DNA of 64,000 bases, taken from Actinomycetota bacterium (GTDB lineage Bacteria; Actinomycetota; Actinomycetes; S36-B12). A program made the position numbers and the translations under genes. The notes below the pieces were generated by a model. It had not been told where the DNA came from. It did not search any database and worked only from the letters and a program-made list of their open reading frames with translations. This document shows positions 1 to 64,000 of this stretch, in pieces. The stretch is taken from NCBI GenBank assembly GCA_009699465.1, contig WLOE01000001.1:309-64308 (forward strand). The letters are read 5' to 3'. The stretch's first letter is position 1. Each line of letters starts with the position of its first letter.

Positions 1-588
1 GTCCTTAATGACCTTCTCGTAACCTTCCTTGAACAAGGTTGCGTTGTTGTCAGTTGGTGAACCATTAAGAAGTGCAACAGGTCCGCTGGTATTTCCATTG
101 TTGGTCATACAGGTAACCAGGCCTTCACCAATCTTGGTGCCCACTGCAACGTTGTCGAATGACACGTAGTAGCTGGCTCCGCCACCGAGGGTTAGTCGGT
201 CGTAGTCAACGACTGGGACGCCTTGGTCGGAAGCCTTCTTGATCACGGCCGCAGCTGATGGGCTGTCGAGGTTCACGATCAGGAGTGAAGTAACACCACT
301 TGCCAACATCTGGTCAGCGATAGTGGCGAACTTTGCCTTGTCACCGTTTGCGTTCTGAATGTCGAATTGAACTCCAGCGCTGTTGAAAGCCTCTTCGAGG
401 AACTTTCGGTCAGCTGTCTCCCAACGTGCCGATGAGGCAGCATCCGGAAGAATGACACCCACCTTTGCGTTGGCATTGCTTGCAGGTGCAGATGCATCAC
501 TGCTTCCTGAGTCACTGCTACTACAAGCAGTCATGAGCAATGAGGCGGCAGCGATGCCGACTATTGCTCCGAATAACTTCTTGGACAT
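1..588 (-). CDS. xylF: Sugar (xylose-type) ABC transporter substrate-binding lipoprotein; 5' part only, gene continues past window start
   Basis: Own translation of the minus strand from ATG at 588: MSKKLFGAIVGIAAASLLMTACSSSDSG (lipobox LMTAC), then KVGVILPDAASSARWETADRKF...QGVPVVDYDRL. This is the type I periplasmic-binding-protein pattern of XylF/RbsB. Absent from the ORF track because it runs off the edge. Lies downstream of xylB-xylA. Confidence 0.75.
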   Translation of the reverse strand, partial: MSKKLFGAIVGIAAASLLMTACSSSDSGSSDASAPASNANAKVGVILPDAASSARWETADRKFLEEAFNSAGVQFDIQNANGDKAKFATIADQMLASGVTSLLIVNLDSPSAAAVIKKASDQGVPVVDYDRLTLGGGASYYVSFDNVAVGTKIGEGLVTCMTNNGNTSGPVALLNGSPTDNNATLFKEGYEKVIKD

Positions 589-672
589 ATGAGCTGTCCT
601 TTCCTCGCAAGATTCCTTGCGTCTATGTTGGTTAGGGACTTCATTCCATGCGTTTGCCCCGACGGAACTCGA

Positions 673-1833
673 CTAGACGCCGAGAATCCGATCGATGACT
701 AACTGATCAAGCGCTTCGTTTCCATAGCTTCGCTGCGCGAGTTGCTCTGGATCGAATTGCTCAGCCAGCAACCGGTCGGATGCCTCGCGTGAATACGAGC
801 CAACCGTCGGTACCGCGAGTTCGGTTACACCGGCAAACGCCTGTGCTTCCTTAACGCGGGGATCGTTGTCGAACTCGCGAGCTTTCTCAGCGAGAACGAG
901 ATAGGTGCGCATGCACCCCCGTGCGAATTCCCAAATACCTGCACCAAGTTCATTGCGATATGGGCGGCAATCAAAATGCTTGGGACCCGAGTAACCAGTT
1001 GATTCCAAAAGGCGCACTAAAAAGAAGTCATCTTTTATGCCTTCTGAACCAAACCTAAAATCTTGGTCATAACGACCAATTTTTTGATCATTGAGATCGA
1101 TGTGGAAGAGCTTGTCCTGCCAAATGGCTTGAGCAACGCCCTGATAGAAGCTCAGCCCCGCCATGGTTTCGTGCGCGACTTCAGGATTGAGTCCAACCAT
1201 CTCCGAGTGCTCGAGTTGATTAATGAATGACATCGCGTGACCAATAGTTGGCAAGAATGTGTCGCCTCGCGGTTCATTCGGCTTTGGTTCAATGGCAAAT
1301 CGAATGTTGTAACCCTTGTCTTTCACGTAACCACAAAGGAAATCAAGGGCTTCTTTGTATCGTGAAAGGGCATCAGCGGGTTCTTTACTCGCTGCGCTTT
1401 CTACACCTTCACGTCCTCCCCAAAACACATAAGTCGGTGCACCGAGTTCAGCAGCTACGTCGAGGTTACGTAGCGTTTTTTGAATAGCTAGCCGTCGAAC
1501 ATTGCGATCGTTCGACGTAAATGCACCGTCTTTAAACATCGGATGCCAGAAGAGGTTTGTGGTTGCCATTGAGCACACGATCCCGGTTTCTTCGAGACCT
1601 TTCTTGAAGCGATCAAGTTCCTCGCGACGTTGCTTTTCAGGTGCACCAAAAGTCATGAGATCGTCGTCGTGAAACGAAACGCCCCATGCGCCTATTTCTG
1701 CGAGTCCGCGAATGAAATCCAGGGAGTCAATTGGCGGTCGGGTTGCTTCGCCAAATGGATCACGTCCGGAATGACCGATTGTCCAGAGCCCAAAAGCGAA
1801 CTTATGTTCTGGCTTGGGTTCCAAATCGCTCAT
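673..1833 (-). CDS. xylA: Xylose isomerase
   Basis: FAFGLWTIGHSGRDPFGEATRP, FHDDDL and FAIEPKPNEPRGD motifs of actinobacterial XylA. I place the start at the internal Met (MSDLEPKPEHKFAFGLW) at 1833, not the track start 1893. That N-terminus matches known XylA proteins, and a 23-bp palindrome occupies 1861-1883. Confidence 0.93.
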   Translation of the reverse strand: MSDLEPKPEHKFAFGLWTIGHSGRDPFGEATRPPIDSLDFIRGLAEIGAWGVSFHDDDLMTFGAPEKQRREELDRFKKGLEETGIVCSMATTNLFWHPMFKDGAFTSNDRNVRRLAIQKTLRNLDVAAELGAPTYVFWGGREGVESAASKEPADALSRYKEALDFLCGYVKDKGYNIRFAIEPKPNEPRGDTFLPTIGHAMSFINQLEHSEMVGLNPEVAHETMAGLSFYQGVAQAIWQDKLFHIDLNDQKIGRYDQDFRFGSEGIKDDFFLVRLLESTGYSGPKHFDCRPYRNELGAGIWEFARGCMRTYLVLAEKAREFDNDPRVKEAQAFAGVTELAVPTVGSYSREASDRLLAEQFDPEQLAQRSYGNEALDQLVIDRILGV

Positions 1834-1860
1834 CGCTCTCATTCCCAGTGCTCGGAATAG

Positions 1861-1883
1861 ATATGTTGTGCGGCACAACATAT
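1861..1883. promoter_or_regulatory. Perfect 11+1+11 bp palindrome ATATGTTGTGC-G-GCACAACATAT, candidate xyl operator
   Basis: Checked base by base (1861 pairs with 1883, and so on to 1871 with 1873). Lies 28 nt upstream of the xylA ATG at 1833. The half-site GCACAACA recurs at 1900-1907. Confidence 0.5.
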
Positions 1884-1971
1884 GGCCCGGCAATCATCCG
1901 CACAACAGTTTTGCGAAATTTTTCAAAAAAAACTTGCACGGTTTCCTAGTAATACAAAGGTGAAATCGCTT

Positions 1972-3369
1972 TCATCGGGACAAGTCGTACAAAGCGCCTC
2001 GATAGTTCTGGTAGCGATCCAGTAAGGCCGCGTTGAACTGTGTGGAAACTGGTGCAGCAAGCGTTTGGCCAGATGTATGCCATGTCGGTGGTGCAGCCTC
2101 CTGCGACACACACCACGCTGCTTGTTTCGCAGCACCAAGTGCCACGTACTCATCAGGAGTTGGGATGAAGACAGGCTGAGCAAAGATCGTTGCGGCAACC
2201 TGAGCGACGGCACGATTCGCTGCAGCACCGCCGATGATCAGGATTCGCTGGGCTACCACGCCTTGCTGCTCCAATGCTTCAACAGCCTCTGCCATTCCCA
2301 AGAGCATGCCTTCCACGGCAGCTCGCGCGATATTTGCATCGACGAAATTTGTGCGGGTTATTCCGTGCAGTGAGCCACTTGAATCCGGGAGGTTTGGCGT
2401 GCGCTCACCATCGAAATATGGAATTAGTACTAGGCCTTCCGCACCCGACTTGGCACTCAATGCCAGCTCCCCCAGACGTTCAAGTGAGACTCTCAACATC
2501 GCAGCAGTCGAGTCGAGAATGCGAGCAGCATTCAGTGTGCACACGAGTGGTAGAAAATTTCCAGTTGCATCAGCAAAGCCAGCGACTATTCCTGTTGGGT
2601 CTGCACTTGGAATGCGAGATCCTGCAAATGCTGTTCCCGAGGTGCCAAGTGAAACCACGACGTCACCAGGTTGAACATTGAGGCCAAGCGCAGCCGCCAT
2701 GTTGTCGCCGGTTCCCGCACCGAGCATCACGCCGTTCGAAGTTTCATATGCAGCCACGCTCGGACCTAAAACCTTCGGTAACTGTGGAACATGTCCCAAA
2801 GCTCGCTGAACTAATTCGGATTGATAGCTACCTAAAGCTGGAGACCAATATCCAGTACCCGACGCATCTCCTCTATCCGTATAGAACTCATCAGGTTGAC
2901 CTGCAAGACACCACGTGAGGTAATCATGCGGCAGCATTAATTTGGCAACTCTCGCAGCATTGTGCGGTTCATTCCGAGCCAACCAACGAATCTTGGAAAC
3001 AGTGAACGATGCAACTGGAACGCTTCCTACAGCATTCGCCCAGAATTCTGGGCCACCTTCTTCATCGACAAGATCCAAGGCATCCTGCGCAGACCTCGTG
3101 TCATTCCAGAGAAGCGCTGGACGAATGACCTGGTCATGCTCATCCAACACGACCATTCCGTGTTGTTGACCGGCAATAGAGATGGCAGTTACGCCGTCCA
3201 AAATCCCACTCATTGCAGCTGAGAGAGCCGAGACCCAAATCTCTGGATTTACCTCAGTTGTGTCGGGGTGGGGCGACCGACCCTGACGTACAAGTTCGCC
3301 GGTGTGCGCATCTCGTACGACAACCTTGACGGACTGAGTCGATGAATCCACTCCCGCAACAAGGACCAT
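1972..3369 (-). CDS. xylB: Xylulokinase (FGGY family)
   Basis: 465 aa. N-terminal VAGVDSSTQSVKVVVRD and GAGTGDNMAAALGL FGGY-kinase motifs. Adjacent to xylA. Confidence 0.9.
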   Translation of the reverse strand: MVLVAGVDSSTQSVKVVVRDAHTGELVRQGRSPHPDTTEVNPEIWVSALSAAMSGILDGVTAISIAGQQHGMVVLDEHDQVIRPALLWNDTRSAQDALDLVDEEGGPEFWANAVGSVPVASFTVSKIRWLARNEPHNAARVAKLMLPHDYLTWCLAGQPDEFYTDRGDASGTGYWSPALGSYQSELVQRALGHVPQLPKVLGPSVAAYETSNGVMLGAGTGDNMAAALGLNVQPGDVVVSLGTSGTAFAGSRIPSADPTGIVAGFADATGNFLPLVCTLNAARILDSTAAMLRVSLERLGELALSAKSGAEGLVLIPYFDGERTPNLPDSSGSLHGITRTNFVDANIARAAVEGMLLGMAEAVEALEQQGVVAQRILIIGGAAANRAVAQVAATIFAQPVFIPTPDEYVALGAAKQAAWCVSQEAAPPTWHTSGQTLAAPVSTQFNAALLDRYQNYRGALYDLSR

Positions 3370-3395
3370 GTCCGAAGGCTAAGACCCAACGGCTC

Positions 3396-4397
3396 TTAGT
3401 TCCACCATTGTGCCAAATGCACACCAAGTTCGTGCCCTGACTTCCATGCGGCTTCCACCTTCGGTCCACCAGCCCATGAATCCCCTGCGAGACCGATGCG
3501 ATTGCCCTCATCGAAGGAATACAGCTCCGGACGCGCAGATGTTGGCTTGGCGAACGTCCATCGCATTGCCGATGACCACTGCGGATGTTCGGTCAAACCA
3601 AGAATTGGCAACAACGCATCGAGTGCTTGTGGAATGACACCTGCTGGATCAGTGAGGTACTGCGCTGCAAGTTCTGGATGAACGTGAGCGACTACTACCG
3701 GATCTTCATTGCCACGACGGTGACCATCATTGGCAATCCAAGTGAGCACCGGATGCTCATTCACAAAGATGCCATCGAATTTGGGCAAAGTATCTGGCTC
3801 AAACACTGCTGTAACAGCAATTACTGCTTCCCAATCGATTTGATTGAGAATTTCGTGCGTCGATGCGAGCGCAGCATCGATGAATTGCTTTGCCTGAGGA
3901 TCTGGAACACAGACTGCAACAGCACTGAATGGCTCACCATCAACAACAACGTGATCCTCTTGAACAGAAACCGCTGCAACCTGTGTTGACGGTTGAATCA
4001 GCTCAGTAGGAAGTATTTCCGCTTGATGTTCAATGATTGAACGCAAACCATTGGTTGCCGAATAGCGCATCGGGCCAGTTCGAATACCGCTGATGCCTGC
4101 AGGAGTTGCGACATGGAAGGCGTCGGTCCATTCTCGAGCGACACCAGTGTCAATCCATAAATTCACAACCGTTGCAAAATCTGGATCTTGCACGGTGAAG
4201 TAGGAAGCACCAATATCCGTGATGTGCCCATCGAATGCCGTACCAGATTCGCGAATGCGTCGACTTGCCATTCGCCCGCCAACTACGCGACCGCGATCAA
4301 TGACGCGAAACGGGACGTTGTGCTGATGAAGCATCCGAGCGCAGGCAATGCCGCTCATCCCTGCACCAATAACGGCAATCGGTAATTGATTAGTCAC
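3396..4397 (-). CDS. NAD(P)/FAD-dependent oxidoreductase (renalase/amine-oxidase-like, COG3380 type)
   Basis: N-terminal Rossmann motif IAVIGAGMSGIACARML, then a GGR element (VVGGRM). 333 aa. Confidence 0.65.
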   Translation of the reverse strand: MTNQLPIAVIGAGMSGIACARMLHQHNVPFRVIDRGRVVGGRMASRRIRESGTAFDGHITDIGASYFTVQDPDFATVVNLWIDTGVAREWTDAFHVATPAGISGIRTGPMRYSATNGLRSIIEHQAEILPTELIQPSTQVAAVSVQEDHVVVDGEPFSAVAVCVPDPQAKQFIDAALASTHEILNQIDWEAVIAVTAVFEPDTLPKFDGIFVNEHPVLTWIANDGHRRGNEDPVVVAHVHPELAAQYLTDPAGVIPQALDALLPILGLTEHPQWSSAMRWTFAKPTSARPELYSFDEGNRIGLAGDSWAGGPKVEAAWKSGHELGVHLAQWWN

Positions 4398-4797
4398 GAG
4401 GGATGCTCGGGTCGCAATCCGTCAAGAACGCGTCAATACGAACTGACTCTTCGGTTTCATTAATCGCCGCAGCCGCGCGCCCAAGAGCCCTCAAGCAGCG
4501 CAAAAAACCTTGGTTGCCTTCATGGCTCCATGGCACTGGGCCGTGTCCCTTCCAGCCATTACGGCGCAAAGCATCAAGACCTCGGTGGTAGCCCACACGA
4601 GCAAAGGCGTAAGACTCAATCACACGACCGTCCGCCCAAGCGTCATCGCTCATTGCTGCCCACGCCAGTGAGCTTGATGGGTGCCGCGCTGCGACCACTT
4701 CATGTGAATCATCTGCAGCAAACGCAGAGATCACGTCGGTTTCAACAGGAAGCAAGGTTGGTGGTGGTCCGCCCAGAAGGTCTTTACTGATATCCAT
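4390..4797 (-). CDS. DUF3151 family protein (actinobacterial, fba-linked)
   Basis: Sequence ...SYAFARVGYHRGLDALRRNGWKGHGPVPWSHEGNQGF... is typical of DUF3151, which usually neighbours fba in Actinobacteria. Start moved to Met71 of the track ORF (ATG at 4797). The longer ORF would overlap fba and run through its terminator hairpin. Confidence 0.7.
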   Translation of the reverse strand: MDISKDLLGGPPPTLLPVETDVISAFAADDSHEVVAARHPSSSLAWAAMSDDAWADGRVIESYAFARVGYHRGLDALRRNGWKGHGPVPWSHEGNQGFLRCLRALGRAAAAINETEESVRIDAFLTDCDPSIPRD

Positions 4798-4824
4798 AAG
4801 GCAAGAGTGCCAGTGCGACCCCGT

Positions 4825-4858
4825 AAATGAAAATGCCGGGCGATTACTGCCCGGCATT
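4825..4858 (-). terminator. Rho-independent terminator downstream of fba
   Basis: 10-bp perfect stem 4832-4841/4849-4858 (AATGCCGGGC/GCCCGGCATT) with a 7-nt loop. Followed on the minus strand by TTCATTT. Confidence 0.7.
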
Positions 4859-4876
4859 CTCGTATAACACTGAGAC

Positions 4877-5899
4877 TTACTTGATTGACGTTCCAGTTGA
4901 ACGAAGGTCTTCGCAACCCTGAGCAACGCGAGCAGCCATGCCCGCTTCGGCCAACTTGCCGTATGCGCGTGGGTCGTACTGCTTCTTGTTTCCGACTTCA
5001 CCGTCAATCTTCAACACACCGTCGTAGTTCTTAAAGATGTGGTCAGCAATTGGGCGAGTGAATGCATATTGGGTGTCAGTGTCGATGTTCATCTTCACGA
5101 CGCCGTAGTCGAGGGCTTCGCGAATTTCGCTCAACAGCGACCCTGAACCGCCATGGAAAACCAGATCAAATGGTTTGTCGACGCCGTACTTTGCTCCTAC
5201 TGCCTTCTGAATGTCATGAAGAATATGTGGGGTCAGCACTACGTTGCCTGGCTTGTAGACACCGTGCACGTTGCCGAAAGTCGCGGCGACCATATAGCGA
5301 CCGCGCTCACCAAGCCCCAGAGCGGCAGCTGTTGCAAGACCATCTTCTTCTGATGAGAAGAGCTTTGCATCGTGACTGGCTTCAATGCCATCTTCCTCGC
5401 CGCCCACAACTCCGATTTCAATTTCAAGAATGATGTTTGCCGCATGGCAGGCATCGAGCAACCGCTGCGAAATCTCCATGTTCTGCGCAAGTGGCACAGC
5501 TGAGCCATCCCACATATGTGACTGGAACAGTGGCTCGAGTCCCTTGTTCACGCGCTCCTGCGAAATCGCAATGAGTGGCTCCATGAAGCTGCCGAGCTTG
5601 TCGATTGGGCAGTGGTCGGTGTGCAACGCGAAATTCACGTTGTAGCTCTTTGCAATTGAGTGTGCGAACTCAGCAAGTGCTGCAGCTCCTGCGACCATGT
5701 CTTTGACGCCTTGGCCTGATGCGAATTCTGCGCCACCCCATGAAACCTGGATGATGCCGTCGCTCTCTGCTTCAGCAAAGCCGCGCATTGCCGCGACAAT
5801 GGTCTGCGAGGAGGTGCAGTTGATTGCGGGGTAAGCAAACTTGCCAGCCTTAGCTCGATCGAGCATCTGGGCGTAAACCTCTGGGGATGCGATGGGCAT
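4877..5899 (-). CDS. fba: Class II fructose-1,6-bisphosphate aldolase
   Basis: 340 aa. ALHTDHCP and VFHGGSGS metal/substrate motifs. N-terminus MPIASPEVYAQMLDRAK is typical of the class IIa enzyme. Confidence 0.93.
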   Translation of the reverse strand: MPIASPEVYAQMLDRAKAGKFAYPAINCTSSQTIVAAMRGFAEAESDGIIQVSWGGAEFASGQGVKDMVAGAAALAEFAHSIAKSYNVNFALHTDHCPIDKLGSFMEPLIAISQERVNKGLEPLFQSHMWDGSAVPLAQNMEISQRLLDACHAANIILEIEIGVVGGEEDGIEASHDAKLFSSEEDGLATAAALGLGERGRYMVAATFGNVHGVYKPGNVVLTPHILHDIQKAVGAKYGVDKPFDLVFHGGSGSLLSEIREALDYGVVKMNIDTDTQYAFTRPIADHIFKNYDGVLKIDGEVGNKKQYDPRAYGKLAEAGMAARVAQGCEDLRSTGTSIK

Positions 5900-5989
5900 A
5901 ACTCACTCCTAGATCAGTAGTAGTGCACACATTCTTCCATTCCCTGTAAGCGTTTTCAATAGCGGGCTCGCAGGTGTCCTATATGAGGC

Positions 5990-7207
5990 TTATGCCGCGA
6001 GTTTGCGCACAGATGGAGCCGCAAGCGACGCGGCTATTGCAAGGAATGCCGTAATCGCCGCAATAAGAAAGGCACCTTGTAATCCGATGGCAGCAGCAAG
6101 TGGGCCTGCCAATGCCAAGCCAAGTGGCCCAAGCATTAATGAGCCCATCGCGTCATAAGCACTCACCCGTGAGAGCGACTCACGTGGAATGTGCGTCTGT
6201 AATGCGGTGAACCACAAGACGCCGAGTGATTCATAGGCAATGCCAAGTGCCAATGCAGCCAGTGCGATTAGCCATAACGGCAGAGCTAATGACAGGAACA
6301 CGAGTAGCACTGGGAGTGCGAATGTTAAAGACATCGCAAAGACCATTGGACGTTTCACTTGAAGTTTCGATACCAAGAACGCACCGAGAAGCAGTCCGAG
6401 CGACTCACAGGCCAACACGGCTGACCAGCCAGCCGCACCTCCGTAGTGTTCAACTGCAAGCACTGGACCAAGCACCTCAAGTGAACCTCGCCCAGCAAGC
6501 AAGACAACTGAGAATGCCGCGACAATCACGACTACCCAGCGATAAGAGATAAATACTCGCCAACCTTCAGCAAGATCACCCAACATTGATTCACCTGAAT
6601 CATGCGGTTTCGCAATATGTCTGATTGTGAAAATCAACCACGCGGAAATGAGAAAACTCGAAGCATCAATCGCTATTGCTAAACCAGGCCCGAATAGCGC
6701 AACGAGAATGCCACCTAGTGCACTGCCCAAAATGAGCCCACCATTAGACGCGATACTCAAATATGCATTGGCTGGCTGAAGGAATTCATCCTCAACCGCA
6801 TCGGGCACCATGCCTGCATATGCAGGCCACCACAATCCATTGAGGCATCCTGCAATGGCACCAAGAATTGCTAACGAGAGCACCGTCGCACTGTCGGTAA
6901 AGAACAACACCGCAATAGTCATCACCACTACGCCAAGCACGGTGTCACTCAATGCAATCACTTTTGCTCGGCCTAAACGATCCGCGATCACACCGCCAAA
7001 AGGCAACACCAAAATAAGCGGGATTGCTTGAGCCGCAAGCACGATGCTCAGTGACGTTGCATCTGTTCCTGGAATTGCAAGAACACCAAACGCCAAAGCA
7101 ATTGGCGCAATACCGTTACCAAGATTGCTGATGAAGCGCGAAATGAAGATACGGCGGTACGTCTGAATTCGAAGCACTGAATTCGCGGGTATTAATCGGG
7201 CAAGCAT
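5990..7207 (-). CDS. MFS transporter (DHA3/EntS-like)
   Basis: 405 aa, about 12 hydrophobic segments. N-terminal YRRIFISRFISNLGNGIAPIALAFGVL is typical of the MFS_3 group. Confidence 0.75.
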   Translation of the reverse strand: MLARLIPANSVLRIQTYRRIFISRFISNLGNGIAPIALAFGVLAIPGTDATSLSIVLAAQAIPLILVLPFGGVIADRLGRAKVIALSDTVLGVVVMTIAVLFFTDSATVLSLAILGAIAGCLNGLWWPAYAGMVPDAVEDEFLQPANAYLSIASNGGLILGSALGGILVALFGPGLAIAIDASSFLISAWLIFTIRHIAKPHDSGESMLGDLAEGWRVFISYRWVVVIVAAFSVVLLAGRGSLEVLGPVLAVEHYGGAAGWSAVLACESLGLLLGAFLVSKLQVKRPMVFAMSLTFALPVLLVFLSLALPLWLIALAALALGIAYESLGVLWFTALQTHIPRESLSRVSAYDAMGSLMLGPLGLALAGPLAAAIGLQGAFLIAAITAFLAIAASLAAPSVRKLAA

Positions 7208-7210
7208 GCG

Positions 7211-7831
7211 CTACGCCAATGGCCAGTTATGTTGCCGGATCCATGCATGCATCGCAATCGCCGCAGCGGCGCCAACATTCATTGAACGGGTCGATCCATA
7301 TTGAGTGATCTCGAAAAGTCCATCGCATGCAGCGCGGGCATCATCTGATAACCCAGTGCCCTCCTGCCCAAAGAGCAAGACGCACTGCTTGGGAAGGTCT
7401 GCCGTTTCTAATGGCACCGATCCTTCAATGTTGTCCAAGCCAAGAATTGGTAAACCTTCAGACTTTGCCCACTGCTGAAAATCGTGTGGTGTTTCGTGAT
7501 GACGCACATGTTGATAACGATCAGTGACCATGGCTCCGCGACGATTCCAACGCTTTTTACCCACGATGTGAATTTCTTTGGCAAGAAATGCATTGGCAGT
7601 ACGAACGATCGAACCAATATTGAAATCATGTTCAAGATTTTCAATCGCCACATGAAATCCATGACGTCGCTTGTCTAGTTCGGCAACGATCGCATCCATA
7701 CGCCAATAGCGGAACTCATCAACAACATTGCGGCGGTCGCCTTGCTCCAGAAGTTCGGGATCAAAATGATCATCCGTTGGCCACGGAAAAGGATGTGGGC
7801 CAACTCCTATCGAGATGTCATGGGGATCCAC
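7211..7831 (-). CDS. TrmH/SpoU-family RNA 2'-O-methyltransferase
   Basis: LLFGQEGTGLSDDA and SMNVGAAAAIAMHAW SPOUT-knot motifs. 3 nt upstream of the MFS gene. Confidence 0.8.
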   Translation of the reverse strand: MDPHDISIGVGPHPFPWPTDDHFDPELLEQGDRRNVVDEFRYWRMDAIVAELDKRRHGFHVAIENLEHDFNIGSIVRTANAFLAKEIHIVGKKRWNRRGAMVTDRYQHVRHHETPHDFQQWAKSEGLPILGLDNIEGSVPLETADLPKQCVLLFGQEGTGLSDDARAACDGLFEITQYGSTRSMNVGAAAAIAMHAWIRQHNWPLA

Positions 7832-7854
7832 GCCTGCGACGATAGCCTGCGGGA

Positions 7855-8514
7855 GTGAACTTCGTGATGGCAGCCGCTACGTCCGTGCAAGCTCTTGGTC
7901 CAAGCTGGATGGATCCTCAACAGCTCATCAACAATCTTGGTGATGTTGCGTTCTGGGTGGTGCTTGGCATCATCTTCGCTGAATGCGGGATTCTCCTTGG
8001 GTTCTTCTTGCCTGGCGATTCGCTGCTGTTCATCACCGGGCTATGCATTGCCAGCGGGATCATTAGTGTGAATATCTGGGTTGCGGTGATCTTGTTGATC
8101 ATTGTGGCAATTGCCGGCAACCTCACGGGGTACTGGATTGGCTACAAAGCAGGCCCCGCACTCTTCAAGAAGCCAGACTCAAAACTTTTCCGCAAGGAAT
8201 ACGTCGAGAAGACACACGGATTCTTTGAAAAATACGGAGCTCGAGCAATTATTTTGGCCCGTTTCGTTCCTATCGTGCGCACTTTCATTACAGCAGTTGC
8301 TGGTATCGGTCGTATGAATTTCCGCGAGTACTTCGTCTACAGCTCTATCGGTGCGGTGTTGTGGGCTGGTCTGGTGACCATCGCTGGGTACTTCCTAGGC
8401 GACATCGACGTCGTGAAGAACAACATAGAAAAGGTGTTGATTCTGATCGTTTTGCTCAGTGTCATTCCGATTGTGATCGAATTTATTCGACACAAGCGGC
8501 AACACCGCGCTTAA
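7855..8514 (+). CDS. DedA family inner-membrane protein
   Basis: GFFLPGDSLLF and ARFVPIVRTF DedA/SNARE-associated motifs. Track start is GTG at 7855. ATG at 7867 (MAAATS), 11 nt after GGGAG, is an equally plausible start. Confidence 0.8.
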   Translation: MNFVMAAATSVQALGPSWMDPQQLINNLGDVAFWVVLGIIFAECGILLGFFLPGDSLLFITGLCIASGIISVNIWVAVILLIIVAIAGNLTGYWIGYKAGPALFKKPDSKLFRKEYVEKTHGFFEKYGARAIILARFVPIVRTFITAVAGIGRMNFREYFVYSSIGAVLWAGLVTIAGYFLGDIDVVKNNIEKVLILIVLLSVIPIVIEFIRHKRQHRA

Positions 8515-8529
8515 CAATTGTTGTTAAGC
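8509..8529. terminator. Short AT-rich hairpin spanning both stop codons of convergent dedA and pyrE
   Basis: GCTTAACAA (8509-8517) pairs with TTGTTAAGC (8521-8529), 3-nt loop. Contains TAA of dedA (8512-8514) and the complement of TAA of pyrE (8524-8526). No clear T-tract. Confidence 0.35.
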
Positions 8530-9066
8530 AAGACCAAGGTCTGCAAGTGAATACGCAGCACGGTATTCGTAGCCCGCATCAATAACCTTCGGGCCCGCAC
8601 CGCGATCAACAATCACCGCAACAGCAATCGTGTTGGCGCCAACTTCATCGAGAGCTTCCACGGCTGTCAGCACAGAACCACCAGTCGTCGATGTGTCTTC
8701 AACTGCGAGCACGTTCTTGCCAGTGACATCTGGACCTTCAATGCGACGCTGGAGGCCATGAGCCTTGCCTTCTTTACGCACCACGAATGCATCAAGGACC
8801 TTGCCTCTGCGAGCTGCATCATGAAGCATCGCCGTGGCAACTGGATCCGCGCCAAGGGTCAGCCCGCCCACAGCGTCATAGTTGAGATCAGCAGTGAGCT
8901 CATTCATCACGGCACCCACGAGCGGGGCGGCCTGGCCATCCAACGTGACTCGACGAAGGTCGACGTAATAGTCAGCCTCTTTGCCGCTCGAAAGAATGAC
9001 CTTGCCGTGCACGACGGCACGTTCGATGATCAACTGACGCAGTTTTTCCCAAGATTCTGAAGGCAC
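8524..9066 (-). CDS. pyrE: Orotate phosphoribosyltransferase
   Basis: 180 aa. PRPP-binding loop VLAVEDTSTTGGSV. N-terminal SSGKEADYYVDLR is typical of PyrE. Confidence 0.9.
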   Translation of the reverse strand: MPSESWEKLRQLIIERAVVHGKVILSSGKEADYYVDLRRVTLDGQAAPLVGAVMNELTADLNYDAVGGLTLGADPVATAMLHDAARRGKVLDAFVVRKEGKAHGLQRRIEGPDVTGKNVLAVEDTSTTGGSVLTAVEALDEVGANTIAVAVIVDRGAGPKVIDAGYEYRAAYSLADLGLA

Positions 9067-9068
9067 GG

Positions 9069-10529
9069 ATGAATCCTAGGGGAACCTTCCTGCGTCCAAG
9101 ACTGGTGGCGACATACCGTAGGCAGGTGCGCAGACTCCTGGTCCTCCTCATAGCAGTGGCTGTGGGTCTTGGCCTGGCCGCGCCCGCGGGAGCTGTCGTG
9201 AATGGGGCTGCCTCAACCCCGGGCACTTTCGGATTCCTCGTTGCTCTGCTGGACACCTCCCGCATGACCACTCAAAGTGCCTTCCAATCACAGTTTTGCG
9301 GCGGGTCTCTCACCACTCCAACCACGGTCGTCACGGCTGCCCATTGTGTTGTTGATCAACAATCTGGTGCCCGAGACCTTCCGACGAGTGTGATGGTGGG
9401 AATCGGTCGGTCACTCAATGATCCAGCGGTTCGCACGGTTGCCGTTTCGCTCATCACGGTTCACCCCAATTACACCATTGCAAACGGTGAAAATGATCTT
9501 GCCGTGTTGACCCTCGCCGTCCCCGTTACAGACATCCCCACCATCAAGCCGATCACTGCCTCTGAGACCGCAACAATGGAATCACCTGGAACAAAGGTCA
9601 CCGTTGCGGGATGGGGTGCATTGAGTTCTTTTGGAAAGACTTTTAGCGATGTATTTCGAGTTGGAGATCTCGAACTCATGCCGGCCGCAACCTGCGGACA
9701 GGGGCTCAACACAACAGTGAATGGTGTCAGATTCTTAGCGTATCAACCAGGTGAAGCGAACTCCGCAGTGATGCTCTGCGCTATTGGAGTATCCGCTAAC
9801 AACAGGATTATTGATAGCTGTAACGGAGACTCTGGTGGTCCTCTTGTAGCTGGAGACGGTGAAGCTCAACGGTTGGTTGGCGTTGTGAGTTGGGGAATTA
9901 ACTGCGCCACTCGACATCCTGGCGTTTACACAAAACTTTCAGCAATGACTGACTTTCTTAACATGACAGGTGCGATGGGTGCTTCAGCGCCACCTCAACT
10001 GTCGCTCACTCCTCTCAATCAACGTGTGCGAGTGACATTTGCCAAAGTTTCGCCAAATACGAACTTCGCTGCGTTCACAGCCACAGTAGTTGGAAGCACG
10101 ACCGAACAGTGCTCGGCGGCAGCAACGACCGACGGGCGTGCTGCATCATGCGACATCACGGGCTTAACAAATGGAACCCCGTATGTCATTACCGCCACTG
10201 GAACCGCCTCGAATGGAATTTCAACTGCCAGCCTTTCGCAAACTTCAACTCCAATTGCTGTCCCTTACGCTGGACGGATCAAAACCTCTGTCATCAAGGG
10301 ATCACAGATCTCACTGACAACAAGCCCGACCGTCAGCACAACTCAATTACTGGGTGAGCGAGTTGCTTGTCTTCCTGTTACCGGTGGAAGTGGACAAAGC
10401 GCGAAAGTCATGAAGGGTAGATCCGTTGTGAAACGGTTATCCCCTGGCGATTATCTGTGTGCAGTTACTGCCCGCAATGAAGTTGGTTCCGCTCGGGGCC
10501 CCGAACGTCTCATTCATATAGGCGCATAA
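9069..10529 (+). CDS. Secreted trypsin-like (S1) serine protease with C-terminal FN3/Ig-like domains
   Basis: Catalytic triad contexts TAAHCV, NDLAVLTL and CNGDSGGPLV. N-terminal RR-containing signal/anchor (RRLLVLLIAVAVGLGLAAPAGA). C-terminal beta-rich region with FN3-like GLTNGTPYVITATG. Alternative GTG start at 9105. Confidence 0.85.
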   Translation: MNPRGTFLRPRLVATYRRQVRRLLVLLIAVAVGLGLAAPAGAVVNGAASTPGTFGFLVALLDTSRMTTQSAFQSQFCGGSLTTPTTVVTAAHCVVDQQSGARDLPTSVMVGIGRSLNDPAVRTVAVSLITVHPNYTIANGENDLAVLTLAVPVTDIPTIKPITASETATMESPGTKVTVAGWGALSSFGKTFSDVFRVGDLELMPAATCGQGLNTTVNGVRFLAYQPGEANSAVMLCAIGVSANNRIIDSCNGDSGGPLVAGDGEAQRLVGVVSWGINCATRHPGVYTKLSAMTDFLNMTGAMGASAPPQLSLTPLNQRVRVTFAKVSPNTNFAAFTATVVGSTTEQCSAAATTDGRAASCDITGLTNGTPYVITATGTASNGISTASLSQTSTPIAVPYAGRIKTSVIKGSQISLTTSPTVSTTQLLGERVACLPVTGGSGQSAKVMKGRSVVKRLSPGDYLCAVTARNEVGSARGPERLIHIGA

Positions 10530-10545
10530 CCGATAACGTTTTGTT

Positions 10546-11721
10546 ATGGATCGACGTAACCCGCCGCTTGTTTCCCGGATGGCCCCTCATTCGACTTCCA
10601 TCTTCGGCGAGATGTCAAAACTCGCATTGGACCTTGGCGCGATCAACCTGGGCCAAGGGTTTCCGGATACCGATGGACCCCAGGAGTTGAAGGATGCCGC
10701 ATGGCGCGCAATTACTGACGGGCGCGGAAACCAATATCCCCCTGTACATGGAGTTCCCACTCTTCGATCGGCCATCGCTGACCACCAAAAGCGCTTTTAC
10801 GGACTTGCACTTAACCCAGACACTGATGTGGTCGTGACGACGGGAGCATCTGAAGCACTCGCTGCTTCCATGCTGGCGTTAGTGGAACCTGGTGATGAAG
10901 TAATCCTGTTTGAACCTTGGTTCGACGTCTACGAGGCCATCGTTGACCTGGCTCACGGCATTCGCGTTGGTGTGCCCATGAATAGTAATGGGTTGCGACC
11001 GAATCTCGAGCGGCTTTCAACTGCGATCACTGCGCGCACGCGTGTGATCTTGCTGAACTCGCCACACAATCCAACGGGAACCGTTTTCACTCGTGAAGAA
11101 CTTCAGTGGGTGGCTGACCTTGCGATCAAGCACGATCTCATTGTGATTTCCGACGAAGCGTATGAACATCTGTGGTTTGACGAATCGCGACACATTCCCA
11201 TTGCCACATTGCCAGGAATGTTTGAACGCACCATCACCGTTGGTTCAGGTGGCAAGACATTTTCATTCACTGGTTGGAAAATCGGATGGGCTAGCGGACC
11301 TGCCGACTTGATAGGTGCCGTGCGCACAGTGCGCCAACATCTCTCTTATGTTTCCGGCGGCCCTTTTCAATGGGCAATTGCCGAAGGCCTTGCATTTCCA
11401 GATACCTACTTTGAGAATCTGCGATCTGATTTACTCATGAAGCGAGATCTCCTTGGTTCTGGATTGCGTGAACTTGGCTTTGATGTGATCACTCCACAGG
11501 GGACTTACTTCATTACTACTGACGTCCGACCACTCGGTTTTACAGACGGCCTTGAGTTCTGTCGTGAAATTCCGCATACAGCTGGCGTTGTTGCCATTCC
11601 GCACCAAGTGTTTTGTGCCGATGTTTCGATCGGTGCCCCTTTTGTTCGCTGGGCATTTTGCAAGCAACCAGCAGTGTTACAAGGGGCACTCGATCGAATG
11701 GCTTCAACCTTTACACCGTGA
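10546..11721 (+). CDS. PLP-dependent aminotransferase, class I/II (DapC/kynurenine-aminotransferase-like)
   Basis: SIFGEMSKLA...INLGQGFPD N-terminus and PLP-lysine context SGGKTFSFTGWKIGW. 391 aa. Confidence 0.8.
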   Translation: MDRRNPPLVSRMAPHSTSIFGEMSKLALDLGAINLGQGFPDTDGPQELKDAAWRAITDGRGNQYPPVHGVPTLRSAIADHQKRFYGLALNPDTDVVVTTGASEALAASMLALVEPGDEVILFEPWFDVYEAIVDLAHGIRVGVPMNSNGLRPNLERLSTAITARTRVILLNSPHNPTGTVFTREELQWVADLAIKHDLIVISDEAYEHLWFDESRHIPIATLPGMFERTITVGSGGKTFSFTGWKIGWASGPADLIGAVRTVRQHLSYVSGGPFQWAIAEGLAFPDTYFENLRSDLLMKRDLLGSGLRELGFDVITPQGTYFITTDVRPLGFTDGLEFCREIPHTAGVVAIPHQVFCADVSIGAPFVRWAFCKQPAVLQGALDRMASTFTP

Positions 11722-14290
11722 CGGTGAGTTCCGACCCATCACTTGCTACACCGATATGCACAGTGTCTCCATCATGAGCCTGGCCACTAAGAATGACCTT
11801 GGCCAACTTGTCACCGATTGCCGTTTGCACAAGGCGACGTAATGGTCGAGCACCATAAGCGGGATCAAAGCCCTTGTTGACCAACCAGAGCTTTGCATCT
11901 TCAGAAAGATCAAGCGTGATGCGTCGATCTTCAAGGCGCTGCTGCAACGCAGCGATCTGAATATCGGCCACCTTCGTAAGCTGAGCGCGATCCAGCGGCT
12001 CGAAGGTGATCATGCCGTCGAGGCGGTTCAAAAATTCCGGTCGGAACTGCTGACGTACAACAGCAAGCACTTGCTCCTTACGCTCTTCAAAAGGCACATC
12101 AGTTTCAATGAGGAATTGACTTCCCATGTTTGACGTGAGAATCAGAATCACATTGCGGAAATCGACAGTACGACCTTGTCCGTCGGTGAGACGACCATCA
12201 TCAAGCACCTGCAACAGGATGTCGAAGACTTCTGGGTGCGCCTTCTCAACTTCGTCGAGCAACACCACCGAATAAGGGCGACGGCGCACTGCTTCCGTGA
12301 GCTGACCACCCTCTTCGTAACCCACATAACCTGGAGGAGCGCCAACCAATCGCGAAACCGAATGCTTCTCGGAATATTCACTCATGTCGATGCGCACCAT
12401 CGCGCGCTCATCATCGAACAAGAATTCCGCAAGTGCCTTAGCAAGTTCAGTCTTTCCTACACCCGTTGGTCCAAGGAACATAAATGAACCTGTTGGGCGG
12501 TTCGGATCTGAAATACCGGCCCGCGCACGACGGACGGCATCACTGACCTCTTGCACCGCTTCATGTTGACCGATTACTCGCTTGCCGAGTTCTTCTTCCA
12601 TCCGCAGCAATTTCGCAGTTTCACCTTCAAGAAGGCGACCTGCGGGAATACCCGTCCAAGCTGCAACAACCTCAGCAATATCGTCAGCCGTAACTTCTTC
12701 CTTCACCATCGCTGAACGCTCATTGGCTTCACTTGTTACTCGAGCAAGCTCTTCATCAAGCCCCGGGATCTCTGCATAGAGAATTCGGGAAGCCTGCTCG
12801 AAATCTCCTTCACGCTGAGCGCGTTCCGCGATCGCCCTCAGGTCATCGATTCGCACCTTGATTTCACCTACGCGATCAAGGCCAGCCTTTTCGGTATCCC
12901 AACGAGCACGCAAACCTTTGAGTTCTTCATCTTTATCAGCGATTTCATCGCGAATCTTTTTTAGGCGATCCTTGGATGGCTCATCGGTTTCCTTGGCAAC
13001 TGCCAGCTCTTCCATGCGAAGACGATCCACTTGGCGTTGCAGCACATCGATCTCTACTGGAGATGAGTCAATTTCCATCCGAAGGCGAGATGCGGACTCA
13101 TCCATCAGATCGATAGCTTTGTCTGGCAGGAATCGGGCCGTGATGTAGCGGTCAGACAGCGTTGCGGCAGCTACCAAGGCGGAGTCAGAGATGACAACCT
13201 TGTGATGGGCCTCGTACTTTTCTTTAATACCGCGCAAAATTGCGATGGTGTCTTCAACCGATGGTTGATTCACCAGTACTTGCTGAAAACGGCGCTCAAG
13301 AGCAGCATCCTTTTCAATGTATTGGCGATACTCATCAAGTGTTGTCGCACCAATCATGCGCAGTTCACCACGAGCGAGCATTGGCTTGAGCATGTTTCCG
13401 GCATCCATCGCACCTTCGCCGCCAGCGCCTGCGCCAACAACGGTATGAAGCTCATCGATGAAGGTGATGATTTGGCCATCAGATTCCTTGATTTCATCAA
13501 GGACAGCCTTCAATCGCTCTTCAAACTCACCGCGGTACTTCGCGCCAGCAACCATTGCTCCCAGATCTAGGGAGTACAAGGTTTTACCTTGTAGCGATGT
13601 CGGAACATCACCTTCAACAATACGTCGAGCAAGACCTTCGACCACTGCGGTCTTACCGACTCCAGGCTCGCCGATCAGTACTGGATTGTTCTTGGTGCGG
13701 CGTGAAAGCACTTGAATCGTGCGACGCACTTCCTCATCACGACCAATAACTGGATCGATCTTTCCTTCGCGGGCTCGAGCAGTGAGGTCAATGCCAAACT
13801 TCTCGAGTGCTTGGAAGGTTTGTTCTGGATCTTGAGATGTCACGCGTGCTGACCCCCGTACATTTTGTAGTGCATCAATAAGTGCAGTTGGCGTTGCGCC
13901 AACCTGAGCGAGTCGATCACTGACTCCAACGCCACCATCTTTGGACAAGCCGATGAGGAGGTGTTCTGTGCTGACATATTCATCTCCGCGTTCTTTCGCG
14001 AGATCTTGTGCAGCATTGAGCACCTTGTACGTGGCATTACTGAGTTGCGGAGATGAAACAGATGTTCCACTTGCGCTTGGAAGTGCATCAAGTGCCTGCC
14101 GAATTTGTGCAGTAAGTGCGGATACATCAGCGCCAACCGCATCGAGCAGGGCGCTGGCAATGCCTTCACCTTGTTGAAGTAAGGAATCAAGTACATGCAG
14201 CGGCTCTACTTGCGGATTGCCTTTCGCAGCGGCGATGCGCACAGCAGCGCCAAGAGCATCCTGGCTTTTTGTTGTGAATTGAATGTCCAT
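11711..14290 (-). CDS. clpB: ATP-dependent chaperone/disaggregase ClpB
   Basis: 859 aa. Two AAA+ modules with Walker A GEPGVGKT and GPTGVGKT, and a long coiled-coil middle domain. Starts 13 nt after the hspR stop. Confidence 0.95.
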
Positions 14291-14302
14291 CGTTGTCTTT
14301 CC

Positions 14303-14647
14303 TTATCGCTGGGAGCGCCGGTTAGGGCGCCACACCACAAGTGCAGTCGAGGACTTCTCCTTGTGAAATTCGCGCAATTGCGTCCGCAGCACTTCAACTT
14401 CTTCTTGCAGCACAAGAATTCGTCGAATGCCTTCAAGGGAAAGACCTTCGGAAGAGAGATCCGCGATCTCTCGCAAATGCGCGATATCTCGCGCTGAGTA
14501 AAGCCGGTTTCTTCCACCAACTCGTGTTGGTGACACCAGACCTAATCGGTCGTATTGGCGCAGGGTTTGTGGATGCAAACCAGCAAGCTGCGCCGCAACC
14601 GAGATGGCGAAGACTGGATGGTCATCGGCTACCTGGAAGCGATCCAT
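14303..14647 (-). CDS. hspR: Heat-shock repressor HspR (MerR family)
   Basis: 114 aa. MerR HTH FAISVAAQLAGLHPQTLRQYDRLGLVSP. Conserved position after dnaJ. Confidence 0.9.
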   Translation of the reverse strand: MDRFQVADDHPVFAISVAAQLAGLHPQTLRQYDRLGLVSPTRVGGRNRLYSARDIAHLREIADLSSEGLSLEGIRRILVLQEEVEVLRTQLREFHKEKSSTALVVWRPNRRSQR

Positions 14648-14648
14648 T

Positions 14649-15803
14649 TCACTGTCCTGCCAAAGTCATGAGATCTCGGCGAGGGTCGTGATCCTCAGTG
14701 AGACCTGCGTAGGTTTCAAGGGCCACCCGTGCTTCATCGCTGAGCTTCTGAGGCACTGCAACTTCAACGGTGACAAGAACATCTCCTTGCTTTCCGTCTT
14801 TTCGCTTAATTCCTTTGCCCTTCACCCGGAAAGTTTTCCCTGTGGTCGTGCCGGCTGGAATTTTCAACGTGACGTTGCCATCACGCGGAGTAGGCACGGT
14901 GATCTGTGAACCCAAGGCTGCTTCGCTGAAGGTCACTGGAGCAGTGAACGTGATGTTGTCACCTTTGCGTGTAAACAGTGGGTGCGCTGCCACATGGATA
15001 TTCACCATAAGGTCACCGGCTGGGCCACCTCGCTCACCTGGTGTTCCTTTACCTGCCAAACGAATACGTGCATCGTCTTTTACCCCGGCAGGAATGCGGG
15101 CTTGCACAGTCCGAGTTTTCATCGCTCGCCCTGCACCGCGGCACGCGGTGCAGGGGTCATCAATGAGTTGGCCGCGGCCTCGACATGTCGGACAGGTTTC
15201 AGGGAAGGCAAACCCGCCGGCATTACGTGCAACTTGACCTTGACCACCGCAACTTGGGCAGGTGTGAGGCATCGTTCCTGGCTTTGCGCCCGTTCCGCGA
15301 CAGCTGTCACAGGCTGCCTCAGTGCGTAGATTCAACGGCACAGTTACGCCGTCAAGAGCATCATCGAAACTGAGGTTCAACTCGGTTTCTAGATCCTCTC
15401 CGCGACGTGGCTGTGGAGAACGTGCACCACCGCGACCCCGGTTGAAAATCCCGCCGAGAAGATCGCTGAAGTCACCGCCCTGCCCGCCGAAGAGGTCATC
15501 CATATTGACGTTATACGAACCGCCACCTGGTGCACCTGCGCCATAACCGCCCGGTCCAAATCCACCTGAAGCAAACATCGTGCGAGCTTCGTCGTACTCT
15601 CGGCGCTTGTCTGTGTCAGACAAAATGTCATAGGCCTCGGAAACTTCTTTGAATTTCTCTTCAGCCTTTGGATTGTCTGGATTCTTATCCGGATGCAATT
15701 CACGGGCTAGCTTGCGGTACTTCTTTTTGATCTCATCAGCTGTGGCATCCTTGCTCACACCTAATGAGGCGTAGAAGTCCTTTTCAAGCCAATCCTTATT
15801 CAC
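14649..15803 (-). CDS. dnaJ: Co-chaperone DnaJ
   Basis: J-domain HPDKN, G/F-rich linker, four CxxCxGxG zinc motifs (CDSCRGTG, CPSCGGQG, CPTCRGRG, CTACRGAG). Confidence 0.95.
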   Translation of the reverse strand: MNKDWLEKDFYASLGVSKDATADEIKKKYRKLARELHPDKNPDNPKAEEKFKEVSEAYDILSDTDKRREYDEARTMFASGGFGPGGYGAGAPGGGSYNVNMDDLFGGQGGDFSDLLGGIFNRGRGGARSPQPRRGEDLETELNLSFDDALDGVTVPLNLRTEAACDSCRGTGAKPGTMPHTCPSCGGQGQVARNAGGFAFPETCPTCRGRGQLIDDPCTACRGAGRAMKTRTVQARIPAGVKDDARIRLAGKGTPGERGGPAGDLMVNIHVAAHPLFTRKGDNITFTAPVTFSEAALGSQITVPTPRDGNVTLKIPAGTTTGKTFRVKGKGIKRKDGKQGDVLVTVEVAVPQKLSDEARVALETYAGLTEDHDPRRDLMTLAGQ

Positions 15804-15816
15804 AATTCTTCCTTGC

Positions 15817-16374
15817 TTAGTCCGTTCCAGCTACGGCTACCCGAGCTGGGCGAAGCACTCTTCCTGCGTATCGGTAACCAACTTGGTACACCGAAATCAC
15901 GGTTGGTTCTGCAACTGCATCATTTGATTCACTCGTAAGTGCTTCATGCACTCCGGGATCAAATGGTTCATTTGCTTGGCCAAAGGTTTCAAGGCCGAGC
16001 TTCGTGCAAGTTGCTTCAAGTGACTCACCAATGGTTTTGAACGCACCTTCGAGTTCGCCGTGTTCACGTGCCCGATTGATGTCGTCAAGCAATGGGAGCA
16101 ATTCATTGAGCACACCACCGATTGCGTTTTCGCGACTTACTTCTCGGTCACGATCAACACGCTTGCGGTAGTTGGCGTATTCCGCATGCACTCGCTGAAG
16201 GTCACCCGTGAGTTCTGCAACCTTGGCTTCCACTTCATTGATTTCACCTTCGACCTCTGCGCCTTCTTCTGGTACGTCAGCAGTTTCCTGCTGACGTACC
16301 TCGAAGGTGTCCGGATCGATGCGGCGTTTATCGGTTACCCGAACGCCTACTTCGTCGGTTTCGTCGGTGTTCAC
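15817..16374 (-). CDS. grpE: Nucleotide exchange factor GrpE
   Basis: 185 aa, acidic N-terminus, coiled coil, C-terminal [14 protein letters not shown]. Overlaps the dnaK stop by 4 nt. Confidence 0.9.
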
Positions 16375-18197
16375 TTGGTTTCGTCCTCATCAACAATCTC
16401 TGCGTCAACAACGTCGTCATCGTTATCCGCCTGTGCGTCGCCACCTGCTGCATCAGCAGCTGCAGTTGCTTCGTACATCGCTGCACCGAGTGCCTGGCTT
16501 GCTTGAGCAACCTTTTCGGTCGCTTCACGCATTGCTGGCAGATCATTGGCTTCGATTGCCTTCTTGAGCTCATCAAGAGGGCCGTCGACATTAGCCTTTG
16601 CATCAGCTGGCACCTTGTCGGCGTTGTCTGCCAAGAACTTTTCAGTCTGGTAGACCAATGACTCTGCAGTGTTCACCACTTCAGCTTCTTCTCGACGAGC
16701 CTTGTCTTCATCAGCATGTGCTTCTGCATCACGCATCATTCGATCGATGTCGTCCTTGCTGAGGGCTGAACCACCGGAGATAGTCATCGACTGCTCCTTG
16801 CCCGTTGCGCGGTCCTTTGCCGAAACATGCACGATGCCGTTGGCGTCGATATCAAAGGTCACTTCGATCTGAGGGATACCGCGTGGAGCTGGTGGCAAAC
16901 CTGTGAGTTCAAAGGTTCCAAGCCGCTTGTTGTAAGCAGCCATCTCGCGCTCACCCTGGTACACCGAGATCAACACTGATGGTTGGTTATCTTCAGCAGT
17001 CGTAAAGGTTTCTGATCGCTTGGTTGGGATAGTGGTGTTGCGCTCAATGAGCTTGGTCATCACTCCGCCCTTGGTTTCAATTCCAAGTGACAGTGGAGTC
17101 ACATCGAGGAGAAGGACATCCTTCACCTCACCCTTAAGCACGCCAGCCTGAAGTGCTGCGCCAATAGCAACGACTTCGTCGGGGTTTACACCCTTATTTG
17201 GTTCCTTGCCGGTTTCGGCCTTCACCAATTCGCTCACCGCTGGCATACGCGTTGATCCACCAACAAGAACAACCTGATCGATGTTCTTGATGTCGATGCC
17301 GGCGTCCTTCAGCACTGCACGAACAGGCTTCTTAGTGCGCTCAAGAAGATCTGCGGTCATCTGCTCAAACTGTGAGCGCGAGATCGTTTCTTCCAAGTGC
17401 AATGGGCCTTCTGCACTTGCAGTGATATACGGCAAATTGATTGATGTGTTCATCGAGCTTGAGAGTTCGATCTTTGCTTTTTCTGCTGCTTCACGAAGAC
17501 GCTGCATTGCCATCTTGTCTTTCGACAAGTCGACACCATGAGCGTTCTTGAATGAGGTCACCATCCAGTCAACAACTGCGTTATCCCAGTCGTCGCCACC
17601 AAGATGGTTGTCACCGCTGGTTGCCTTGACTTCAACAACTCCATCGCCGATTTCGAGGAGTGATACGTCGAAGGTTCCGCCACCGAGGTCGAAAACCAAA
17701 ATGGTTTGCTCAACGTCACCCTTGTCGAGGCCATATGCAAGTGCTGCAGAAGTTGGCTCATTAATAATGCGCAGAACATTGAGTCCTGCGATCTCGCCAG
17801 CTTCCTTGGTTGCCTGACGTTCAGCATCGCTGAAGTACGCAGGAACGGTGATGACGGCATCAGTGACGTTCTCACCGAGGTAGGCCTCAGCATCGCGCTT
17901 CAACTTCATCAAGGTGCGAGCACTGATTTCTTGCGGGGTGTACGCCTTGCCGTCAATGTCGACAGTCCAGCTGGTACCCATGTGGCGCTTGACCGACCGA
18001 ATGGTGCGATCAACGTTGGTCACAGCTTGGCGCTTGGCAACTTCACCAACGAGCACCTCACCGTTCTTTGCGAAAGCCACAACGGACGGAGTGGTCCGAG
18101 CACCTTCAGCATTAGCGATGACGACGGGTTCTCCGCCTTCGAGAACTGAGACAACGGAGTTGGTTGTACCCAGGTCGATACCTACTGCACGGGACAT
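16371..18197 (-). CDS. dnaK: Chaperone DnaK (Hsp70)
   Basis: 608 aa. [17 protein letters not shown] and [10 protein letters not shown] Hsp70 signatures. Confidence 0.97.
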
Positions 18198-18300
18198 AGC
18201 TGTCGTACTCCTTCATAGTTACCTGGCCGGGATGGCCAGAAGTTCAATAGCTCAAGTCTCCTCACCCTGAGGCCCTGTTGCAAGTCCTGCATCAGATCCT

Positions 18301-18318
18301 TTGAGTCGAGTGGACTCA
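18301..18318. promoter_or_regulatory. HAIR-like HspR operator (TTGAGT-N7-ACTCA)
   Basis: tTTGAGT-cgagtgg-ACTCAta matches 11 of 14 positions of the known HAIR consensus CTTGAGT-N7-ACTCAAG. Lies 104-121 nt upstream of the dnaK start. Confidence 0.65.
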
Positions 18319-18390
18319 TATCTATACAACTCAGGTACCGCAGGTTTCATTCCCGGCATCTTCAGGTTCTTAGAGTGATCTGTGTCACAT

Positions 18391-18417
18391 AAAACAAAAG
18401 CCGCCCCGAGGGGCGGC
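18391..18417 (-). terminator. Rho-independent terminator downstream of dcd
   Basis: 7-bp GC stem 18400-18406/18411-18417 (GCCGCCC/GGGCGGC), loop CGAG. Followed on the minus strand by TTTTGTTTT. Confidence 0.8.
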
Positions 18418-18432
18418 TGATGCGAAGGGCTT

Positions 18433-19008
18433 TTAGATCGAAGTGCGATGGAAATTCGCGAACGACCGGCTCGGGGTTGGTCCGCGCTGACCTTGGTAGC
18501 GCGAGCCGTACTTTTCCGAGCCGTATGGATGTTCGGCTGGGCTCGACAGACGAAACAAACACAACTGCCCGATCTTCATCCCTGGGTAGAGCAGGATCGG
18601 CAGGTTCGCAACATTTGCCAGCTCAAGGGTGACGTGCCCAGAAAAGCCAGGGTCGATGAAACCAGCAGTTGAGTGCGTGAGCAGGCCCAGACGACCAAGA
18701 GAGGACTTTCCCTCTAGGCGGCCAGCCAAATCATCAGGAAGTGACACCACTTCATAGGTTGAGCCCAGTACGAATTCCCCAGGGTGCAGCACAAAAGGCT
18801 CATCGCCTTCAGGCTCAATCAAGCGGGTCAACTCAGGCTGCTCAGTGCGAGGATCGATATATGGGTACTTGTGGTTCTCAAACACTCGAAACCATCGGTC
18901 TAAGCGCACATCGATGCTCGACGGCTGAATCATCGCCTCGTCATAAGGCTCAACAGCAACGCGGCCCGAAGTAATCTCGGCCTTGAAATCTCCATCTGAA
19001 AGCAGCAC
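18433..19008 (-). CDS. dcd: dCTP deaminase
   Basis: 191 aa. MLLSDGDF...[20 protein letters not shown]-terminus and [15 protein letters not shown] motif of Dcd. Confidence 0.9.
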
Positions 19009-19159
19009 GGGACGAGGTTATCTAACCTCGGTCTTTATTGCACAGACGACCGGGGTTAATTCAGTGCAACTCACAGCACAGCACGGCAAAGTGCGAGGAC
19101 ATCGTCAAGTAGTTCGAAGCTGAGACAGGCAGTCCGATGGGATGCCAAACTGCGGAGTT

Positions 19160-21545
19160 ACTGCTTGCCCGGGACGCCGAGACGTCCATCACCAGCATCC
19201 AGCAGCATCGCCATCCACCATGAGACCTCGGTGGCCGTCAACGTAGGGAGCCGCACCATGCAGACCGGGATCTTGAACGACGTCCGGATTGTCGACCTTT
19301 CGGACGGCATCGCCGGCCCGACGGCCACCATGGTGCTCGCCGAGGCAGGCGCCGACGTCGTACTCGTGGAGCCACCAGGTGGAGTGACCACCCGTTCCCT
19401 GCCGGGCTTCAAGACCTGGAACCGCAGCAAGCAATCTGTCGTGCTGGACGTGCATGAGTCCGCTGGCCGCGAGCGCCTCGACGCGTTGCTGGCCGGCGCG
19501 GACGTGCTAGTCCACTCGCTCTCGCCGACCAAGGCACGCGAGCTCGGGCTCGATGATGCCTCGCTGGCCGCCGCCCATCCGCATCTCATCGCCTGCTCGG
19601 TGCTCGCGTGGCCGGCGAACCATCCCGATGCGGAGCTGCCGGTCGACGACCTGCTCGCGCTCGCGCGCATGGGCGTGCTCGACGAGCAGCAGGGCCTGCG
19701 TGAGGGCCCCATCTACGTGCGCTTCCCACTGGGCAGCTGGGGCGCGGTCTGGCTTGCCGCCATGGGGATCATGGCCCGGCTCATCGTCCGTGGCCGCACA
19801 GGCTCGGCCGGCCCGATACATACAAGCCTGGTGCAAGGCGCCCTGATCCCGATGATGATGCACTGGTCGCGGGCGGAAACGCCGTCCGACGCCCTTCGGA
19901 TCGGTATGCCCAAGGGGAACATGCAGGCCTCGCTCTTCGAATGCTCCGACGGGCGCTGGGTGCACGCGATGCAGCCGGCCCCGTGGGGCACCCCGCTCAT
20001 GGACGAGGCGCTGGGCGAGCTGGGACCGGAAGCCGTCGAGGAGGGTGCGACCCTCGCCGCGACTGGCCTCTGGGGGGACATGACTCTGGTACGCAAGGCG
20101 TTCCTGCGCCGGACGGCGCAGGCCTGGCTCGACAACGCCTGGGCCAACGACCGACCGGCGCAGGGCGCGTTCGAGGTGGGCGCGATCCTCGGCGACGAGC
20201 AGGCACGCATCAACCGCTACGTCATCGAACTGGATGACCCGGAGGCCGGGCGCATCACGGTGCCCGGGCTGCCGCTGACCTTGGACCCTCCGACGCAGGT
20301 GCGCTGGCCCGCGCCGGCGCTCGGCCAGCACCAGGATGCGGCAGGAGCCGACTGGGCTCCGAGGGAGGCTCCAGTGGCCGAGGCCACGAGCCAGCGCTAC
20401 CCGCTGGCCGGCTTGAAAGTGCTGGACTTCGGCAACTACCTGGCCGGCCCGCTCGGCCCGATGCTGCTGGCCGACCTCGGCGCCGATGTCATCAAGGTCG
20501 AGGCCACCACTGGCGACCCGATGCGCTGGGGGGATTGGCCCTTCGCCGGCTGCCAGCGCGGCAAGCGCACCATCGCGGTTGATCTCAAGTCACCTGACTC
20601 GCGCCCCGTGCTCGAATCGCTTGTGCGATGGGCCGACGTCGTCCACCACAACCTGCGCATGCCCGCCGCTCGCCGCCTGGGCCTGGACTCCGCGTCGCTG
20701 CGGAAGATCAACCCCGATCTCGTCTTCTGCCACACGAGCTCCTACGGCCCGAAGGGGCCGCGCGCCGATTGGCCTGGCTATGACCAGCTGTTCCAGTCGT
20801 CCTGCGGCTGGGAGGTTGCCGGCGCCGGCGAGGGCAACCGGCCGATGTGGCACCGCTTCGGCTTCATGGACCACCAGTGCGCGATGTCGTCGGTGGTCTC
20901 CACACTGCTCGCGGTCTACGAGCGCGACCGCACCGGCCGCGCTATCGATGTGGCCGGCTCGCTGCTCGGACCCGGCGTGCTCACCACGAGCGAGACCTAC
21001 CTGCAGGCCGACGGCACGCTCGCACCGATGGCCCGGCTCGACCACGACCAGATGGTCACCACGCCCGGTGCCCGCCTGCTCATTTGCTCGGATGCGTGGA
21101 TCGCTGTGGCCGCGCATCGCGACGACCAGGTTGCGCGCCTGTGCGAGGTGCTCGGCGTGGTCGCCCCGGACTCGCTTCCGAAGGCCGCCGCCGACCGCGC
21201 ATCCGGCGAACTACTCCACGCGCTCGCAGCAGCAGACGTACCGGCCGAGCTCGTGCGGCTCGACAACAAGAACTCCTTCTTCGACGACCCGGCCAACCAG
21301 GAGATCGGGTTGGTTGTCTCCTACCAGCACGGCGCCTGGGGCCGTCTCGAGCAGCCGGGCGCAATGTGGGACTTCGGCGACCTCGACACGAGGTTCGACT
21401 ATGCGCCGCCGCTGCTCGGCGAGCACACCGTCGAAGTGCTGCGCGAGATCGGCTTCGACGAGGCCGGCATCGATGGGCTGCTCGCCGCGCAGGTGGTCAA
21501 GACCGCCTAGCGACAAGGCAGAGTTATCGCCGGCGGAGGCGACCC
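19160..21545. other. Compositional island: ~2.4-kb high-GC block, putative horizontally acquired single-gene insertion
   Basis: Hand-counted 60-nt lines inside give 43/60 and 41/60 G+C. Lines outside give 32/60, 25/60 and 26/60. Long shadow ORFs pile up in many frames on both strands only here. Boundaries are approximate, to within about 30 nt. Confidence 0.7.
19258..21510 (+). CDS. Family III (CaiB/BaiF-type) CoA-transferase, tandem two-module fusion
   Basis: 750 aa from ATG at 19258, with AGGGAG Shine-Dalgarno 7-12 nt upstream. The track ORF starts at 19165. Module 1 begins VRIVDLSDGIAGPTATMVLAEAGADVV. Module 2 restarts near residue 385 with LKVLDFGNYLAGPLGPMLLADLGADVIKVE. Confidence 0.8.
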   Translation: MQTGILNDVRIVDLSDGIAGPTATMVLAEAGADVVLVEPPGGVTTRSLPGFKTWNRSKQSVVLDVHESAGRERLDALLAGADVLVHSLSPTKARELGLDDASLAAAHPHLIACSVLAWPANHPDAELPVDDLLALARMGVLDEQQGLREGPIYVRFPLGSWGAVWLAAMGIMARLIVRGRTGSAGPIHTSLVQGALIPMMMHWSRAETPSDALRIGMPKGNMQASLFECSDGRWVHAMQPAPWGTPLMDEALGELGPEAVEEGATLAATGLWGDMTLVRKAFLRRTAQAWLDNAWANDRPAQGAFEVGAILGDEQARINRYVIELDDPEAGRITVPGLPLTLDPPTQVRWPAPALGQHQDAAGADWAPREAPVAEATSQRYPLAGLKVLDFGNYLAGPLGPMLLADLGADVIKVEATTGDPMRWGDWPFAGCQRGKRTIAVDLKSPDSRPVLESLVRWADVVHHNLRMPAARRLGLDSASLRKINPDLVFCHTSSYGPKGPRADWPGYDQLFQSSCGWEVAGAGEGNRPMWHRFGFMDHQCAMSSVVSTLLAVYERDRTGRAIDVAGSLLGPGVLTTSETYLQADGTLAPMARLDHDQMVTTPGARLLICSDAWIAVAAHRDDQVARLCEVLGVVAPDSLPKAAADRASGELLHALAAADVPAELVRLDNKNSFFDDPANQEIGLVVSYQHGAWGRLEQPGAMWDFGDLDTRFDYAPPLLGEHTVEVLREIGFDEAGIDGLLAAQVVKTA

Positions 21546-21608
21546 GACAAAGAGCCATTCCGCGACGTTGTCTGGGAACGTGTCTTTCGTTTCACCCGTC
21601 CAAGCCAC

Positions 21609-22118
21609 GTGAAGCGCTCTTGGTTAACACGCCTACTTATTGCACCGATGGCTCTTCTTGTCATCGGAATAATTCCGACTACGGCACAGGCTGCTTCATC
21701 GCTGAATGCAGGCACAGTCTCAACGAATGTTGCTGAATTCCGTCAGGACATTCGTGGCCTCTTGAATTCCTACTACTCGAAATACGGCAGCCGTTTGTCT
21801 CCAACTGAACAAACACACATGACTAGTCTTATAAAACAAGTTGATACTGAGCTTGCGATAGTTCAATCAAAATCACAAGTCATTGCAAAACTCTCACAGC
21901 AGCAAGCGCCTAAGTCTAAACAACTCGCAGCAGCCCGTTCAGCAGCTAAGGCTTTCGACACTGCTTACTCACACGCAATGACGAGCTTGGAGCAAGTTCA
22001 ACCATTGCTACAGCCAAAACTTTCACTTTTCGAAGCGTTGCGAGCGAAATCTGATTTAGACCAGTCTCTGCAAACGTTCGAAACCTTAGGCACGCAACTA
22101 CACGCTCTGGCCGGCTAA
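21609..22118 (+). CDS. Hypothetical secreted protein, Ala/Gln/Ser/Lys-rich, predicted helical
   Basis: GTG at 21609 gives VKRSWLTRLLIAPMALLVIGIIPTTAQA-ASS (signal peptide with AQA site). In frame with the tail of shadow ORF 20847-22118. Composition is back to host-like. Alternative ATG at 21648. No motif recognised. Confidence 0.5.
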   Translation: MKRSWLTRLLIAPMALLVIGIIPTTAQAASSLNAGTVSTNVAEFRQDIRGLLNSYYSKYGSRLSPTEQTHMTSLIKQVDTELAIVQSKSQVIAKLSQQQAPKSKQLAAARSAAKAFDTAYSHAMTSLEQVQPLLQPKLSLFEALRAKSDLDQSLQTFETLGTQLHALAG

Positions 22119-22547
22119 CTAATCGTGTTCTTTCGAACTACGCAATCGCTTTGTTTCCCCGCGCGACTTCTTTGCGTTAAGTCGACGTTCGTTTGATCCC
22201 TTTGTTGGTCGCGTTGCTTTGCGTGTTCGCGCAGGTGGCGCAATGGCTTCGCGCAGAAGTTGTGCCAAACGCAGCTCAGCAGTCTTTCGATTCTGTAATT
22301 GAGACCGTTGTTCTGAGGCCGTAATTGTGATGCAGCCGTCTACTAACTTCGACTTCAAATTTTTCAATGCTCGTTCGCGTAGGTATTCGGGCAGGCTTGG
22401 GGAATTGGCAATGTCAAAACTGAGCTGCACGCGCGAATCCGCAGTGTTGACCCCCTGCCCGCCAGGGCCGGACGATCGAGAAAATTTCACGACCAATTCG
22501 GCCTGTGGAATCACCACAGCGCCACGAATGATGAGGTCGTCAGCCAT
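22119..22547 (-). CDS. arfB: Alternative ribosome-rescue factor ArfB (peptidyl-tRNA hydrolase, YaeJ type)
   Basis: 142 aa. GGQ motif SGPGGQGVNTADSRV and a basic C-terminal tail (RKATRPTKGSNERRLNAKKSRGETKRLR). Confidence 0.88.
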   Translation of the reverse strand: MADDLIIRGAVVIPQAELVVKFSRSSGPGGQGVNTADSRVQLSFDIANSPSLPEYLRERALKNLKSKLVDGCITITASEQRSQLQNRKTAELRLAQLLREAIAPPARTRKATRPTKGSNERRLNAKKSRGETKRLRSSKEHD

Positions 22548-22607
22548 GCGATAAGGATGGAGCAGAACGCTGACAATTGAAAACCGCTAAAGTAATTGAG
22601 CACCTTC

Positions 22608-22678
22608 GCGGGCGTAGTTCAGTGGTAGAACACCAGCTTCCCAAGCTGGATATGCGGGTTCGATTCCCGTCGCCCGCT
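22608..22678 (+). tRNA. tRNA-Gly (anticodon CCC)
   Basis: Folded by hand. Acceptor GCGGGCG/CGCCCGC, D-arm GTTC-AGTGGTA-GAAC, anticodon arm CCAGC-TTCCCAA-GCTGG (CCC at positions 34-36), T-arm GCGGG-TTCGATT-CCCGT, discriminator T. 3' CCA is not encoded. Confidence 0.9.
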
Positions 22679-22706
22679 CCGCTAGTGAGTCATTGTCTGG
22701 AATTGA

Positions 22707-23075
22707 TTAGCCGGTGACGGCAAACCAACGATCTTCCGGGTCTTTGAACGCGAAGCTTCTTACGCCCCCGTGTTCGCCAATCTCAATTGCTTCAACGCCA
22801 CGCTCGACAAACAGGTCACGCGTCTCCTCGAGATCGTCGACATGGAGAGCAACGGATGGAGTTGCAAGGTCCAGACCGTCAGGGTTATCGGCCATCAAAG
22901 CGAGCGGGACCAACTCGAAGGCAAATAACTGGTCTACAAAACCGACCTTGATGACGCAGTGATCACCAACTTCCGTGCGCTCCTTCTCGACCATACCGAT
23001 TTGCTCAATCCAGAATTTGCGACAGGCCTCCGCGTCATTGACATAGAGAACGACATAGCCAACGCGTATCGACAT
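22707..23075 (-). CDS. VOC-family (glyoxalase/bleomycin-resistance/dioxygenase fold) protein
   Basis: About 122 aa. IRVGYVVLYVNDAEA...FAFKDPEDRWF beta-alpha-beta-beta-beta pattern. Start set at MSIRVGY (ATG at 23075), preceded by AAGGAAAGG. The track start is 23093. Confidence 0.7.
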   Translation of the reverse strand: MSIRVGYVVLYVNDAEACRKFWIEQIGMVEKERTEVGDHCVIKVGFVDQLFAFELVPLALMADNPDGLDLATPSVALHVDDLEETRDLFVERGVEAIEIGEHGGVRSFAFKDPEDRWFAVTG

Positions 23076-23128
23076 CTCAGCCTTTCCTTGCATCGAAGAA
23101 GTGTGTGACGCCTACCGGACCCGGCTAC

Positions 23129-23527
23129 TTACTCGTCGCCAAGAAGTTCAGAGAGATCATTTGGCACATCGGCCATGCACTCGCGTAATGCCCAACTTGG
23201 AATCACTTCTAAGGCCGCTTCATTTGTGGCCTGCAACACGACCGGCGCCTTAATGCCATCTTCAAACGCTTGCCACCAGCGACCTGCACAAACAGCCCAT
23301 CGATCACCAGGCTGCAACCCAGCAAAACCAAACTGCGGCATAGGTGTTGAAAGATCATTGCCAATAGATTTTTGATGCTCGAGGAATTCCGCGGAGACCA
23401 CTGTGCACACTGTGTGTGACCCAATATCTTCAGGACCAGTGTTGCAAAATCCATCACGGTAAAACCCAGTCACGGGTTCCAGGCTGCACACTTCAAGTTC
23501 GTCACCGAACACATTGCGCTGGCTCAT
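23129..23527 (-). CDS. DUF2237 family protein
   Basis: 132 aa. NVFGDELEVCSLEPVTGFYRDGFCNTGPEDIGSHTVC is the characteristic DUF2237 N-terminus. Confidence 0.7.
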   Translation of the reverse strand: MSQRNVFGDELEVCSLEPVTGFYRDGFCNTGPEDIGSHTVCTVVSAEFLEHQKSIGNDLSTPMPQFGFAGLQPGDRWAVCAGRWWQAFEDGIKAPVVLQATNEAALEVIPSWALRECMADVPNDLSELLGDE

Positions 23528-23581
23528 GGGTTGAGTGTACGAAAGATAGGAGTATTCAAAGACAACGACACTGGTCCATCA

Positions 23582-25618
23582 TCATTGTTGAAGTACTCGC
23601 GTGAATAGTGGGGAAAGCCCCTGAGCCGCTCCAACAGAGATATGGCCATCATCTCGATACAGATATGTATCACCGATTTGAGTCATGCAGATGCCTTCTG
23701 GACAGAAATACTCGCGTAAATCCAGCACGGTGGCACCCGTAGCGACACCAACTGCATTCGTTGCATCGCGAGCCGCGCGTTGGTTGCTGTCAGCAATGGC
23801 CTGCGGCATCTGCGATCCGAGGTTTTCTCCGCTGGATATCTGCGGCACCGAGAACTGCCGCGGATCTGACGCGTACGGGCTCACGAAATACGGAACATCT
23901 TGAACTAACACAACACGGTGTCCGGAGGCCTGAAGTTGCTCCACAGTTGAAAGCAATCCAGCCTGCAGAATTGCACGCTTCGCTGCAAGGTCACTAGTGA
24001 GCGAATCAGGAGTTACGCCAGCACTGAACACTTTCGAGTTCCAATAGACACTTGAGGAAGAAAGAATCACGGTTCCAGGTGGCTGTTGCTTAAGCCATGT
24101 CAAAGTTTTCTGTACGAATTTTCTGCACGGTGATTTCGGTGCTGCAGTTGAATACAAGTACACGTCGTAGAACGGACAAGCATTTGCCGTGGCAATAGTG
24201 AGTGGGTCGTTGAGTTCTTGAGTCGCTGCAATCACTGCTTCGCTTAAATGATCTGCATGCGAGTCACCGATGAGATACACATGCGCGCCAGTTCCATCGC
24301 CATTCCATACGCACTTGGTTGCTTTGCGATCGCTCGGCGCTATTGAGTTATTGCATCCAGCTGCATTTCCCGCATGCATTGGTTGCACTGTCGCGACAAA
24401 TTGCTGAACGCGTGTATTCCAAAAACCATTATCCGCTGCGCTCCACAGGCCTAGAGCCAACACAATCGGCGGAATCATCGTGGCGGCAATAATGCCCGTC
24501 ATTTTTCTTTTACTTACGTTGCGTAGATTTCGAATTGGCTGTTCAAGCCACTGATAGGAAATCAATGACGGAACAAGTGAAGCCGCTGCAGCAATGATTG
24601 CAATCCCGGGCACTGTTGGCCACAGGATCAGTGCGAACACAATGAACGGCCAATGCCATAGGTAAAACGAATACGAGATATTGCCGATATGAACGAAAGG
24701 CGCTCGCCCAAGAAAATGACTCACTGCGTTGGCTTCTGCATATCCTGCAACGAGCAAACACATCGTGCTCACAACCGGAAGAATGGTGATCGGTCCTGGC
24801 CAGATCGTTTGGTCGTTAACTAAATAAAGTGAAGCGACCAAACCAAGGATGCCAACGGCACCAAGAATTAACCCGAGGCCTTTTGTGATGGCAGGTTCAA
24901 TTTTGAAAGCCAACAGTGCAAGGATCGCACCGGCTGCGAATTCCCATGCTCGACTCGTAGGGCCATAGAAGCCACTGAGCCAGCTCGGTAACAGCGGAAT
25001 CGTGTGGCCTGCAGCTTCCACCATTGCGATTGCAAACGACAGTGCACCGATGACGCCCACGAAGATAAATGGCATGAAACGAGTCGCTGGTTTTCTTGCC
25101 AACTTCCACCCAAGGAATAGGACAAGCGGGAAAATCAGATAAAACTGTTCTTCCACCGACAATGACCACGTATTCAATAACGGGTTTGCGGCGGCGGGTG
25201 CATCAAAGTAGCCGCCAGTTGTTTTCGCAATCACGATGTTGGCGCTGAGTAGTAGTGCGCCAATGCCTGTTTGGGCCGCGATTTGTTGATCGCCCATGGG
25301 TGAAGCGATGAATGCGGACAGCACCACAACACCAACCACCAGCAGAGCAAGGGCAGGGGTTAGCCGTCGAAACCTTCTGGCATAGAAAGTGGAAAAGCGC
25401 AGGCTTTGGGTTTTGGCCCACTCTCGACCGAGCATGGCAGTGATAACAAAACCAGAAATAACGAAGAAAATGTCTACGCCTATGAATCCACCCGGGACAG
25501 GTAAACCGGCGTGGAAAGCAACCACGGTTCCCACCGCAATAGCTCTGAGGCCCTGAATATCGTTGCGCCTGTTTTCGGTAAAAGGCAGTGAGGAGATGCC
25601 AGATTCAGGGTGCGACAT
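23582..25618 (-). CDS. Acyltransferase-3 membrane domain fused to SGNH domain (OafA/YrhL-type O-acyltransferase)
   Basis: 678 aa. N-terminal RNDIQGLRAIAVGTVVAFHAG...DIFFVISGFVIT (Acyl_transf_3), about 10 TM segments. C-terminal extracytoplasmic domain with the YLIGDSHADHL SGNH block. Confidence 0.85.
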   Translation of the reverse strand: MSHPESGISSLPFTENRRNDIQGLRAIAVGTVVAFHAGLPVPGGFIGVDIFFVISGFVITAMLGREWAKTQSLRFSTFYARRFRRLTPALALLVVGVVVLSAFIASPMGDQQIAAQTGIGALLLSANIVIAKTTGGYFDAPAAANPLLNTWSLSVEEQFYLIFPLVLFLGWKLARKPATRFMPFIFVGVIGALSFAIAMVEAAGHTIPLLPSWLSGFYGPTSRAWEFAAGAILALLAFKIEPAITKGLGLILGAVGILGLVASLYLVNDQTIWPGPITILPVVSTMCLLVAGYAEANAVSHFLGRAPFVHIGNISYSFYLWHWPFIVFALILWPTVPGIAIIAAAASLVPSLISYQWLEQPIRNLRNVSKRKMTGIIAATMIPPIVLALGLWSAADNGFWNTRVQQFVATVQPMHAGNAAGCNNSIAPSDRKATKCVWNGDGTGAHVYLIGDSHADHLSEAVIAATQELNDPLTIATANACPFYDVYLYSTAAPKSPCRKFVQKTLTWLKQQPPGTVILSSSSVYWNSKVFSAGVTPDSLTSDLAAKRAILQAGLLSTVEQLQASGHRVVLVQDVPYFVSPYASDPRQFSVPQISSGENLGSQMPQAIADSNQRAARDATNAVGVATGATVLDLREYFCPEGICMTQIGDTYLYRDDGHISVGAAQGLSPLFTRVLQQ

Positions 25619-25787
25619 CCGACCTCCTCAACCTGCACATCTGAACGAGTCGGCAGTCTATGGGGCCAGATACCAGTGATTTACGAGAGCAACACCACGT
25701 TGATGCGGTCCTAAGGTCCTTGTTTTCTGACGTATTCTTGAGAATCTGCTTGATAGCAGTCCTGATATCTTCCCCTGGAGTGAGACC

Positions 25788-27473
25788 TTGACCGAAGTGC
25801 ACGGCCGAAAGCGGATTGAGCTGACAACCGCCACGTTGGTCACTATCGGTATCGTCATAGCGGTATTCGCGTTGATTTTGGTGGGTACCACCAAGGCCGC
25901 TCGCGCTGGTGAATCTGGGCCAGATACGGCTCCAAGTGCTGAAACCAGTGGCAACACCCCGATGAATCTGGAAGTTCAAGCCGCCGAAGGTTCCCTCAGT
26001 GACATAAAGAATGTCGTGATGATTCTGGCCGACGACCTTGATTGGGCTGCCTTTAATCAAGTGCCACGGTTGGCTGCGCTGAAGAAAGAAGGCACCACCC
26101 TTTCAAACTTCGTCGTGACTAATTCGCTTTGCTGCCCATCGAGAACATCGTTCATGCGAAGTCAATATGTGCATAACCACCGGGTTCTCACAAATGTCAA
26201 AGCGACAGGTGGTGGCTGGGAAACTTTTGCGGCACGTGGATTAGAAAAAGATTGCTTGCCTACTTGGCTCAATAAAGCAGGAGTAAACACCTCACTCATC
26301 GGTAAATACCTCAACGGTTTTCCGAACGGCACTCCGGCAATCAATTACATTCCACCAGGGTACGACTACTTCGTTACGTCAACTTCTAAGAATCAGGCGT
26401 ATCAAGGTTTTGATTACACACTCAACGAGAATGGCACGCTGAAGGATTATGGGCGTAAGTCATCAGATTTCATGAATGCAGTACTCGTGAAGAATGCAAC
26501 TGCATACTTAAAGTCAGTCAAGGCTCCATTCTTTATGGAATTTGCTTCGTACAACCCGCACACCCCAGCACCTTTTGAAGCTAAATACGCAAAGACCCAC
26601 ACCACCGACGTCATTCCTCGCACGCCGGCGTTCAACACCATCGGAACAAATGAATTGGGTTGGCTAGCAGGTCGCGAGACACTCACAGCGAAACGTATCT
26701 CCAACCTTGATCGCTTGTGGCAGAAGCGTTTACGGTCAACTGAATCTATCGCGGATACATACGAAGCACTGCAAGCGCAACTCAAGGCAACAGGTCACTC
26801 TGATGACACGCTGATCATTCTCACGTCAGACAACGGTTATCACGCGGGCGTTCATCGTCTTGCCACTGGCAAGCAGACTGCCTACAAGGAAGACGCGGTA
26901 GTGCCGGCTATTTTTATCGGACCAGGAATCGCTAAGGGTGCTGTGATCTCTCAAATCACTTCCATGGTCGATCTTGGGCCAACGATCAGTTCAATCTTCG
27001 GAGCAAAAACGCCTTCATACATTGATGGAAGAAATCTTGCGCCGCTCCTTCGTGGTGAAACACAGACACCGTGGCGCACTGCGGCTCTGACTGAAAACCT
27101 TGCCCGAACTACACCAGGTGACCCTGATTACTCCCCAGACGCAGTGCCACCGTTCCATGCACTTCGTAGCGAGAACTGGCTTTATGTTGAATACTTCAAT
27201 GGAGATGTCGAGTTGTATGACCTCAAGACTGACCCGTTCGAAATGAACAATGTTCAAGCATCAACAAACCCCGCGATAGTTGCCCAACTTCATGCGCAAC
27301 TACAGGCACTTCAAAATTGCAAAGGTGCAACTTGCCGTCTGGCTGATGCAATGCCAAATGGCACTTCGATTTTGCCATTACCTCAGATCACCGCGGTTCC
27401 GTCAACATCACCTTCTGCATCGGTGAGTTCAACACCACTTCCTAGCGCTTCTGCAACAACACCTGTTCAATAA
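25788..27473 (+). CDS. Membrane-anchored Cys-type sulfatase (formylglycine-dependent family)
   Basis: VVMILADDLDW metal-binding start and the SLCCPSRTSFM (C-x-P-x-R) signature. Single N-terminal TM. C-terminal Ser/Pro/Thr-rich tail. TTG start with GGAG 8 nt upstream. Confidence 0.8.
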   Translation: MTEVHGRKRIELTTATLVTIGIVIAVFALILVGTTKAARAGESGPDTAPSAETSGNTPMNLEVQAAEGSLSDIKNVVMILADDLDWAAFNQVPRLAALKKEGTTLSNFVVTNSLCCPSRTSFMRSQYVHNHRVLTNVKATGGGWETFAARGLEKDCLPTWLNKAGVNTSLIGKYLNGFPNGTPAINYIPPGYDYFVTSTSKNQAYQGFDYTLNENGTLKDYGRKSSDFMNAVLVKNATAYLKSVKAPFFMEFASYNPHTPAPFEAKYAKTHTTDVIPRTPAFNTIGTNELGWLAGRETLTAKRISNLDRLWQKRLRSTESIADTYEALQAQLKATGHSDDTLIILTSDNGYHAGVHRLATGKQTAYKEDAVVPAIFIGPGIAKGAVISQITSMVDLGPTISSIFGAKTPSYIDGRNLAPLLRGETQTPWRTAALTENLARTTPGDPDYSPDAVPPFHALRSENWLYVEYFNGDVELYDLKTDPFEMNNVQASTNPAIVAQLHAQLQALQNCKGATCRLADAMPNGTSILPLPQITAVPSTSPSASVSSTPLPSASATTPVQ

Positions 27474-29688
27474 CCTGCTGTGCGGCAGTGCCTCGATCGA
27501 ATTCGCAGAATTTAGCCCGGAAGGCTTCGAGTCGCGCGTTACTTTCGGTTGATTTGAAGCTTTCCGTTGCAAAGATTTCATTGAGCTGTGCCTGATTCGT
27601 TGCCAGGGCACCTGGAGGCGTGGCCAACAAATCAAAGTACGTTCCTCGAGCATCGCAATACGCTTCCCAATCATCAGCGAAAATAACGATGGGACGATTC
27701 AAGACCGCATAATCAAACATCACTGACGAGTAGTCGGTAATTAGAATATCGGCTGCGAGATAACAATCAATGATCGATGGAAAAGTAGACCCATCGATTA
27801 CACGTCCTGAAGCAACAAGCTCGTTGATCTTTGGGCCCAAAGTGGTGGTGTGGTGGGCGCGCAGAATGAATACATATGACTCATCAACCTTACTGATTAA
27901 TTCATCAAAGTTGATTCGCAAAGAACTATCGCCTTCAACATCTCGATAAGTCGGCGCGTACAGCACAACTTTCTGATGCGCTTGAACACCAATACGCGTT
28001 CTAGCTGCTGCCATTTCATTCGGTCCAGAGTTCACTAATACGTCATTGCGTGGGTATCCAACTTCGAGCCACGTGTATTGGCATGGGTAGGCATGGCCCC
28101 ACATTTCTGTTGAATACGCGTTAGAACTAATGGCGTAATCCCAGTTATCGCTTCGCCGGAGTAGATCAGAAAATTCTTGACGGCTACGGGATGGGTCAAG
28201 TGCAACGACTTGATCCCCCTTCCGAGGAGCCACGCGCTTAGGGTCAATTGCGGAACTCGCCACAGCATTATTCATGACGTCGAGACCGCAAAATTTTAAT
28301 GGTGTGCCATGCATTGTTTGAATGACAACTTGCTCAGGCCGCTTTTTGAATGCACCCGGAAAGTTCACGTTGTTAACGAAGTACTGAGCGCGCGCGAACA
28401 CCGCCCATTGCCTCAAAGTATTTGGCGCCACGTGCTTTACGCCCGGAGGTAGCTTGCCTGTCTGGTCTTTCTCCATAATCCATACAGCTGTGAGGTGTGG
28501 CGCAAAGGTTGGCAAGGCTTCATAAATTGCCCGTGGATTACAGCCGTAGCCGCTTCCCCAGTATTCAGAAAACACCACAACATTTTTCTTGATTGGCAAC
28601 ATCCGGAAAAAGCCGTACCAAAGTCGACCAACTGCCCGAACCTTGCGAACTGTTCGACGCACAGGCCAGTAAATCTTGCCAATAAAGCGTCGAGTGGGAA
28701 CCCTGCGTTCATCTACCCAGCTATAGAGCTTGAAAGTGGTGTACGAGTTATTGCGGAAAAACTTTCCTCTGATGTTGCTCGGAAAATTCTTTCTGTGTTC
28801 TTCAGAGTGGTCGGGGTAGTGTTTTCTTGCTGAATCTGATGCCGCAGCAAAAAACCGCTTGCGCTCTGACTTTGCAATGCGTCCGCGATGGCGAATGATC
28901 GTGACGTAATGGTTCACCATGATGTCGTACAGGTGCTTGCGCAGGCCAGGGCTTACTTCAGCACGATTCGCTTCGACAAAAACACGGTCATACTGCTCGA
29001 ATACATCAAAGTGGCGTGGGCTTGGCGTTCCAAGAATGTTGCCCCCTGAACGCCGTTGACGGTAGAGCAACACCACTCGATTTAATGAGACAGCACGCTG
29101 TGCGTTCAAAAGGACTGCATAGGTGTAGGAGATGTCTTCGTACAAGCCAGTTGGGAATTGCACGCCAAGTGCTTGGAGGAAGTCACGTCGGTACGCCTTG
29201 TTGCAAGCGATCGGGAGCAAATTAAACAAGCGCCGATGATCTCTGGGTGTGAACGTCCCAACGGAAAGGTTGGCGAGGAGTTCACCACCCCAGCTCACTG
29301 CCTCTTTGCCATCCCACCACACTCGCGAATAGTTGTAGATCAAAACTTCAGGAAGATCATTACGCCGAAGTTTTTCGGCAATTGCTTTCAAAGAACCCGA
29401 CGCAAAGGTGTCGTCACCGTCAAGGAACAAGATGTACTCACCATGTGCAGCTTCAACACCGATATTTCGCGCATTGCCAAGCCCACCATTTTTTTCTAGA
29501 TGCAGTACTCGAATCCTTGCATCAGACAGAGCGAGCTCATCAGCAATCTCGCCGCTGTGGTCAGGCGTACAGTCGTCAACGATGATGATCTCGAAATCTT
29601 CGAAATCCTGAAGGAGCACCGAATCCACGGCTGCGCGCAGATATGACTGCACGCTGTAAGCCGGCACGATGATGGAGAAGAACGCCAT
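27442..29688 (-). CDS. Bifunctional GT2 glycosyltransferase / TagF-type CDP-glycerol glycerophosphotransferase
   Basis: N-terminus FSIIVPAYSVQSYLRAAVDSVLLQDFEDFEIIIVDDCTPD plus FLDGDD (GT-A/GT2). C-terminus YFVNNVNFPGAFKKRPEQVVIQTMHGTPLK and DYSSVMFDYAVLNRPIVIFADD (Glyphos_transf). ATG at 29688. The track uses an upstream TTG at 29727. Confidence 0.85.
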   Translation of the reverse strand: MAFFSIIVPAYSVQSYLRAAVDSVLLQDFEDFEIIIVDDCTPDHSGEIADELALSDARIRVLHLEKNGGLGNARNIGVEAAHGEYILFLDGDDTFASGSLKAIAEKLRRNDLPEVLIYNYSRVWWDGKEAVSWGGELLANLSVGTFTPRDHRRLFNLLPIACNKAYRRDFLQALGVQFPTGLYEDISYTYAVLLNAQRAVSLNRVVLLYRQRRSGGNILGTPSPRHFDVFEQYDRVFVEANRAEVSPGLRKHLYDIMVNHYVTIIRHRGRIAKSERKRFFAAASDSARKHYPDHSEEHRKNFPSNIRGKFFRNNSYTTFKLYSWVDERRVPTRRFIGKIYWPVRRTVRKVRAVGRLWYGFFRMLPIKKNVVVFSEYWGSGYGCNPRAIYEALPTFAPHLTAVWIMEKDQTGKLPPGVKHVAPNTLRQWAVFARAQYFVNNVNFPGAFKKRPEQVVIQTMHGTPLKFCGLDVMNNAVASSAIDPKRVAPRKGDQVVALDPSRSRQEFSDLLRRSDNWDYAISSNAYSTEMWGHAYPCQYTWLEVGYPRNDVLVNSGPNEMAAARTRIGVQAHQKVVLYAPTYRDVEGDSSLRINFDELISKVDESYVFILRAHHTTTLGPKINELVASGRVIDGSTFPSIIDCYLAADILITDYSSVMFDYAVLNRPIVIFADDWEAYCDARGTYFDLLATPPGALATNQAQLNEIFATESFKSTESNARLEAFRAKFCEFDRGTAAQQVIEQVLLQKR

Positions 29689-29776
29689 GGGTGATGAGAA
29701 TAGGCCTTGTCTCGACGACTCTCCCAAGCACGAAACTTAGAGAGGGGAAAAAGACCCGCTGTAGTAGGGTCAACAG

Positions 29777-30673
29777 GTGAATTCAGGCGGCGTAGATTGC
29801 TTAAATCCCGTTCTTGTAGGTGGAACCGGCCGTAGTGGCTCGACCATCACGGGCCAGCTCCTGGGGCAGCATCCAGATCTCTTTTTAACCGATCCACCTG
29901 AAATTCGCTTCCTTGCCAACGATCACGGTGTGGCAGAAGCGCTCACCATGACTCGCGGTGGCTGGATGACTCGCCGAAAGGCCAAGTCGGAGGCAAAATT
30001 TTGCTTGGAACGCACGAAAACCCTGTGGTTCTGGCGCGCTGCAAAAATCGGACTTCACACCTCGATCACAATCGAAGAAGTTGATGCCCTTGGTCAGGCA
30101 TACCTTGAAGACTTTGGGCGTGATCCTGTAGCCGCTTCACAAGCTTTTACCTACGCCATCATGCGCAAGGTTGCCGCTCCTGCCGAAGGTCGTCGTTGGG
30201 TAGACACCACGCCAGCAAATTCACGTATTTCAGAACAGATCGAACCGATTTACCCACAGTCCCAAGTTATCTCCATGATTCGTGATGGCCGCGACGTTGC
30301 TGCTTCCTTCGTCGCGCAGACATTCGGACCTAATGAAATTTTTGCTTCACTTCGCCAATGGGAGAAACGCTCATTACTGATTCACCAAGCAACATTAGCC
30401 AGCCGCACAGGTCGATGCATCATCGTGGACATGCTCGATCTCGTAGATCGCGATCGAGAAAACACCCTGCAGCGCATATGTGACTTTATTGACGTGCCTG
30501 TCGACCCAGGAATGAAAGCATGGTTTGACGAAACTGTTAATGCAGAGAATGCAAACGTGGGGCGTTGGCGTTCACAGTTTGATGAAGAGACAACCAAGGA
30601 AATTGACCGTGTCTATGGGGAAATGGTCGAACGTCTTCGGGCACAAGGCGTCCAGATCCCACTCGAGTCATAG
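29777..30673 (+). CDS. PAPS-dependent sulfotransferase family protein
   Basis: 298 aa. GGTGRSGSTITGQLL (5'-phosphosulfate-binding loop type) and ISMIRDGRDVAASF (3'-phosphate-binding type). GTG start. Confidence 0.7.
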   Translation: MNSGGVDCLNPVLVGGTGRSGSTITGQLLGQHPDLFLTDPPEIRFLANDHGVAEALTMTRGGWMTRRKAKSEAKFCLERTKTLWFWRAAKIGLHTSITIEEVDALGQAYLEDFGRDPVAASQAFTYAIMRKVAAPAEGRRWVDTTPANSRISEQIEPIYPQSQVISMIRDGRDVAASFVAQTFGPNEIFASLRQWEKRSLLIHQATLASRTGRCIIVDMLDLVDRDRENTLQRICDFIDVPVDPGMKAWFDETVNAENANVGRWRSQFDEETTKEIDRVYGEMVERLRAQGVQIPLES

Positions 30674-30685
30674 ACTGCACCAGTC

Positions 30686-31600
30686 ATGACGAATCCCGTT
30701 CCCACGGAAACGCGCCCAGTGCAGGTTTTCCTCCCACACCGTGCCGGCTTACCTCGTTTGGTGCCGTACTTTTCGAATTTATGGAAACGACGCCACTTCG
30801 CTGTTGAACTTTCGCGCGCATCTATGCGTTCAGCTCACACCAATACTTTCTTTGGTCAGTTCTGGCTAGTCATTGGCCCAGCACTCAATGCCGGGGTGTA
30901 CTTCCTTCTTGTCAGCGTCATTCGAGGTGGAAACGCTGGACCGGATTTCTTCATGCATCTGCTCGCTGGGCTTTTCGCTTTTAACTTCATTCAAGCCGTG
31001 ATGTCCAATGGTGCCACTTCAGTAACAAAAGGTGGCAACCTCGTGTTGAATACAGCATTTCCTCTCTTGCTGCTTCCATTCTCCGCTTTGCGCACTGCTT
31101 TCTTTAGATTTGTTCCTTCACTCATTATTTTGCTTGGGTTCTTCATTTACTTTGATTACTTCGGCGCGCAATCACAAGCATGCGACGCTGTTACTGGCGT
31201 ATGTGAAGAACTCAATACGATTCACTTCACGCCGATCATGTTCATGGCGATCCCTGCTTTACTTCTCATCTTTATCTTTGCTGCAGGTTTATCTGCCCTG
31301 ATGGCTTCTGTGCAAATTTATTTCCGTGACACCACACAGCTGCTCCCATATGCAACACGAATCTGGCTGTACCTATCACCGGTGCTCTACTACGCGGATC
31401 AAATGAAGCCTTGGATGTTGAAACTTGAGATCCTGAATCCGCTTTATCCGCTCCTTGGAATTTGGAGTGAGACTCTCGTGGAAGGCACAATTCCGCCATT
31501 GACTTGGTGGCTTGGTTCAGCTGCGTGGGCCTTTGGCTCACTCTTCATCGGTGTCTTCTTTTTCATGTCTCGCGAACGTGAGTTCGCGGTGCGAATTTAA
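30686..31600 (+). CDS. ABC-2 type polymer-export permease (TagG/Wzm-like)
   Basis: 304 aa, 6 predicted TM. Immediately upstream of the matching ATPase. N-terminal RRHFAVELSRASMRSAHTNTFFGQFWLVIGP is typical of ABC-2 exporters. Confidence 0.8.
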   Translation: MTNPVPTETRPVQVFLPHRAGLPRLVPYFSNLWKRRHFAVELSRASMRSAHTNTFFGQFWLVIGPALNAGVYFLLVSVIRGGNAGPDFFMHLLAGLFAFNFIQAVMSNGATSVTKGGNLVLNTAFPLLLLPFSALRTAFFRFVPSLIILLGFFIYFDYFGAQSQACDAVTGVCEELNTIHFTPIMFMAIPALLLIFIFAAGLSALMASVQIYFRDTTQLLPYATRIWLYLSPVLYYADQMKPWMLKLEILNPLYPLLGIWSETLVEGTIPPLTWWLGSAAWAFGSLFIGVFFFMSREREFAVRI

Positions 31601-31624
31601 TGTGCGGCGAGAAAGGAGACAACA

Positions 31625-32449
31625 ATGATCGATGAAGAAACAGGCGCAACGATTCCTGTTGCCCCAGACCGCCCAATCTCTGACGAAATTGCTATTTCGG
31701 TTCAAGAACTCGATATCACATACCGAACAACGTTCGAGAAGAAGCCAACCCTCAAGCAGGCCATCGTTCGCCTTGGTCGAGGAAAGCGCTCAGTCAAAAC
31801 TGTTGAGGCACTCAAAAATGTTTCATTTGAAGTAAACCGTGGATCAGTTCTGGGCATCGTCGGTCACAACGGAGCCGGCAAAAGCACTTTGATGCGTGCA
31901 ATTGCTGGCATCGTTCCGCCAACCAATGGCCGCATTGAAGTTGTCGGTCGGACCAGCACGCTGCTTTCACTTGGTGTTGGCTTTAACCGTGCACTTACTG
32001 GCCGCGAGAATGTGATTCTTGGCGGCCTTGCTGCTGGCTTAACAAAAGATGAGCTTGAAGATCGCTACGAACGCATCGCAGAATTCGCAGGGCTTGGCGA
32101 CTTCATTGATATGCCAATGAATACCTACTCGTCTGGCATGGGTGCTCGCCTAGCATTCAGTGTCGCTGTGCACCTGGATCCAGACATTCTTTTGATCGAT
32201 GAAGCACTCTCGACGGGTGATGCTGTATTCAAGGAGAAAGCCACAGAGAGAATGCAGGAGCTTGTTGATAACTCCAGCACCATGCTTCTGATCTCTCATG
32301 CACTACGCACAATCATCAATATGAGTACCGAATGCATCTGGCTCGATCACGGCAAACTCATGATGCGCGGCAATCCTGAAGAAGTAGTCGATGCATACAC
32401 CGAGTTTGTACATGTCAAGAAGACCAGTGCAACCATGAACGATATGTAG
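31625..32449 (+). CDS. ABC polymer-export ATP-binding protein (TagH/Wzt-like, short form)
   Basis: Walker A GHNGAGKST, signature YSSGMGARL, Walker B ILLIDEALS. Confidence 0.88.
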   Translation: MIDEETGATIPVAPDRPISDEIAISVQELDITYRTTFEKKPTLKQAIVRLGRGKRSVKTVEALKNVSFEVNRGSVLGIVGHNGAGKSTLMRAIAGIVPPTNGRIEVVGRTSTLLSLGVGFNRALTGRENVILGGLAAGLTKDELEDRYERIAEFAGLGDFIDMPMNTYSSGMGARLAFSVAVHLDPDILLIDEALSTGDAVFKEKATERMQELVDNSSTMLLISHALRTIINMSTECIWLDHGKLMMRGNPEEVVDAYTEFVHVKKTSATMNDM

Positions 32450-32451
32450 GG

Positions 32452-33975
32452 CTATTCCTCTACACGCTCAACATGCTTTGGCAAAAATTTCCATGCAACA
32501 AGTACTCCGAGAAATGAAATGATCGCCCCAATAAATAGTGCCCACGTCATACCGGTGACAAATGCTTCACCAGCCACTTGGCGATAAATCGCGCCCACGG
32601 AATCTGGGATCCGAGCAGCCTCCAGGGAAGCCGCAGCAAGGGATTCGCGCGCGGCTTCTAATGCCTGTGGTGGCAAAAGTGTGACTTTGTCACCTGCATA
32701 AGCGATGGCCTGTTCAATGTTGTGTCGATAGAAGATTGACATCGTGGCACCAAGAATCGCGACGCCGAATGAGCCACCCAGTTCGCTCATTGCATCGTTG
32801 ACTGCGGATCCCATACCTGATCGCTCAGTTGGCACGGATGCAAGAACACCGTTCGTTGCTTGAGGCAGTGTTAGGCCTAGCCCTGCGCCTATTGATCCGA
32901 AAACAAGAGCGATAACCATGTAAGGGGTGTCCGTTTGCAGGTAACTGAAAGCAAGCATCCCTGCAGTCACGATTGACATGCCAACGACCACCAGGTTGCG
33001 TGTGCCAAATCGTTCAGCGAGGCGTGGGCTCACTAGTGATGCGAGCAGTAACCCGCCTGCACCTGGCAGCACTGCAATACCTGACTCAAGCGGCGACATT
33101 CCTTTCACTAATTGCAAGAACTGTGGGAGAAAGAACATTGCACCCATCAATGCGAAATACACGAGAGCGACAATCACAATTGATGAGGAGAAAAGTCGTT
33201 CCTTGAAATACTGCATAGGCAATAGCGGGCGCGGTACGCGTTTTTCCCATAAGACGAAACCAACGAGGAATACGACCGCACAGAGAGCTGCGCCAATGGT
33301 AAATGCATCGATTCCCACTTCGGGAAGTTCGATGATCGTGACAACAAGTGCGACGAGACCCAGCCCCGAGAGAAGTGCTCCAATGAGGTCCAAACGTGGT
33401 TTGGTTTGATCAGCTGATTCCGGCACAAACATCACAACAGCCACGATCACTGCTACAGCGATCGGTGGGTTCACCCAGAAAATTGCGTGCCAAGTGAAAT
33501 GTTCAAGCAACAACCCGCCCACGATAGGGCCGATCGCAACGCCAAGCCCAGCCACAGCGGCCCATGTGCCAATGGCCTGAGCCCGTTCCTTAGGTTCCTT
33601 GAATACCTGTACCAAAATGCTCAACGTCGACGGCATGATGAAAGCGCCACCTACGCCCATCATTGCTCGGCAAAGAGTCAGTGTCGTGGCTTGGTTCACG
33701 AAGACTGCCAGTAGTGAACCCGTCGTGAAAATCACGAGGCCGACCAAGAGCATTTTTCGCCGTCCAAAACGGTCACCGAGCGAGCCCGCGAGGAGCAAGG
33801 AACCAGCAAACATCACGGAATATGCATCAACGACCCACTGCAATTGTGAGGTAGAAGCTCCTAAATCCTCTTGGAGACGGGGAAGAGCCACGTTCACAAT
33901 CGTGTTATCTAAGGAGATGATCGCGAGCGCCGCTGACAGCACGATCAGTACCGCCCAGCGATTGACCTGTCTCAT
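32452..33975 (-). CDS. MFS transporter, DHA2 (EmrB/QacA, 14-TMS) family
   Basis: 507 aa. LDNTIVNVALPRLQEDLGAS and GSLGDRFGRRK motifs characteristic of DHA2 drug:H+ antiporters. Confidence 0.8.
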   Translation of the reverse strand: MRQVNRWAVLIVLSAALAIISLDNTIVNVALPRLQEDLGASTSQLQWVVDAYSVMFAGSLLLAGSLGDRFGRRKMLLVGLVIFTTGSLLAVFVNQATTLTLCRAMMGVGGAFIMPSTLSILVQVFKEPKERAQAIGTWAAVAGLGVAIGPIVGGLLLEHFTWHAIFWVNPPIAVAVIVAVVMFVPESADQTKPRLDLIGALLSGLGLVALVVTIIELPEVGIDAFTIGAALCAVVFLVGFVLWEKRVPRPLLPMQYFKERLFSSSIVIVALVYFALMGAMFFLPQFLQLVKGMSPLESGIAVLPGAGGLLLASLVSPRLAERFGTRNLVVVGMSIVTAGMLAFSYLQTDTPYMVIALVFGSIGAGLGLTLPQATNGVLASVPTERSGMGSAVNDAMSELGGSFGVAILGATMSIFYRHNIEQAIAYAGDKVTLLPPQALEAARESLAAASLEAARIPDSVGAIYRQVAGEAFVTGMTWALFIGAIISFLGVLVAWKFLPKHVERVEE

Positions 33976-33981
33976 CTGGGC

Positions 33982-33995
33982 ACTCTATATAGAGT
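33982..33995. promoter_or_regulatory. Perfect 14-bp palindrome ACTCTATATAGAGT in a 27-bp divergent intergenic region
   Basis: Checked base by base. Centred between the MFS start (33975, minus) and the AI-2E start (34003, plus). Function unknown (operator or -10-like TATATA). Confidence 0.35.
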
Positions 33996-34002
33996 CTTCC
34001 CC

Positions 34003-35106
34003 ATGAGTGAGGAACCAAGCGCCCAAACCAAGACCACAATCAAGCTAGAACCGCGCAATATCTGGCAAATTGGCTTTGTCGTCTTAGGTGTAGTTGCCGT
34101 TGCATTATTTGCCAAATTCTTGTTGGAAGATGGCGGCTCGGTCATTTTTACCTTGCTCATGGCTTGGTTTGCCTCTATCGCCATGGAGCCTGCTGTCCGT
34201 CGCTTCGCCAAGCGAATGAAACGCGGACTCGCCACTTTGTTGGTTATGGGAATGGTCATCGCGTTCATGGTGGTCTTCACCCTGGCATTTGGTTCATTGT
34301 TCGTGGATCAAATCGCGCAACTCATCCAAGCACTTCCTGAACTCATCGATGAAGTCGTCGCTTGGGCAAATGAAAAATTCAATTCAAATTACCAACCACA
34401 AGATGTTTTGAATCAACTGAACCTCACACCTAATGATGTGGCGACATACGCAACTCAAGTGCTTGGCGGCGTATTGGGAATTCTTGGCTCAGTCGTTGGC
34501 AGTGTGTTTGGCTTGTTTACCTTCGGCTTGTTTACTTTCTATTTTTCAGCAGACGGTCCCCGCTTTAAAAAATACTTCGCTTCGCTCTTTCCTCAGCAAG
34601 CACAAGCGGGTGCAATGCAAGTGTGGACTATCACACAAGACAAGGTCGGCGGTTACGTAGCCGCTCGAGTACTTCTTGCCGCAATCAACGGTTCATCTAC
34701 TGCTTTAGTGTTTTGGATTATTGGTATGCCGTCATGGCTCGCTCTGGGTATTTGGGTTGGCATCGTTGCGCAATTTGTTCCAACAATCGGTACCTACATT
34801 GCAGTGGTATTCCCCGCAATTGTTGGATTCCTGAGTCCTAATCCTTGGATCGGTGTCATGGCCTTGGGATGGGCATTGGTGTACCAACAAGTTGAGAACC
34901 TCACCATCGAGCCGAAGATCAGTGCCCGCGCAGTCAATGTGCATCCTGCAGTTGCCTTTGCCTCCGTCATGCTTGGTGCCGCCCTCTTTGGCGTGGCTGG
35001 TGCGCTGCTCGCAGTTCCTGTTTGCGCGATGATCATTGCCTTAGGCGAAGCGAATAATGCTCGTCACACTGTGCGCGCTGATGTAGCTGCAGAGATCGAC
35101 AAGTAG
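34003..35106 (+). CDS. AI-2E family transporter (PerM/UPF0118)
   Basis: 367 aa, about 8 TM. C-terminal QQVENLTIEPKISARAVNVHPAVAF motif is typical of the AI-2E family. Confidence 0.75.
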   Translation: MSEEPSAQTKTTIKLEPRNIWQIGFVVLGVVAVALFAKFLLEDGGSVIFTLLMAWFASIAMEPAVRRFAKRMKRGLATLLVMGMVIAFMVVFTLAFGSLFVDQIAQLIQALPELIDEVVAWANEKFNSNYQPQDVLNQLNLTPNDVATYATQVLGGVLGILGSVVGSVFGLFTFGLFTFYFSADGPRFKKYFASLFPQQAQAGAMQVWTITQDKVGGYVAARVLLAAINGSSTALVFWIIGMPSWLALGIWVGIVAQFVPTIGTYIAVVFPAIVGFLSPNPWIGVMALGWALVYQQVENLTIEPKISARAVNVHPAVAFASVMLGAALFGVAGALLAVPVCAMIIALGEANNARHTVRADVAAEIDK

Positions 35107-35112
35107 CAGGCT

Positions 35113-36327
35113 TTACGAAATTACATATCCACGGTGTATGCGCATTGCCCACTTTGCTCCATAGAGACCGGCAGCAACTGCAGCAACTGCGCCTAGGCCC
35201 AATGCCCATCGTGGCCCTGCTGTCTCGGCGACCCAACCAACAATGGGAGCGCCTACGGGAGTGCTTCCAATAAAGGCAACAGTCCAAAGCGACATAACCC
35301 GGCCGCGCATTTGTGGCTCGGCATGCAATTGCACGGCGCTGTTCCCAGCGGACATAAACCAAATACTCGCTGCACCCACTGGGATCAAAGCTACGCATGC
35401 CCAAAGAACACTTGGCATGATTGCGGCACCTATAACCGCGATGCCAAAACACACCGCTGCCCAGGAAATAGCCGAAATCCGCGAACTTTGTCGAGTCGCA
35501 CTCCATAACCCACCAAAGACTGCACCTAGCCCCATCGCAGCCGACAACCAACCTAAACTTTGCGCTCCACTCGCGAATGTCTCGGATGCGAACGCAGGGA
35601 GCACGACATTAAATTCGTATGTCAGAGTTCCGACAACGGCCATCATGATGAGCGGGACCCGCAAATTGGGATTACCCGCAACATAGCGAAGTCCTTCCCT
35701 AAGTTGCCCTGGTGCGCGCTCAACCGGTTCAACAGGAATGAGTTGATCAGCTTTCATCAAGGTGTAGGCCGCGATAACACAAATGAAACTTGCCGCATTT
35801 GCAGCAAAACACCATCCAAGCCCGACAGTCGCAATCATCACTCCTGCCAGCGCTGGGCCCACTACGCGTGCGCCATTGACTACTACCGAATTGAGACTCA
35901 CTGCGTTGCGCACGAGATCACCGGGAACCATTTCGCGGATGAATGCCGATCGAGCCGGCATATCAAGCACGTAGATGAATCCGAGGAAGAGCGACAGCAC
36001 GAGAACGAGGCCGATATTCTCATGATGTGTGAGTACCAAGATTGCTAGTAATAGTGCTTGGACTCCCGACAGTGCTTGAGTCTTGATGAGTAATTTTCGT
36101 TTATCTGTCCGATCAACAAGGACACCGCCATAAGGTCCGAAGACGAGGACTGGAAGAAACTGCAATGCAACAGCAAGACCAATTGACGCAGCAGAGCCCG
36201 TGATTTCCAGGACCAGCCAAGCAATAGCAACTGATTGGATCCATGTTCCCAATAACGAAAACGCCTGCCCTACAAAGAACTTTCGATAGTTTCCTATGGA
36301 AAGCGCTGCAAAGGTCCCACGAACCAT
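35113..36327 (-). CDS. MFS transporter (DHA3/EntS-like)
   Basis: 404 aa. NYRKFFVGQAFSLLGTWIQSVAIAWLVLEITGS N-terminus, 12 TM. Start overlaps the stop of the upstream AKR gene by 1 nt. Confidence 0.75.
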   Translation of the reverse strand: MVRGTFAALSIGNYRKFFVGQAFSLLGTWIQSVAIAWLVLEITGSAASIGLAVALQFLPVLVFGPYGGVLVDRTDKRKLLIKTQALSGVQALLLAILVLTHHENIGLVLVLSLFLGFIYVLDMPARSAFIREMVPGDLVRNAVSLNSVVVNGARVVGPALAGVMIATVGLGWCFAANAASFICVIAAYTLMKADQLIPVEPVERAPGQLREGLRYVAGNPNLRVPLIMMAVVGTLTYEFNVVLPAFASETFASGAQSLGWLSAAMGLGAVFGGLWSATRQSSRISAISWAAVCFGIAVIGAAIMPSVLWACVALIPVGAASIWFMSAGNSAVQLHAEPQMRGRVMSLWTVAFIGSTPVGAPIVGWVAETAGPRWALGLGAVAAVAAGLYGAKWAMRIHRGYVIS

Positions 36328-37298
36328 TACTGGAAACCGGCAATGGCCCTAGGTGTGTAATCCTGCTCAAGGGAGGCCATGTCTTCTAGAGATAACGTCA
36401 CATCCAGTGACGCGACCGCATCAGTCAGGTGATGAGGCTTGGTTACCCCAACGATGGGTGAGGTGATTCCAGGCTTTGCCAACACCCAAGCAAGGGCCAC
36501 TTGCGCTGCAGTTACACCATGCCGAAGCGCGACTTCTGCTACCCGTTCAACAATCACTTTGTCTCCGTCGTGATAGAGCGACTGACCAAACTCATCTGTT
36601 TCGCTCCGAGCACTCACAGTGTCCCAAGGCCGAGTGAGTCGACCGCGCGCAAGTGGACTCCACGGAATGACACCAATACCTTGATCTCCACACAGCGGCA
36701 ACATTTCGCGCTCTTCTTCACGGTGCAACAAGTTGTAATGGTTTTGCATAGAAATAAACTTCGTCCAACCATGGAGTTCCGCTGTGTACTGCATCTTCGA
36801 AAACTGCCATGCGTACATCGAAGATGCTCCGATATATCGAACCTTGCCCGCTTTCACCACATCATGTAGGGCTTCCATGGTTTCTTCAACAGGAGTTCGG
36901 CGATCAAACCGATGGATTTGATACAGGTCAACGTAATCAGTCCCAAGACGACGCAAGCTGTGATCAATTTCTGTCATTACTGCCTTGCGCGACAACCCCG
37001 CAGCATTCACATCTTTTCGCATCGCACCGTTAAGTTTTGTTGCGATGACCACTTCATCACGAGGTGCAAAATCATCAAGAGCACGGCCAAGAATTTCCTC
37101 GCTGCTCCCTGCGGAGTAGATGTTAGCGGTATCGAAAAAATTAATCCCAGCATCAAGTGCGTTCTTGATGATGACCCGACTGTCTTCTTCCCTCATCGTC
37201 CAGGCATGCGGCCCGCGATCTGGAGTACCAAAACTCATTGCACCTAAGCAGATTTTTGAAACCGATAATCCTGAGTTACCTAGTTTGGCGTAGCGCAT
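36327..37298 (-). CDS. Aldo/keto reductase
   Basis: 323 aa. MRYAKLGNSGLSVSKICLGAMSFG, FDTANIYS and the IGASSMYAW pattern of the AKR11/13-like family. Confidence 0.88.
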   Translation of the reverse strand: MRYAKLGNSGLSVSKICLGAMSFGTPDRGPHAWTMREEDSRVIIKNALDAGINFFDTANIYSAGSSEEILGRALDDFAPRDEVVIATKLNGAMRKDVNAAGLSRKAVMTEIDHSLRRLGTDYVDLYQIHRFDRRTPVEETMEALHDVVKAGKVRYIGASSMYAWQFSKMQYTAELHGWTKFISMQNHYNLLHREEEREMLPLCGDQGIGVIPWSPLARGRLTRPWDTVSARSETDEFGQSLYHDGDKVIVERVAEVALRHGVTAAQVALAWVLAKPGITSPIVGVTKPHHLTDAVASLDVTLSLEDMASLEQDYTPRAIAGFQ

Positions 37299-37333
37299 GG
37301 TCAGTCACTTCCCTTGGGGTTTGGCGATCTTCA

Positions 37334-38938
37334 TCATTTCGCAAAATCCTCCTCCTCGTCCCAACTTTCGTCGAGTTCACCAGCGTGAGTGATGCGATGT
37401 GGGATGGCTCGTACAGCAAACAGTGCACCAGAAAAGGCCAGCACCGCGGCGAGGATCAGCGCAATTTTCATTCCATAAAGGTAAGCAGAACCAGCTACTT
37501 CCATAATCGCCGCTTGGCTCTCAGCAGGCAAGGTATCGGCAAGCTGCACCGCGGCAGACAGAGACGCATCAGCGCCCTGCAGTTGATCGGGAGTTACACC
37601 TGGAATCGAATCAACGCTCTGGCTGAATCTGCTTTGGAAGCCAACGGTCGCAATGCCGCCGAGCAATGCAATACCGAGAGCTTGACCTGATTGTCGAGTG
37701 ATCTGATTGAGAGCCGATGCGCCGCCAGACTTCTCGGGTTCCACAGCGGTCATCATGGCTTCTGTGCTAGCCGGCATAAATACACTGAACGACGTTGCCA
37801 TGAAAGCAAATGCCAGGCCGAGCATCCAATATGGCGAGGTCATACTCGTTGCGGTCATTGCAAGTGCGGAAACTCCAGTCATCGCAGTACCAAAGGCGAT
37901 GGTGCGACGTAGTCCAAATTTTTGCATGATCCAGGGAGCCCTAGGAACAACCAGAAGGTTGACACACACGATTGGCCCCGAAGTCGCAATTGCGGCTTGC
38001 AATGGCGAATAGCCTTTGACGAGTTGCAAGGTCAGCGTTGCTAAGAACATTGCTCCTGACATCGCGATAAAGGCAAATGTCAAAGTGAGCGCTGCAGCGC
38101 TGAGTTGCCGACTCTTCAAGAGAGTCAGTTCGAACATAGGTGACGTTGTTGTGTTCTCCCACCAAAAGAACAGCAATGCAAAGAAGGTGCCTATTGCGAA
38201 TCCACCCAAGATTTGCGGACTCGTCCACCCATGACCCGGAGCTTCAATCACAGCCCAAATGAGTGTCGCCAAAGCAACGGTCGAAAACAACGCCCCAAAC
38301 AGATCAAAGCGCGCGGTATCTGGATCATGTGAATCGGGAACGAGCACTATGCACAACACCAAAGTGACCAGTAAGACAGGAAGATTCACTAAGAAGCACG
38401 CTTGCCAACTAAACCAAGCCAGAAGAAGGCCACCAGTGATCGGGCCGATGAAAGAACCGATGGCATTCATGAGAGACCAGTACGCGATCGCCTTTCGTCG
38501 TTCCTTCTTTTCTCGAAAAACGTCAACCAGAATCGACAAAGTTGCTGGCATTGTGAGTGCCGCACCGATCCCCATGAGGGCTCGCCACACAATGAGTTGA
38601 GTTGGATCCGTTGCCAATGACGCGCCAGCAATCGTGATCATCGTAAGCACGAGACCAAGGAGTAATGCCTTCTTGCGACCGTACTTGTCGCCAATAGCCG
38701 CACCAGTCAGCGTTAATCCAGCTAAGACCACGATGTAGGAATCAACTATCCATTGGAGCTGCGAATCTGAAGCATCAAGATCATGTACCAAGGTAGGAAG
38801 TGCGGTATTAAGGATCGATACTTGCATAGTCACGGTGACAAGAACGAGGCAAAGAACAATCAGCACCAGCCACCTACGCGGGTGACTAGGGCGTACGGAT
38901 TGCTGCATCTTCGAAGTTTGGCACGAAGCACCTGACAA
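37334..38938 (-). CDS. MFS transporter, DHA2 (14-TMS) family
   Basis: ILNTALPTLVHDLDASDSQLQW and GDKYGRKK motifs. Start uncertain (Met at 38938 or MQQSV at 38908). Confidence 0.78.
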   Translation of the reverse strand: MSGASCQTSKMQQSVRPSHPRRWLVLIVLCLVLVTVTMQVSILNTALPTLVHDLDASDSQLQWIVDSYIVVLAGLTLTGAAIGDKYGRKKALLLGLVLTMITIAGASLATDPTQLIVWRALMGIGAALTMPATLSILVDVFREKKERRKAIAYWSLMNAIGSFIGPITGGLLLAWFSWQACFLVNLPVLLVTLVLCIVLVPDSHDPDTARFDLFGALFSTVALATLIWAVIEAPGHGWTSPQILGGFAIGTFFALLFFWWENTTTSPMFELTLLKSRQLSAAALTLTFAFIAMSGAMFLATLTLQLVKGYSPLQAAIATSGPIVCVNLLVVPRAPWIMQKFGLRRTIAFGTAMTGVSALAMTATSMTSPYWMLGLAFAFMATSFSVFMPASTEAMMTAVEPEKSGGASALNQITRQSGQALGIALLGGIATVGFQSRFSQSVDSIPGVTPDQLQGADASLSAAVQLADTLPAESQAAIMEVAGSAYLYGMKIALILAAVLAFSGALFAVRAIPHRITHAGELDESWDEEEDFAK

Positions 38939-39008
38939 TACTTAGGCCTTTGCAAAAGTAGTACGCATAGAAAGCAAAATCACATGGCGCCTGGGCCCAC
39001 CATGGTTT

Positions 39009-39767
39009 CTAGCGAGGAAGTTTGCGGAAAACAGATCGTGGCATTGACTTGAGTCCGGCCATGACAAAACGAAGTGGTCCGGGTGCGTACACCGTTTCCT
39101 TGCCCCTGCGCAATGACTTCACGACAATGTCAGCAACCACATTTGCATCTGTTGTCATTGGTGCTTCCGGCATACCTGCACTCATCTTTGTACGCACCAT
39201 TCCTGGGCGAACAACAAGTACGTGTGCTCCTGTGCCATGAAGTGCATCACCGAGGCCTTGAGCGAATGCATCAAGACCCGCCTTTGTGGATCCATAAATG
39301 AAGTTCGATCGGCGCGCACGGTCACCAGCAACACTTGAATACACCACTAAGGAGCCATGGCCTTGCATGCGCAAACGACGAGCCACGTGCAGACCAATGC
39401 TGACTGCTCCCGTGTAGTTGGTCGTTGCAATCTCTACTGCCAACGCGGGGTCGGCTTCGGCAGCTTCCTGATCACCTAGAACACCGAAGGCCAGTAGCAC
39501 AATGTCAATGTCGCCTGCATCAAAAATCTCATTGATGAACACGCTATGTGATTCAGTGCTTCGCGCATCAAAGTCGACGGCGGTGACTCCAGAAATTCCT
39601 TCAGCGGTCAGCGTTGTGACCGCTAAGTCACGTGCAGCAGAAGGCCTGGCGGCGAGGACGATACGACGCAAACGACGGCGCGGCAAGGCATTGACGGTCG
39701 CCAATGCGATTTCGCTCGAACCACCCAGTACGAGTACTGACTGTGGTTCACCAAGTGCGTCGTTCAT
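39009..39767 (-). CDS. dprE2: Decaprenylphospho-2'-keto-ribose reductase (DprE2-type SDR)
   Basis: 252 aa SDR. VLGGSSEIALA cofactor loop, YGSTKAGLD (YxxxK). Sits 24 nt downstream of dprE1. Confidence 0.8.
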   Translation of the reverse strand: MNDALGEPQSVLVLGGSSEIALATVNALPRRRLRRIVLAARPSAARDLAVTTLTAEGISGVTAVDFDARSTESHSVFINEIFDAGDIDIVLLAFGVLGDQEAAEADPALAVEIATTNYTGAVSIGLHVARRLRMQGHGSLVVYSSVAGDRARRSNFIYGSTKAGLDAFAQGLGDALHGTGAHVLVVRPGMVRTKMSAGMPEAPMTTDANVVADIVVKSLRRGKETVYAPGPLRFVMAGLKSMPRSVFRKLPR

Positions 39768-39791
39768 GTGTTCCCCTTTATAAGTGACGGG

Positions 39792-41156
39792 CTAAATAGA
39801 AAGTCTGCGAGCAAGATCAGATGTGAACGTACCTTGTGGATCAAGTTCATCGCGCACCTTTTGCCATTCACTCAATCGTGGATATGTCTGAGCAAACATC
39901 TGTGGTGACTGACGCGAATCTTTTGCCAGGTACAAACGTCCGCCAGCTGCTGCAATGAGTTCATCTAATTCATCGAGCGCGGCAGCTAAGCCGTCAATGC
40001 CTGCAGGTACATCTGCTGCCAGAGTCCACCCCGCCTGCGGAAAGGACAATGGCGCAGGATTCGATGCACCAAAACGCTTGAGAACGGTGAGAAAACTTGG
40101 AGCACCAACCTCGCGAAGTCGATCAAGAGCTGTGCGAATGAGGTGACCTGCACTGTCAGGAACGACGAATTGATACTGCAAGAACCCACGCGGACCGTAA
40201 ATTCGATTCCAATCTGCCACGCCATCAAGCGGATGGAAAAAGGCACCTATGGATTGCATTTCATCAGTGCGAGATTTCGGAGCTTTTCGAAACCACGCTT
40301 CGTTGAATGCGCGAATCGTGAGTTTGTTGAGCAACCCACCGGGAATGATCGATGGTGCAGTTGCCAGAGCCTTCGGGTCGAAGAGCAACGCTTCAGATCG
40401 CTGTCTAGCGCTGAGCTGTTCGAATGGTGCATGGTCACCACTCGTTATCACACCTCTGCCACTTGGTGAAACAGTGTCAATCCATGCGACTGTGTAGCGA
40501 TATTTATCGTCGCCAGCAATCATCTTCGACATGACTTCGTCGAGGTCGTTCACTCGCTGAGTGTCCACGCTTATCAAGGAACTAGTAATCGGGATGACAT
40601 CAAAGGTGGCTTGCGTGATCGCTCCCGTGAGACCCATGCCGCCAACTGTCGCCCAGAACTTTTCTCGTGTGTCACCTGCGGGCGTGAGCTCATGCACTCC
40701 ACCGGCACCATCGACCAGCGTCAGAGACTTCACGTGTGATCCGAAGGTGCCGTCTACATGGTGATTCTTGCCATGCACGTCGGCACCAATTGCGCCACCA
40801 ACGGTGATCATTCGAGTGCCTGGTGTGACTGGAACAAAAGCACCTTGGGGAACAGTCGCACGCATGATCGCATCCAAACTCGCCCCCGCTCCTGCGGTGA
40901 TGGTTCCGGATGTTGCGTCAAAAGCCACCGAGTCCATCGACTGCAGATTCAGCACGGTTGCTCCGCCGCTTTGCGCCGCATCACCATATGAACGACCAAG
41001 ACCACGAGCTAAGACTCCACGCGGGCCCGCGCCCCGAATCACTTCTTGGACTTGCTCAACAGACGAACAATCGACCACTCGTGCGGAACTTGGACATGTG
41101 CGTCCCCATCCAGTGAGGAGTTTTTCTCCTTGCGTCAATGAAAGTGATTGGGTCAT
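39792..41156 (-). CDS. dprE1: Decaprenylphosphoryl-beta-D-ribose 2'-oxidase (DprE1-type FAD oxidase)
   Basis: LLTGWGRT...ARGLGRSYGDAAQSGG FAD-binding PCMH domain. Start set at MTQSLSL (ATG at 41156), 1 nt after the upstream stop. The track ORF extends to 41282 into the upstream gene. Confidence 0.85.
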   Translation of the reverse strand: MTQSLSLTQGEKLLTGWGRTCPSSARVVDCSSVEQVQEVIRGAGPRGVLARGLGRSYGDAAQSGGATVLNLQSMDSVAFDATSGTITAGAGASLDAIMRATVPQGAFVPVTPGTRMITVGGAIGADVHGKNHHVDGTFGSHVKSLTLVDGAGGVHELTPAGDTREKFWATVGGMGLTGAITQATFDVIPITSSLISVDTQRVNDLDEVMSKMIAGDDKYRYTVAWIDTVSPSGRGVITSGDHAPFEQLSARQRSEALLFDPKALATAPSIIPGGLLNKLTIRAFNEAWFRKAPKSRTDEMQSIGAFFHPLDGVADWNRIYGPRGFLQYQFVVPDSAGHLIRTALDRLREVGAPSFLTVLKRFGASNPAPLSFPQAGWTLAADVPAGIDGLAAALDELDELIAAAGGRLYLAKDSRQSPQMFAQTYPRLSEWQKVRDELDPQGTFTSDLARRLSI

Positions 41157-41157
41157 G

Positions 41158-42063
41158 TCACACTCCCAATGCTCCAAGGCCAAACAGCACAATCCAAGCA
41201 AAACCAAGGACGAGTAAGACCTTGTCACGCAGCACTGCATCTTCTGGTGCTTCAGCTTTACCTTGATCAATGCCAACCGCATATCGCAGGATTGCTAATA
41301 CAAACGGCAGTACTGACCATTGCGCCCAAGGCAACGTTGACGGAGCTGTACCCACTTCAAAAGCCCAAAGGCAGTACGCAGTAATTGTTACTGCTGCGGC
41401 TAATCCCCATACAAATCGCAAGTAACTCAAGGTATATCCCTCAAGACTCTTGCGCTTAATTTCTGGTTGATCACCTGCAACTGCTTCCAACCATGACATT
41501 TCGCAGTAGCGCTTGCCTGCTGCCATGAACAAAGAACCGAATCCTGCAACGATCAAGAACCATTGCGAGATTGGTAGATCCGAGGCAACGCCACCGGCAA
41601 CCGCGCGAAGTAAAAAGCCCATAGATAGCAAAGCAAGTTCGATCACCGGCTCGTGCTTAAGCCCAAGGGAGTACGAAAGTGTGAAAACGAAATAGATACC
41701 AATGACACCGGCGAGCTCTGGACGAATCGCGAATGCGAGAACGCCTGAAGACGCAACCAACACGATCGCCATAGCCATCGCTACAACAGGGGGCAGTTCA
41801 CCGGCTGGGATTGGCCTGAAGCGCTTAGTCGGATGCTGTTGATCGGTTTTTATGTCACGGAGATCGTTAATGAGGTACGTCGCGCTCGATACTAGGCAAA
41901 AAGCAATGAAAGCTCCGACAGTTGGCCAAAACACGTTGACTTCAAAAACCGAACCCGCCGCAAGAGGTGCAGCAAAGACCAAAATGTTTTTCAGCCATTG
42001 ACGTGGGCGCATGGCAACGAGGGCTGCGACAACCATCGGTCGTTGTTGTGTATCGGTAATCAT
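41158..42063 (-). CDS. Decaprenyl-phosphate 5-phosphoribosyltransferase (UbiA superfamily, Rv3806c-like)
   Basis: 301 aa, about 8 TM. RPRQWLKNILVFAAPLAAG and NDLRDIKTDQQHPTKRFRPIPAG (NDxxDxxxD) motifs. Confidence 0.85.
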   Translation of the reverse strand: MITDTQQRPMVVAALVAMRPRQWLKNILVFAAPLAAGSVFEVNVFWPTVGAFIAFCLVSSATYLINDLRDIKTDQQHPTKRFRPIPAGELPPVVAMAMAIVLVASSGVLAFAIRPELAGVIGIYFVFTLSYSLGLKHEPVIELALLSMGFLLRAVAGGVASDLPISQWFLIVAGFGSLFMAAGKRYCEMSWLEAVAGDQPEIKRKSLEGYTLSYLRFVWGLAAAVTITAYCLWAFEVGTAPSTLPWAQWSVLPFVLAILRYAVGIDQGKAEAPEDAVLRDKVLLVLGFAWIVLFGLGALGV

Positions 42064-42569
42064 GCGTTCACACCAACATCGAAGGTTCGCACTTCACTAT
42101 TACGTGGTTCTGAATCACCGACGATTCGTGCAAGTTGCGGTACTACCAAGAACCAAGTAATCACATGCATCAGTATCAAGAGCACACGTGTTGACCACAA
42201 CACAGAATCTGGTTGCATGAGTGGCCCGGAAAGTGACACCACTGCGATCAGCGTGCCAACCCAGAACACACTCCTCTTCGCGAAACGACGGCCAAGAGTA
42301 ATCCCTGATAGCAATGCACCCACCAATGCCGCGACGACGGGCATCACGAGCACGAACACCCAAGAAAGAGATGTGATGTCGGCTTCTGCGCTCGGCTGTA
42401 ACTCAAACGGAACGCCACACAGCAGGGCAATGCCGAACACGATGAGGCACAGCAGTCCTGACCAAATTCCGGTAACCAAGCCCGCATAGAGCAGGAACCG
42501 CACCTTTGGGTTGAGCGCCCTAGGGGGTGCAATCGGGGTCACCGATCGCAGCCATGGACGGGAGGTCAT
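42060..42569 (-). CDS. Hypothetical integral membrane protein (4 predicted TM), translationally coupled to the PRTase gene
   Basis: 169 aa. Four hydrophobic segments and no recognisable catalytic motif. Its TGA overlaps the ATG of 41158-42063 (ATGA at 42060-42063). Confidence 0.55.
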   Translation of the reverse strand: MTSRPWLRSVTPIAPPRALNPKVRFLLYAGLVTGIWSGLLCLIVFGIALLCGVPFELQPSAEADITSLSWVFVLVMPVVAALVGALLSGITLGRRFAKRSVFWVGTLIAVVSLSGPLMQPDSVLWSTRVLLILMHVITWFLVVPQLARIVGDSEPRNSEVRTFDVGVNA

Positions 42570-42698
42570 GTGCCCATTGTGTCGAATAGTTCCGGTATTG
42601 GCGGGAGGCGGATTCCCCTAGATGTGACCTTGCCCGATCCCCTCGCACTCGCTAGGGAGCTGCGCGTAGGGTCAAGGGGTGCATCTGGAGCATCAGGT

Positions 42699-44705
42699 AT
42701 GACCAAGCCAACGGTGAGGACCCCTTCGACGCCCCTGGGTCTGGTGACCTTGGCGCTCGTGATTGCCATGGTGAGCGTGCTCATGGTGTCCCTGGTGATC
42801 ACCGGTGGCTCCTACTCCGCACCCGCCCCTGGGCTTCCCGATCCAGGTGCCCTCGTGGTCTGGGGCACGCCAATCCTTCGCCTCCTCACAGACCTTGCCG
42901 CCATTGCCACCATTGGCTGGCTACTTGCAGCAAGCGTGCTGGACCCAGCTGGTAAGGGCGGCGTTGTGTCGTCCACTGGCCGCCGGGATCTGATGCGAGC
43001 TGCTATCGCAGCCTTCATCTGGGCAACCCTGTCCATAACCCAAATGATTTTTGCTCTTGCCAACATTCTGGGACTTTCACTGAGTGAGACCTTCACACCT
43101 CAGGTCATCTCAACCTTCGCTAATGAAATCCCACTCACTCGCGCGCTTATCGCGATTTCGGTCTTGGCTTTGGTCATTGGTGTTGGCGCACTTGTCAGCG
43201 CGACAACTGGAGCCGCACTGAGTTGGCTCGTTGTCGCACTCGTGGCCGCATCCCTTCCTTCATTAGGCGGACATGGTGCCGGTCTTGGTGACCACGCCGT
43301 CGCCCTCACCGCGGGAATTGCCCATGTCCTTGGCGCATTCTTGTGGGTTGGTGGACTCTTCGCTCTGGCGATACATGCAGCACGCAAAGACTTTCCGATC
43401 CAAAAAGCAGTTCAGCGATTTTCTTCAATCGCTCTCGTGGCGTTCATTTTTGTCGCAGTGAGCGGACTCGCAAATGCCTACACTCGCCTTGATTCAATTT
43501 CGCAACTCATCACTACGGGCTACGGCCAAATTACTCTTGCCAAAGTTGTCGTACTTGTGGGACTTGGTGCAATTGCCTGGATTATTCGAACGCGAATCTC
43601 ACAATCCTTGACCACAAGTCGGACGTGGATCTTTGCTCGCGTTGCATCCATTGAATTACTCGTGATGGGTCTTGCCGTCGCGCTCGGTGTTGCACTTGCT
43701 TCATCAGCTCCGCCAAGAATCGAAACCCAGTTCACCTCAATTGGTGAAAGTTTGCTCGGGTTCAGTTATCCGCCGGCCCCAACTGTGACGTCTGTCGTGT
43801 TTGGTTTTCGCCTTGATCCCCTCTTTTTCACTGGGGCGCTGATCGCTGCTGGACTGTATTGCTTTGGTGTCGCCCGACTGCGAAGTCGCGGTGATACGTG
43901 GCCAATTGGGCGAACCATCTCTTGGCTGCTAGGTATCAGTGTCGTCATCTGGTGCACGAACTCTGGTATTGCTACCTATTCTCAGGTCTCTGTTTCGTTG
44001 CACATGACCGAACACATGGTCATGGCAATGTTTGCACCGATTCTCTTGGTTCTTGGCGCGCCCGCGACCTTAGCCTTGCGAGCGATCAAACCAAGTCATG
44101 GCAACGAGCGTGGCCCGCGCGAATGGTTGGTGTGGTTTCTCCACAGTTGGCCAACCCGTATTTTAACGAACCCCTTCTATGTGTTTTTCATCTACGTGAT
44201 CGGGCTCTACGGCTTGTATCTCACTCCCGCCTTCGGCTGGCTCATGGGAAGTCATGTCGGCCATGTCTATATGCAATTGCACTTCTTGTTCGCCGGTTAC
44301 TTGTTCTACTGGATCATCATCGGCATCGATCCTCGCCCGAAACCATTGCCGTACTGGGGTCGATTCATGTTGCTACTCATGGCGATTTCAGTCCATGGGT
44401 TCTTTGCTGTGATTTTGATGATGAGTACCGATTTATCCTTAGCGCCAGAGTGGTACTCCATCGTGCGGCCACCGTGGGTTACTGATCTGTTAGCTGATTC
44501 AGAAACAGGGGGGCAGATCGCGTGGGCTCTTGCTGAAATCCCTTCAGTGCTTGTCATGGTTGTGATTTCGATTCAATGGGCGCGCAATGACGACCGCGAG
44601 TCCAAACGCAACGATCGTCAGGCTGATCGCGACGGTAATGCTGAAATGAATGCCTATAACGATCGCTTGGCTCAACTAGCGGAACATGATCGGCGCAATA
44701 GCTGA
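42699..44705 (+). CDS. CopD-domain / cytochrome c oxidase assembly factor CtaG-like fusion membrane protein
   Basis: About 668 aa and 14 or more TM. The N-terminal half resembles CopD. The C-terminal half (MTEHMVMAMFAPILLVLGAP...HFLFAGYLFYW) resembles caa3-type CtaG. Start set at ATG 42699, with GGAG 8 nt upstream. The track start is 42570. Confidence 0.6.
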   Translation: MTKPTVRTPSTPLGLVTLALVIAMVSVLMVSLVITGGSYSAPAPGLPDPGALVVWGTPILRLLTDLAAIATIGWLLAASVLDPAGKGGVVSSTGRRDLMRAAIAAFIWATLSITQMIFALANILGLSLSETFTPQVISTFANEIPLTRALIAISVLALVIGVGALVSATTGAALSWLVVALVAASLPSLGGHGAGLGDHAVALTAGIAHVLGAFLWVGGLFALAIHAARKDFPIQKAVQRFSSIALVAFIFVAVSGLANAYTRLDSISQLITTGYGQITLAKVVVLVGLGAIAWIIRTRISQSLTTSRTWIFARVASIELLVMGLAVALGVALASSAPPRIETQFTSIGESLLGFSYPPAPTVTSVVFGFRLDPLFFTGALIAAGLYCFGVARLRSRGDTWPIGRTISWLLGISVVIWCTNSGIATYSQVSVSLHMTEHMVMAMFAPILLVLGAPATLALRAIKPSHGNERGPREWLVWFLHSWPTRILTNPFYVFFIYVIGLYGLYLTPAFGWLMGSHVGHVYMQLHFLFAGYLFYWIIIGIDPRPKPLPYWGRFMLLLMAISVHGFFAVILMMSTDLSLAPEWYSIVRPPWVTDLLADSETGGQIAWALAEIPSVLVMVVISIQWARNDDRESKRNDRQADRDGNAEMNAYNDRLAQLAEHDRRNS

Positions 44706-45448
44706 TGAGAAAAACGGCTGGAGCGATAGCAGGCGCTCTCTGTGCCATTCTGATGATCTGCAATCTTCCTTCGGCTCAAGCTCGTCAATTCACCTGGCTT
44801 GAATCAATCACTACAAGTGATCAAGTTGTTCTCGTCACGGCAAATAATCAAAACTCGACTACCGGGACCCTTCGAACATTTGAAAAGTTCAACGACCAGT
44901 GGAAACTCGTTCAAGGACCCTCTCCAGTGTTTCTTGGCCGAACAGGCCTCATTCCCGGAAATGAGCGTGTGCAATCAAGTGGAAAAACTCCGATCGGTAC
45001 GTATTCACTCACGTCAGGATTTGGACGCCAGGTCAACCCAGGTACCCAAATGCCATATACGCATGTTGATCGAAATGATGCCTGGACGTACAACCCCAAA
45101 GTGCCAAGCACATACAACCTTTTCCAAAGTGCAAACAGGCGATGGTCCTCATATGGCAAGTATGTTGAACACCTTTGGCAGTTGGGGCCGCAGTATGACT
45201 ATGTAGTGACCACGAGCTTTAACGAGCCCACTGGTCAAATAGTGCGCGGCGCTGATGGAATCAATCGCGCAAAACCAAGTGCGAACACTCAACTGGGCGG
45301 TGGAATCTTCTTACACGTATCAAAAGGAATCCCCACAGCAGGATGTATCAGCATGAAGAGAAACGTTATGCGATCACTTCTTCAATGGCTAAAGCCAGCA
45401 TCTCACCCAATCACGGTGATTGGACTGGCGAGTAATTTCAATTCGTAA
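44705..45448 (+). CDS. L,D-transpeptidase family protein (YkuD fold), secreted
   Basis: Signal peptide ending SAQA. C-terminal GGGIFLHVSKGIPTAGCISM contains the His...Gly-Cys catalytic motif. Confidence 0.7.
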   Translation: MRKTAGAIAGALCAILMICNLPSAQARQFTWLESITTSDQVVLVTANNQNSTTGTLRTFEKFNDQWKLVQGPSPVFLGRTGLIPGNERVQSSGKTPIGTYSLTSGFGRQVNPGTQMPYTHVDRNDAWTYNPKVPSTYNLFQSANRRWSSYGKYVEHLWQLGPQYDYVVTTSFNEPTGQIVRGADGINRAKPSANTQLGGGIFLHVSKGIPTAGCISMKRNVMRSLLQWLKPASHPITVIGLASNFNS

Positions 45449-46238
45449 ATGAACTGCGAATCCGGATGTCGCGAAGCACCGGGAACTCAGCGCGAACTAC
45501 TGCGGGAAGTTCTGGGTCAATTGATGCATAGACAATGCATTCATCGTTACTCGCTTTCGCTATGACTTCACCCTGCGGGCTGACAATCTGTGAATGACCA
45601 CCCAGTACAACAGCGCCTTGAGTGCCGATCTCGTTGCATGCAAATATCCAGCATTGATTTTCGATCGCCCGAGCTCGAAGAAGTACATCCCATGCTTCTA
45701 AGCGAGCTTGGGGCCAACCTGAACTCACGATGAACGCTGTGGCCTGCTGCTCACCAAGCATCCTGAAGAGCTCTGGAAATCTCAAGTCGTAGCACGTACT
45801 TAAGCCCGTAGTTCCCAAGACAGTCTCGGCAACAACAATGTCTGATCCGCCCGTGAGTACTGCTGCTTCGCCCGAATCAAAGCCGAAGAGGTGAACTTTG
45901 CGATAGATCGCGATGACTTCACCATTTGGATCGATCAACACACTGGTGTTGTAAATATTGGCATCATGGTCAAGCTCCGCGAATGATCCAGCATGCAACC
46001 AAATTCCATTATCTGCAGCTGACTGTCGCATTGAAGCGACTAAGGACCCATCAATGGGTTCTGCATGGAGCTTTGCGGCAGCAATATCAAATGCACCCAC
46101 ATGCCAAAGCTCTGGGAGCACGACTACGTCAGCGCGTTGTGCCGCTTCCTCGATAAAATCCAATGTTCGTGCTGTGCGCAAGGCAATGTCTTCCTGTGAC
46201 GAAACCTCAAGCTGTACCAGGGCCACATTGACTGACAT
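45438..46238 (-). CDS. Carbon-nitrogen hydrolase (nitrilase superfamily amidohydrolase)
   Basis: 266 aa. Glu-Lys-Cys triad contexts VVLPELW, YRKVHLF and STCYDLRFPE. Confidence 0.82.
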   Translation of the reverse strand: MSVNVALVQLEVSSQEDIALRTARTLDFIEEAAQRADVVVLPELWHVGAFDIAAAKLHAEPIDGSLVASMRQSAADNGIWLHAGSFAELDHDANIYNTSVLIDPNGEVIAIYRKVHLFGFDSGEAAVLTGGSDIVVAETVLGTTGLSTCYDLRFPELFRMLGEQQATAFIVSSGWPQARLEAWDVLLRARAIENQCWIFACNEIGTQGAVVLGGHSQIVSPQGEVIAKASNDECIVYASIDPELPAVVRAEFPVLRDIRIRSSFTN

Positions 46239-46276
46239 ATGACAAGCCTAAGTGCTCACAGCATCTTGGCGTTAGT

Positions 46277-47104
46277 GTGCGCTACATGAAATCAGAACGA
46301 ACCTTTGACGAGTACCTAGGTGCCTGGCTCACCTCGAGTCTTGAGGTTCGATCGTTGGTTGTCGGGCTTAGGCCCGATCAATTGGTGTTACCGACGGGTT
46401 GTTCCGCCTGGAACGTGCAAGACGTTTTCGCTCACATCATTGATATCGAGTGCCTGATGTCAGGTCAACCGCCAATGGACCACACACCTCATTGGGAAGC
46501 TTTACCCGAACTTGGCCGTTCAGGTCGGGTAACTGAGGTTGGCGTAGATGCACGACGCGGTCGAACCCTCGACGAATTAGTCAACGAATTCGATGAGGTT
46601 ATTGCTGTACGCCAGACGCAATTAATGTCAGGACCACATGACCTCGCTTCAATTGTGTTGGGTCCAACTGGTACCGACTGGACGATGAAAAAAGCATTCG
46701 ACATGCGAATCAACGACACTTGGGTACACGGCCAAGATATTCGTACGGCTTTAGGCCAGCCAGGTGGGCTCAATACTCAAGCGGCAGTTATCTCTGCTCA
46801 ATCACTTTTTGAAATGCTGCCCTTAGCTTGGGCGAAAACAGTGCAGGCTCCTGTTGGGTCAGTTCTAGAAATTCATGTCACCACCCCTTTTGATACATCC
46901 ACCCAAGTAGTTATCAACGACGACGGTCGAGCTGTCCTTACTTCGGGGCACGCGCCTACCGTGCTCATTGAAGGCGACTGGGGCATCCTGCTTCCACTTC
47001 TTACTGGTCGCACCGACGATGCCTCGCTGAAATCACAACTTCAAGTCAACGGGGACCCTGGGCTCGCCGGACGCTTCCTTGACCAGATGTCCATCACGTC
47101 CTGA
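46277..47104 (+). CDS. Mycothiol-dependent maleylpyruvate-isomerase-like / DinB-fold protein (TIGR03083 type)
   Basis: N-terminal WNVQDVFAHIIDIE (DinB-type metal His). Actinobacteria-specific architecture. 6 nt upstream of dosR. GTG start at 46277 or ATG at 46283. Confidence 0.6.
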   Translation: MRYMKSERTFDEYLGAWLTSSLEVRSLVVGLRPDQLVLPTGCSAWNVQDVFAHIIDIECLMSGQPPMDHTPHWEALPELGRSGRVTEVGVDARRGRTLDELVNEFDEVIAVRQTQLMSGPHDLASIVLGPTGTDWTMKKAFDMRINDTWVHGQDIRTALGQPGGLNTQAAVISAQSLFEMLPLAWAKTVQAPVGSVLEIHVTTPFDTSTQVVINDDGRAVLTSGHAPTVLIEGDWGILLPLLTGRTDDASLKSQLQVNGDPGLAGRFLDQMSITS

Positions 47105-47110
47105 GGCACA

Positions 47111-47788
47111 ATGACCACTATGGCTAGCCCGACAGAACTTATTCGCGTTTTTCTCCTCGACGATCATGAAATTGTTCGTCGTGGTCTAGCTGAACTCATC
47201 AATCTTGAAAATGACATGGAAGTTGTTGGCGAAGCTTCTACCAAGGCCGAAGCCCTCAGCCGTATTCCGGCATCGCGACCAACGGTCGCCGTACTAGATG
47301 TGCGCCTGCCCGATGGCACTGGTGTTGAGGTCTGCCGAGATATCCGCTCAGAGCTTCCTGATATTCGCTGCCTCATGCTTACTTCGTATGCGGATGACGA
47401 AGCCCTCTTCGATGCAATTATGGCTGGCGCATCTGGGTATGTGCTGAAGGAAATTCGCGGGAACGATCTCATGACCGCAATCCGTGAAGTTGCATCAGGT
47501 AAATCACTTCTTGATCCAACAGCTACTCAACGAGTGCTAGATCGTTTGCGTCAGGGTGAACATCAAGACCAACGCCTACAGGGTCTTTCAGACCAAGAAC
47601 GTCGAATCTTAATTCTGATTGGCGATGGACTTACGAACCGACAAATCGGTGAATCTATGCACCTAGCCGAAAAGACAGTCAAGAATTACGTATCAAGTTT
47701 GCTTGCGAAGCTAGGTATGGAACGGCGCACCCAAGCTGCCGCTCTTGCTGCACGCATGGCAGCGGAAGAAAATCAAAAACGCTCCTGA
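47111..47788 (+). CDS. dosR: DosR/DevR-type response regulator (NarL/LuxR family)
   Basis: Receiver IRVFLLDDHEIVRRGL...TVAVLDVRLPDGTG...CLMLTSY. HTH LTNRQIGESMHLAEKTVKNYVSSLLAKLGMERRTQAA. From memory, alignable with M. tuberculosis DevR along its whole length. Confidence 0.8.
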   Translation: MTTMASPTELIRVFLLDDHEIVRRGLAELINLENDMEVVGEASTKAEALSRIPASRPTVAVLDVRLPDGTGVEVCRDIRSELPDIRCLMLTSYADDEALFDAIMAGASGYVLKEIRGNDLMTAIREVASGKSLLDPTATQRVLDRLRQGEHQDQRLQGLSDQERRILILIGDGLTNRQIGESMHLAEKTVKNYVSSLLAKLGMERRTQAAALAARMAAEENQKRS

Positions 47789-47791
47789 AAT

Positions 47792-49483
47792 TTACCCGAT
47801 TGGGACTCGCCAAACCAATCGAGTGCCACCGTTTTCCGACACTCGTTCAACTGAACAGGAACCGCCCAGTTCCTGGGCACGCGCCGAAAGATTCGCGACG
47901 CCTGAACGACGTGATGGACCGCTAGGAGAAACTCCGACGCCATCATCAGACACCATCAACACCACAGTAGCTGGATCTACCTCAACCATCACGTCAATGC
48001 GCTGAGCTTGCGCATGCTTCATGGCATTGGAAAGTGCCTCGCGTAGCGCAGCCAGCAAGTGTTCTCCGATGCGATCACTTACGAATGACTCAACGGGTCC
48101 AACGAATCGCACTGATGGATTAAAGCCCAGTAGGGCACTGGACTGGGAAATCTCACGTAGCACCCGGCCTCGAATACCGGTGGCAGGTCCAGTTGATGGT
48201 TCGTGCAAGGCGAAGATGGTTTGCCGAATTTCGCGAATAGTTTCATCAAGCTCATCAACTGCCCGAGAAATTCGATCCTCAACACCTTCGTTGAGTTCAC
48301 CGAGTCGCAAGGCACCTTGTAAGGACATTCCTGTTGCGAACAAACGCTGAATCACTAAGTCGTGTAAATCTCTTGCGATACGATCTCGATCTTCGTAGAT
48401 AGCAAGTCGCTCGTGCTCACGCTGTGATTCAGCGAGTACCAGAGTTACCGCTGCTTGCGAAGCAAAACTTTCCACTGACTCCAGTGCGTCAGGATTTGGA
48501 TTCATCACGTCGATATCCCAGATGAGCGCGAAGACAGCAATTGCTTGGTCGTCATTCATCATGGGAATCACGACAACACAACCGAAAGTTCGTGGCTGGT
48601 CGATATTCAGAAGCGCACCTGTTTGACGCAGAGTTTGCTTTTGATTCATGGCTTCGTGAAGCAATGAATTCGCTGGAATTTCGCGGCCAATCCATTCCTG
48701 TGCAAGGCCATCAAATGCTGGTGAACGCAAAGTCCGTTGACGGCTTCGATTCATGGCCCAACGTGGATCAGGCGAACGGAAGATTTTGTGCGCGTCATAC
48801 TCCTCAACAACTTCTGCAATAAGTTGCCCGCGGCTATCGGGGAGCGCCACTACACATGCATCAGCCCCAGAAATTGCTCGCGCATGATGCGCCAGAAGAG
48901 GAATTACTTCCTCTTCGTCCACAGATGAGAGCACAGTAGTGGCGATATCTGCCACGGCTTGTTGCCATTCTTCACGACGGCGACTGGACTCATAGAGGCG
49001 AGCATTTTCAATGGCTACAGCTGCTGCTGCCGCAAGCGCCTCCACAAGTCGCTCATCTTCTTCGGTAAAAAATGCGTCGTCACGTTTCTCGGTTAGGTAA
49101 AGGTTTCCGAATACAGCGCCACCCACGCGAACCGGAACACCCAGGAAACTATGCATCGGAGGATGCCCGGGTGGGAATCCGACCGATGCTTGGTGCGCAG
49201 TGAGATCTTCCAATCGCAAAGCAACGGGATCTTCAATGATCACACCAAGAATGCCCTTGCCTTGCGGCGGTTCACCGAGGTTTTCGGCCACCTCTCGATC
49301 CATACCCACGTGAATAAATTCAGTTACGTCTCCGTCAGGGCCTAAAACCCCTAGCGCCCCGTAGGTGGAATCAGTGAGTTCGACGGCTTCTTGCACAATT
49401 CGACGCAGGGTCGATGCCAGTTCAAGTCCGCCAGCAATGCCGACAAAGGCTGAAAAGAGCCCTGAGTCTGTCTTGTCCATCAC
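47792..49483 (-). CDS. dosS: DosS/DosT-type GAF-GAF histidine kinase (putative haem redox/gas sensor)
   Basis: GAF-A contains LTAHQASVGFPPGHPPMHSFLGVPVRV...FGNLYLTEK, matching the haem-pocket segment of DevS/DosT (GFPPYHPPMRTFLGVPVRV). HisKA_3 box DRDRIARDLHDLVIQRLF. C-terminal HATPase. Confidence 0.8.
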   Translation of the reverse strand: MMDKTDSGLFSAFVGIAGGLELASTLRRIVQEAVELTDSTYGALGVLGPDGDVTEFIHVGMDREVAENLGEPPQGKGILGVIIEDPVALRLEDLTAHQASVGFPPGHPPMHSFLGVPVRVGGAVFGNLYLTEKRDDAFFTEEDERLVEALAAAAAVAIENARLYESSRRREEWQQAVADIATTVLSSVDEEEVIPLLAHHARAISGADACVVALPDSRGQLIAEVVEEYDAHKIFRSPDPRWAMNRSRQRTLRSPAFDGLAQEWIGREIPANSLLHEAMNQKQTLRQTGALLNIDQPRTFGCVVVIPMMNDDQAIAVFALIWDIDVMNPNPDALESVESFASQAAVTLVLAESQREHERLAIYEDRDRIARDLHDLVIQRLFATGMSLQGALRLGELNEGVEDRISRAVDELDETIREIRQTIFALHEPSTGPATGIRGRVLREISQSSALLGFNPSVRFVGPVESFVSDRIGEHLLAALREALSNAMKHAQAQRIDVMVEVDPATVVLMVSDDGVGVSPSGPSRRSGVANLSARAQELGGSCSVERVSENGGTRLVWRVPIG

Positions 49484-49620
49484 TCACCCATCATGCCTTG
49501 GCCGGCACCTTGATTGCTCGTTGTCTAGGAATTTTCAAACTGATACGAACACTTCACCATGTGTGATCCATTATTGAGCTTCAGAAAGCTTTGACCTTCA
49601 GCTGAAAATTCCTATGCGCC

Positions 49621-49651
49621 TGAGGGTCGAAGTCCTAACTTCGAGCCCTCA
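49621..49651. promoter_or_regulatory. 31-nt imperfect palindrome / strong hairpin in the dosS-PP2C divergent region
   Basis: TGAGGGTCGAAGT-CCTA-ACTTCGAGCCCTCA gives 13 pairs with one bulged G (49645). Lies 39 nt upstream of the PP2C GTG and 138 nt upstream of the dosS ATG. A separate perfect 10-bp palindrome TTCAGCTGAA lies at 49597-49606. Confidence 0.5.
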
Positions 49652-49689
49652 CTCATTTACGGTATGGGGCTAACGAGACAGGCACGGGG

Positions 49690-50799
49690 GTGCACAAGTT
49701 GAGTTTGCGAAGTTGGTCACGTCGGATTTCTCTCCTCATGATCGTTGGAGTATTTCTGTGTATTTGCCTCCTTCTCGATGATGAATTAAGAATCACTGAT
49801 ATCGCCGTAAGTCTCGATAACGCAGACGAAGGAATCGTTTCAGCTTTTATGCGTACGAAACTCATTCTTAGAATTTCGGTGGTCGTTGAATCGCTACTTG
49901 TTATTGCTCTTGTCTTTATCACGCTTCGCGGTATTTCCACACGAGTGCAGCAACCACTGCAGCGCCTTCGTGCAGATTTGCGTATATCCACACGAGATCA
50001 CGAACATGTGATTGCTTCTACTGGACCGACAGAAATTGTCGATGTTGCAGTAGACGCTGAATTTTTGCGCCGCGCACTTGTGAATCAAATTGATGTATCT
50101 ACTCAGATGGTGCAGGCACTCACCTTAGAAGCGCCAGCTACAAACGCGATCCGACGAGCACTCGATCGCGAGCGGGATCACGTTTCTGGTGTCACTGGCT
50201 ATTGCAGGCCAATTGAAGGGGTTATCGCAGGAGATTGGTGGTGGGCTGCGCAGCGCAAGGACGGATCAAGGGTGCTTGCGATCGCTGACATCAGCGGGCA
50301 CGGTGTGCAAGCAGGCATGATGGCTATCGAGAGTCGAGCAATCGTGGCTACCGCGTTGGCATCACATGTGCCTCTCGCTGAAATCCCCTACGGGCTAGCG
50401 CGACACCGCTGGGAATCTGGGATGTTCTTGACCTTGTTTTTGGCAATCCTTGAACATGATGCGATTGAGTACTGCTCAGCGGGTGCCCCATTCGCAAGCT
50501 TGATTAGGCCTGACGGAATACGTTCGCTGTCTCCAACGGGGCCTGTGATTAGCAATCTGCAAGGTGAATGGACTTCGCTACGACTGACTATCTCCGACCA
50601 AGAGCTGCTCATATCAGCAACCGATGGCCTCGTAGATAACATGCCTGAAGATCAACTGTTGTCTGCGCTACAGCGCGAAATGCTCCTACAGCAGGGCGAT
50701 CCTGATCACATGCTGGGAGCCCTCCTTGCAGATGTATCTCGCACCGGTACCACCTGGGCCGACGATGTCACCGTGATTCTTGCCACCGCACATTCATAG
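49690..50799 (+). CDS. Membrane-bound PP2C/SpoIIE-family serine phosphatase
   Basis: Two N-terminal TM segments and a linker. PPM domain with IADISGHGVQAGMMA and SATDGLVDN metal-binding motifs. GTG start. Confidence 0.72.
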   Translation: MHKLSLRSWSRRISLLMIVGVFLCICLLLDDELRITDIAVSLDNADEGIVSAFMRTKLILRISVVVESLLVIALVFITLRGISTRVQQPLQRLRADLRISTRDHEHVIASTGPTEIVDVAVDAEFLRRALVNQIDVSTQMVQALTLEAPATNAIRRALDRERDHVSGVTGYCRPIEGVIAGDWWWAAQRKDGSRVLAIADISGHGVQAGMMAIESRAIVATALASHVPLAEIPYGLARHRWESGMFLTLFLAILEHDAIEYCSAGAPFASLIRPDGIRSLSPTGPVISNLQGEWTSLRLTISDQELLISATDGLVDNMPEDQLLSALQREMLLQQGDPDHMLGALLADVSRTGTTWADDVTVILATAHS

Positions 50800-50844
50800 T
50801 GGCGAATTTCCAGAAATTCGCTATTGGATGCGACTATTGCGGAC

Positions 50845-52092
50845 ATGCGTCTGAAAACCACACTTGCGTTTCTTGCCAGTGCTGCCTTGGCAGCAACCAT
50901 CGTCGCGCCGGCTGCTTCAGCTGCGCCATCACCTGCTGTGAAAGGCCTTCAGGGCCAGGTCATTCCAGCGAGCCTGTTTGGCATGCATATTCAAAATGCA
51001 GAAATCGGATCGTGGGCTACCGTTCCCATCGGTGCTTTGCGCCTCTGGGATAACCAAACCAGCTGGGCCAATATCGAAAAGACTCAAGGCAATTTCGATT
51101 GGACCACGCTCGATAAGGCCGTTGCCACATCACAAGCAAAAGGCGTCAATGACATTTTGATGGTGCTGGCTGGTACGCCTGCTTGGGCAAGTGATGATCC
51201 ATCTCCTGCAGCGCTGCCTGCTCCTGGCGCCGCAGGTATGCCTAAGGATTTCAGTTGGTGGGATAAGTGGGTCACCGCAGTTGTTACGCGCTACAAAGGC
51301 AAGATCACTTCTTACCAGCCATGGAATGAAGCAAATCTTGCGACATTCTCAACTGGCTCCGCAGCGGAAATGGCTGACCTCACCAAGCGTGCTTACGACA
51401 TCATCAAGCGCATCGATCCAAGTGCAATCGTGGTGGCACCGAGTACCGGTACACGTTTGAGTGGCGCATTCATGAAGTTTTATCCAAAATTCTTGGCTGG
51501 GTTGAAGGCTCAAGGCTGGCCGATTGATGTGTGGAGTGCGCACACCTACCCCGCCAGCTTGGGCACACCAGTCGACCGCGCAAAGCTCGCCTATGCGTAC
51601 ACAGCAGTGTTGGAACAGGCTGGTGCACCAAAGCTTCCATTCTGGGATACCGAAAACAACTTCGGCTTAAAGGGTCCAGGCCCACAGAACCCAGACGTTG
51701 ATATTGAAGGCGAGAAGGCCGCCTCGTGGGTTGCTCGCACGTATCTTGATGCACTCGATATCGGAATGTCGCGCGTGTACTGGTACCGCTGGGAAACGTA
51801 TAACGATCTCTGGGGTATTCAAATGTTCGATAACACCCCTGGTTCAAAGGCATACGCGGCACTTGAAGACTGGATTGTTGGCGCGACTTTCATTGGGTGC
51901 AACAGCAAAGCGATCGCTACCACGTGCAACTTCACCAAGGGTGGCAAGCAGTTCCGAATTGTGTACAGCAACACGGAAAAGCCGCAATCATTCGCAGTGA
52001 AGGGCGCATCACAGGTGTGCACCTTGCTTCAGGGTTGCAAACCTATAACCGGCAAGAAGATTAAAACCGCATCACCAATCAAGCTCGGATAA
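50845..52092 (+). CDS. Secreted glycoside hydrolase, clan GH-A TIM barrel (GH5/GH39-like)
   Basis: Signal peptide MRLKTTLAFLASAALAATIVAPAASA. Putative acid/base YQPWNEANL and nucleophile FWDTENNF. Family assignment not resolved. Start set at ATG 50845; the track uses TTG at 50824. Confidence 0.55.
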   Translation: MRLKTTLAFLASAALAATIVAPAASAAPSPAVKGLQGQVIPASLFGMHIQNAEIGSWATVPIGALRLWDNQTSWANIEKTQGNFDWTTLDKAVATSQAKGVNDILMVLAGTPAWASDDPSPAALPAPGAAGMPKDFSWWDKWVTAVVTRYKGKITSYQPWNEANLATFSTGSAAEMADLTKRAYDIIKRIDPSAIVVAPSTGTRLSGAFMKFYPKFLAGLKAQGWPIDVWSAHTYPASLGTPVDRAKLAYAYTAVLEQAGAPKLPFWDTENNFGLKGPGPQNPDVDIEGEKAASWVARTYLDALDIGMSRVYWYRWETYNDLWGIQMFDNTPGSKAYAALEDWIVGATFIGCNSKAIATTCNFTKGGKQFRIVYSNTEKPQSFAVKGASQVCTLLQGCKPITGKKIKTASPIKLG

Positions 52093-52103
52093 GAACGTAA
52101 ATA

Positions 52104-52142
52104 CAAGTAAGGCCCGGGCGCTTTGCGCCCGGGCCTTACTTG
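52104..52142. terminator. Bidirectional terminator hairpin between the GH gene and etfA
   Basis: Perfect 17-bp stem CAAGTAAGGCCCGGGCG / CGCCCGGGCCTTACTTG (52104-52120 / 52126-52142), loop CTTTG. Confidence 0.8.
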
Positions 52143-52158
52143 TTGCGACTCTGAAGAA

Positions 52159-53115
52159 TTAACCCTTGCGCTTCTTGATCTCCTCAGTGAGTTGAGGAAC
52201 GACCGTGAAGAGGTCGCCAACAACACCGAAGTCAGCAAGTTCGAACATCGGAGCTTCTGCATCCTTGTTCACTGCAACAATTAACTTCGAGGTTTGCATA
52301 CCAGCACGGTGCTGAATCGCACCGGAGATGCCATTAGCAATGTAGAGCTGCGGTGAAACAGTCTTGCCGGTCTGACCCACCTGGAATGCATGTGGGTAGT
52401 AACCAGCATCTGTTGCCGCGCGAGATGCTCCAACTGCCGCGCCGAGTGAATCAGCGAGATCCTCAATCACCCCGAAGCCTTCTGCGGCACCCACGCCGCG
52501 ACCACCGGAAACAACAATTGCTGCTTCAGTGAGTTCAGGGCGTCCACCCTTCACCGCTGCAGCGCGGTTCGTGATGGTTGCACTCTTTGCTGCTGCACTG
52601 AGTTCTACCGACACATCAACGCGAGTTGCGGCGCCTGCATTCGCAACTGGTGCCGTTGAATTTGGGCGCACAGTGATAATTGGAGTTCCAGCTGAAACCT
52701 TTGACTGCACAACCGTTGCGCCACCGAAAATACTTTGCGTGGCCGTAAGGTCAGGTGCAATTCCAATCGCATCGGTGATGATGCCCGAGTTGGTGCGGAC
52801 TGCCAAACGTGCAGCCACTTCCTTACCTTCGGGTGATGATCCAATCAACACTGCAATAGGCGACTGATCCGCAACAAGCTTGGACAGCACTTCAGCCTTT
52901 GGCGCTACTGGGTGGTTGATGTAATCGGCGCTATCTGCGACGTACACCTTCTGGGCGCCAAATTCGCCAAGCGTTGCGCCTGCTGCATCGGTGTAGCCCG
53001 GACCAATCCACACTGCACTTGGCTCACCAAGTGATTGTGCGAGCGTGAGCAATTCGGTGGTGACCTTCTTGACGCTGCCATCGGCTGCATCGACGAGGAC
53101 GAGAACCTCTCCCAT
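52159..53115 (-). CDS. etfA: Electron transfer flavoprotein alpha subunit
   Basis: 318 aa. C-terminal FAD-binding YIANGISGAIQHRAGMQTSKLIVAVNKDAEAPMF. Confidence 0.92.
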   Translation of the reverse strand: MGEVLVLVDAADGSVKKVTTELLTLAQSLGEPSAVWIGPGYTDAAGATLGEFGAQKVYVADSADYINHPVAPKAEVLSKLVADQSPIAVLIGSSPEGKEVAARLAVRTNSGIITDAIGIAPDLTATQSIFGGATVVQSKVSAGTPIITVRPNSTAPVANAGAATRVDVSVELSAAAKSATITNRAAAVKGGRPELTEAAIVVSGGRGVGAAEGFGVIEDLADSLGAAVGASRAATDAGYYPHAFQVGQTGKTVSPQLYIANGISGAIQHRAGMQTSKLIVAVNKDAEAPMFELADFGVVGDLFTVVPQLTEEIKKRKG

Positions 53116-53165
53116 TACGACTCCTTCAGTTTCAAAAATCTAGTGTGATTGATGAGCCGTAGCTC

Positions 53166-53948
53166 TTAGAGGACTTTCTGAGCGTCTAGGAACTCAGCGA
53201 TTGCAACTCCGCCGGCACCTTCATCTTGAACGACTACACCTGCAGCCTTTGGTGGGCGAGCAGCAAAGCTGTTGACCTGTGACCATGAACCGGAAGTACC
53301 CACGGCACCTGCATCAATGCCTGCATCGGCTGCGGAAACCGTTTCAACTGGCTTCTTCTTTGCAGCCATGATGCCCTTGAACGATGGGTAGCGTGGTTCA
53401 TTACTGCGCTCGATCATGCCCAAGACTGCTGGCGTTGCAGCACTGATGGTTTCGATTCCATAATCGCCTACGCGATCGATAGTGACGGTTCCACCACTGA
53501 CTTCAACCTTGTTCGCGAATGTGAGCTGAGGTAGACCCAATCGCTCAGCAACCATCGATGGAACAACGCTCATACGAGCGTCGGTTGACTCTGAGCCAAA
53601 CATGATGAGATCAAAGCCACGGCCTTCGAGCAACTTGGCTAATGCGTAACTGGTGCCTGCTGCGTCTGAGCCAGCAAGGCTGGCATCAACAAGATGTATG
53701 CCTGAATCTGCACCCATGCTCAATGCCTTACGCACTGCTTCGCCTGCGCGCTCTGGGCCCATGGTCACGATGACAACTTCGCCGCCGCCCTGAGCTTCAG
53801 TAATTTGCAGAGCCTCTTCAATTGCGTACTCATCGAGCTCGTTCAGCACGGCTTCCACTGAATCGCGATCAAGGAGTGAATCACCATCACGGAGCTTCTT
53901 TTCTGCCCATGAATCGGGGACTTGCTTCACACACACAGCGATCTTCAC
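53166..53948 (-). CDS. etfB: Electron transfer flavoprotein beta subunit
   Basis: 260 aa. MKIAVCVKQVPD N-terminus, directly upstream of etfA. Confidence 0.92.
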   Translation of the reverse strand: MKIAVCVKQVPDSWAEKKLRDGDSLLDRDSVEAVLNELDEYAIEEALQITEAQGGGEVVIVTMGPERAGEAVRKALSMGADSGIHLVDASLAGSDAAGTSYALAKLLEGRGFDLIMFGSESTDARMSVVPSMVAERLGLPQLTFANKVEVSGGTVTIDRVGDYGIETISAATPAVLGMIERSNEPRYPSFKGIMAAKKKPVETVSAADAGIDAGAVGTSGSWSQVNSFAARPPKAAGVVVQDEGAGGVAIAEFLDAQKVL

Positions 53949-54008
53949 GCGTCTGTCCTTTCGTGGCCGCCCAGGTCAGGCGGATCGTTCTTGTGGGGTG
54001 GGTAAATA

Positions 54009-56153
54009 TTACGACTTAGCTGCATCGAGCAACAGGGTGGAGACATCAACGACCTCTACCCCAAGAGCCCGACCAGGTTCTTGTTGACGGGTATTTACGG
54101 CATCGTTCAACATGACTGAGCAGAACGGGCAACCCACAGCGATGCGCTTGGCGCCCGTTGCGATGGCTTCGTCACCACGAGTCTGGTTAATCCGAGTGCC
54201 GAGCTTTTCTTCCATCCACATGCGGGCGCCACCGGCACCACAGCAGAAGCTCTTATCGCGGTTGCGGTCCATTTCAACAAATGAATCAGCAGTCGCGCTA
54301 ATAAGTTCGCGTGGTGGGTTGTACACCTGGTTGTGACGACCCAAGTAGCAAGGATCGTGATACGTGACGGTCTGATCAATCTTGTTGACTGGTGTCAATC
54401 GACCAGCCTTCACTAAATCATTCAGTAGTTCGGTGTGGTGCACAACTTCGTAATTGCCACCAAGCTGTGGGTATTCGCGCTTCAAGGCATTCAAGCAATG
54501 CGGGCACGTCACCACAATTTTGGTCGCCTTGATTTCATTTAAGACTTCAATGTTTTGCGCTGCCTGCATCTGGAACAAGAACTCGTTACCCGCGCGACGA
54601 GCTGGATCGCCCGTACAGGTTTCTCCCTCGCCAAGCACCATGAAGCTGACACCGGCGATGTTCATGAGTTCTGCCACGTTCTTCGTGGTGCGCTTTGCGC
54701 GATCTTCATAAGCACCAGCACAACCAACCCAGAACAGGTAGTCAATATCTTCTGGAATGGTGTCTTCGCCATCCATGCCGAAGACCTTCACGTCGAAGTC
54801 AACTTCACTGATCCAATCGTTGCGTCCAGATGCGTTCATGCCCCATGGGTTGCCCTTGTTCTCAACGTTCTTAAACAGTCCGTTGAGTTCAGTTGGGAAC
54901 TCTGACAGCACCAAAACCTGGCTGCGTCGAATGTCGACGATGTGGTCGATGTGCGCAATGTCCACTGGGCATTGGTTTACACAAGCGCCACAGGTGGTGC
55001 AAGACCAAAGGATGTCGTCAGTGATGACGCCGTCTTCTCCAACTAGTGGCTTCTCTGCAAGTTCGATGAGCGCAGGATCAAGATGAGCGCGCTCTTCTTC
55101 AGTAGCGGTCATCCATGGTGAGATCGCATGCGCATGGTTACGCATCGCAATCGTCAGTAGCTTTGGTGACAACGGCTTTTCGGTATTCCAAGCCGGGCAC
55201 TGCGACTGGCAGCGTCCACACTCAGTACACGTTGAGAAGTCCAGCAGGGCCTTCCATGAAAAGTCTGTCATGGCCGTAACACCGAGTGCAATGTCGTCAG
55301 GGAAGTCGTCAAGCTTTTCAAAATCAAGTGCGACACCGTCGTATCGGATTGGCTCCAACTGACCAAGCGCTGGCTTGCCATTGGCATTGCGCTGGAACCA
55401 CACGTTAAAGAACGCAAGGAAGCGGTGCCAGGCAACACCCATGGTTGGGGTCATAGCAACGGTCACGAACCAGGCCATGGATACCAAAATCTTGCCGAAG
55501 GCAAGCAGCAGGATCAGCGTGGCGAGGGTTTCAAGTGAAAGCCCTGTCCAGTTCTCACCGATCCAGCCTGTCAGTGGGAAGTTTGAATGAATGAACTCTT
55601 CGCCCTGCACTGATCCTCGCGCGTATTCAGCAGCACGCAGTGCGAGCACGAAAATGCCAATGGCAAGAATTGTGAATTCAACGTAGTAGGCCTGCCACAT
55701 TGTTGAACCAAAGAAGCGTGACTTGCGAGGCTGTTGCGGATTTGGTCGGCGAGCAACACGCACGGCGATCAAGATCAGGATCGCGAGCACCATCAGCCAC
55801 GACATGATTTCGATCAAGTATGAAAACGCTGGCCAGTGACCAATAAGTGGCAACGCAAAGTCAGGATTGATCAACTGGCCGTACGCGGTGACCAGGGTGA
55901 AAAACAAAACGCCAAATGCGATCAAGACGATGAGATGCGAAACTGCAACGATCGGACCAACGGGCTTTTGCTTCAACCGAGTCGCAAGAAACACCTCTTT
56001 GAGTAACGTGAGCGTGCGAAGTGCCGGCTTGTCAGTGCGATTGATTGACTTACCGACCTTGAACTGACGGACAAAGCCCACCACGGTTCGGGCAAATAAG
56101 CCGACCGCAATCACGGTGACGATCGCAGCGACGATCATGACCAACACATCCAT
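54009..56153 (-). CDS. Membrane-anchored Fe-S oxidoreductase, HdrD/GlpC-like with CCG domains (EtfD/Rv0338c-like)
   Basis: 714 aa. About 6 N-terminal TM segments. Two 4Fe-4S motifs (CTECGRCQSQCP, CTTCGACVNQCP). C-terminal cysteine-rich CCG repeats (VTCPHC, YHDPCYLGRH, FCCGAGG, VGCPFC). 60 nt upstream of etfB. Confidence 0.72.
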   Translation of the reverse strand: MDVLVMIVAAIVTVIAVGLFARTVVGFVRQFKVGKSINRTDKPALRTLTLLKEVFLATRLKQKPVGPIVAVSHLIVLIAFGVLFFTLVTAYGQLINPDFALPLIGHWPAFSYLIEIMSWLMVLAILILIAVRVARRPNPQQPRKSRFFGSTMWQAYYVEFTILAIGIFVLALRAAEYARGSVQGEEFIHSNFPLTGWIGENWTGLSLETLATLILLLAFGKILVSMAWFVTVAMTPTMGVAWHRFLAFFNVWFQRNANGKPALGQLEPIRYDGVALDFEKLDDFPDDIALGVTAMTDFSWKALLDFSTCTECGRCQSQCPAWNTEKPLSPKLLTIAMRNHAHAISPWMTATEEERAHLDPALIELAEKPLVGEDGVITDDILWSCTTCGACVNQCPVDIAHIDHIVDIRRSQVLVLSEFPTELNGLFKNVENKGNPWGMNASGRNDWISEVDFDVKVFGMDGEDTIPEDIDYLFWVGCAGAYEDRAKRTTKNVAELMNIAGVSFMVLGEGETCTGDPARRAGNEFLFQMQAAQNIEVLNEIKATKIVVTCPHCLNALKREYPQLGGNYEVVHHTELLNDLVKAGRLTPVNKIDQTVTYHDPCYLGRHNQVYNPPRELISATADSFVEMDRNRDKSFCCGAGGARMWMEEKLGTRINQTRGDEAIATGAKRIAVGCPFCSVMLNDAVNTRQQEPGRALGVEVVDVSTLLLDAAKS

Positions 56154-56204
56154 GCCAGTTCTCCTTGTAGTCCGCTCGTTGGAGGGCCTTTAAAGCATAC
56201 AATC

Positions 56205-56214
56205 AGTTATAACT
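56205..56214. promoter_or_regulatory. 10-bp perfect palindrome AGTTATAACT, candidate TetR operator
   Basis: Lies in the 70-bp divergent region between the EtfD-like gene (start 56153) and the TetR gene (start 56224). Short and AT-rich, so weak evidence. Confidence 0.3.
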
Positions 56215-56223
56215 TTAGCACAA

Positions 56224-57021
56224 ATGGGTTGCTTCCCCTCGGTGCTGCCCGAACCTATCGAACTGGGGCAGGACAACATGCAAGAATCCGCTCCTATGAG
56301 CGCAATCCCACATGAGCCGGACCCGGCCTCCACGCGGAAGAAGCGCAACCCTCGAGGCTCACTCAATGCCGAGGTGATTTTGGCTGAGGCCTTTCGATTC
56401 AGTAAGGAAGAGACCGTAGAAGCGCTCAGCATGCCCAAGCTGGCCAAGCGCCTTGGCGTGGGCGTGACCAGTTTGTATTGGTATTTCCATACCAAAGAGG
56501 AGCTCCTTCAAGCGATGCTCTCTCAAGTCGCTGATGACTACCTGTCGCTCTTGCCTGATCACGAAGGCCTGGCTTGGGATGAGCACTTCCGGCGGTACTT
56601 CAACGACATGCGCCGAATCTTTCTCACCCACGATGTGATTTGTGACTTCCTGATTATGCGCACCCACGTGTCGATGATTGGCTCAGATAGCAGCTTCTTT
56701 ATGGATCGACTCAATAAAGAAGTGGGGATTCTGCTTGCTGCTGGCTTTGAACCTGAGATTGCGGCTCGTGCCTACCAAGCGATGTCGGTCTACACGAGCG
56801 GCACCGTGCAAAAAGTTCGGATGGCAGAGCTCGGTGGCTCAGACCCCAACCGAAAAATGTTTGCAGGTCTCGACGAGCAAACCCAGCAAGCTATTGAAAT
56901 CAATTATTCCGCGCTCGGCGCGACCCAGGATTATTGGAATTCCACCTACTCCACTTGGAATGACTTTAACTTCGGGTTGAATACGATCCTTGACGGCTTG
57001 CGCATGTATCTGCCGGATTAA
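56224..57021 (+). CDS. TetR/AcrR family transcriptional regulator
   Basis: HTH region ILAEAFRFSKEETVEALSMPKLAKRLGVGVTSLYWYFHTKEELL. Start may instead be MQESAP at 56278. Confidence 0.85.
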   Translation: MGCFPSVLPEPIELGQDNMQESAPMSAIPHEPDPASTRKKRNPRGSLNAEVILAEAFRFSKEETVEALSMPKLAKRLGVGVTSLYWYFHTKEELLQAMLSQVADDYLSLLPDHEGLAWDEHFRRYFNDMRRIFLTHDVICDFLIMRTHVSMIGSDSSFFMDRLNKEVGILLAAGFEPEIAARAYQAMSVYTSGTVQKVRMAELGGSDPNRKMFAGLDEQTQQAIEINYSALGATQDYWNSTYSTWNDFNFGLNTILDGLRMYLPD

Positions 57022-57033
57022 TCGAAAGCACCA

Positions 57034-57072
57034 AAAGCTAAGGGCCCCGAAATAATCGGGGCCCTTAGCTTT
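57034..57072. terminator. Bidirectional terminator between the TetR gene and the acyl-CoA dehydrogenase gene
   Basis: Perfect 16-bp stem AAAGCTAAGGGCCCCG / CGGGGCCCTTAGCTTT (57034-57049 / 57057-57072), 7-nt loop. Followed on the plus strand by a T run (GAGATCTTTTTG). Confidence 0.85.
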
Positions 57073-57088
57073 GAGATCTTTTTGTGGA

Positions 57089-58219
57089 TTACAAGCCGAT
57101 GAGGTCTGCAATGCGACGCTTGTGATCTGCAGGGGTGCCAAACAACTGGCGATCTGTTGTTGCGCGGCGCAAGTACAAGTGGCAGTCGTGTTCCCACGTC
57201 ACGCCAAGACCGCCGTGCATCTGCACGCAGTCTTGAATAACCTGCACTGACTTCGTGCCGATGTATGCCTTGGCAACGCTCACCAAACGTGAAGCATCCT
57301 GGGAGCGGTTGTTCACTGCCTTTACTGCTTCATCAGCAGTTGCGTTGCAGATTTCAATCCAGGTGCGCATATCCGAGAAGCGGTGCTTCAAAGCTTGGTA
57401 GGACGCCAATGGACGACCGAATGAGTAGCGATCAAAGGCCCACTGCACAGTGAACTCGAATACGCGGTTGATCACACCATTCATTTCTGCACACTGAAGG
57501 GCGTTAGCAACCAAGAACATGCGCTCAACAATTTCTGCTGTTGAATTTTCATTTCCCACCATTGCTTCAGCAGGAACAGTCACACCATCAAAACGCACGA
57601 GTGCGTGATGACGAGTGAAGTCCAGTGAGTCAACGAGTTCCGTGGTGACGCCAGCTGCATCTGCAGGAACCATGAACAGTGCAACACCATTTTCGGTCTT
57701 TGCAGAAACCAAGAACACACCGGCAACATCGCCAGCTTCAACGCGATCCTTCACGCCTGTAATGACGTAGTTGCCACCGTTCTTTGCGGCAGTGGTGCTT
57801 GGGTTCAATGGATCCCAGTGACCCTTTGGTTCGTAAGCAGCCCAGGCGCCAACCAGCTCGCCACTCATTAAGCCTTCGATGGTTTCACTGTGGTCTGCGC
57901 CCGTAGCTGCGCCTTCAACCAAGCCGGCAATCACCGTGTTGACTGGAATGAGTGGTGCTGGGGTGACCAAGCGACCAAACTCTTCAGCAACGATTGCTAG
58001 ATCCTGGAAACCGTTACCGGAGATGCTGCCACCACCGAGATCTTCAGGAACGAGAAGGGCAGCCCAACCAAGTTCTGCGCCTTGCTCCCAAAGTTCAGCT
58101 GGGAAGCCTCCACCGGCCTTATTGAGTTCACGAACTTTCTCAACAGGAATCTTGTCGTCAAGAAACTTTGCAGTGGTGTTGCGGAAAAGCTTTTGTTCTT
58201 CCGAGAGTTCCAAATCCAT
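57089..58219 (-). CDS. Acyl-CoA dehydrogenase family protein (shorter subunit of an adjacent pair)
   Basis: 376 aa, ACAD three-domain layout. C-terminus ...QMHGGLGVTWEHDCHLYLRRATTDRQLFGTPADH. Confidence 0.82.
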   Translation of the reverse strand: MDLELSEEQKLFRNTTAKFLDDKIPVEKVRELNKAGGGFPAELWEQGAELGWAALLVPEDLGGGSISGNGFQDLAIVAEEFGRLVTPAPLIPVNTVIAGLVEGAATGADHSETIEGLMSGELVGAWAAYEPKGHWDPLNPSTTAAKNGGNYVITGVKDRVEAGDVAGVFLVSAKTENGVALFMVPADAAGVTTELVDSLDFTRHHALVRFDGVTVPAEAMVGNENSTAEIVERMFLVANALQCAEMNGVINRVFEFTVQWAFDRYSFGRPLASYQALKHRFSDMRTWIEICNATADEAVKAVNNRSQDASRLVSVAKAYIGTKSVQVIQDCVQMHGGLGVTWEHDCHLYLRRATTDRQLFGTPADHKRRIADLIGL

Positions 58220-58284
58220 GAGGATTCCTCAATTCTTTCTTTGCTGATTTCAGCAATTGGTCATGAACGATTAGGGGTACGGAC

Positions 58285-59526
58285 TTAGCGTCCGCGGCGG
58301 ATTTCCCGGAAAGGAACATCACGATCAGCAGCCATTTCACGAGGCATCATCAAGACGCGCTCAGAAATCATGTTCTTGCTCATTTCAGCAGAACCGCCAC
58401 CAAGGCTTGCTCCCTGACGCATCAGGTACTGCACGCCAACACTGCGCAAGTAACCGTCGCCTTCCACTGTAGAAGTCACAGCTTCGTCACCTGCGATTTC
58501 AAGCATGGCGTCCATCTTGTTCTGCGGAATTTCCGCGTGAGCAAGACGCATCATTGAACTTGACATTGCTGGGTATTCACCCGATGTCATTCCCACAGTG
58601 ACGCGCTTAATCAATTGATAATTCACGGTGTCGAGAGCGTTCTGCCAGCCCACGAGCTCGCGTGTTGCTTCGTCTTTGTCTTTGCCAACTTCGCGAGCAA
58701 GGTTTTCCAAAGTCAATCCAGCTGAGCTGCCGCGTGATGGAGCGCGACCGCTGGTGTAGGGCGAGCCGCCACCAACTGCTTGGCGTTCGTAGAACAACTG
58801 ACGCTGACCAACGGTCCAGCCGTCATTTTCAGTGCCTACGAGATTTGCTGCAGGAACAACGAGATCAGTGAAGTACTCCTCACAGAATTCATCCGACCCG
58901 TCAACCATGCGCACGCGCTGAAGGTGAGTGGCATCGTCATGCACCGGCACGATGATCATTGAAAGTCCTCGATGCTTTGGCGCATCCCAGTCAGTACGCA
59001 CCAGGCAGGTGGCAAAGTCCGCTGCGTAGGCATAGGTGCTCCAGCACTTTTGACCATTGATGACATAGGTGTCGCCATCGCGCTGAGCACGGGTCAGCAA
59101 GCCGGCAAGGTCAGATCCACCACTTGGCTCTGAGAGGAACTGGCAGAGGATGATTTCGCCAGAGATGGCGCCACGAAGGTACTTCTGCTTCTGCTCTTCG
59201 GAGCCCATATCGAGCAACATGCCCGAGCAGATGGAAAGCGAAGGCACGTTGAGGCGCAGTGGCATTTCATAGGCGATGGATTCCTCAGTGAACGCCTGCT
59301 GGTGAGCAAGGGAGAGGCCCTGACCGCCATATTCCTTGGGAAAGCACAGTCCAGCAAAACCGCCGGCAAAGAGCTTCTTTTGGAGCTCACGGTGTTCAAC
59401 CCACTCGCGGTCAGCGACCCGATTGGTGTTGTACTCCTTATTTGGATCCAGCTTTGGCATGTTGTCCGCAAGCCACGCGCGAGCGCGCATGCGGAAATCT
59501 TCTACCGATTCCATCTGGTCTGACAT
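58285..59526 (-). CDS. Acyl-CoA dehydrogenase family protein
   Basis: 413 aa from MSDQMESVEDFR (ATG at 59526, preceded by GGGGAG). The track ORF extends to 59652. C-terminus LGGGSAEMSKNMISERVLMMP resembles the GGGTxEIxRNIIAERVLGLP ACAD type. Confidence 0.85.
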   Translation of the reverse strand: MSDQMESVEDFRMRARAWLADNMPKLDPNKEYNTNRVADREWVEHRELQKKLFAGGFAGLCFPKEYGGQGLSLAHQQAFTEESIAYEMPLRLNVPSLSICSGMLLDMGSEEQKQKYLRGAISGEIILCQFLSEPSGGSDLAGLLTRAQRDGDTYVINGQKCWSTYAYAADFATCLVRTDWDAPKHRGLSMIIVPVHDDATHLQRVRMVDGSDEFCEEYFTDLVVPAANLVGTENDGWTVGQRQLFYERQAVGGGSPYTSGRAPSRGSSAGLTLENLAREVGKDKDEATRELVGWQNALDTVNYQLIKRVTVGMTSGEYPAMSSSMMRLAHAEIPQNKMDAMLEIAGDEAVTSTVEGDGYLRSVGVQYLMRQGASLGGGSAEMSKNMISERVLMMPREMAADRDVPFREIRRGR

Positions 59527-59697
59527 GGACTCCCCAACTCTGATGTGACCGGGGTAATGGTCACCAACATCTTGAATGCGAACACGGGCGGGCCAATAAG
59601 TGATAAAAATCTGCCTATTAGACCTAGATAGGTATACGACCACTCGGCGCAAGCCTTGTCAACCGATCTGGGACAACCCGCACGAGATGTTCGTCGC

Positions 59698-60633
59698 ATG
59701 ACGGACCGCCAAAGGAGCTCAATGTCCGCCACGCAGAACCCAAGCCCCTTGGTGATGGCTTCAGCTGTAACCACGTTTGCCAATATTGGCGACACCCAAG
59801 CCAGGCTTGCTGAGGTCGGTTACATCTCCGATCCGCAGATTGCCGGCGTTGTCTCCCTGGCGGCCCAACTGGGCAAGCCACTTTTGGCTGAAGGCCCAGC
59901 TGGCACCGGCAAAACCGAACTGGCTAAGGCCATCGCTCGGTCGTTAAATGCCCGCCTGATTCGCTTGCAGTGCTACGAAGGTCTGGATGAGTCCCGCGCG
60001 CTATACGAGTGGGACTACCGCAAGCAACTTCTGCGTATCCAGGCTGCCCGCCAAGAAGCAGCTGGCGATTGGAATGCCATCGAAGAAGACATTTTCGGCG
60101 AGGAATATCTGCTGCACCGGCCTTTACTTGAGGCAATCCAAGCCGAAGATGACGTTGTGCTGCTCATCGACGAAGTGGATCGTCTCGATATCGAAACCGA
60201 GGCACTGCTGTTGGAAATTCTGTCTGATTTCCAGGTTTCGATTCCAGAGCTTGGCACCGTTCATGCCAAGCAGATTCCTCTCGTTGTGCTGACATCAAAT
60301 AACAGTCGGGATCTTTCCGAAGCACTCAAGCGCCGCTGCTTATTCATGCACGTGGGCTATCCAACAGTTGAACGAGAACGCGAAATTATTTTGGCTGCGG
60401 TTCCAGGTATCACTGAGAACTTGGCGGAGCAAGTTGCGCGCATCGTACGCACTCTTCGTGATCTCAACCTCAAGAAGAGCCCATCGGTGTCAGAAACCCT
60501 TGACTGGGCAAGGGCTTTGGTGCTTCAAGGAAAAACTGAAGTAACAACCGACGTGGTACTTGAACATCTTTCAGTGCTACTCAAGCATCAGACAGATATT
60601 GAAAAGGCTACTGAGGAACTCACTGGTCCATGA
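59698..60633 (+). CDS. MoxR-like AAA+ ATPase
   Basis: Walker [20 protein letters not shown], Walker B VLLIDEVDRL. C-terminal lid typical of MoxR/CoxD. ATG at 59698; the track uses an upstream TTG at 59656. Confidence 0.85.
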   Translation: MTDRQRSSMSATQNPSPLVMASAVTTFANIGDTQARLAEVGYISDPQIAGVVSLAAQLGKPLLAEGPAGTGKTELAKAIARSLNARLIRLQCYEGLDESRALYEWDYRKQLLRIQAARQEAAGDWNAIEEDIFGEEYLLHRPLLEAIQAEDDVVLLIDEVDRLDIETEALLLEILSDFQVSIPELGTVHAKQIPLVVLTSNNSRDLSEALKRRCLFMHVGYPTVEREREIILAAVPGITENLAEQVARIVRTLRDLNLKKSPSVSETLDWARALVLQGKTEVTTDVVLEHLSVLLKHQTDIEKATEELTGP

Positions 60634-60656
60634 GTTCACTGAGTGCACGACGTTTC

Positions 60657-61289
60657 TTACTCCGACAAGAATCGGAGCACTTCGTCTTGGCAGGTAAAGT
60701 TCGAGGTGGTCGCGTAATGGTCAACACCTTTCAACACAACCATTCGCGCGTCGGGCAACGCTTCAGTCATTGCGTCCGCAGGACCAACCATGTCTCGATC
60801 ACCGATCACTACCAAAGCAGGAACTGTGACCTTGCTGAGTTCACTCAAGGCTGGCATTTCTGTAAAGCCCTTGATGTAACGCTCGACTGCTCCTCGATCA
60901 TTACCTGCGGTTTCCAACAGTTGCAACACAAGATCAGCAAGTACCAGGTCGTCCGCCGTGGGGGTGTGCGTCCACATGCCATCACCAATGCCAAGCAACA
61001 CAATCTTGCGAAACGCGCTGGGTTTGGCCAAAGCCGCGCGCAGCACGATACGTGCACCAGCGCTAAAACCAATGGCATCAACGGGTTCCTTCTCGCTCAC
61101 CAAATCAAGGAACCGCTGAACGGCCTCGCTCTCACCACCTTGAGCTTCGGGGGCAGCGCCGTGTCCAGGCAGCTCGTATCCCATGACCTCAAAGCCCTCG
61201 GATTGCAAAATGTCATCCCAACCGCTCACACCCCAGTTGTGAGCGAAGGACGAGCCAAGACCATGAACAAGCACTACGGGAACCGACAT
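60657..61289 (-). CDS. Alpha/beta-fold hydrolase
   Basis: VVLVHGLGSS oxyanion-hole HG motif and nucleophile elbow GFSAGA. Start uncertain: Met codons at 61289, 61328, 61370 and 61454, none with a good Shine-Dalgarno. The shortest is reported. Confidence 0.65.
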   Translation of the reverse strand: MSVPVVLVHGLGSSFAHNWGVSGWDDILQSEGFEVMGYELPGHGAAPEAQGGESEAVQRFLDLVSEKEPVDAIGFSAGARIVLRAALAKPSAFRKIVLLGIGDGMWTHTPTADDLVLADLVLQLLETAGNDRGAVERYIKGFTEMPALSELSKVTVPALVVIGDRDMVGPADAMTEALPDARMVVLKGVDHYATTSNFTCQDEVLRFLSE

Positions 61290-61326
61290 GCCTGGAGCAT
61301 AAAGCCAGCCCAAGGGGGTGCGCAGC

Positions 61327-62721
61327 ATGCTTTCAACAGTTGAGGGATTGGTCCGCGAACTTCGGACCATCGGAATTCCGGTATCTACGACGGAACACAT
61401 TGATGCCGCACGAGCTCTCAAGGTAATTGACATCGGTGATCGCTCGCAGGTCAAAGCTGCGCTCGCAGCAACGATGGTGAAGCGTATTGAGCACCTACCT
61501 GCTTTTAATACGGTGTTCGATCTGTTCTTCTCCGGGCTCGCTCAACTTGAAGGCGCCCTTGAGGAGGTCGGCGAGGAGGGCAGCCCGAACAGTGTTGCCG
61601 CAATGCTCAATGCACTAGGTGATGAAGAACTTCGCGAAATGCTGATCAATGCAACTGAAATGAACGATGAGCTCATGATGAACGCCCTCGTTGAAGCATT
61701 TGTTGATAGAAAAGCCAATATTCAAAAGGGCGCTCAGGTTGCGGGCAACCTGTATGTCTTTCGAGTATTGCGATCCCTTGATCTTCCCGACGTGCGTGAG
61801 CAGTTGATCGAACGCCAAGAAATTGATCCTGAATCCCCTGGCGCTGATCTCCAGCAACGCCTTGCGGAATCGGATGCTGACCACAAGGTTGAACTTCTGC
61901 AACAAAAAGTTGAAGCAGCAGTTCGCATGCAGCTGGTAGCTGATCGAGGCGCTGGTGCTGTTGCGCGATCGCTGCGTTCAAAATTGCCAGAAGATATTGA
62001 TTTCCTGACAGGTTCAACTGCTGAAATCGAAGCCCTGCAATGGACATTGGCGCCTCTTCCAGTTCAACTTGCACAAAAGCTCGCGGCAAAGCGATCACAT
62101 GGTCGCCACGGTGTCATTGATTTTCGCGGAACCGTTCGCCACTCCATGTCTACCGGTGGCGTTCCTGTTGATATCGCCTTTAAAAAGCCACATCCGCCTA
62201 AGCCAGAACTCATTGTGTTGGCGGATATCTCGGGATCAGTCTCTTCTTTCGCGACTTTCACCCTCCAACTCACCTTCGCGATTCGCTCACAATTTCGCAG
62301 TGTTCGCAGCTTTGTCTTTATCGATGGCATCGATGAAGTTACCGACATTATGCAAAGTTCGGACGACATCGCCGAAGCTGCTGCTCGCATTGATGATGAA
62401 AAGAAAGGCTTTTCCCTAGATGGCAGATCTGACTACGGATCAGCCTTCCGCTCCTTTGTGAAGCGATGGGGCATGCAGATCAACAGCCGCAGCATCGTGT
62501 TAATTCTTGGCGATGGGCGCTCCAACTACCGTCAGCCTTCCGAAGACATGGTGGAGTTCATGGCCAAGCGTGCGCACCGAGTTTTCTGGCTTAACCCAGA
62601 ACGTGAGGTCAGTTGGGGTGAAGGGGACTCAGTCATTCCTAAATATGCGCAGCACTGCAGCAAGGTTTTTGAGTGCAGAAATGTTCGTCAGCTAAAAGAG
62701 TTCATCGATGAACTCGACTAA
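61327..62721 (+). CDS. VWA domain protein, CoxE-like (MoxR partner type)
   Basis: N-terminus LVRELRTIGIPVSTTEHIDAARAL and C-terminal VWA with MIDAS LADISGSVSSF. ATG at 61327 lies 8 nt after AAGGGGG. The track uses GTG at 61318. Confidence 0.78.
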   Translation: MLSTVEGLVRELRTIGIPVSTTEHIDAARALKVIDIGDRSQVKAALAATMVKRIEHLPAFNTVFDLFFSGLAQLEGALEEVGEEGSPNSVAAMLNALGDEELREMLINATEMNDELMMNALVEAFVDRKANIQKGAQVAGNLYVFRVLRSLDLPDVREQLIERQEIDPESPGADLQQRLAESDADHKVELLQQKVEAAVRMQLVADRGAGAVARSLRSKLPEDIDFLTGSTAEIEALQWTLAPLPVQLAQKLAAKRSHGRHGVIDFRGTVRHSMSTGGVPVDIAFKKPHPPKPELIVLADISGSVSSFATFTLQLTFAIRSQFRSVRSFVFIDGIDEVTDIMQSSDDIAEAAARIDDEKKGFSLDGRSDYGSAFRSFVKRWGMQINSRSIVLILGDGRSNYRQPSEDMVEFMAKRAHRVFWLNPEREVSWGEGDSVIPKYAQHCSKVFECRNVRQLKEFIDELD

Positions 62722-62757
62722 CGATAGATTCGCAAGGCAATCAAAGGAAGGGAAACC

Positions 62758-63279
62758 ATGAGCAACATCTCAGAGGCTATGAAAGCCGCTGTGGGCACTG
62801 TCACCGGACGCACAGTGAGTTATCCAGTAAGCGAATCAGATATTCGCAAGTGGGCATTGGCTGTGTACTACCCAGGGCAACCACCAGCCGAGTTTATTGA
62901 CGCAGCTGCCGCTGCGAAAACAATCCATGGCGGCATCGTTGCCCCAGAAGACTTCAATCCCTTCGCCTGGATCACTGCTGGCCATGAGAAGTTCATTAAG
63001 AACGCTGGGAAGCTGGAAAACAACAATCCAGATAACCCTGAAATCGCATTGGGAATTGATGGCCCTGGCCTGAAGTTCCAGATGAACGGCGGGATGGTCT
63101 GTGAATATGGCGTACGCATAAAGCCCGGCGATGTCATCACCAGCGAAAGCTCAGTTGGCGAATACTCAGAGCGGGAAGGCCGCTTGGGCCTCATGCTGTT
63201 TAGTCGGGGAATTTCAACGTGGACAAACCAAAACGGTGAATTGGTCAAGCGGACCACCGGCACCTTGATTCGGTACTAG
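62758..63279 (+). CDS. Hotdog-fold protein, MaoC_dehydrat_N / HadA-like (non-catalytic subunit type)
   Basis: 173 aa. YPVSESDIRKWALAVYYPGQPP segment. No hydratase D...H motif seen. Paralogous to the gene starting at 63693. Confidence 0.6.
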   Translation: MSNISEAMKAAVGTVTGRTVSYPVSESDIRKWALAVYYPGQPPAEFIDAAAAAKTIHGGIVAPEDFNPFAWITAGHEKFIKNAGKLENNNPDNPEIALGIDGPGLKFQMNGGMVCEYGVRIKPGDVITSESSVGEYSEREGRLGLMLFSRGISTWTNQNGELVKRTTGTLIRY

Positions 63280-63284
63280 GAGAG

Positions 63285-63683
63285 ATGAATATGAACGTTA
63301 ATGTCGGTGACGTAGTCCCAAGTTTTGTTCGCCAAACCGAGTTTGCGAACTGGAACCGTTACGCAGCAGTGAACGATGAATTCGTTCCCATCCACATGGA
63401 TGATGAAGCAGGAGCTGCTGCCGGTAACGGTGGAGCTTTCGGCATGGGCAACCTTCAGTGGGCGTATCTCCACAACATGCTTCGTGACTGGATGGGCCCA
63501 AACGGCACGATTCTCACGATGGAAGTGCAGTTCCGCAGCATCAACCACAAGAACCAGATCGTTTCGGCAAAAGGTGTGGTTACTGCCGTTGATGGTGATG
63601 TGGTCACTCTGGAGGTATGGACTGAGCAGCAAGAAGGCACCAAGTTGGCGCCAGGAACTGCGACTGTTCGAATTCCTGCGTAG
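63285..63683 (+). CDS. MaoC-like (R)-specific enoyl-CoA hydratase/dehydratase, HadB-like catalytic subunit
   Basis: 132 aa. NRYAAVNDEFVPIHMD resembles the hydratase-2 Asp/His motif. Starts 5 nt after the preceding gene. Confidence 0.65.
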   Translation: MNMNVNVGDVVPSFVRQTEFANWNRYAAVNDEFVPIHMDDEAGAAAGNGGAFGMGNLQWAYLHNMLRDWMGPNGTILTMEVQFRSINHKNQIVSAKGVVTAVDGDVVTLEVWTEQQEGTKLAPGTATVRIPA

Positions 63684-63692
63684 GTCGCAGGA

Positions 63693-64000
63693 ATGCCTGA
63701 TACCTATTTAGTACCTGAGGTTCTTGCAGCAACTGGGCGTGCAGTTTCGACGGCGACGAGCTACCCGGTAAGTGCTTCAGATATTCGTAAGTGGGCGCTG
63801 GCCGTGTATTACCCAGCGCAACCACCGCAGTACTTCATTGATACCCAATACGCACCTGAAGATTTCGATCCTTTTGCGTGGGGTCCGAAGTCACATGAAT
63901 CGTTTCTTCCGGGAGACGATTCAGGAATTTGGCATCGACATGGCATCAACCAGCGAGCTCTGGGCTTTCCAGAGTGGAAATTCATTGTCAGTATGAACGC
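63693..64000 (+). CDS. Second MaoC_dehydrat_N / HadC-like hotdog protein; 5' part only, runs off window end
   Basis: Own translation from ATG at 63693: MPDTYLVPEVLAATGRAVSTATSYPVSASDIRKWALAVYYPAQPPQYFIDTQYAPEDFDPFAWGPK... Open to position 64000. Not in the ORF track because it is unterminated. Confidence 0.6.
   Translation, partial: MPDTYLVPEVLAATGRAVSTATSYPVSASDIRKWALAVYYPAQPPQYFIDTQYAPEDFDPFAWGPKSHESFLPGDDSGIWHRHGINQRALGFPEWKFIVSMN

Follow-up and report, generated by a model that had tools for sequence, protein, structure and literature searches.

Gene content and composition of the locus

The window, a 64,000-nt stretch of contig WLOE01000001.1, comes from a Nanopelagicales-affiliated freshwater actinobacterium of ~52% G+C, a name taken from MAG labels only. 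Between two native genes, dcd and p169, it carries a segment with a single gene, which encodes a fused tandem family III (CaiB/BaiF) CoA-transferase. The features of the locus are listed below; L numbers denote the contigs and lineages used for comparison, and context B is a second genomic location of the gene.

18433..19008, minus strand: dcd (dCTP deaminase), native left flank (Pfam DCD, E = 2e-46; GC3 0.599)
19009..19052, 44 nt: remainder of the native spacer on the dcd side (84% identity to the empty-site spacer of L088)
19013-19030: hairpin in the native dcd-side spacer, the single hairpin found in the terminator scan
19053..21542, 2,490 nt, plus strand: predicted foreign segment, comprising leader, CoA-transferase CDS and tail (alignment to the L088 empty site)
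19053..19257, 205 nt, plus strand: non-coding leader of the insert (BLASTN, alignment to L108 and context B)
19245..19250, plus strand: Shine-Dalgarno-like AGGGAG, 7 nt before the ATG (direct sequence reading)
19258..21510, plus strand: CDS of the fused tandem family III (CaiB/BaiF) CoA-transferase, 750 aa (two Pfam PF02515 matches, AlphaFold, dN/dS)
19735..19737, plus strand: Ser160 codon, catalytic-Asp position of the N-terminal half (structure/sequence alignment)
20869..20871, plus strand: Asp538 codon, predicted catalytic nucleophile of the C-terminal half (aligned to the formyl-CoA transferase Asp)
21511..21542, 32 nt, plus strand: 3' tail of the insert (comparison with L115)
21543..21608, 66 nt: remainder of the native spacer on the p169 side (aligns to L088 from 4516 onward)
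21609..22118, plus strand: p169, predicted secreted protein of 169 aa, native right flank (47% G+C; lineage-specific)
23544..23615: spacer between DUF2237 and an AT3/SGNH acyltransferase gene (slot occupancy compared across relatives)

The initial annotation had described 19160-21545 as a sharply bounded high-GC block in medium-GC DNA, and our measurements confirmed this. The block has a G+C content of 69.7% compared to 52.3% in the rest of the window, where the next-richest stretch of 2,386 nt reaches at most 55.5% (mean 52.3%, sd 1.3%). Cumulative-deviation analysis of G+C placed the change points at 19166 and 21546. The third codon positions of the real frame are indeed unlike those of the neighboring genes: the CoA-transferase CDS, with 69.9% G+C overall, has a GC3 of 0.876 against 0.512 +/- 0.055 for the 52 other ORFs of the window (maximum 0.643), among which there is no second gene of similar GC-richness. 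The spurious ORFs reported to pile up in the block are present (19507-20331 minus, 20590-21117 minus and 20486-21736 plus). The hand counts of G+C were exact at 41/60, 32/60 and 25/60, and on recount 43/60 became 44/60 and 26/60 became 25/60.

A protein search with p169 returned 15 homologues, and the named ones are labeled Candidatus Nanopelagicales or Actinomycetota MAGs. The gene lies near dcd/DUF2237 in distant relatives, and a scan of metagenome contigs with p169 gave no confirmed match. The tRNA-Gly that had been placed ~1.1 kb away is found at 22608-22680, and it has no visible part in the insertion at the window locus. The slot between DUF2237 and the acyltransferase gene is empty in the window and holds a SnoaL_4 gene in L087 and L088. 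The equivalent slot in L092-L094 contains a fused CoA-transferase of native composition (833-840 aa), which is 27% identical to the inserted CoA-transferase and whose homologues grade in identity from 94% down to 54%. The window locus also adjoins a hypervariable cell-envelope gene cluster.

Structure prediction and conservation of the CoA-transferase

Pfam PF02515 matches two stretches of the 750-aa protein (E = 2.9e-151), one in each half, as expected for relatives of the family III enzymes Frc/YfdW, CaiB, SUGCT, BbsEF, Rv3272 and alpha-methylacyl-CoA racemase. The AlphaFold model has a pLDDT of 92.7 and a pTM of 0.94. Foldseek assigned the family III fold to both halves with a probability of 1.00, and each predicted half superposes on solved monomers of ~400 aa, including Frc, SUGCT, BbsEF and CaiB, with a TM score of ~0.8 (target-length normalized). 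The solved family III relatives that we found are single-domain dimerizing chains of ~360-460 aa, whereas here two diverged copies, 28% identical to each other, are fused in one chain.

The two halves differ at the catalytic position. Ser160 of the N-terminal half aligns with Asp175 of Rv3272 (structure 5yit; D175A mutant, 5yiy) and with the Asp in ...AMTDIVAG... of the formyl-CoA transferase chain 10uh_A, and when the two halves are aligned to each other, S160 falls opposite D538. Among the homologues, 50/50 have S, T or N here in place of the family III Asp. Asp538, which the C-terminal half shares with the family III enzymes, corresponds to the Frc Asp169 / Rv3272 Asp175 position and is invariant in 50/50 homologues. 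Since Ser160 occupies the position of the catalytic Asp, the N-terminal half is without the nucleophile, and it probably serves as a structural partner in the role of the second subunit of homodimeric family members. The fused family appears to have a single catalytic center. By homology, the product would pass the CoA of an acyl-CoA donor on to a carboxylic acid via an aspartyl-anhydride/thioester intermediate on Asp538.

A database search with the protein gave 3,737 matches at E <= 0.001, which flags a large family of fused family III CoA-transferases. The seven NCBIfam matches are all far below the equivalog cut-offs (best NF052585, 196 bits against a cut-off of 750), and we found neither a named NCBIfam equivalog nor a solved fused structure for the family. 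Conserved gene neighbors were not found among the closest homologues. Our literature search on fused family III CoA-transferases and on M. tuberculosis Rv1866, which probably has the same fused architecture, returned no functional information. Every complete copy of the gene examined encodes 750 aa, and dN/dS values of 0.06-0.14 indicate that the gene is under purifying selection and thus functional.

Boundaries and parts of the insert

In local alignments, the left homology to L088 stops at window position 19052 (L088 4519) and the right homology restarts at 21543 (L088 4516), with a junction overlap of 4 nt, (A/C)CCG, between the flanks. The left compositional edge (~19165) differs from the insertion edge at 19053: the first ~112 nt of the insert (19053-19164) are 54% G+C, and 19165-19257 are 66% G+C. 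From ~19087-19097 onward (~19097 for L108), the leader shares homology with the DNA that precedes this gene in the high-GC contig L108 and in context B; judged from these alignments, part of the 205-nt leader came from the donor. A stretch at ~19155-19194 (~38 nt) is specific to the window and L087 lineages. Just the first ~9-10 nt of the 3' tail resemble the post-stop sequence of the high-GC contig L115. Leader and tail show no homology to the DNA around the homologues L084-L086 (80% identity), and such homology appeared only with the 92-96% copies.

The CDS starts at the ATG at 19258, where homology to relatives opens, and not at the upstream TTG at 19165. As the initial annotation had stated, the block holds one intact gene with its own ribosome-binding site, and the non-coding gaps of 249 nt and 98 nt beside it are of the correct length. 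The AGGGAG motif is also found in L108, L104 and L102. An Rfam search of 18300-22800 matched the tRNA-Gly alone, which rules out a riboswitch or known RNA in the leader, and the promoter and terminator scan found no sigma-70 consensus promoter. There is no integrase or transposase in or beside 19053-21542. A repeat search of 18800-23200 found none that brackets the insert, the pairs listed being short, imperfect and within the GC-rich CDS, and neither a repeat longer than 4 nt nor a tRNA fragment was found at the window junctions. The earlier description of a block without integrase, transposase or convincing flanking repeat therefore stands, the sole candidate repeat being the 4-nt overlap.

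Junctions in other assemblies and the empty site

L001-L003 align to the window without gaps at 99.7-99.9% identity, with scattered SNPs. The junctions are common to at least six independent assemblies, among them L001 (an NCBI MAG), L002, L003, L087 and L101 (894 kb); the independent assemblies include NCBI GCA_009703685.1 and ENA ERZ27263687, ERZ28613035, ERZ19026213 and ERZ19398099. A protein variant with matching arrangement occurs in 57 collection blocks, on contigs of up to 1.11 Mb.

Comparison of synteny with relatives, which had been proposed as a check, revealed dcd directly beside p169 with nothing between them in L088-L091, L095-L100 (including a 1.08-Mb contig) and L092-L094. These empty-site sister species keep the order dnaK-dcd followed by p169-arfB. 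The empty orthologous site in sister species indicates that the segment is an insertion. In a Dcd-based contig scan of the more distant relatives L004-L009 and L023, the gene was absent near dcd among the matches listed.

Donor-like copies and substitution bias

The closest copies outside the recipient lineages lie in high-GC DNA. L108 and L115 carry the gene at 92-94% nucleotide identity to the window copy (~7% different), in flanks of 64.5% and 67.6% G+C that hold the core genes Sua5, tRNA-Phe/Asp/Glu and Amidohydro_2. The 65-68% G+C backgrounds with copies that are 92-96% identical, part of the upstream leader included, resemble the donor lineage, though not the exact donor. Next in rank, at 80% amino acid identity, are homologues from Jatrophihabitans sp. 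DSM 45814 and a 68% G+C JGI contig; the Jatrophihabitans and L084 homologues sit in DNA of 63-68% G+C. Identity drops from 92-99% straight to 80% without intermediates, and the wider family at 57-80% identity is found in Jatrophihabitans, Frankia, Acidimicrobiia and other contigs of 63-70% G+C. This ranking by identity bears out the expectation that the nearest relatives would be high-GC organisms. The gene's GC3 in L108 and L115 is 0.89-0.90 compared to 0.76-0.78 in its neighbors, and because it exceeds theirs, L108 and L115 could be further recipients from a GC-richer source.

On the terminal branches, the ratio of GC>AT to AT>GC substitutions is 60:27 for the window (binomial p = 5e-4), 77:27 for L087, 35:4 for context B and 16:11 for the high-GC copy. 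By Fisher's test against the high-GC branch, the window does not differ significantly (p = 0.36) and context B does (p = 0.006).

Probable exchange between species and a second capture

The mismatch profile revealed a tract of ~18930..22100 that is common to the window and the sister species L087/L101 at 96-98% identity. Compared with the L087 type, the CoA-transferase gene of the window has a dS of 0.06 and p169 one of 0.09, whereas the flanking genes reach 0.53 (dnaK), 0.42 (grpE), 0.85-0.91 (dcd), 1.5 (arfB) and 1.9 (DUF2237). Similarly, p169 is 96% identical at the nucleotide level to L087, compared to 67-81% for other sister species. The low dS in these two genes against the high dS around them points to movement of the CoA-transferase gene between species, jointly with the native p169, by homologous recombination. 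p169 is itself a mosaic, with nt 1-100 resembling L088 and nt 101-300 resembling L092. With such mosaic signals, the exchange between the window species and the L087 type may have run in either direction.

In L102-L106, the gene is located between bcp and tRNA-Val/NIF3 in DNA of 53-54% G+C (context B). The left end there is a donor-like leader of 387 nt, and both ends are unlike those of the window. In L102 and L104-L106, the copy has a 49-nt repeat of the tRNA-Val 3' end on one side and the intact tRNA-Val on the other. The different ends at the tRNA-Val island and at the window locus imply that the gene was captured at least twice, the tRNA-Val site in a second medium-GC background being a separate capture. 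The earlier reading of a recent single-gene gain from a high-GC actinomycete thus holds for the window, but a single event is too simple given the later exchange and the separate tRNA-Val capture. A peptide just after the context-B gene (…DLYGHLF…) presumably resembles a tyrosine recombinase C-terminus; neither Pfam nor PHROGs confirmed an integrase remnant at this position. A scan of viral contigs found no phage with the CoA-transferase gene.

Origin of the segment

We consider it very probable that 19053-21542 is a 2.49-kb foreign chromosomal fragment, acquired horizontally from a high-GC actinobacterium. In the full scenario, the donor would be an actinobacterium of at least 65% G+C and the recipient a streamlined freshwater actinobacterium of ~52% G+C. 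The fragment would have brought one intact gene, kept by selection and equipped with its own leader and ribosome-binding site, into the divergent spacer of 106 nt that separates dcd from p169. The most likely route of integration seems to be uptake of DNA followed by illegitimate recombination, because there are no mobility genes and just 4 nt of microhomology, itself a weak match. Later spread or re-import across the species boundary would have occurred by homologous recombination in flanking core DNA, with p169 carried along, and a separate capture would have placed the gene at the tRNA-Val island of another medium-GC background. Its amelioration toward the composition of the host would be at a very early stage.

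An abrupt change in composition in DNA of metagenomic source, with proteins labeled 'freshwater metagenome' or MAG, might also reflect an assembly or binning chimera in which a high-GC fragment was misjoined into a medium-GC contig. Such an artifact would not arise again at an identical base across data sets, and it would not be 96-98% conserved jointly with a native neighbor in a second species. The identical junctions in at least six assemblies from different samples and pipelines, with strain-level SNPs on both sides, remove this alternative raised by the initial annotation, and its probability is negligible. A native, ancestral gene, lost from relatives and kept GC-rich by selection or biased gene conversion, would be compatible with the purifying selection and with the shared site in two species. 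We regard this as extremely unlikely given the clean empty sites with a continuous spacer in four sister or near-sister lineages, the lack of the gene near dcd in L004-L009 and L023 among the matches listed, and the jump in identity from 92-99% to 80%, the latter in high-GC organisms. Moreover, the lineage's own fused CoA-transferase of host composition is just 27% identical and has graded homologues (94% to 54%), and the two carrier species differ by dS of 0.4-1.9 in the flanks compared to 0.06 in the CoA-transferase gene. Reverse transfer, from a medium-GC freshwater lineage into high-GC organisms, is very unlikely. The gene is not perfectly at home in L108 and L115, where its GC3 is above that of its neighbors, but it deviates by 0.36 from its medium-GC hosts and by only ~0.12 from the high-GC contexts; the wider family (57-80%) belongs to Jatrophihabitans, Frankia, Acidimicrobiia and contigs of 63-70% G+C, and substitutions appear to lower the G+C of the copies in medium-GC hosts, with a balanced pattern in the high-GC copy.

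We also consider it unlikely that a site-specific integrative element, such as a tRNA-targeting island or a phage, brought the segment in as cargo. The context-B copy inside a tRNA-Val-associated island with its 49-nt direct repeat, the presumed recombinase-like peptide there and the tRNA-Gly 1.1 kb from the window insert would be consistent with such an element. However, the window locus has no integrase, tRNA fragment or junction repeat longer than 4 nt, and the insertion site is neither in nor beside a tRNA. Neither Pfam nor PHROGs backs the context-B integrase remnant, no viral contig carries the gene, and the donor-derived DNA has different ends in the window and in context B. Functional replacement of the native fused CoA-transferase by the inserted gene is a minority possibility: L092-L094 have the native 833-840-aa gene and the window lacks it, yet L088 has neither gene at the locus, the two proteins are just 27% identical, and Jatrophihabitans sp. 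DSM 45814 carries both types.

Within the preferred reading of horizontal acquisition from a high-GC donor, the repeated capture suggests that the gene is ecologically useful. More tentatively, and as a possibility that we would not call probable, at least two independent captures may have been combined with a gene-specific sweep across a species boundary and with niche selection for a new ATP-free acid activation. If so, the enzymes would represent an uncharacterized class of family III CoA-transferases, fused and 'pseudo-heterodimeric' with a single active site, and the gene may make up for a lost native fused CoA-transferase that is still present 2 kb away in relatives.

Comparison with known systems

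The locus is a clear-cut yet unexceptional example of horizontal gene transfer and no new kind of genetic system. With classic horizontally transferred islets it shares deviant G+C and GC3, sharp boundaries, a patchy distribution with an empty site, nearest homologues in composition-matched organisms and perhaps an early host-ward substitution bias. It differs from them in that the window locus lacks a mobility gene, a tRNA target and any long repeat, and in that later spread would have occurred via homologous recombination of the flanks rather than by the element itself. The context-B copy (L102, L104-L106), with its 49-nt tRNA-Val repeat, is similar to tRNA-targeting islands, whereas the window copy has none of these features. 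In public data, the transfer of one gene can be traced at nearly every stage: there are copies resembling the donor's, an unoccupied site, and breakpoints that are resolved to the base and show no mobile-element machinery. A second, independent capture, spread across species through homologous flanks, purifying selection and possible early signs of amelioration complete the series. It is thus a useful worked example of metabolic gene gain by abundant, genome-streamlined freshwater Actinomycetota.

Freshwater Nanopelagicales have streamlined genomes of 1.16-1.55 Mb and 40-51% G+C with near-ubiquitous ComEF competence genes, and their genomic islands show intra- and interspecific distribution (PMC12817590). 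The present locus resembles these flexible islands in the hypervariable cell-envelope cluster nearby and in the exchange of a tract between species. The islands hold genes of native composition, whereas here a single foreign gene comes from outside the low-GC lineage.

The tandem two-domain chain of the inserted CoA-transferase is shared with DddD, the enzyme of marine bacteria that acts on DMSP and the characterized case of this layout, a likeness drawn from described architecture. In Endozoicomonas DddD, two tandem CaiB-like domains (1-416 and 439-821) form one polypeptide (PMC7174347), and DddD is described as a CoA-transferase/lyase (Alcolombri et al. 2014, cited in PMC5395668). DddD is longer (~820 aa compared to 750 aa here), and host and habitat differ too. 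The UniRef label 'Dimethylsulfoniop…' is attached to a homologue of the native-type 824-aa fused family, not of the inserted family.

A high-GC block with one gene

The G+C content of the window, taken in 1-kb steps, averages 52-53% save at 19-22 kb, where it reaches 66-71%. In 200-nt steps, it climbs between 19100 and 19300 and drops between 21400 and 21700; change points lie at 19166 and 21546. Positions 19160-21545 have 69.7% G+C against 52.3% for the remainder, and no window of equal length elsewhere in the 64 kb exceeds 55.5%. The single gene of the block (CoAT), a fused two-domain family III (CaiB/BaiF) CoA-transferase of 750 aa, has a GC3 of 0.876, compared to 0.512 +/- 0.055 (maximum 0.643) for the 52 other long ORFs. 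These measurements confirm the sharply bounded high-GC block described in the initial annotation, whose counts of 60-nt lines we reproduced within one base and whose overlapping stop-poor ORFs are all there. Its claim of one real gene with its own ribosome-binding site was likewise borne out, and alignments of homologues open at the ATG (19258), not at the TTG at 19165 further upstream.

Features of the locus
18433-19008, minus strand, dcd, native left flank
19053-21542, insert
19245-19250, plus strand, AGGGAG preceding the CoAT ATG
19258-21510, plus strand, CoAT coding sequence, ATG start
21609-22118, plus strand, p169, native lineage-specific predicted secreted protein of 169 aa

The block had been read as a recent acquisition of a single gene from a high-GC actinomycete or, alternatively, as an assembly or binning chimera. 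The exact CoAT protein occurs in the same context in a second NCBI MAG (GCA_009703685.1) and in two ENA assemblies, all ungapped and 99.7-99.9% identical to the window, with strain SNPs dispersed either side of the junctions. In a different species (L087, L101), a 99%-identical protein occupies the same site on contigs of up to 894 kb, and this protein variant was found in 57 collection blocks, on contigs of up to 1.11 Mb. A chimera is thus ruled out by independent assemblies, a second species and SNPs across both junctions, and we judge the acquisition reading to be right.

The empty site and the limits of the insert

Using p169 as bait, we found relatives in which dcd and p169 directly adjoin. 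L088-L091 and L095-L100 have the gene order dnaJ-grpE-dnaK-dcd followed by p169-arfB-DUF2237, in one case on a 1.08-Mb contig, and the site is likewise empty in L092-L094. In alignment to L088, the homology of the window stops at 19052 and restarts at 21543, which defines an insert of 2,490 nt, consisting of a 205-nt leader, the CoAT coding sequence and a 32-nt tail, with the four bases (A/C)CCG at both edges. Since the leader opens with 112 nt of only 54% G+C, the compositional edge lies ~110 nt inside the true left edge. Rfam and promoter searches of the leader gave no match. As the initial annotation had noted, no integrase, transposase or bracketing repeat is present at the insert, nor is a tRNA fragment.

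The insertion broke a ~106-nt spacer between the divergent genes, of which the dcd side keeps 44 nt. With its edge now this close to the dcd start, the insert may have displaced the promoter of dcd. Only 5 nt separate the start codon of dcd, read on the opposite strand, from a perfect 7-bp hairpin upstream of it (CGAGGTTATCTAACCTCG, 19013-19030). A T-rich run follows the hairpin, which is no more than partly conserved in L088 and L092.

Donor-like copies in high-GC DNA

Outside its own 90% cluster, the CoAT protein is best matched, at 80%, by a protein of Jatrophihabitans sp. DSM 45814 and by one on a JGI contig. Matches of 57-78% follow, with the labels Actinomycetota, Acidimicrobiia and Frankia. 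Of all these homologues, the three nearest lie in 63-68% G+C DNA, have a GC3 of 0.77-0.91 and share no conserved neighbourhood. A scan of JGI metagenomes turned up far closer copies. Those of L108 and L115 share 92-94% nucleotide identity with the gene of the window, and the DNA on either side of them has 64.5% and 67.6% G+C, respectively. The L108 copy is flanked by Amidohydro_2 and alpha/beta hydrolase genes and the L115 copy by tRNA-Phe/Asp/Glu and Sua5. The window leader, from ~19087-19097 up to the ATG, aligns to the region upstream of the L108 gene, with ~38 additional nt in the window and L087 lineages, and ~10 nt past the stop codon are also shared with L115. The close match of the gene, the high-GC flanks and the leader and tail matches indicate that L108 and L115 represent a donor-like lineage. 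These copies differ from that of the window by ~7%, and their GC3 (0.89-0.90) is above that of their neighbours (0.76-0.78), implying that the true donor was a relative of this organism, not the organism itself.

Exchange between species and base composition since capture

By gene-by-gene identity, the window is sister to L092 (~88-89%) and L087 to L088 (84-88%). The filled site departs from this pattern, as the window and L087 are 96-98% identical over a tract that includes p169.

Window compared with the L087 type (nucleotide identity; dS)
Spacer, CoAT, spacer and p169 (~18930-22100): 96-98%; CoAT 0.06, p169 0.09
grpE: dS 0.42
dnaK: dS 0.53
dcd: 86%; dS 0.85-0.91
arfB: 79%; dS 1.5
DUF2237: dS 1.9
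AT3 region: ~76%

With its 47% G+C and its location near dcd even in distant relatives, p169 is native to the locus. Independent insertions at the same site would place CoAT in both species, but cannot account for the likeness of a native gene at this dS. The low dS shared by p169 and CoAT instead argues that a ~3.1-kb tract was exchanged between the two species by homologous recombination. p169 evolves fast (47-83% amino acid identity among relatives) and is mosaic, with nt 1-100 resembling L088 (88%) and nt 101-300 resembling L092 (90%), which suggests repeated recombination at this locus.

All complete CoAT copies examined encode 750 aa, and pairwise dN/dS values are 0.06-0.14. We placed singleton differences among the window copy, the tRNA-Val-site copy (context B, below) and the high-GC copy on terminal branches and counted their direction; counts for the L087 branch are also given.

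GC>AT to AT>GC changes on terminal branches (binomial test)
Window: 60:27, p 5e-4
L087: 77:27, p 1e-6
Context B: 35:4, p 3e-7
High-GC copy: 16:11, not significant

The GC3 of CoAT is down from ~0.90 to 0.85-0.87, with the host at 0.51. These counts would fit amelioration at an early stage; compared directly with the high-GC branch, only context B differs significantly.

A second capture at tRNA-Val

In five further loci (L102-L106; context B), a CoAT copy 93-94% identical to that of the window at the amino acid level lies in 53-54% G+C DNA, between aceE-DUF3052-bcp and tRNA-Val(tac)-NIF3. Its nucleotide identity is 92.6% to the window and 95-96% to L108 and L115. Here, donor-derived DNA extends from 387 nt upstream of the ATG to the stop codon. 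As these ends differ from those of the window insert, CoAT appears to have been captured a second time, independently, in a medium-GC background. A 49-nt repeat of the 3' end of tRNA-Val brackets this island in L106 and L102, and an Lcl_C-domain protein is encoded within it as well.

Context-B island
L106, 3503-3551 and 3714-4583
L102, 2782-3056

A short ORF after this CoAT, ending ...TLDLYGHLF..., appears to resemble the C-terminus of a tyrosine recombinase; searches of Pfam and PHROGs with the peptide did not confirm the resemblance. L102 (GCA_037128195.1) has actinobacterial neighbours of the aceE/bcp/NIF3 type, yet was deposited as Planctomycetota.

We conclude that a naked foreign fragment most likely integrated between dcd and p169 without mobile-element machinery and then spread via the homology of its flanks, and that the same gene was taken up in parallel in context B. 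This is a well-resolved example of an already known process.

The encoded enzyme

CoA_transf_3 (Pfam) matches CoAT twice, with 28% identity between the two halves. The AlphaFold model, a confident one (pLDDT 92.7, pTM 0.94), matches solved ~400-aa family III monomers in Foldseek, namely Frc, SUGCT, BbsEF, CaiB, Rv3272 and MCR, at a TM of ~0.8 normalised by target length. Neither sequence nor fold searches found the fused architecture among solved chains. The family III nucleophilic aspartate (Rv3272 Asp175, D175A mutant 5yiy; Frc Asp169) aligns with Asp538 in the C-terminal half, which is invariant in 50 homologues. The equivalent position in the N-terminal half is Ser160; family-wide, this position is occupied by S, T or N. 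Thus, CoAT should have a single catalytic centre, and the N-terminal half is probably a structural partner. CoAT approaches no NCBIfam equivalog threshold and its neighbours offer no clue to a pathway. The one characterised tandem-CaiB protein documented in our analysis is DddD (PMC7174347; PMC5395668); compared by architecture alone, it has tandem CaiB domains, as does CoAT. CoAT is an uncharacterised enzyme with a predicted fold of conventional type.

A native fused transferase

L092-L094 carry a tandem CoA_transf_3 gene of 833-840 aa (L092, 2976-5477; L093, 2986-5508) between DUF2237 and an AT3/SGNH acyltransferase. It has a host-like GC3 (0.45-0.49), is only 27% identical to CoAT, and has homologues in a graded identity series from 94% to 54%. 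Both fused types occur in Jatrophihabitans sp. DSM 45814. The same slot holds 72 unrelated nt in the window (23544-23615), with no trace of the native gene anywhere within the 64 kb. L087 and L088 have a SnoaL_4 gene there, either alone or together with a 73-aa ORF. CoAT could conceivably be a functional replacement, a tenuous possibility. This slot, at a distance of 2 kb from the insert, adds a second variable site to the region.

Host lineage and wider neighbourhood

Database entries for the window proteins carry the label 'freshwater metagenome' or 'Actinomycetota bacterium'. Candidatus Nanopelagicales labels come from a ClpB of the same 90% cluster, a p169 homologue and the nearest Dcd among the species-representative matches listed (91% identity). 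Cultivated Nanopelagicales genera have genomes of 1.16-1.55 Mb and 40-51% G+C (PMC12817590). The ~1.1-Mb contigs agree with such small genomes, host placement being taken from database labels.

A glyoxalase-family gene (22707-23093) beside tRNA-Gly (22608-22680) is present in the window and L092 and absent from L087, L088 and L093, a third small presence/absence difference inside 4 kb. Adjoining the insert, a cell-envelope cluster (23582-31600; AT3+SGNH acyltransferase, sulfatase, GT2/glycerophosphotransferase, sulfotransferase and ABC-2 transporter) looks like a fast-diverging surface-polysaccharide island; it is only ~75% identical in nucleotides between the sister species, whose chaperone genes are ~88% identical.

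Loci of 64-72% G+C with the Dcd closest to that of the window among the matches listed are labelled Bifidobacterium breve or Bifidobacteriaceae. Several MAG labels (L102; L006, L008 and L009) look wrong. In distant relatives of 62-65% G+C (L004, L008, L009), DUF2237 lies immediately upstream of dcd; L004 also has the AT3 acyltransferase after dcd. In the window lineage (18433-25618 in the window), both lie beyond p169-arfB-tRNA-Gly as seen from dcd. Compared with these three relatives, the dcd neighbourhood is rearranged besides invaded.

Follow-up and report, generated by a model that had tools for sequence, protein, structure and literature searches.

A teichoic-acid-type gene cluster with a co-inherited sulfotransferase and sulfatase suggests a sulfated cell-wall polymer in a freshwater actinobacterium

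Why should the gene of a teichoic-acid-type polymerase lie between genes for an enzyme that adds sulfate and one that removes it? The question is raised by a six-gene locus in a 64 kb stretch of DNA (64,000 nt, hereafter the window) from an uncultured freshwater actinobacterium, whose closest MAGs are labelled Actinomycetota or Candidatus Nanopelagicales by their submitters. In an initial annotation, made from the sequence alone, the six genes had been read as a wall polymer cluster equipped with both a sulfotransferase and a sulfatase. The six ORFs were found at the coordinates given there, and a Pfam search of all six genes bore out every domain call (Table 1). None of the six proteins reached an NCBIfam equivalog cutoff.

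Table 1. Genes and intergenic spacers of the cluster, with positions counted from the first nucleotide of the window
Feature	Position	Strand	Evidence
Acyl_transf_3 + SGNH O-acyltransferase	23582-25618	-	Pfam Acyl_transf_3 90 bits (cutoff 31), 1.7e-25; SGNH 132 bits (cutoff 27), 5.2e-38
Divergent spacer acyltransferase/sulfatase, 169 nt	25619-25787	.	Sequence reading
Cys-type S1 sulfatase	25788-27473	+	Pfam Sulfatase 141.1 bits (cutoff 25), 6.2e-41; SGSH_C 56 bits, 8.1e-15
TagF-type polymerase, GT2 + Glyphos_transf	27442-29688	-	Pfam Glycos_transf_2 121 bits, 7e-35; Glyphos_transf (PF04464) 350 bits (cutoff 22.1), 1.9e-104
Divergent spacer TagF/sulfotransferase, 88 nt	29689-29776	.	Sequence reading and 9-locus alignment
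PAPS-type sulfotransferase	29777-30673	+	Pfam Sulfotransfer_3 (PF13469) 74.1 bits (cutoff 27), 2.5e-20
ABC-2 permease, TagG/Wzm-like	30686-31600	+	Pfam ABC2_membrane 34.7 bits (cutoff 26.9), 1.7e-08
ABC ATPase, TagH/Wzt-like, 274 aa	31625-32449	+	Pfam ABC_tran 83 bits, 3.3e-23

The sulfatase/TagF/sulfotransferase trio is a fixed module that has long been co-inherited across the clade. The order and orientation sulfatase(+)/TagF(-)/sulfotransferase(+) were the same in 31 of 31 loci containing TagF, order being judged where the contig spanned both TagF neighbours; members of the trio were missing only at contig ends. The sulfatase adjoined TagF in 28 of these loci and the remaining loci were truncated. 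The arrangement held down to 51 % sulfotransferase identity. The trio-linked sulfotransferases were monophyletic in their tree, and the sulfatase tree was congruent with it, sulfatases from other contexts falling outside. In distant members of the clade, the trio was located inside fuller teichoic-type clusters that add a second TagF, a GT4, a GT2, a CDP-alcohol phosphatidyltransferase, a nucleotidyltransferase and an ABC-2 exporter; those of L081 and L083 carry a cytidylyltransferase-like gene with the second TagF and GT4. Beyond the clade, the TagF orthologues of L090 (53 % identity) and Streptomyces (45 %) lay in ordinary glycopolymer clusters, and neither a sulfotransferase nor a sulfatase was found in these neighbourhoods. 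The initial annotation had asked, as a test, whether both sulfur enzymes are conserved alongside the polymer genes; they are with the TagF polymerase and not with the ABC exporter.

The polymerase itself aligned over residues 4-739 with residues 4-710 of S. epidermidis TagF (3l7i, E 1.4e-67), and the alignment showed HGTPLK, LRxHH and TDYSSVMFDY (catalytic His motifs) to be common to both. Both domains of the reported GT2-TagF fusion were present; the fusion is not unusual, being the normal architecture of a full-length TagF, matched end-to-end by the S. epidermidis enzyme. The open frame extends upstream to a TTG at 29727, and the ATG at 29688 agrees with the gene calls in relatives. No equivalog cutoff was reached in NCBIfam (best TarF, 205.6 bits against 550; TarL, 55.9 against 1000), so the substrate is left as glycerol-, ribitol- or sugar-phosphate. 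At its 3' end the gene overlaps the 3' end of the convergent sulfatase gene by 32 nt. In both of the nearest groups, the divergent spacer on its other side was 86-88 nt long (alignment of 9 loci), and it contains two boxes conserved in relatives, GAGAATAGG and CGCTGTAGTAGGGTC; it is presumed to hold back-to-back promoters with very short leaders.

In the sulfotransferase, the GGTGRSGST and IRDGRD motifs were present as claimed, and no variation was seen in them among 22 homologues with identities as low as 47 %. The PAPS-binding residues, whose conservation had likewise been set as a test, were conserved on alignment of 22 sequences. The invariant motifs comprised GGTGRSGST (G15-T23, 5'-phosphosulfate loop), RDGRDVAAS (R169-S177, 3'-phosphate motif) and GRWR..F (G262-R265/F268), and they line up with the PAP-binding segments of TPST. 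With the AlphaFold model (pLDDT 91.6), the top 17 Foldseek matches in the PDB were all sulfotransferases (OLS/CurM, TPST1/2, Stf9, Stf1 and NDST; TM 0.47-0.60). Topology prediction gave no hydrophobic segment in the sulfotransferase, TagF or the ATPase. On motifs and model, the enzyme is predicted to be cytoplasmic and PAPS-type.

Its acceptor would be the TagF product. Alternatively, it may act on a lipid, a small molecule or a protein tyrosine, in which case co-regulation alone would account for its place beside TagF. The closest solved structures (tyrosylprotein, polyketide-ACP and mycobacterial sulfotransferases) point in that direction, the nearest acting on peptides or acyl chains and not on glycans. 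Genes of a sister clade, 43-53 % identical, keep housekeeping-type synteny, with Cpn10-like, FAD-oxidase or cysM/ThiS-like genes as neighbours; since these contexts are unrelated to wall polymers, the family is not intrinsically polymer-specific. This alternative is nevertheless very unlikely: the divergent adjacency to TagF was invariant across the clade, TagF orthologues outside the clade lack the sulfotransferase and the sulfatase together, and the Pfam search revealed no gene for an alternative acceptor in the cluster.

The sulfatase carries the CCPSR motif that had been reported, and C115-C116-P117-S118-R119 were invariant in 15 homologues. The residues invariant across the 15 sequences included D82, D83, C115, P117, R119, K173, H258, D348, N349 and K362; by analogy with characterised S1 sulfatases, D82, D83, D348 and N349 are taken to be metal residues and K173, H258, K362 and R119 to be catalytic. 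A single hydrophobic segment (residues 9-40) corresponds to an N-terminal anchor or signal, the C-terminal tail (approximately residues 522-561) is disordered and rich in Ser/Thr/Pro, and two C-terminal cysteines are invariant. The protein is predicted from these features to be an exported formylglycine S1 enzyme.

The best PDB sequence matches of the sulfatase were GlcNAc-6 and mucin sulfatases, an ulvan sulfatase and phosphonate monoester hydrolases. For its model, which had a pLDDT of only 69, Foldseek ranks 1-7 were occupied by 5g2v, 7snj/7sno, 7lha/7lj2 and 7p24 (E 1e-25 to 8e-24; sequence identity 20-22 %), six of these seven places being held by S1_11 carbohydrate 6-O-sulfatases. By sequence and fold, the enzyme may be nearest to the S1_11 hexose-6-O-sulfatases; the sulfated position would be a sugar 6-OH, and the target would be the sulfate ester made by the neighbouring sulfotransferase.

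The same matches leave room for a formylglycine-dependent phosphodiesterase, that is, a teichoicase resembling phosphonate monoester hydrolases which trims or recycles the polymer, for example under phosphate limitation, with the sulfotransferase working independently. Four phosphonate monoester hydrolases (4upk, 2w8s, 2vqr and 4uph) were among the best sequence and fold matches, the best NCBIfam match was the phosphoric/sulfuric ester hydrolase PehA, though far below cutoff, and the product of the neighbouring gene is a phosphodiester polymer and a possible substrate. Freshwater plankton are often phosphorus-limited. However, the phosphonate monoester hydrolases appeared in the Foldseek list only from rank 17 onwards (4uph and 4upk at 8e-22 to 3e-21), after the 6-O-sulfatases. 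A close relative (L087) directly adjoins a sulfate permease, and the constant sulfotransferase on the other side of TagF is left unexplained. A teichoicase is, on balance, quite improbable.

A further possibility is that the polymer is sulfated and that the sulfatase merely travels with the cluster as a nutrient-scavenging exoenzyme, one that attacks sulfate esters in the environment (algal sulfated glycans, for instance) and sets free sulfate or the desulfated sugars. Relatives of the sulfatase at 46-51 % identity occupy other contexts, and two adjoin an MFS transporter gene and Cys/Met genes. At 46-47 % identity, the sulfatase genes show translational coupling to the MFS transporter gene, those of L086 and L087 lie among Cys/Met metabolism genes, and the one in L087 is directly beside the SulP sulfate permease. 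The closest structures are, in addition, glycan 6-O-sulfatases with catabolic roles in gut and marine Bacteroidota. Against this, the cluster-linked sulfatases form a clade of their own whose tree matches the sulfotransferase tree down to ~47 % identity, and their position and convergent overlap with TagF were retained in every locus, a pattern difficult to account for if no function were shared. Pfam also revealed no transporter for a released product in the cluster. Scavenging was accordingly rated unlikely, and sulfate editing on the wall polymer is preferred as the role of this enzyme.

The exporter and the acyltransferase are outside the conserved core. An ABC-2 permease and ATPase pair was found near the polymerase, as in the wall teichoic acid pathway at the domain level. 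The permease has six hydrophobic segments and its best NCBIfam match, below cutoff, was the galactan export permease Wzm; the ATPase scored 217 bits against galactan Wzt, where the cutoff is 400, and 181 bits against TagH, where it is 320, with NodI-type ATPases also among its matches. Orthologues of the permease were found only in the closest group to the window (L001-L012), and no exporter was present in the neighbourhood of L008-L011. The exporter was co-oriented with the sulfotransferase only in the window's own group; elsewhere it was convergent and highly divergent. The acyltransferase has ~10 transmembrane segments (hydrophobic across residues 37-395) fused to an extracytoplasmic SGNH domain, its best NCBIfam match being the mycobacterial SucT acyltransferase, far below cutoff. 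Among the related loci, its orthologues were confined to L001-L012, L019 and L029. No Rfam family matched in the 169-nt spacer that separates it from the sulfatase gene, and this spacer is presumed to be a promoter region.

The reported 12-nt gap was confirmed, the sulfotransferase gene stopping at 30673 and the permease gene starting at 30686. Such proximity would suit a sulfate that caps the chain end or tags the chain for export. In that case the sulfotransferase would end growth or make the chain recognisable to the ABC transporter, and the sulfatase would uncap it after export, much as in non-reducing-end capping during ABC-dependent O-antigen synthesis. Capping as a means of chain-length control is established in ABC-dependent WbdD-type systems. 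A single sulfotransferase gene coupled to the polymerase gene by a fixed divergent spacer also fits this reading, as does the constant presence of an extracellular enzyme that could take the sulfate off. It is nonetheless decidedly unlikely, given that the ATPase does not possess the C-terminal carbohydrate-binding domain that reads caps in O-antigen systems and that conservation of the trio does not extend to the exporter.

The supply of activated sulfate and of the mature sulfatase was considered through the accessory genes. By Pfam assignment of the ORFs, no cysD/cysN/sat, cysC or cysQ was found in the 64 kb window, nor was any FGE-sulfatase or anSME/radical-SAM maturase domain present there. 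A search for APS kinase across 1.37 Mb of related loci, with an E. coli CysC sequence as the query, gave no match. Cultured Nanopelagicales are reportedly without complete assimilatory sulfate reduction (PMC12817590, PMC5301498). PAPS genes inside the cluster have been proposed as a hallmark of sulfated-capsule loci (PMC11641403); here the sulfotransferase is in the cluster and cysN/D/C are absent from both cluster and window. PAPS and formylglycine maturation would be available from elsewhere in the host genome.

The initial annotation had also regarded the locus as an AT-rich, strain-variable island. The G+C content of the cluster was indeed slightly lower than that of the remaining window (0.504 vs 0.527, at the low edge among 8.9-kb windows of the sequence), by only ~2 points. 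Codon-position G+C of the cluster genes resembled that of their neighbours, and the flanking genes recur in relatives with conserved synteny. At this scale, these features speak against a strain-variable island.

Taken together, the locus is best explained as a compact cluster for a teichoic-acid-type, phosphodiester-linked wall glycopolymer that is sulfated before ABC export and whose sulfate is edited outside the cell, a reading held at somewhat better than even odds (a probability of about 0.55). The full-length TagF-type enzyme would extend the chain at the cytoplasmic face on a lipid-linked primer made elsewhere in the genome, and its GT2 domain may add a sugar. The soluble PAPS-dependent sulfotransferase would then sulfate the polymer or its sugar substituent, and the TagG/TagH-like ABC-2 transporter would export the product. 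Outside the membrane, the AT3-SGNH enzyme would O-acylate the polymer and the exported hexose-6-O-sulfatase-type formylglycine sulfatase would remove or edit the sulfate. The clade-wide inheritance of TagF with sulfate-adding and sulfate-removing enzymes predicts a sulfated cell-wall polymer. The initial annotation knew of no such characterised system in Actinomycetota beyond mycobacterial sulfolipids, and a literature search found no paper describing one.

Among known systems, the wall teichoic acid pathway of S. epidermidis and B. subtilis 168 shares with the window a polymerase of full-length TagF architecture with its catalytic motifs kept, a permease and ATPase pair of the TagG/TagH-Wzm/Wzt type, and the expected logic of cytoplasmic synthesis followed by ABC export. 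Unlike that pathway, the locus has no tagD, tagO, tagA, tagB or LCP ligase gene nearby; Pfam assignment of the ORFs gave no tagD/tarD or TarIJ, tagO/tagA/tagB or LCP ligase in the 64 kb window. Known tailoring of wall teichoic acid is by D-alanine or sugars, whereas the tailoring genes here encode a sulfotransferase, a sulfatase and an AT3-SGNH acyltransferase. The nearest cultured homologues are bifunctional GT2/CDP-glycerol glycerophosphotransferases of Streptomyces (743-748 aa, two domains, 42-45 % identity), whose clusters contain further TagF-like and GT4 enzymes and nucleotide-sugar genes and, like the neighbourhood of L090, differ from the window in having neither sulfur enzyme.

Sulfated capsules of Gram-negative bacteria (Vibrio sp. 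KMM 8419, Cobetia marina KMM 1449 and Mesorhizobium loti KpsS; PMC11641403, PMC11766843, PMC11625862) resemble the window in having a cytoplasmic PAPS-type sulfotransferase in a cluster with an ABC-2 (KpsMT) exporter, and in O-acyl decoration. In such ABC-exported capsules, cytoplasmic sulfation precedes export (PMC11641403). These capsules are polysaccharides in diderm hosts, whereas the window would specify a TagF-type phosphodiester polymer; additional cysNDC copies serve PAPS supply in their clusters (PMC11641403) and have no counterpart in the window cluster, and no sulfatase has been described in them, whereas one is present here. NodH, of the same Pfam family (PF13469) as the window sulfotransferase, makes GlcNAc-6-O-sulfate (PMC11625862). 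The rhizobial Nod-factor system (NodH or NoeE, NodPQ, NodIJ) likewise couples cytoplasmic sulfation to ABC-2 export, and NoeE was the best, if weak, NCBIfam match of the window sulfotransferase, but the substrate there is a lipo-chitooligosaccharide signal, it has no paired sulfatase, and the similarity of the window proteins to it is far below family cutoffs.

For the pairing of the two sulfur enzymes, a possible parallel is heparan sulfate in animals, where Golgi PAPS sulfotransferases add sulfate and the extracellular formylglycine sulfatases Sulf1/Sulf2 remove 6-O-sulfate. The organisms and polymers are unrelated, and what the enzymes share is the S1 sulfatase fold. The likeness is conceptual: sulfate would be written inside and erased outside, in the window by a sulfatase of probable hexose-6-O-sulfatase type.

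Pfam recovered every domain named in the initial annotation above gathering scores, so the six genes and their domains are real (see table). The six ORFs are placed on alternating strands in four apparent transcription units: the acyltransferase, the sulfatase, the TagF-type polymerase (TagF) and the sulfotransferase with the exporter. As had been claimed, 12 nt separate the sulfotransferase stop from the permease start. The open TagF frame extends to a TTG at 29727; gene callers in relatives choose the ATG found here at 29688, which leaves a conserved 88-nt spacer. Across the closest related loci (L001-L012), this divergent TagF/sulfotransferase spacer is constant at 86-88 nt. Two boxes are conserved within it, GAGAATAGG adjoining the TagF start and CGCTGTAGTAGGGTC approximately 12 nt ahead of the sulfotransferase start, an arrangement that suggests very short or leaderless transcripts. 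A hydropathy scan gave one hydrophobic segment for the sulfatase (residues 9-40), about ten for the acyltransferase, six for the permease and none for the sulfotransferase, TagF or the ATPase.

Coordinates of the cluster genes, their surroundings and features of related loci (L numbers)
Feature	Locus	Position	Strand	Remark
Acyl_transf_3 + SGNH acyltransferase	Window	23582-25618	-	Pfam above gathering score
Sulfatase + SGSH_C	Window	25788-27473	+	Pfam above gathering score
Sulfatase C-terminal tail	Window	27340-27473		Residues ~522-561
Glycos_transf_2 + Glyphos_transf (TagF)	Window	27442-29688	-	Pfam above gathering score
TagF/sulfotransferase spacer	Window	29689-29776		Equivalents in L001-L012
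Sulfotransfer_3 sulfotransferase	Window	29777-30673	+	Pfam above gathering score
ABC2_membrane permease	Window	30686-31600	+	Pfam above gathering score
ABC_tran ATPase	Window	31625-32449	+	Pfam above gathering score
Upstream flank	Window			dnaK-grpE-dnaJ-clpB, dcd, ArfB, tRNA-Gly, DUF2237; housekeeping genes
Downstream flank	Window			MFS, AI-2E, MFS, aldo-keto reductase; housekeeping genes
tRNA-Gly(CCC)	Window	22608-22680	+	0.9 kb left of cluster
CoA-transferase gene	Window	19165-21510	+	G+C 0.70
Short-chain dehydrogenase, FAD_binding_4/ALO oxidase, UbiA prenyltransferase	Window	39009-42063	-	Adjacent to one another
~375-aa HKTGTT protein	L083	4713-5846	-	Also L013, L017, L019, L020, L022, L024, L027, L029
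Four ORFs after sulfotransferase	L009	10914-14902	-	267, 239, 394, 417 aa
Sister-clade sulfotransferase locus	L082	9618-12619		Clade: L026, L030-L080, L082
Sister-clade sulfotransferase locus	L061	9609-13276
Sulfatase paralogue with MFS gene	L086	8721-11656
Sulfatase paralogue with MFS gene	L087	8790-13331
Lone cysD-like gene	L057	1795-2766	+	Pfam PAPS_reduct
Lone cysD-like gene	L069	~2767-3648

To compare loci, one genome per species was scanned, which gave 80 loci encoding sulfotransferase relatives. These were searched with the proteins of the window and all their ORFs were clustered. All 80 are metagenome-assembled genomes (MAGs) or uncultured-organism assemblies, many from lake samples; the titles mostly read Actinomycetota, Actinomycetes or Nanopelagicales, with a few other taxa. 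In all 31 TagF-bearing loci, the window included, sulfatase (+), TagF (-) and sulfotransferase (+) occur together in this order, members of this trio being absent only where contigs end. The pattern persists down to identities of 51% for the sulfotransferase, 47% for the sulfatase and 56% for TagF. In a neighbour-joining tree the sulfotransferases formed two clades, with all trio-linked genes in one, and the sulfatase tree had the same internal shape, leaving outside three sulfatases (46-51% identity) located elsewhere. On the TagF side, the freshwater clade stops at ~53% identity; the next homologues, in L090 (53%) and Streptomyces (42-45%), lie in ordinary glycopolymer clusters without either sulfur enzyme. 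Judged from these sequences, the trio is a co-inherited module particular to one clade and added to a TagF cluster of the conventional actinobacterial kind. The initial annotation had linked the sulfur enzymes to the polymer genes as a whole; co-conservation held for TagF and failed for the exporter, the window-type permease and ATPase being confined to L001-L012.

Of the three excluded sulfatases, two have Cys/Met genes around them and are coupled to a gene for an MFS transporter; the third (in L088) sits in an unrelated context. These two paralogues, in L086 and L087 (46-47% identity), each overlap the MFS stop codon and are surrounded by cystathionine-type, PALP and methionine-sulfoxide-reductase genes; the L087 paralogue also directly adjoins a SulP sulfate permease. 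These two loci look like an organosulfate-scavenging unit. From such contexts it could be argued that the sulfatase of the window is likewise a scavenging enzyme unconnected with the polymer, but its fixed position and the congruent sulfatase and sulfotransferase trees make this unlikely.

The CCPSR motif reported for the sulfatase was borne out, C115-C116-P117-S118-R119 being invariant in 15 sequences together with D82, D83, K173, H258, D348, N349 and K362. The best PDB sequence matches were to mucin-desulfating sulfatase, ulvan sulfatase, phosphonate monoester hydrolases and GlcNAc-6-sulfatase, and several sources name the homologues N-acetylglucosamine-6-sulfatase. A structural model of moderate confidence (pLDDT 69) had S1_11 hexose-6-O-sulfatases in at least six of its seven best Foldseek places, and monoester hydrolases entered the list of this model from rank 17. 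A monoester-hydrolase-like phosphodiesterase acting on a phosphodiester polymer would fit the phosphonate monoester hydrolase matches and an NCBIfam match to PehA, itself far below cutoff; against this stand the Foldseek ranking and the one relative adjoining a sulfate permease, and we consider it improbable. The Ser/Thr/Pro-rich C-terminal tail of the sulfatase is predicted to be disordered, is preceded by two invariant cysteines (C511, C516) and may serve as a linker that spans the wall or is glycosylated.

For the sulfotransferase, 687 homologues were found; the best 120 of the 687 all came from metagenomes or metagenome-assembled genomes, and among these the sources that give a name say Actinomycetota or Nanopelagicales. 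GGTGRSGST, RDGRDVAAS and GRWR..F were invariant in a 22-sequence alignment down to 47% identity, in keeping with the proposed conservation of the PAPS-binding residues, and matched the PAP-binding segments of tyrosylprotein sulfotransferases. The AlphaFold model was confident (pLDDT 91.6), and its Foldseek neighbours were all sulfotransferases: olefin-synthase and CurM domains, TPST1/2, and mycobacterial Stf9 and Stf1. These results give good support to the predicted fold and cofactor site; the structural neighbours offer no reading of the acceptor.

The sister clade of sulfotransferases (43-53% identical, PAPS motifs intact) lies among unrelated housekeeping genes in conserved order: murI-rph-rdgB, sometimes znuABC, a Cpn10-like gene and then the sulfotransferase, followed by an FAD amine oxidase and SDR or by a cysM-like PALP gene and ThiS. 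The Cpn10-like gene stops where the sulfotransferase gene begins, and the clade has at least one member from a MAG designated acI (L040). A TagH-like ATPase near these distant sulfotransferases was considered as an exporter link and dropped, as it is ZnuC of a zinc ABC importer. This clade and the structural neighbours speak for a non-polymer acceptor of the sulfotransferase of the window, but its invariant linkage to TagF renders that highly improbable.

Residues 4-739 of TagF align with residues 4-710 of S. epidermidis TagF (3l7i; E 1.4e-67), with the HGTPLK, LRxHH and TDYSSVMFDY motifs retained. Both domains of the reported GT2-TagF fusion are therefore present, but as the ordinary architecture of a full-length TagF and not as a special fusion. 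In NCBIfam, the nearest family to TagF was TarF (205.6 bits vs a cutoff of 550); the exporter was closest to mycobacterial galactan Wzm/Wzt and TagH and the acyltransferase to SucT, each below the equivalog cutoffs.

Around the trio, gene content varies. Other groups carry a very divergent ABC-2 pair convergent to the sulfotransferase, and L008-L011 have no exporter nearby. The AT3-SGNH gene was found in the group of the window, L008-L011, L019 and L029. In L009, from a 63%-identity group, four ORFs follow the sulfotransferase instead of the exporter; they have no close counterpart in other loci, the first showing weak (~25%) matches to SDR genes of sister-clade loci. The more distant clusters also hold a second TagF-like enzyme, GT4, GT2, a CDP-alcohol phosphatidyltransferase and a nucleotidyltransferase, which strengthens the reading of the module as part of teichoic-type polymer synthesis. 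Directly upstream of the sulfatase, they encode a protein of ~375 aa that is conserved and carries an HIGVHKTGTT loop near its N terminus. Examined as a possible second sulfotransferase, it matched nothing in Pfam, NCBIfam or the PDB, and when its profile was compared with that of the sulfotransferase family the probability was 1%, so no relationship was detected.

The description of the cluster as an AT-rich, strain-variable island was rejected. Its G+C is 0.504 against 0.527 in the remainder of the window (2.3 points), at the lower margin of the range spanned by 8.9-kb windows in this sequence yet only ~2 points off, and codon-position G+C resembles that of neighbouring genes. DUF2237 on one side and MFS/AI-2E/MFS/aldo-keto reductase on the other also flank the cluster in relatives, so it is not regarded as strain-variable; Pfam matches around it included no repeats or mobility genes. 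Across related loci, G+C ranges from 0.51 to 0.67, with the lineage of the window toward the low end. The tRNA-Gly was the sole RNA gene found in the window by the Rfam search, and a glyoxalase-family gene between it and the cluster is without counterpart in the loci of relatives. The actual compositional outlier of the window is the CoA-transferase gene (781 aa, two family III domains), whose G+C of 0.70, and 0.87 at third positions, stands in a background of 0.53. An assembly chimera was ruled out, as the gene is similarly GC-rich (0.68) in L085, a 94%-identical relative. Seven kb from the cluster, three adjacent genes look like those by which mycobacteria make decaprenyl-phosphoryl-arabinose (DprE2/DprE1/Rv3806c), a similarity that hints at an arabinan-type envelope component; the dehydrogenase and oxidase pair is also at the edge of L085.

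By Pfam, the 64-kb window contained no gene for PAPS synthesis, PAP removal or formylglycine generation, nor for CDP-alditol supply, linkage-unit synthesis or LCP ligation; past its end only fatty-acid metabolism genes were seen. E. coli CysC and CysD sequences were used as queries against the window and against related loci totalling 1.37 Mb. APS kinase was not found in the latter, a weak negative that says little about the genome of the window, and a cysD-like gene occurred alone in two sister-clade loci (52-54% identical to the query), a few kb upstream of the sulfotransferase in both; no recognisable cysN or cysC lay beside that of L057. Invariance of the PAPS motifs over hundreds of homologues suggests that PAPS would be available to carriers of the sulfotransferase. 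Cultured Nanopelagicales are reported not to have the full pathway of assimilatory sulfate reduction (PMC12817590, PMC5301498).

The polymerase and the PAPS-type sulfotransferase are predicted to be cytoplasmic, alongside an ABC-2 exporter, whereas the acyltransferase domain is predicted to be extracytoplasmic and the formylglycine sulfatase exported. It is postulated that the sulfotransferase acts before export, on the growing or finished polymer or on a sugar that the GT2 domain attaches, and that outside the cell the sulfatase edits or removes the added sulfate. We place the probability of this model, a TagF-type polymer sulfated before export with its sulfate edited outside, slightly above one half (approximately 0.55). 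An attractive alternative is that sulfate serves as a chain cap or export tag taken off after export; with an ATPase that has no domain for reading caps and an exporter that is not conserved with the trio, this has little probability. For sulfate carried on the polymer, a sugar 6-O-sulfate is plausible as a lead, not a result, because the sulfatase resembles hexose-6-O-sulfatases and NodH, which shares the Pfam family of the sulfotransferase, produces GlcNAc-6-sulfate (PMC11625862).

The genomic module is well supported, the sulfated-polymer chemistry predicted. If true, the model would bring to the biology of Gram-positive envelopes an anionic decoration that is new and, possibly, a step of editing outside the cell. 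The carriers are related to the most abundant freshwater bacterioplankton, whose encounters with phages and grazers are thought to be governed by surface structures (PMC12817590). More tentatively, an abundant, uncultured clade of freshwater actinobacteria might put ester sulfate on a teichoic-acid-type polymer inside the cell and edit it outside with a dedicated 6-O-sulfatase, a code written inside and erased outside, in lineages thought to be without assimilatory sulfate reduction and making PAPS mainly for the cell surface; a polymer of this sort might then modulate the charge of the surface, its recognition by phages or grazers, or the economy of phosphorus. Taken whole, this is doubtful. 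The finding of the trio sharpens the question of whether these lineages keep sulfate activation only for making PAPS. The conserved three-gene module also offers a simple genomic marker for candidate organisms and enzymes.

The backbone of the cluster matches known TagF/TagGH wall teichoic acid synthesis, and teichoic-type polymers are known to be tailored with D-alanine, sugars and acyl groups. The literature search found no report of ester sulfate on a teichoic-type polymer, of this trio, or of a teichoic-type cluster that pairs a sulfotransferase with a sulfatase. For an actinomycete, a 2026 Actinoplanes paper treated even a putative sulfated exopolysaccharide as unusual (PMC13390465). Sulfation in the cytoplasm followed by ABC-2 export is known from Gram-negative sulfated capsules and Nod factors (PMC11641403, PMC11766843, PMC11625862). 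Those clusters bring their own cysNDC genes, whereas that of the window is without them; conversely, no sulfatase is mentioned for the Vibrio sulfated-capsule cluster, and the window cluster has one.
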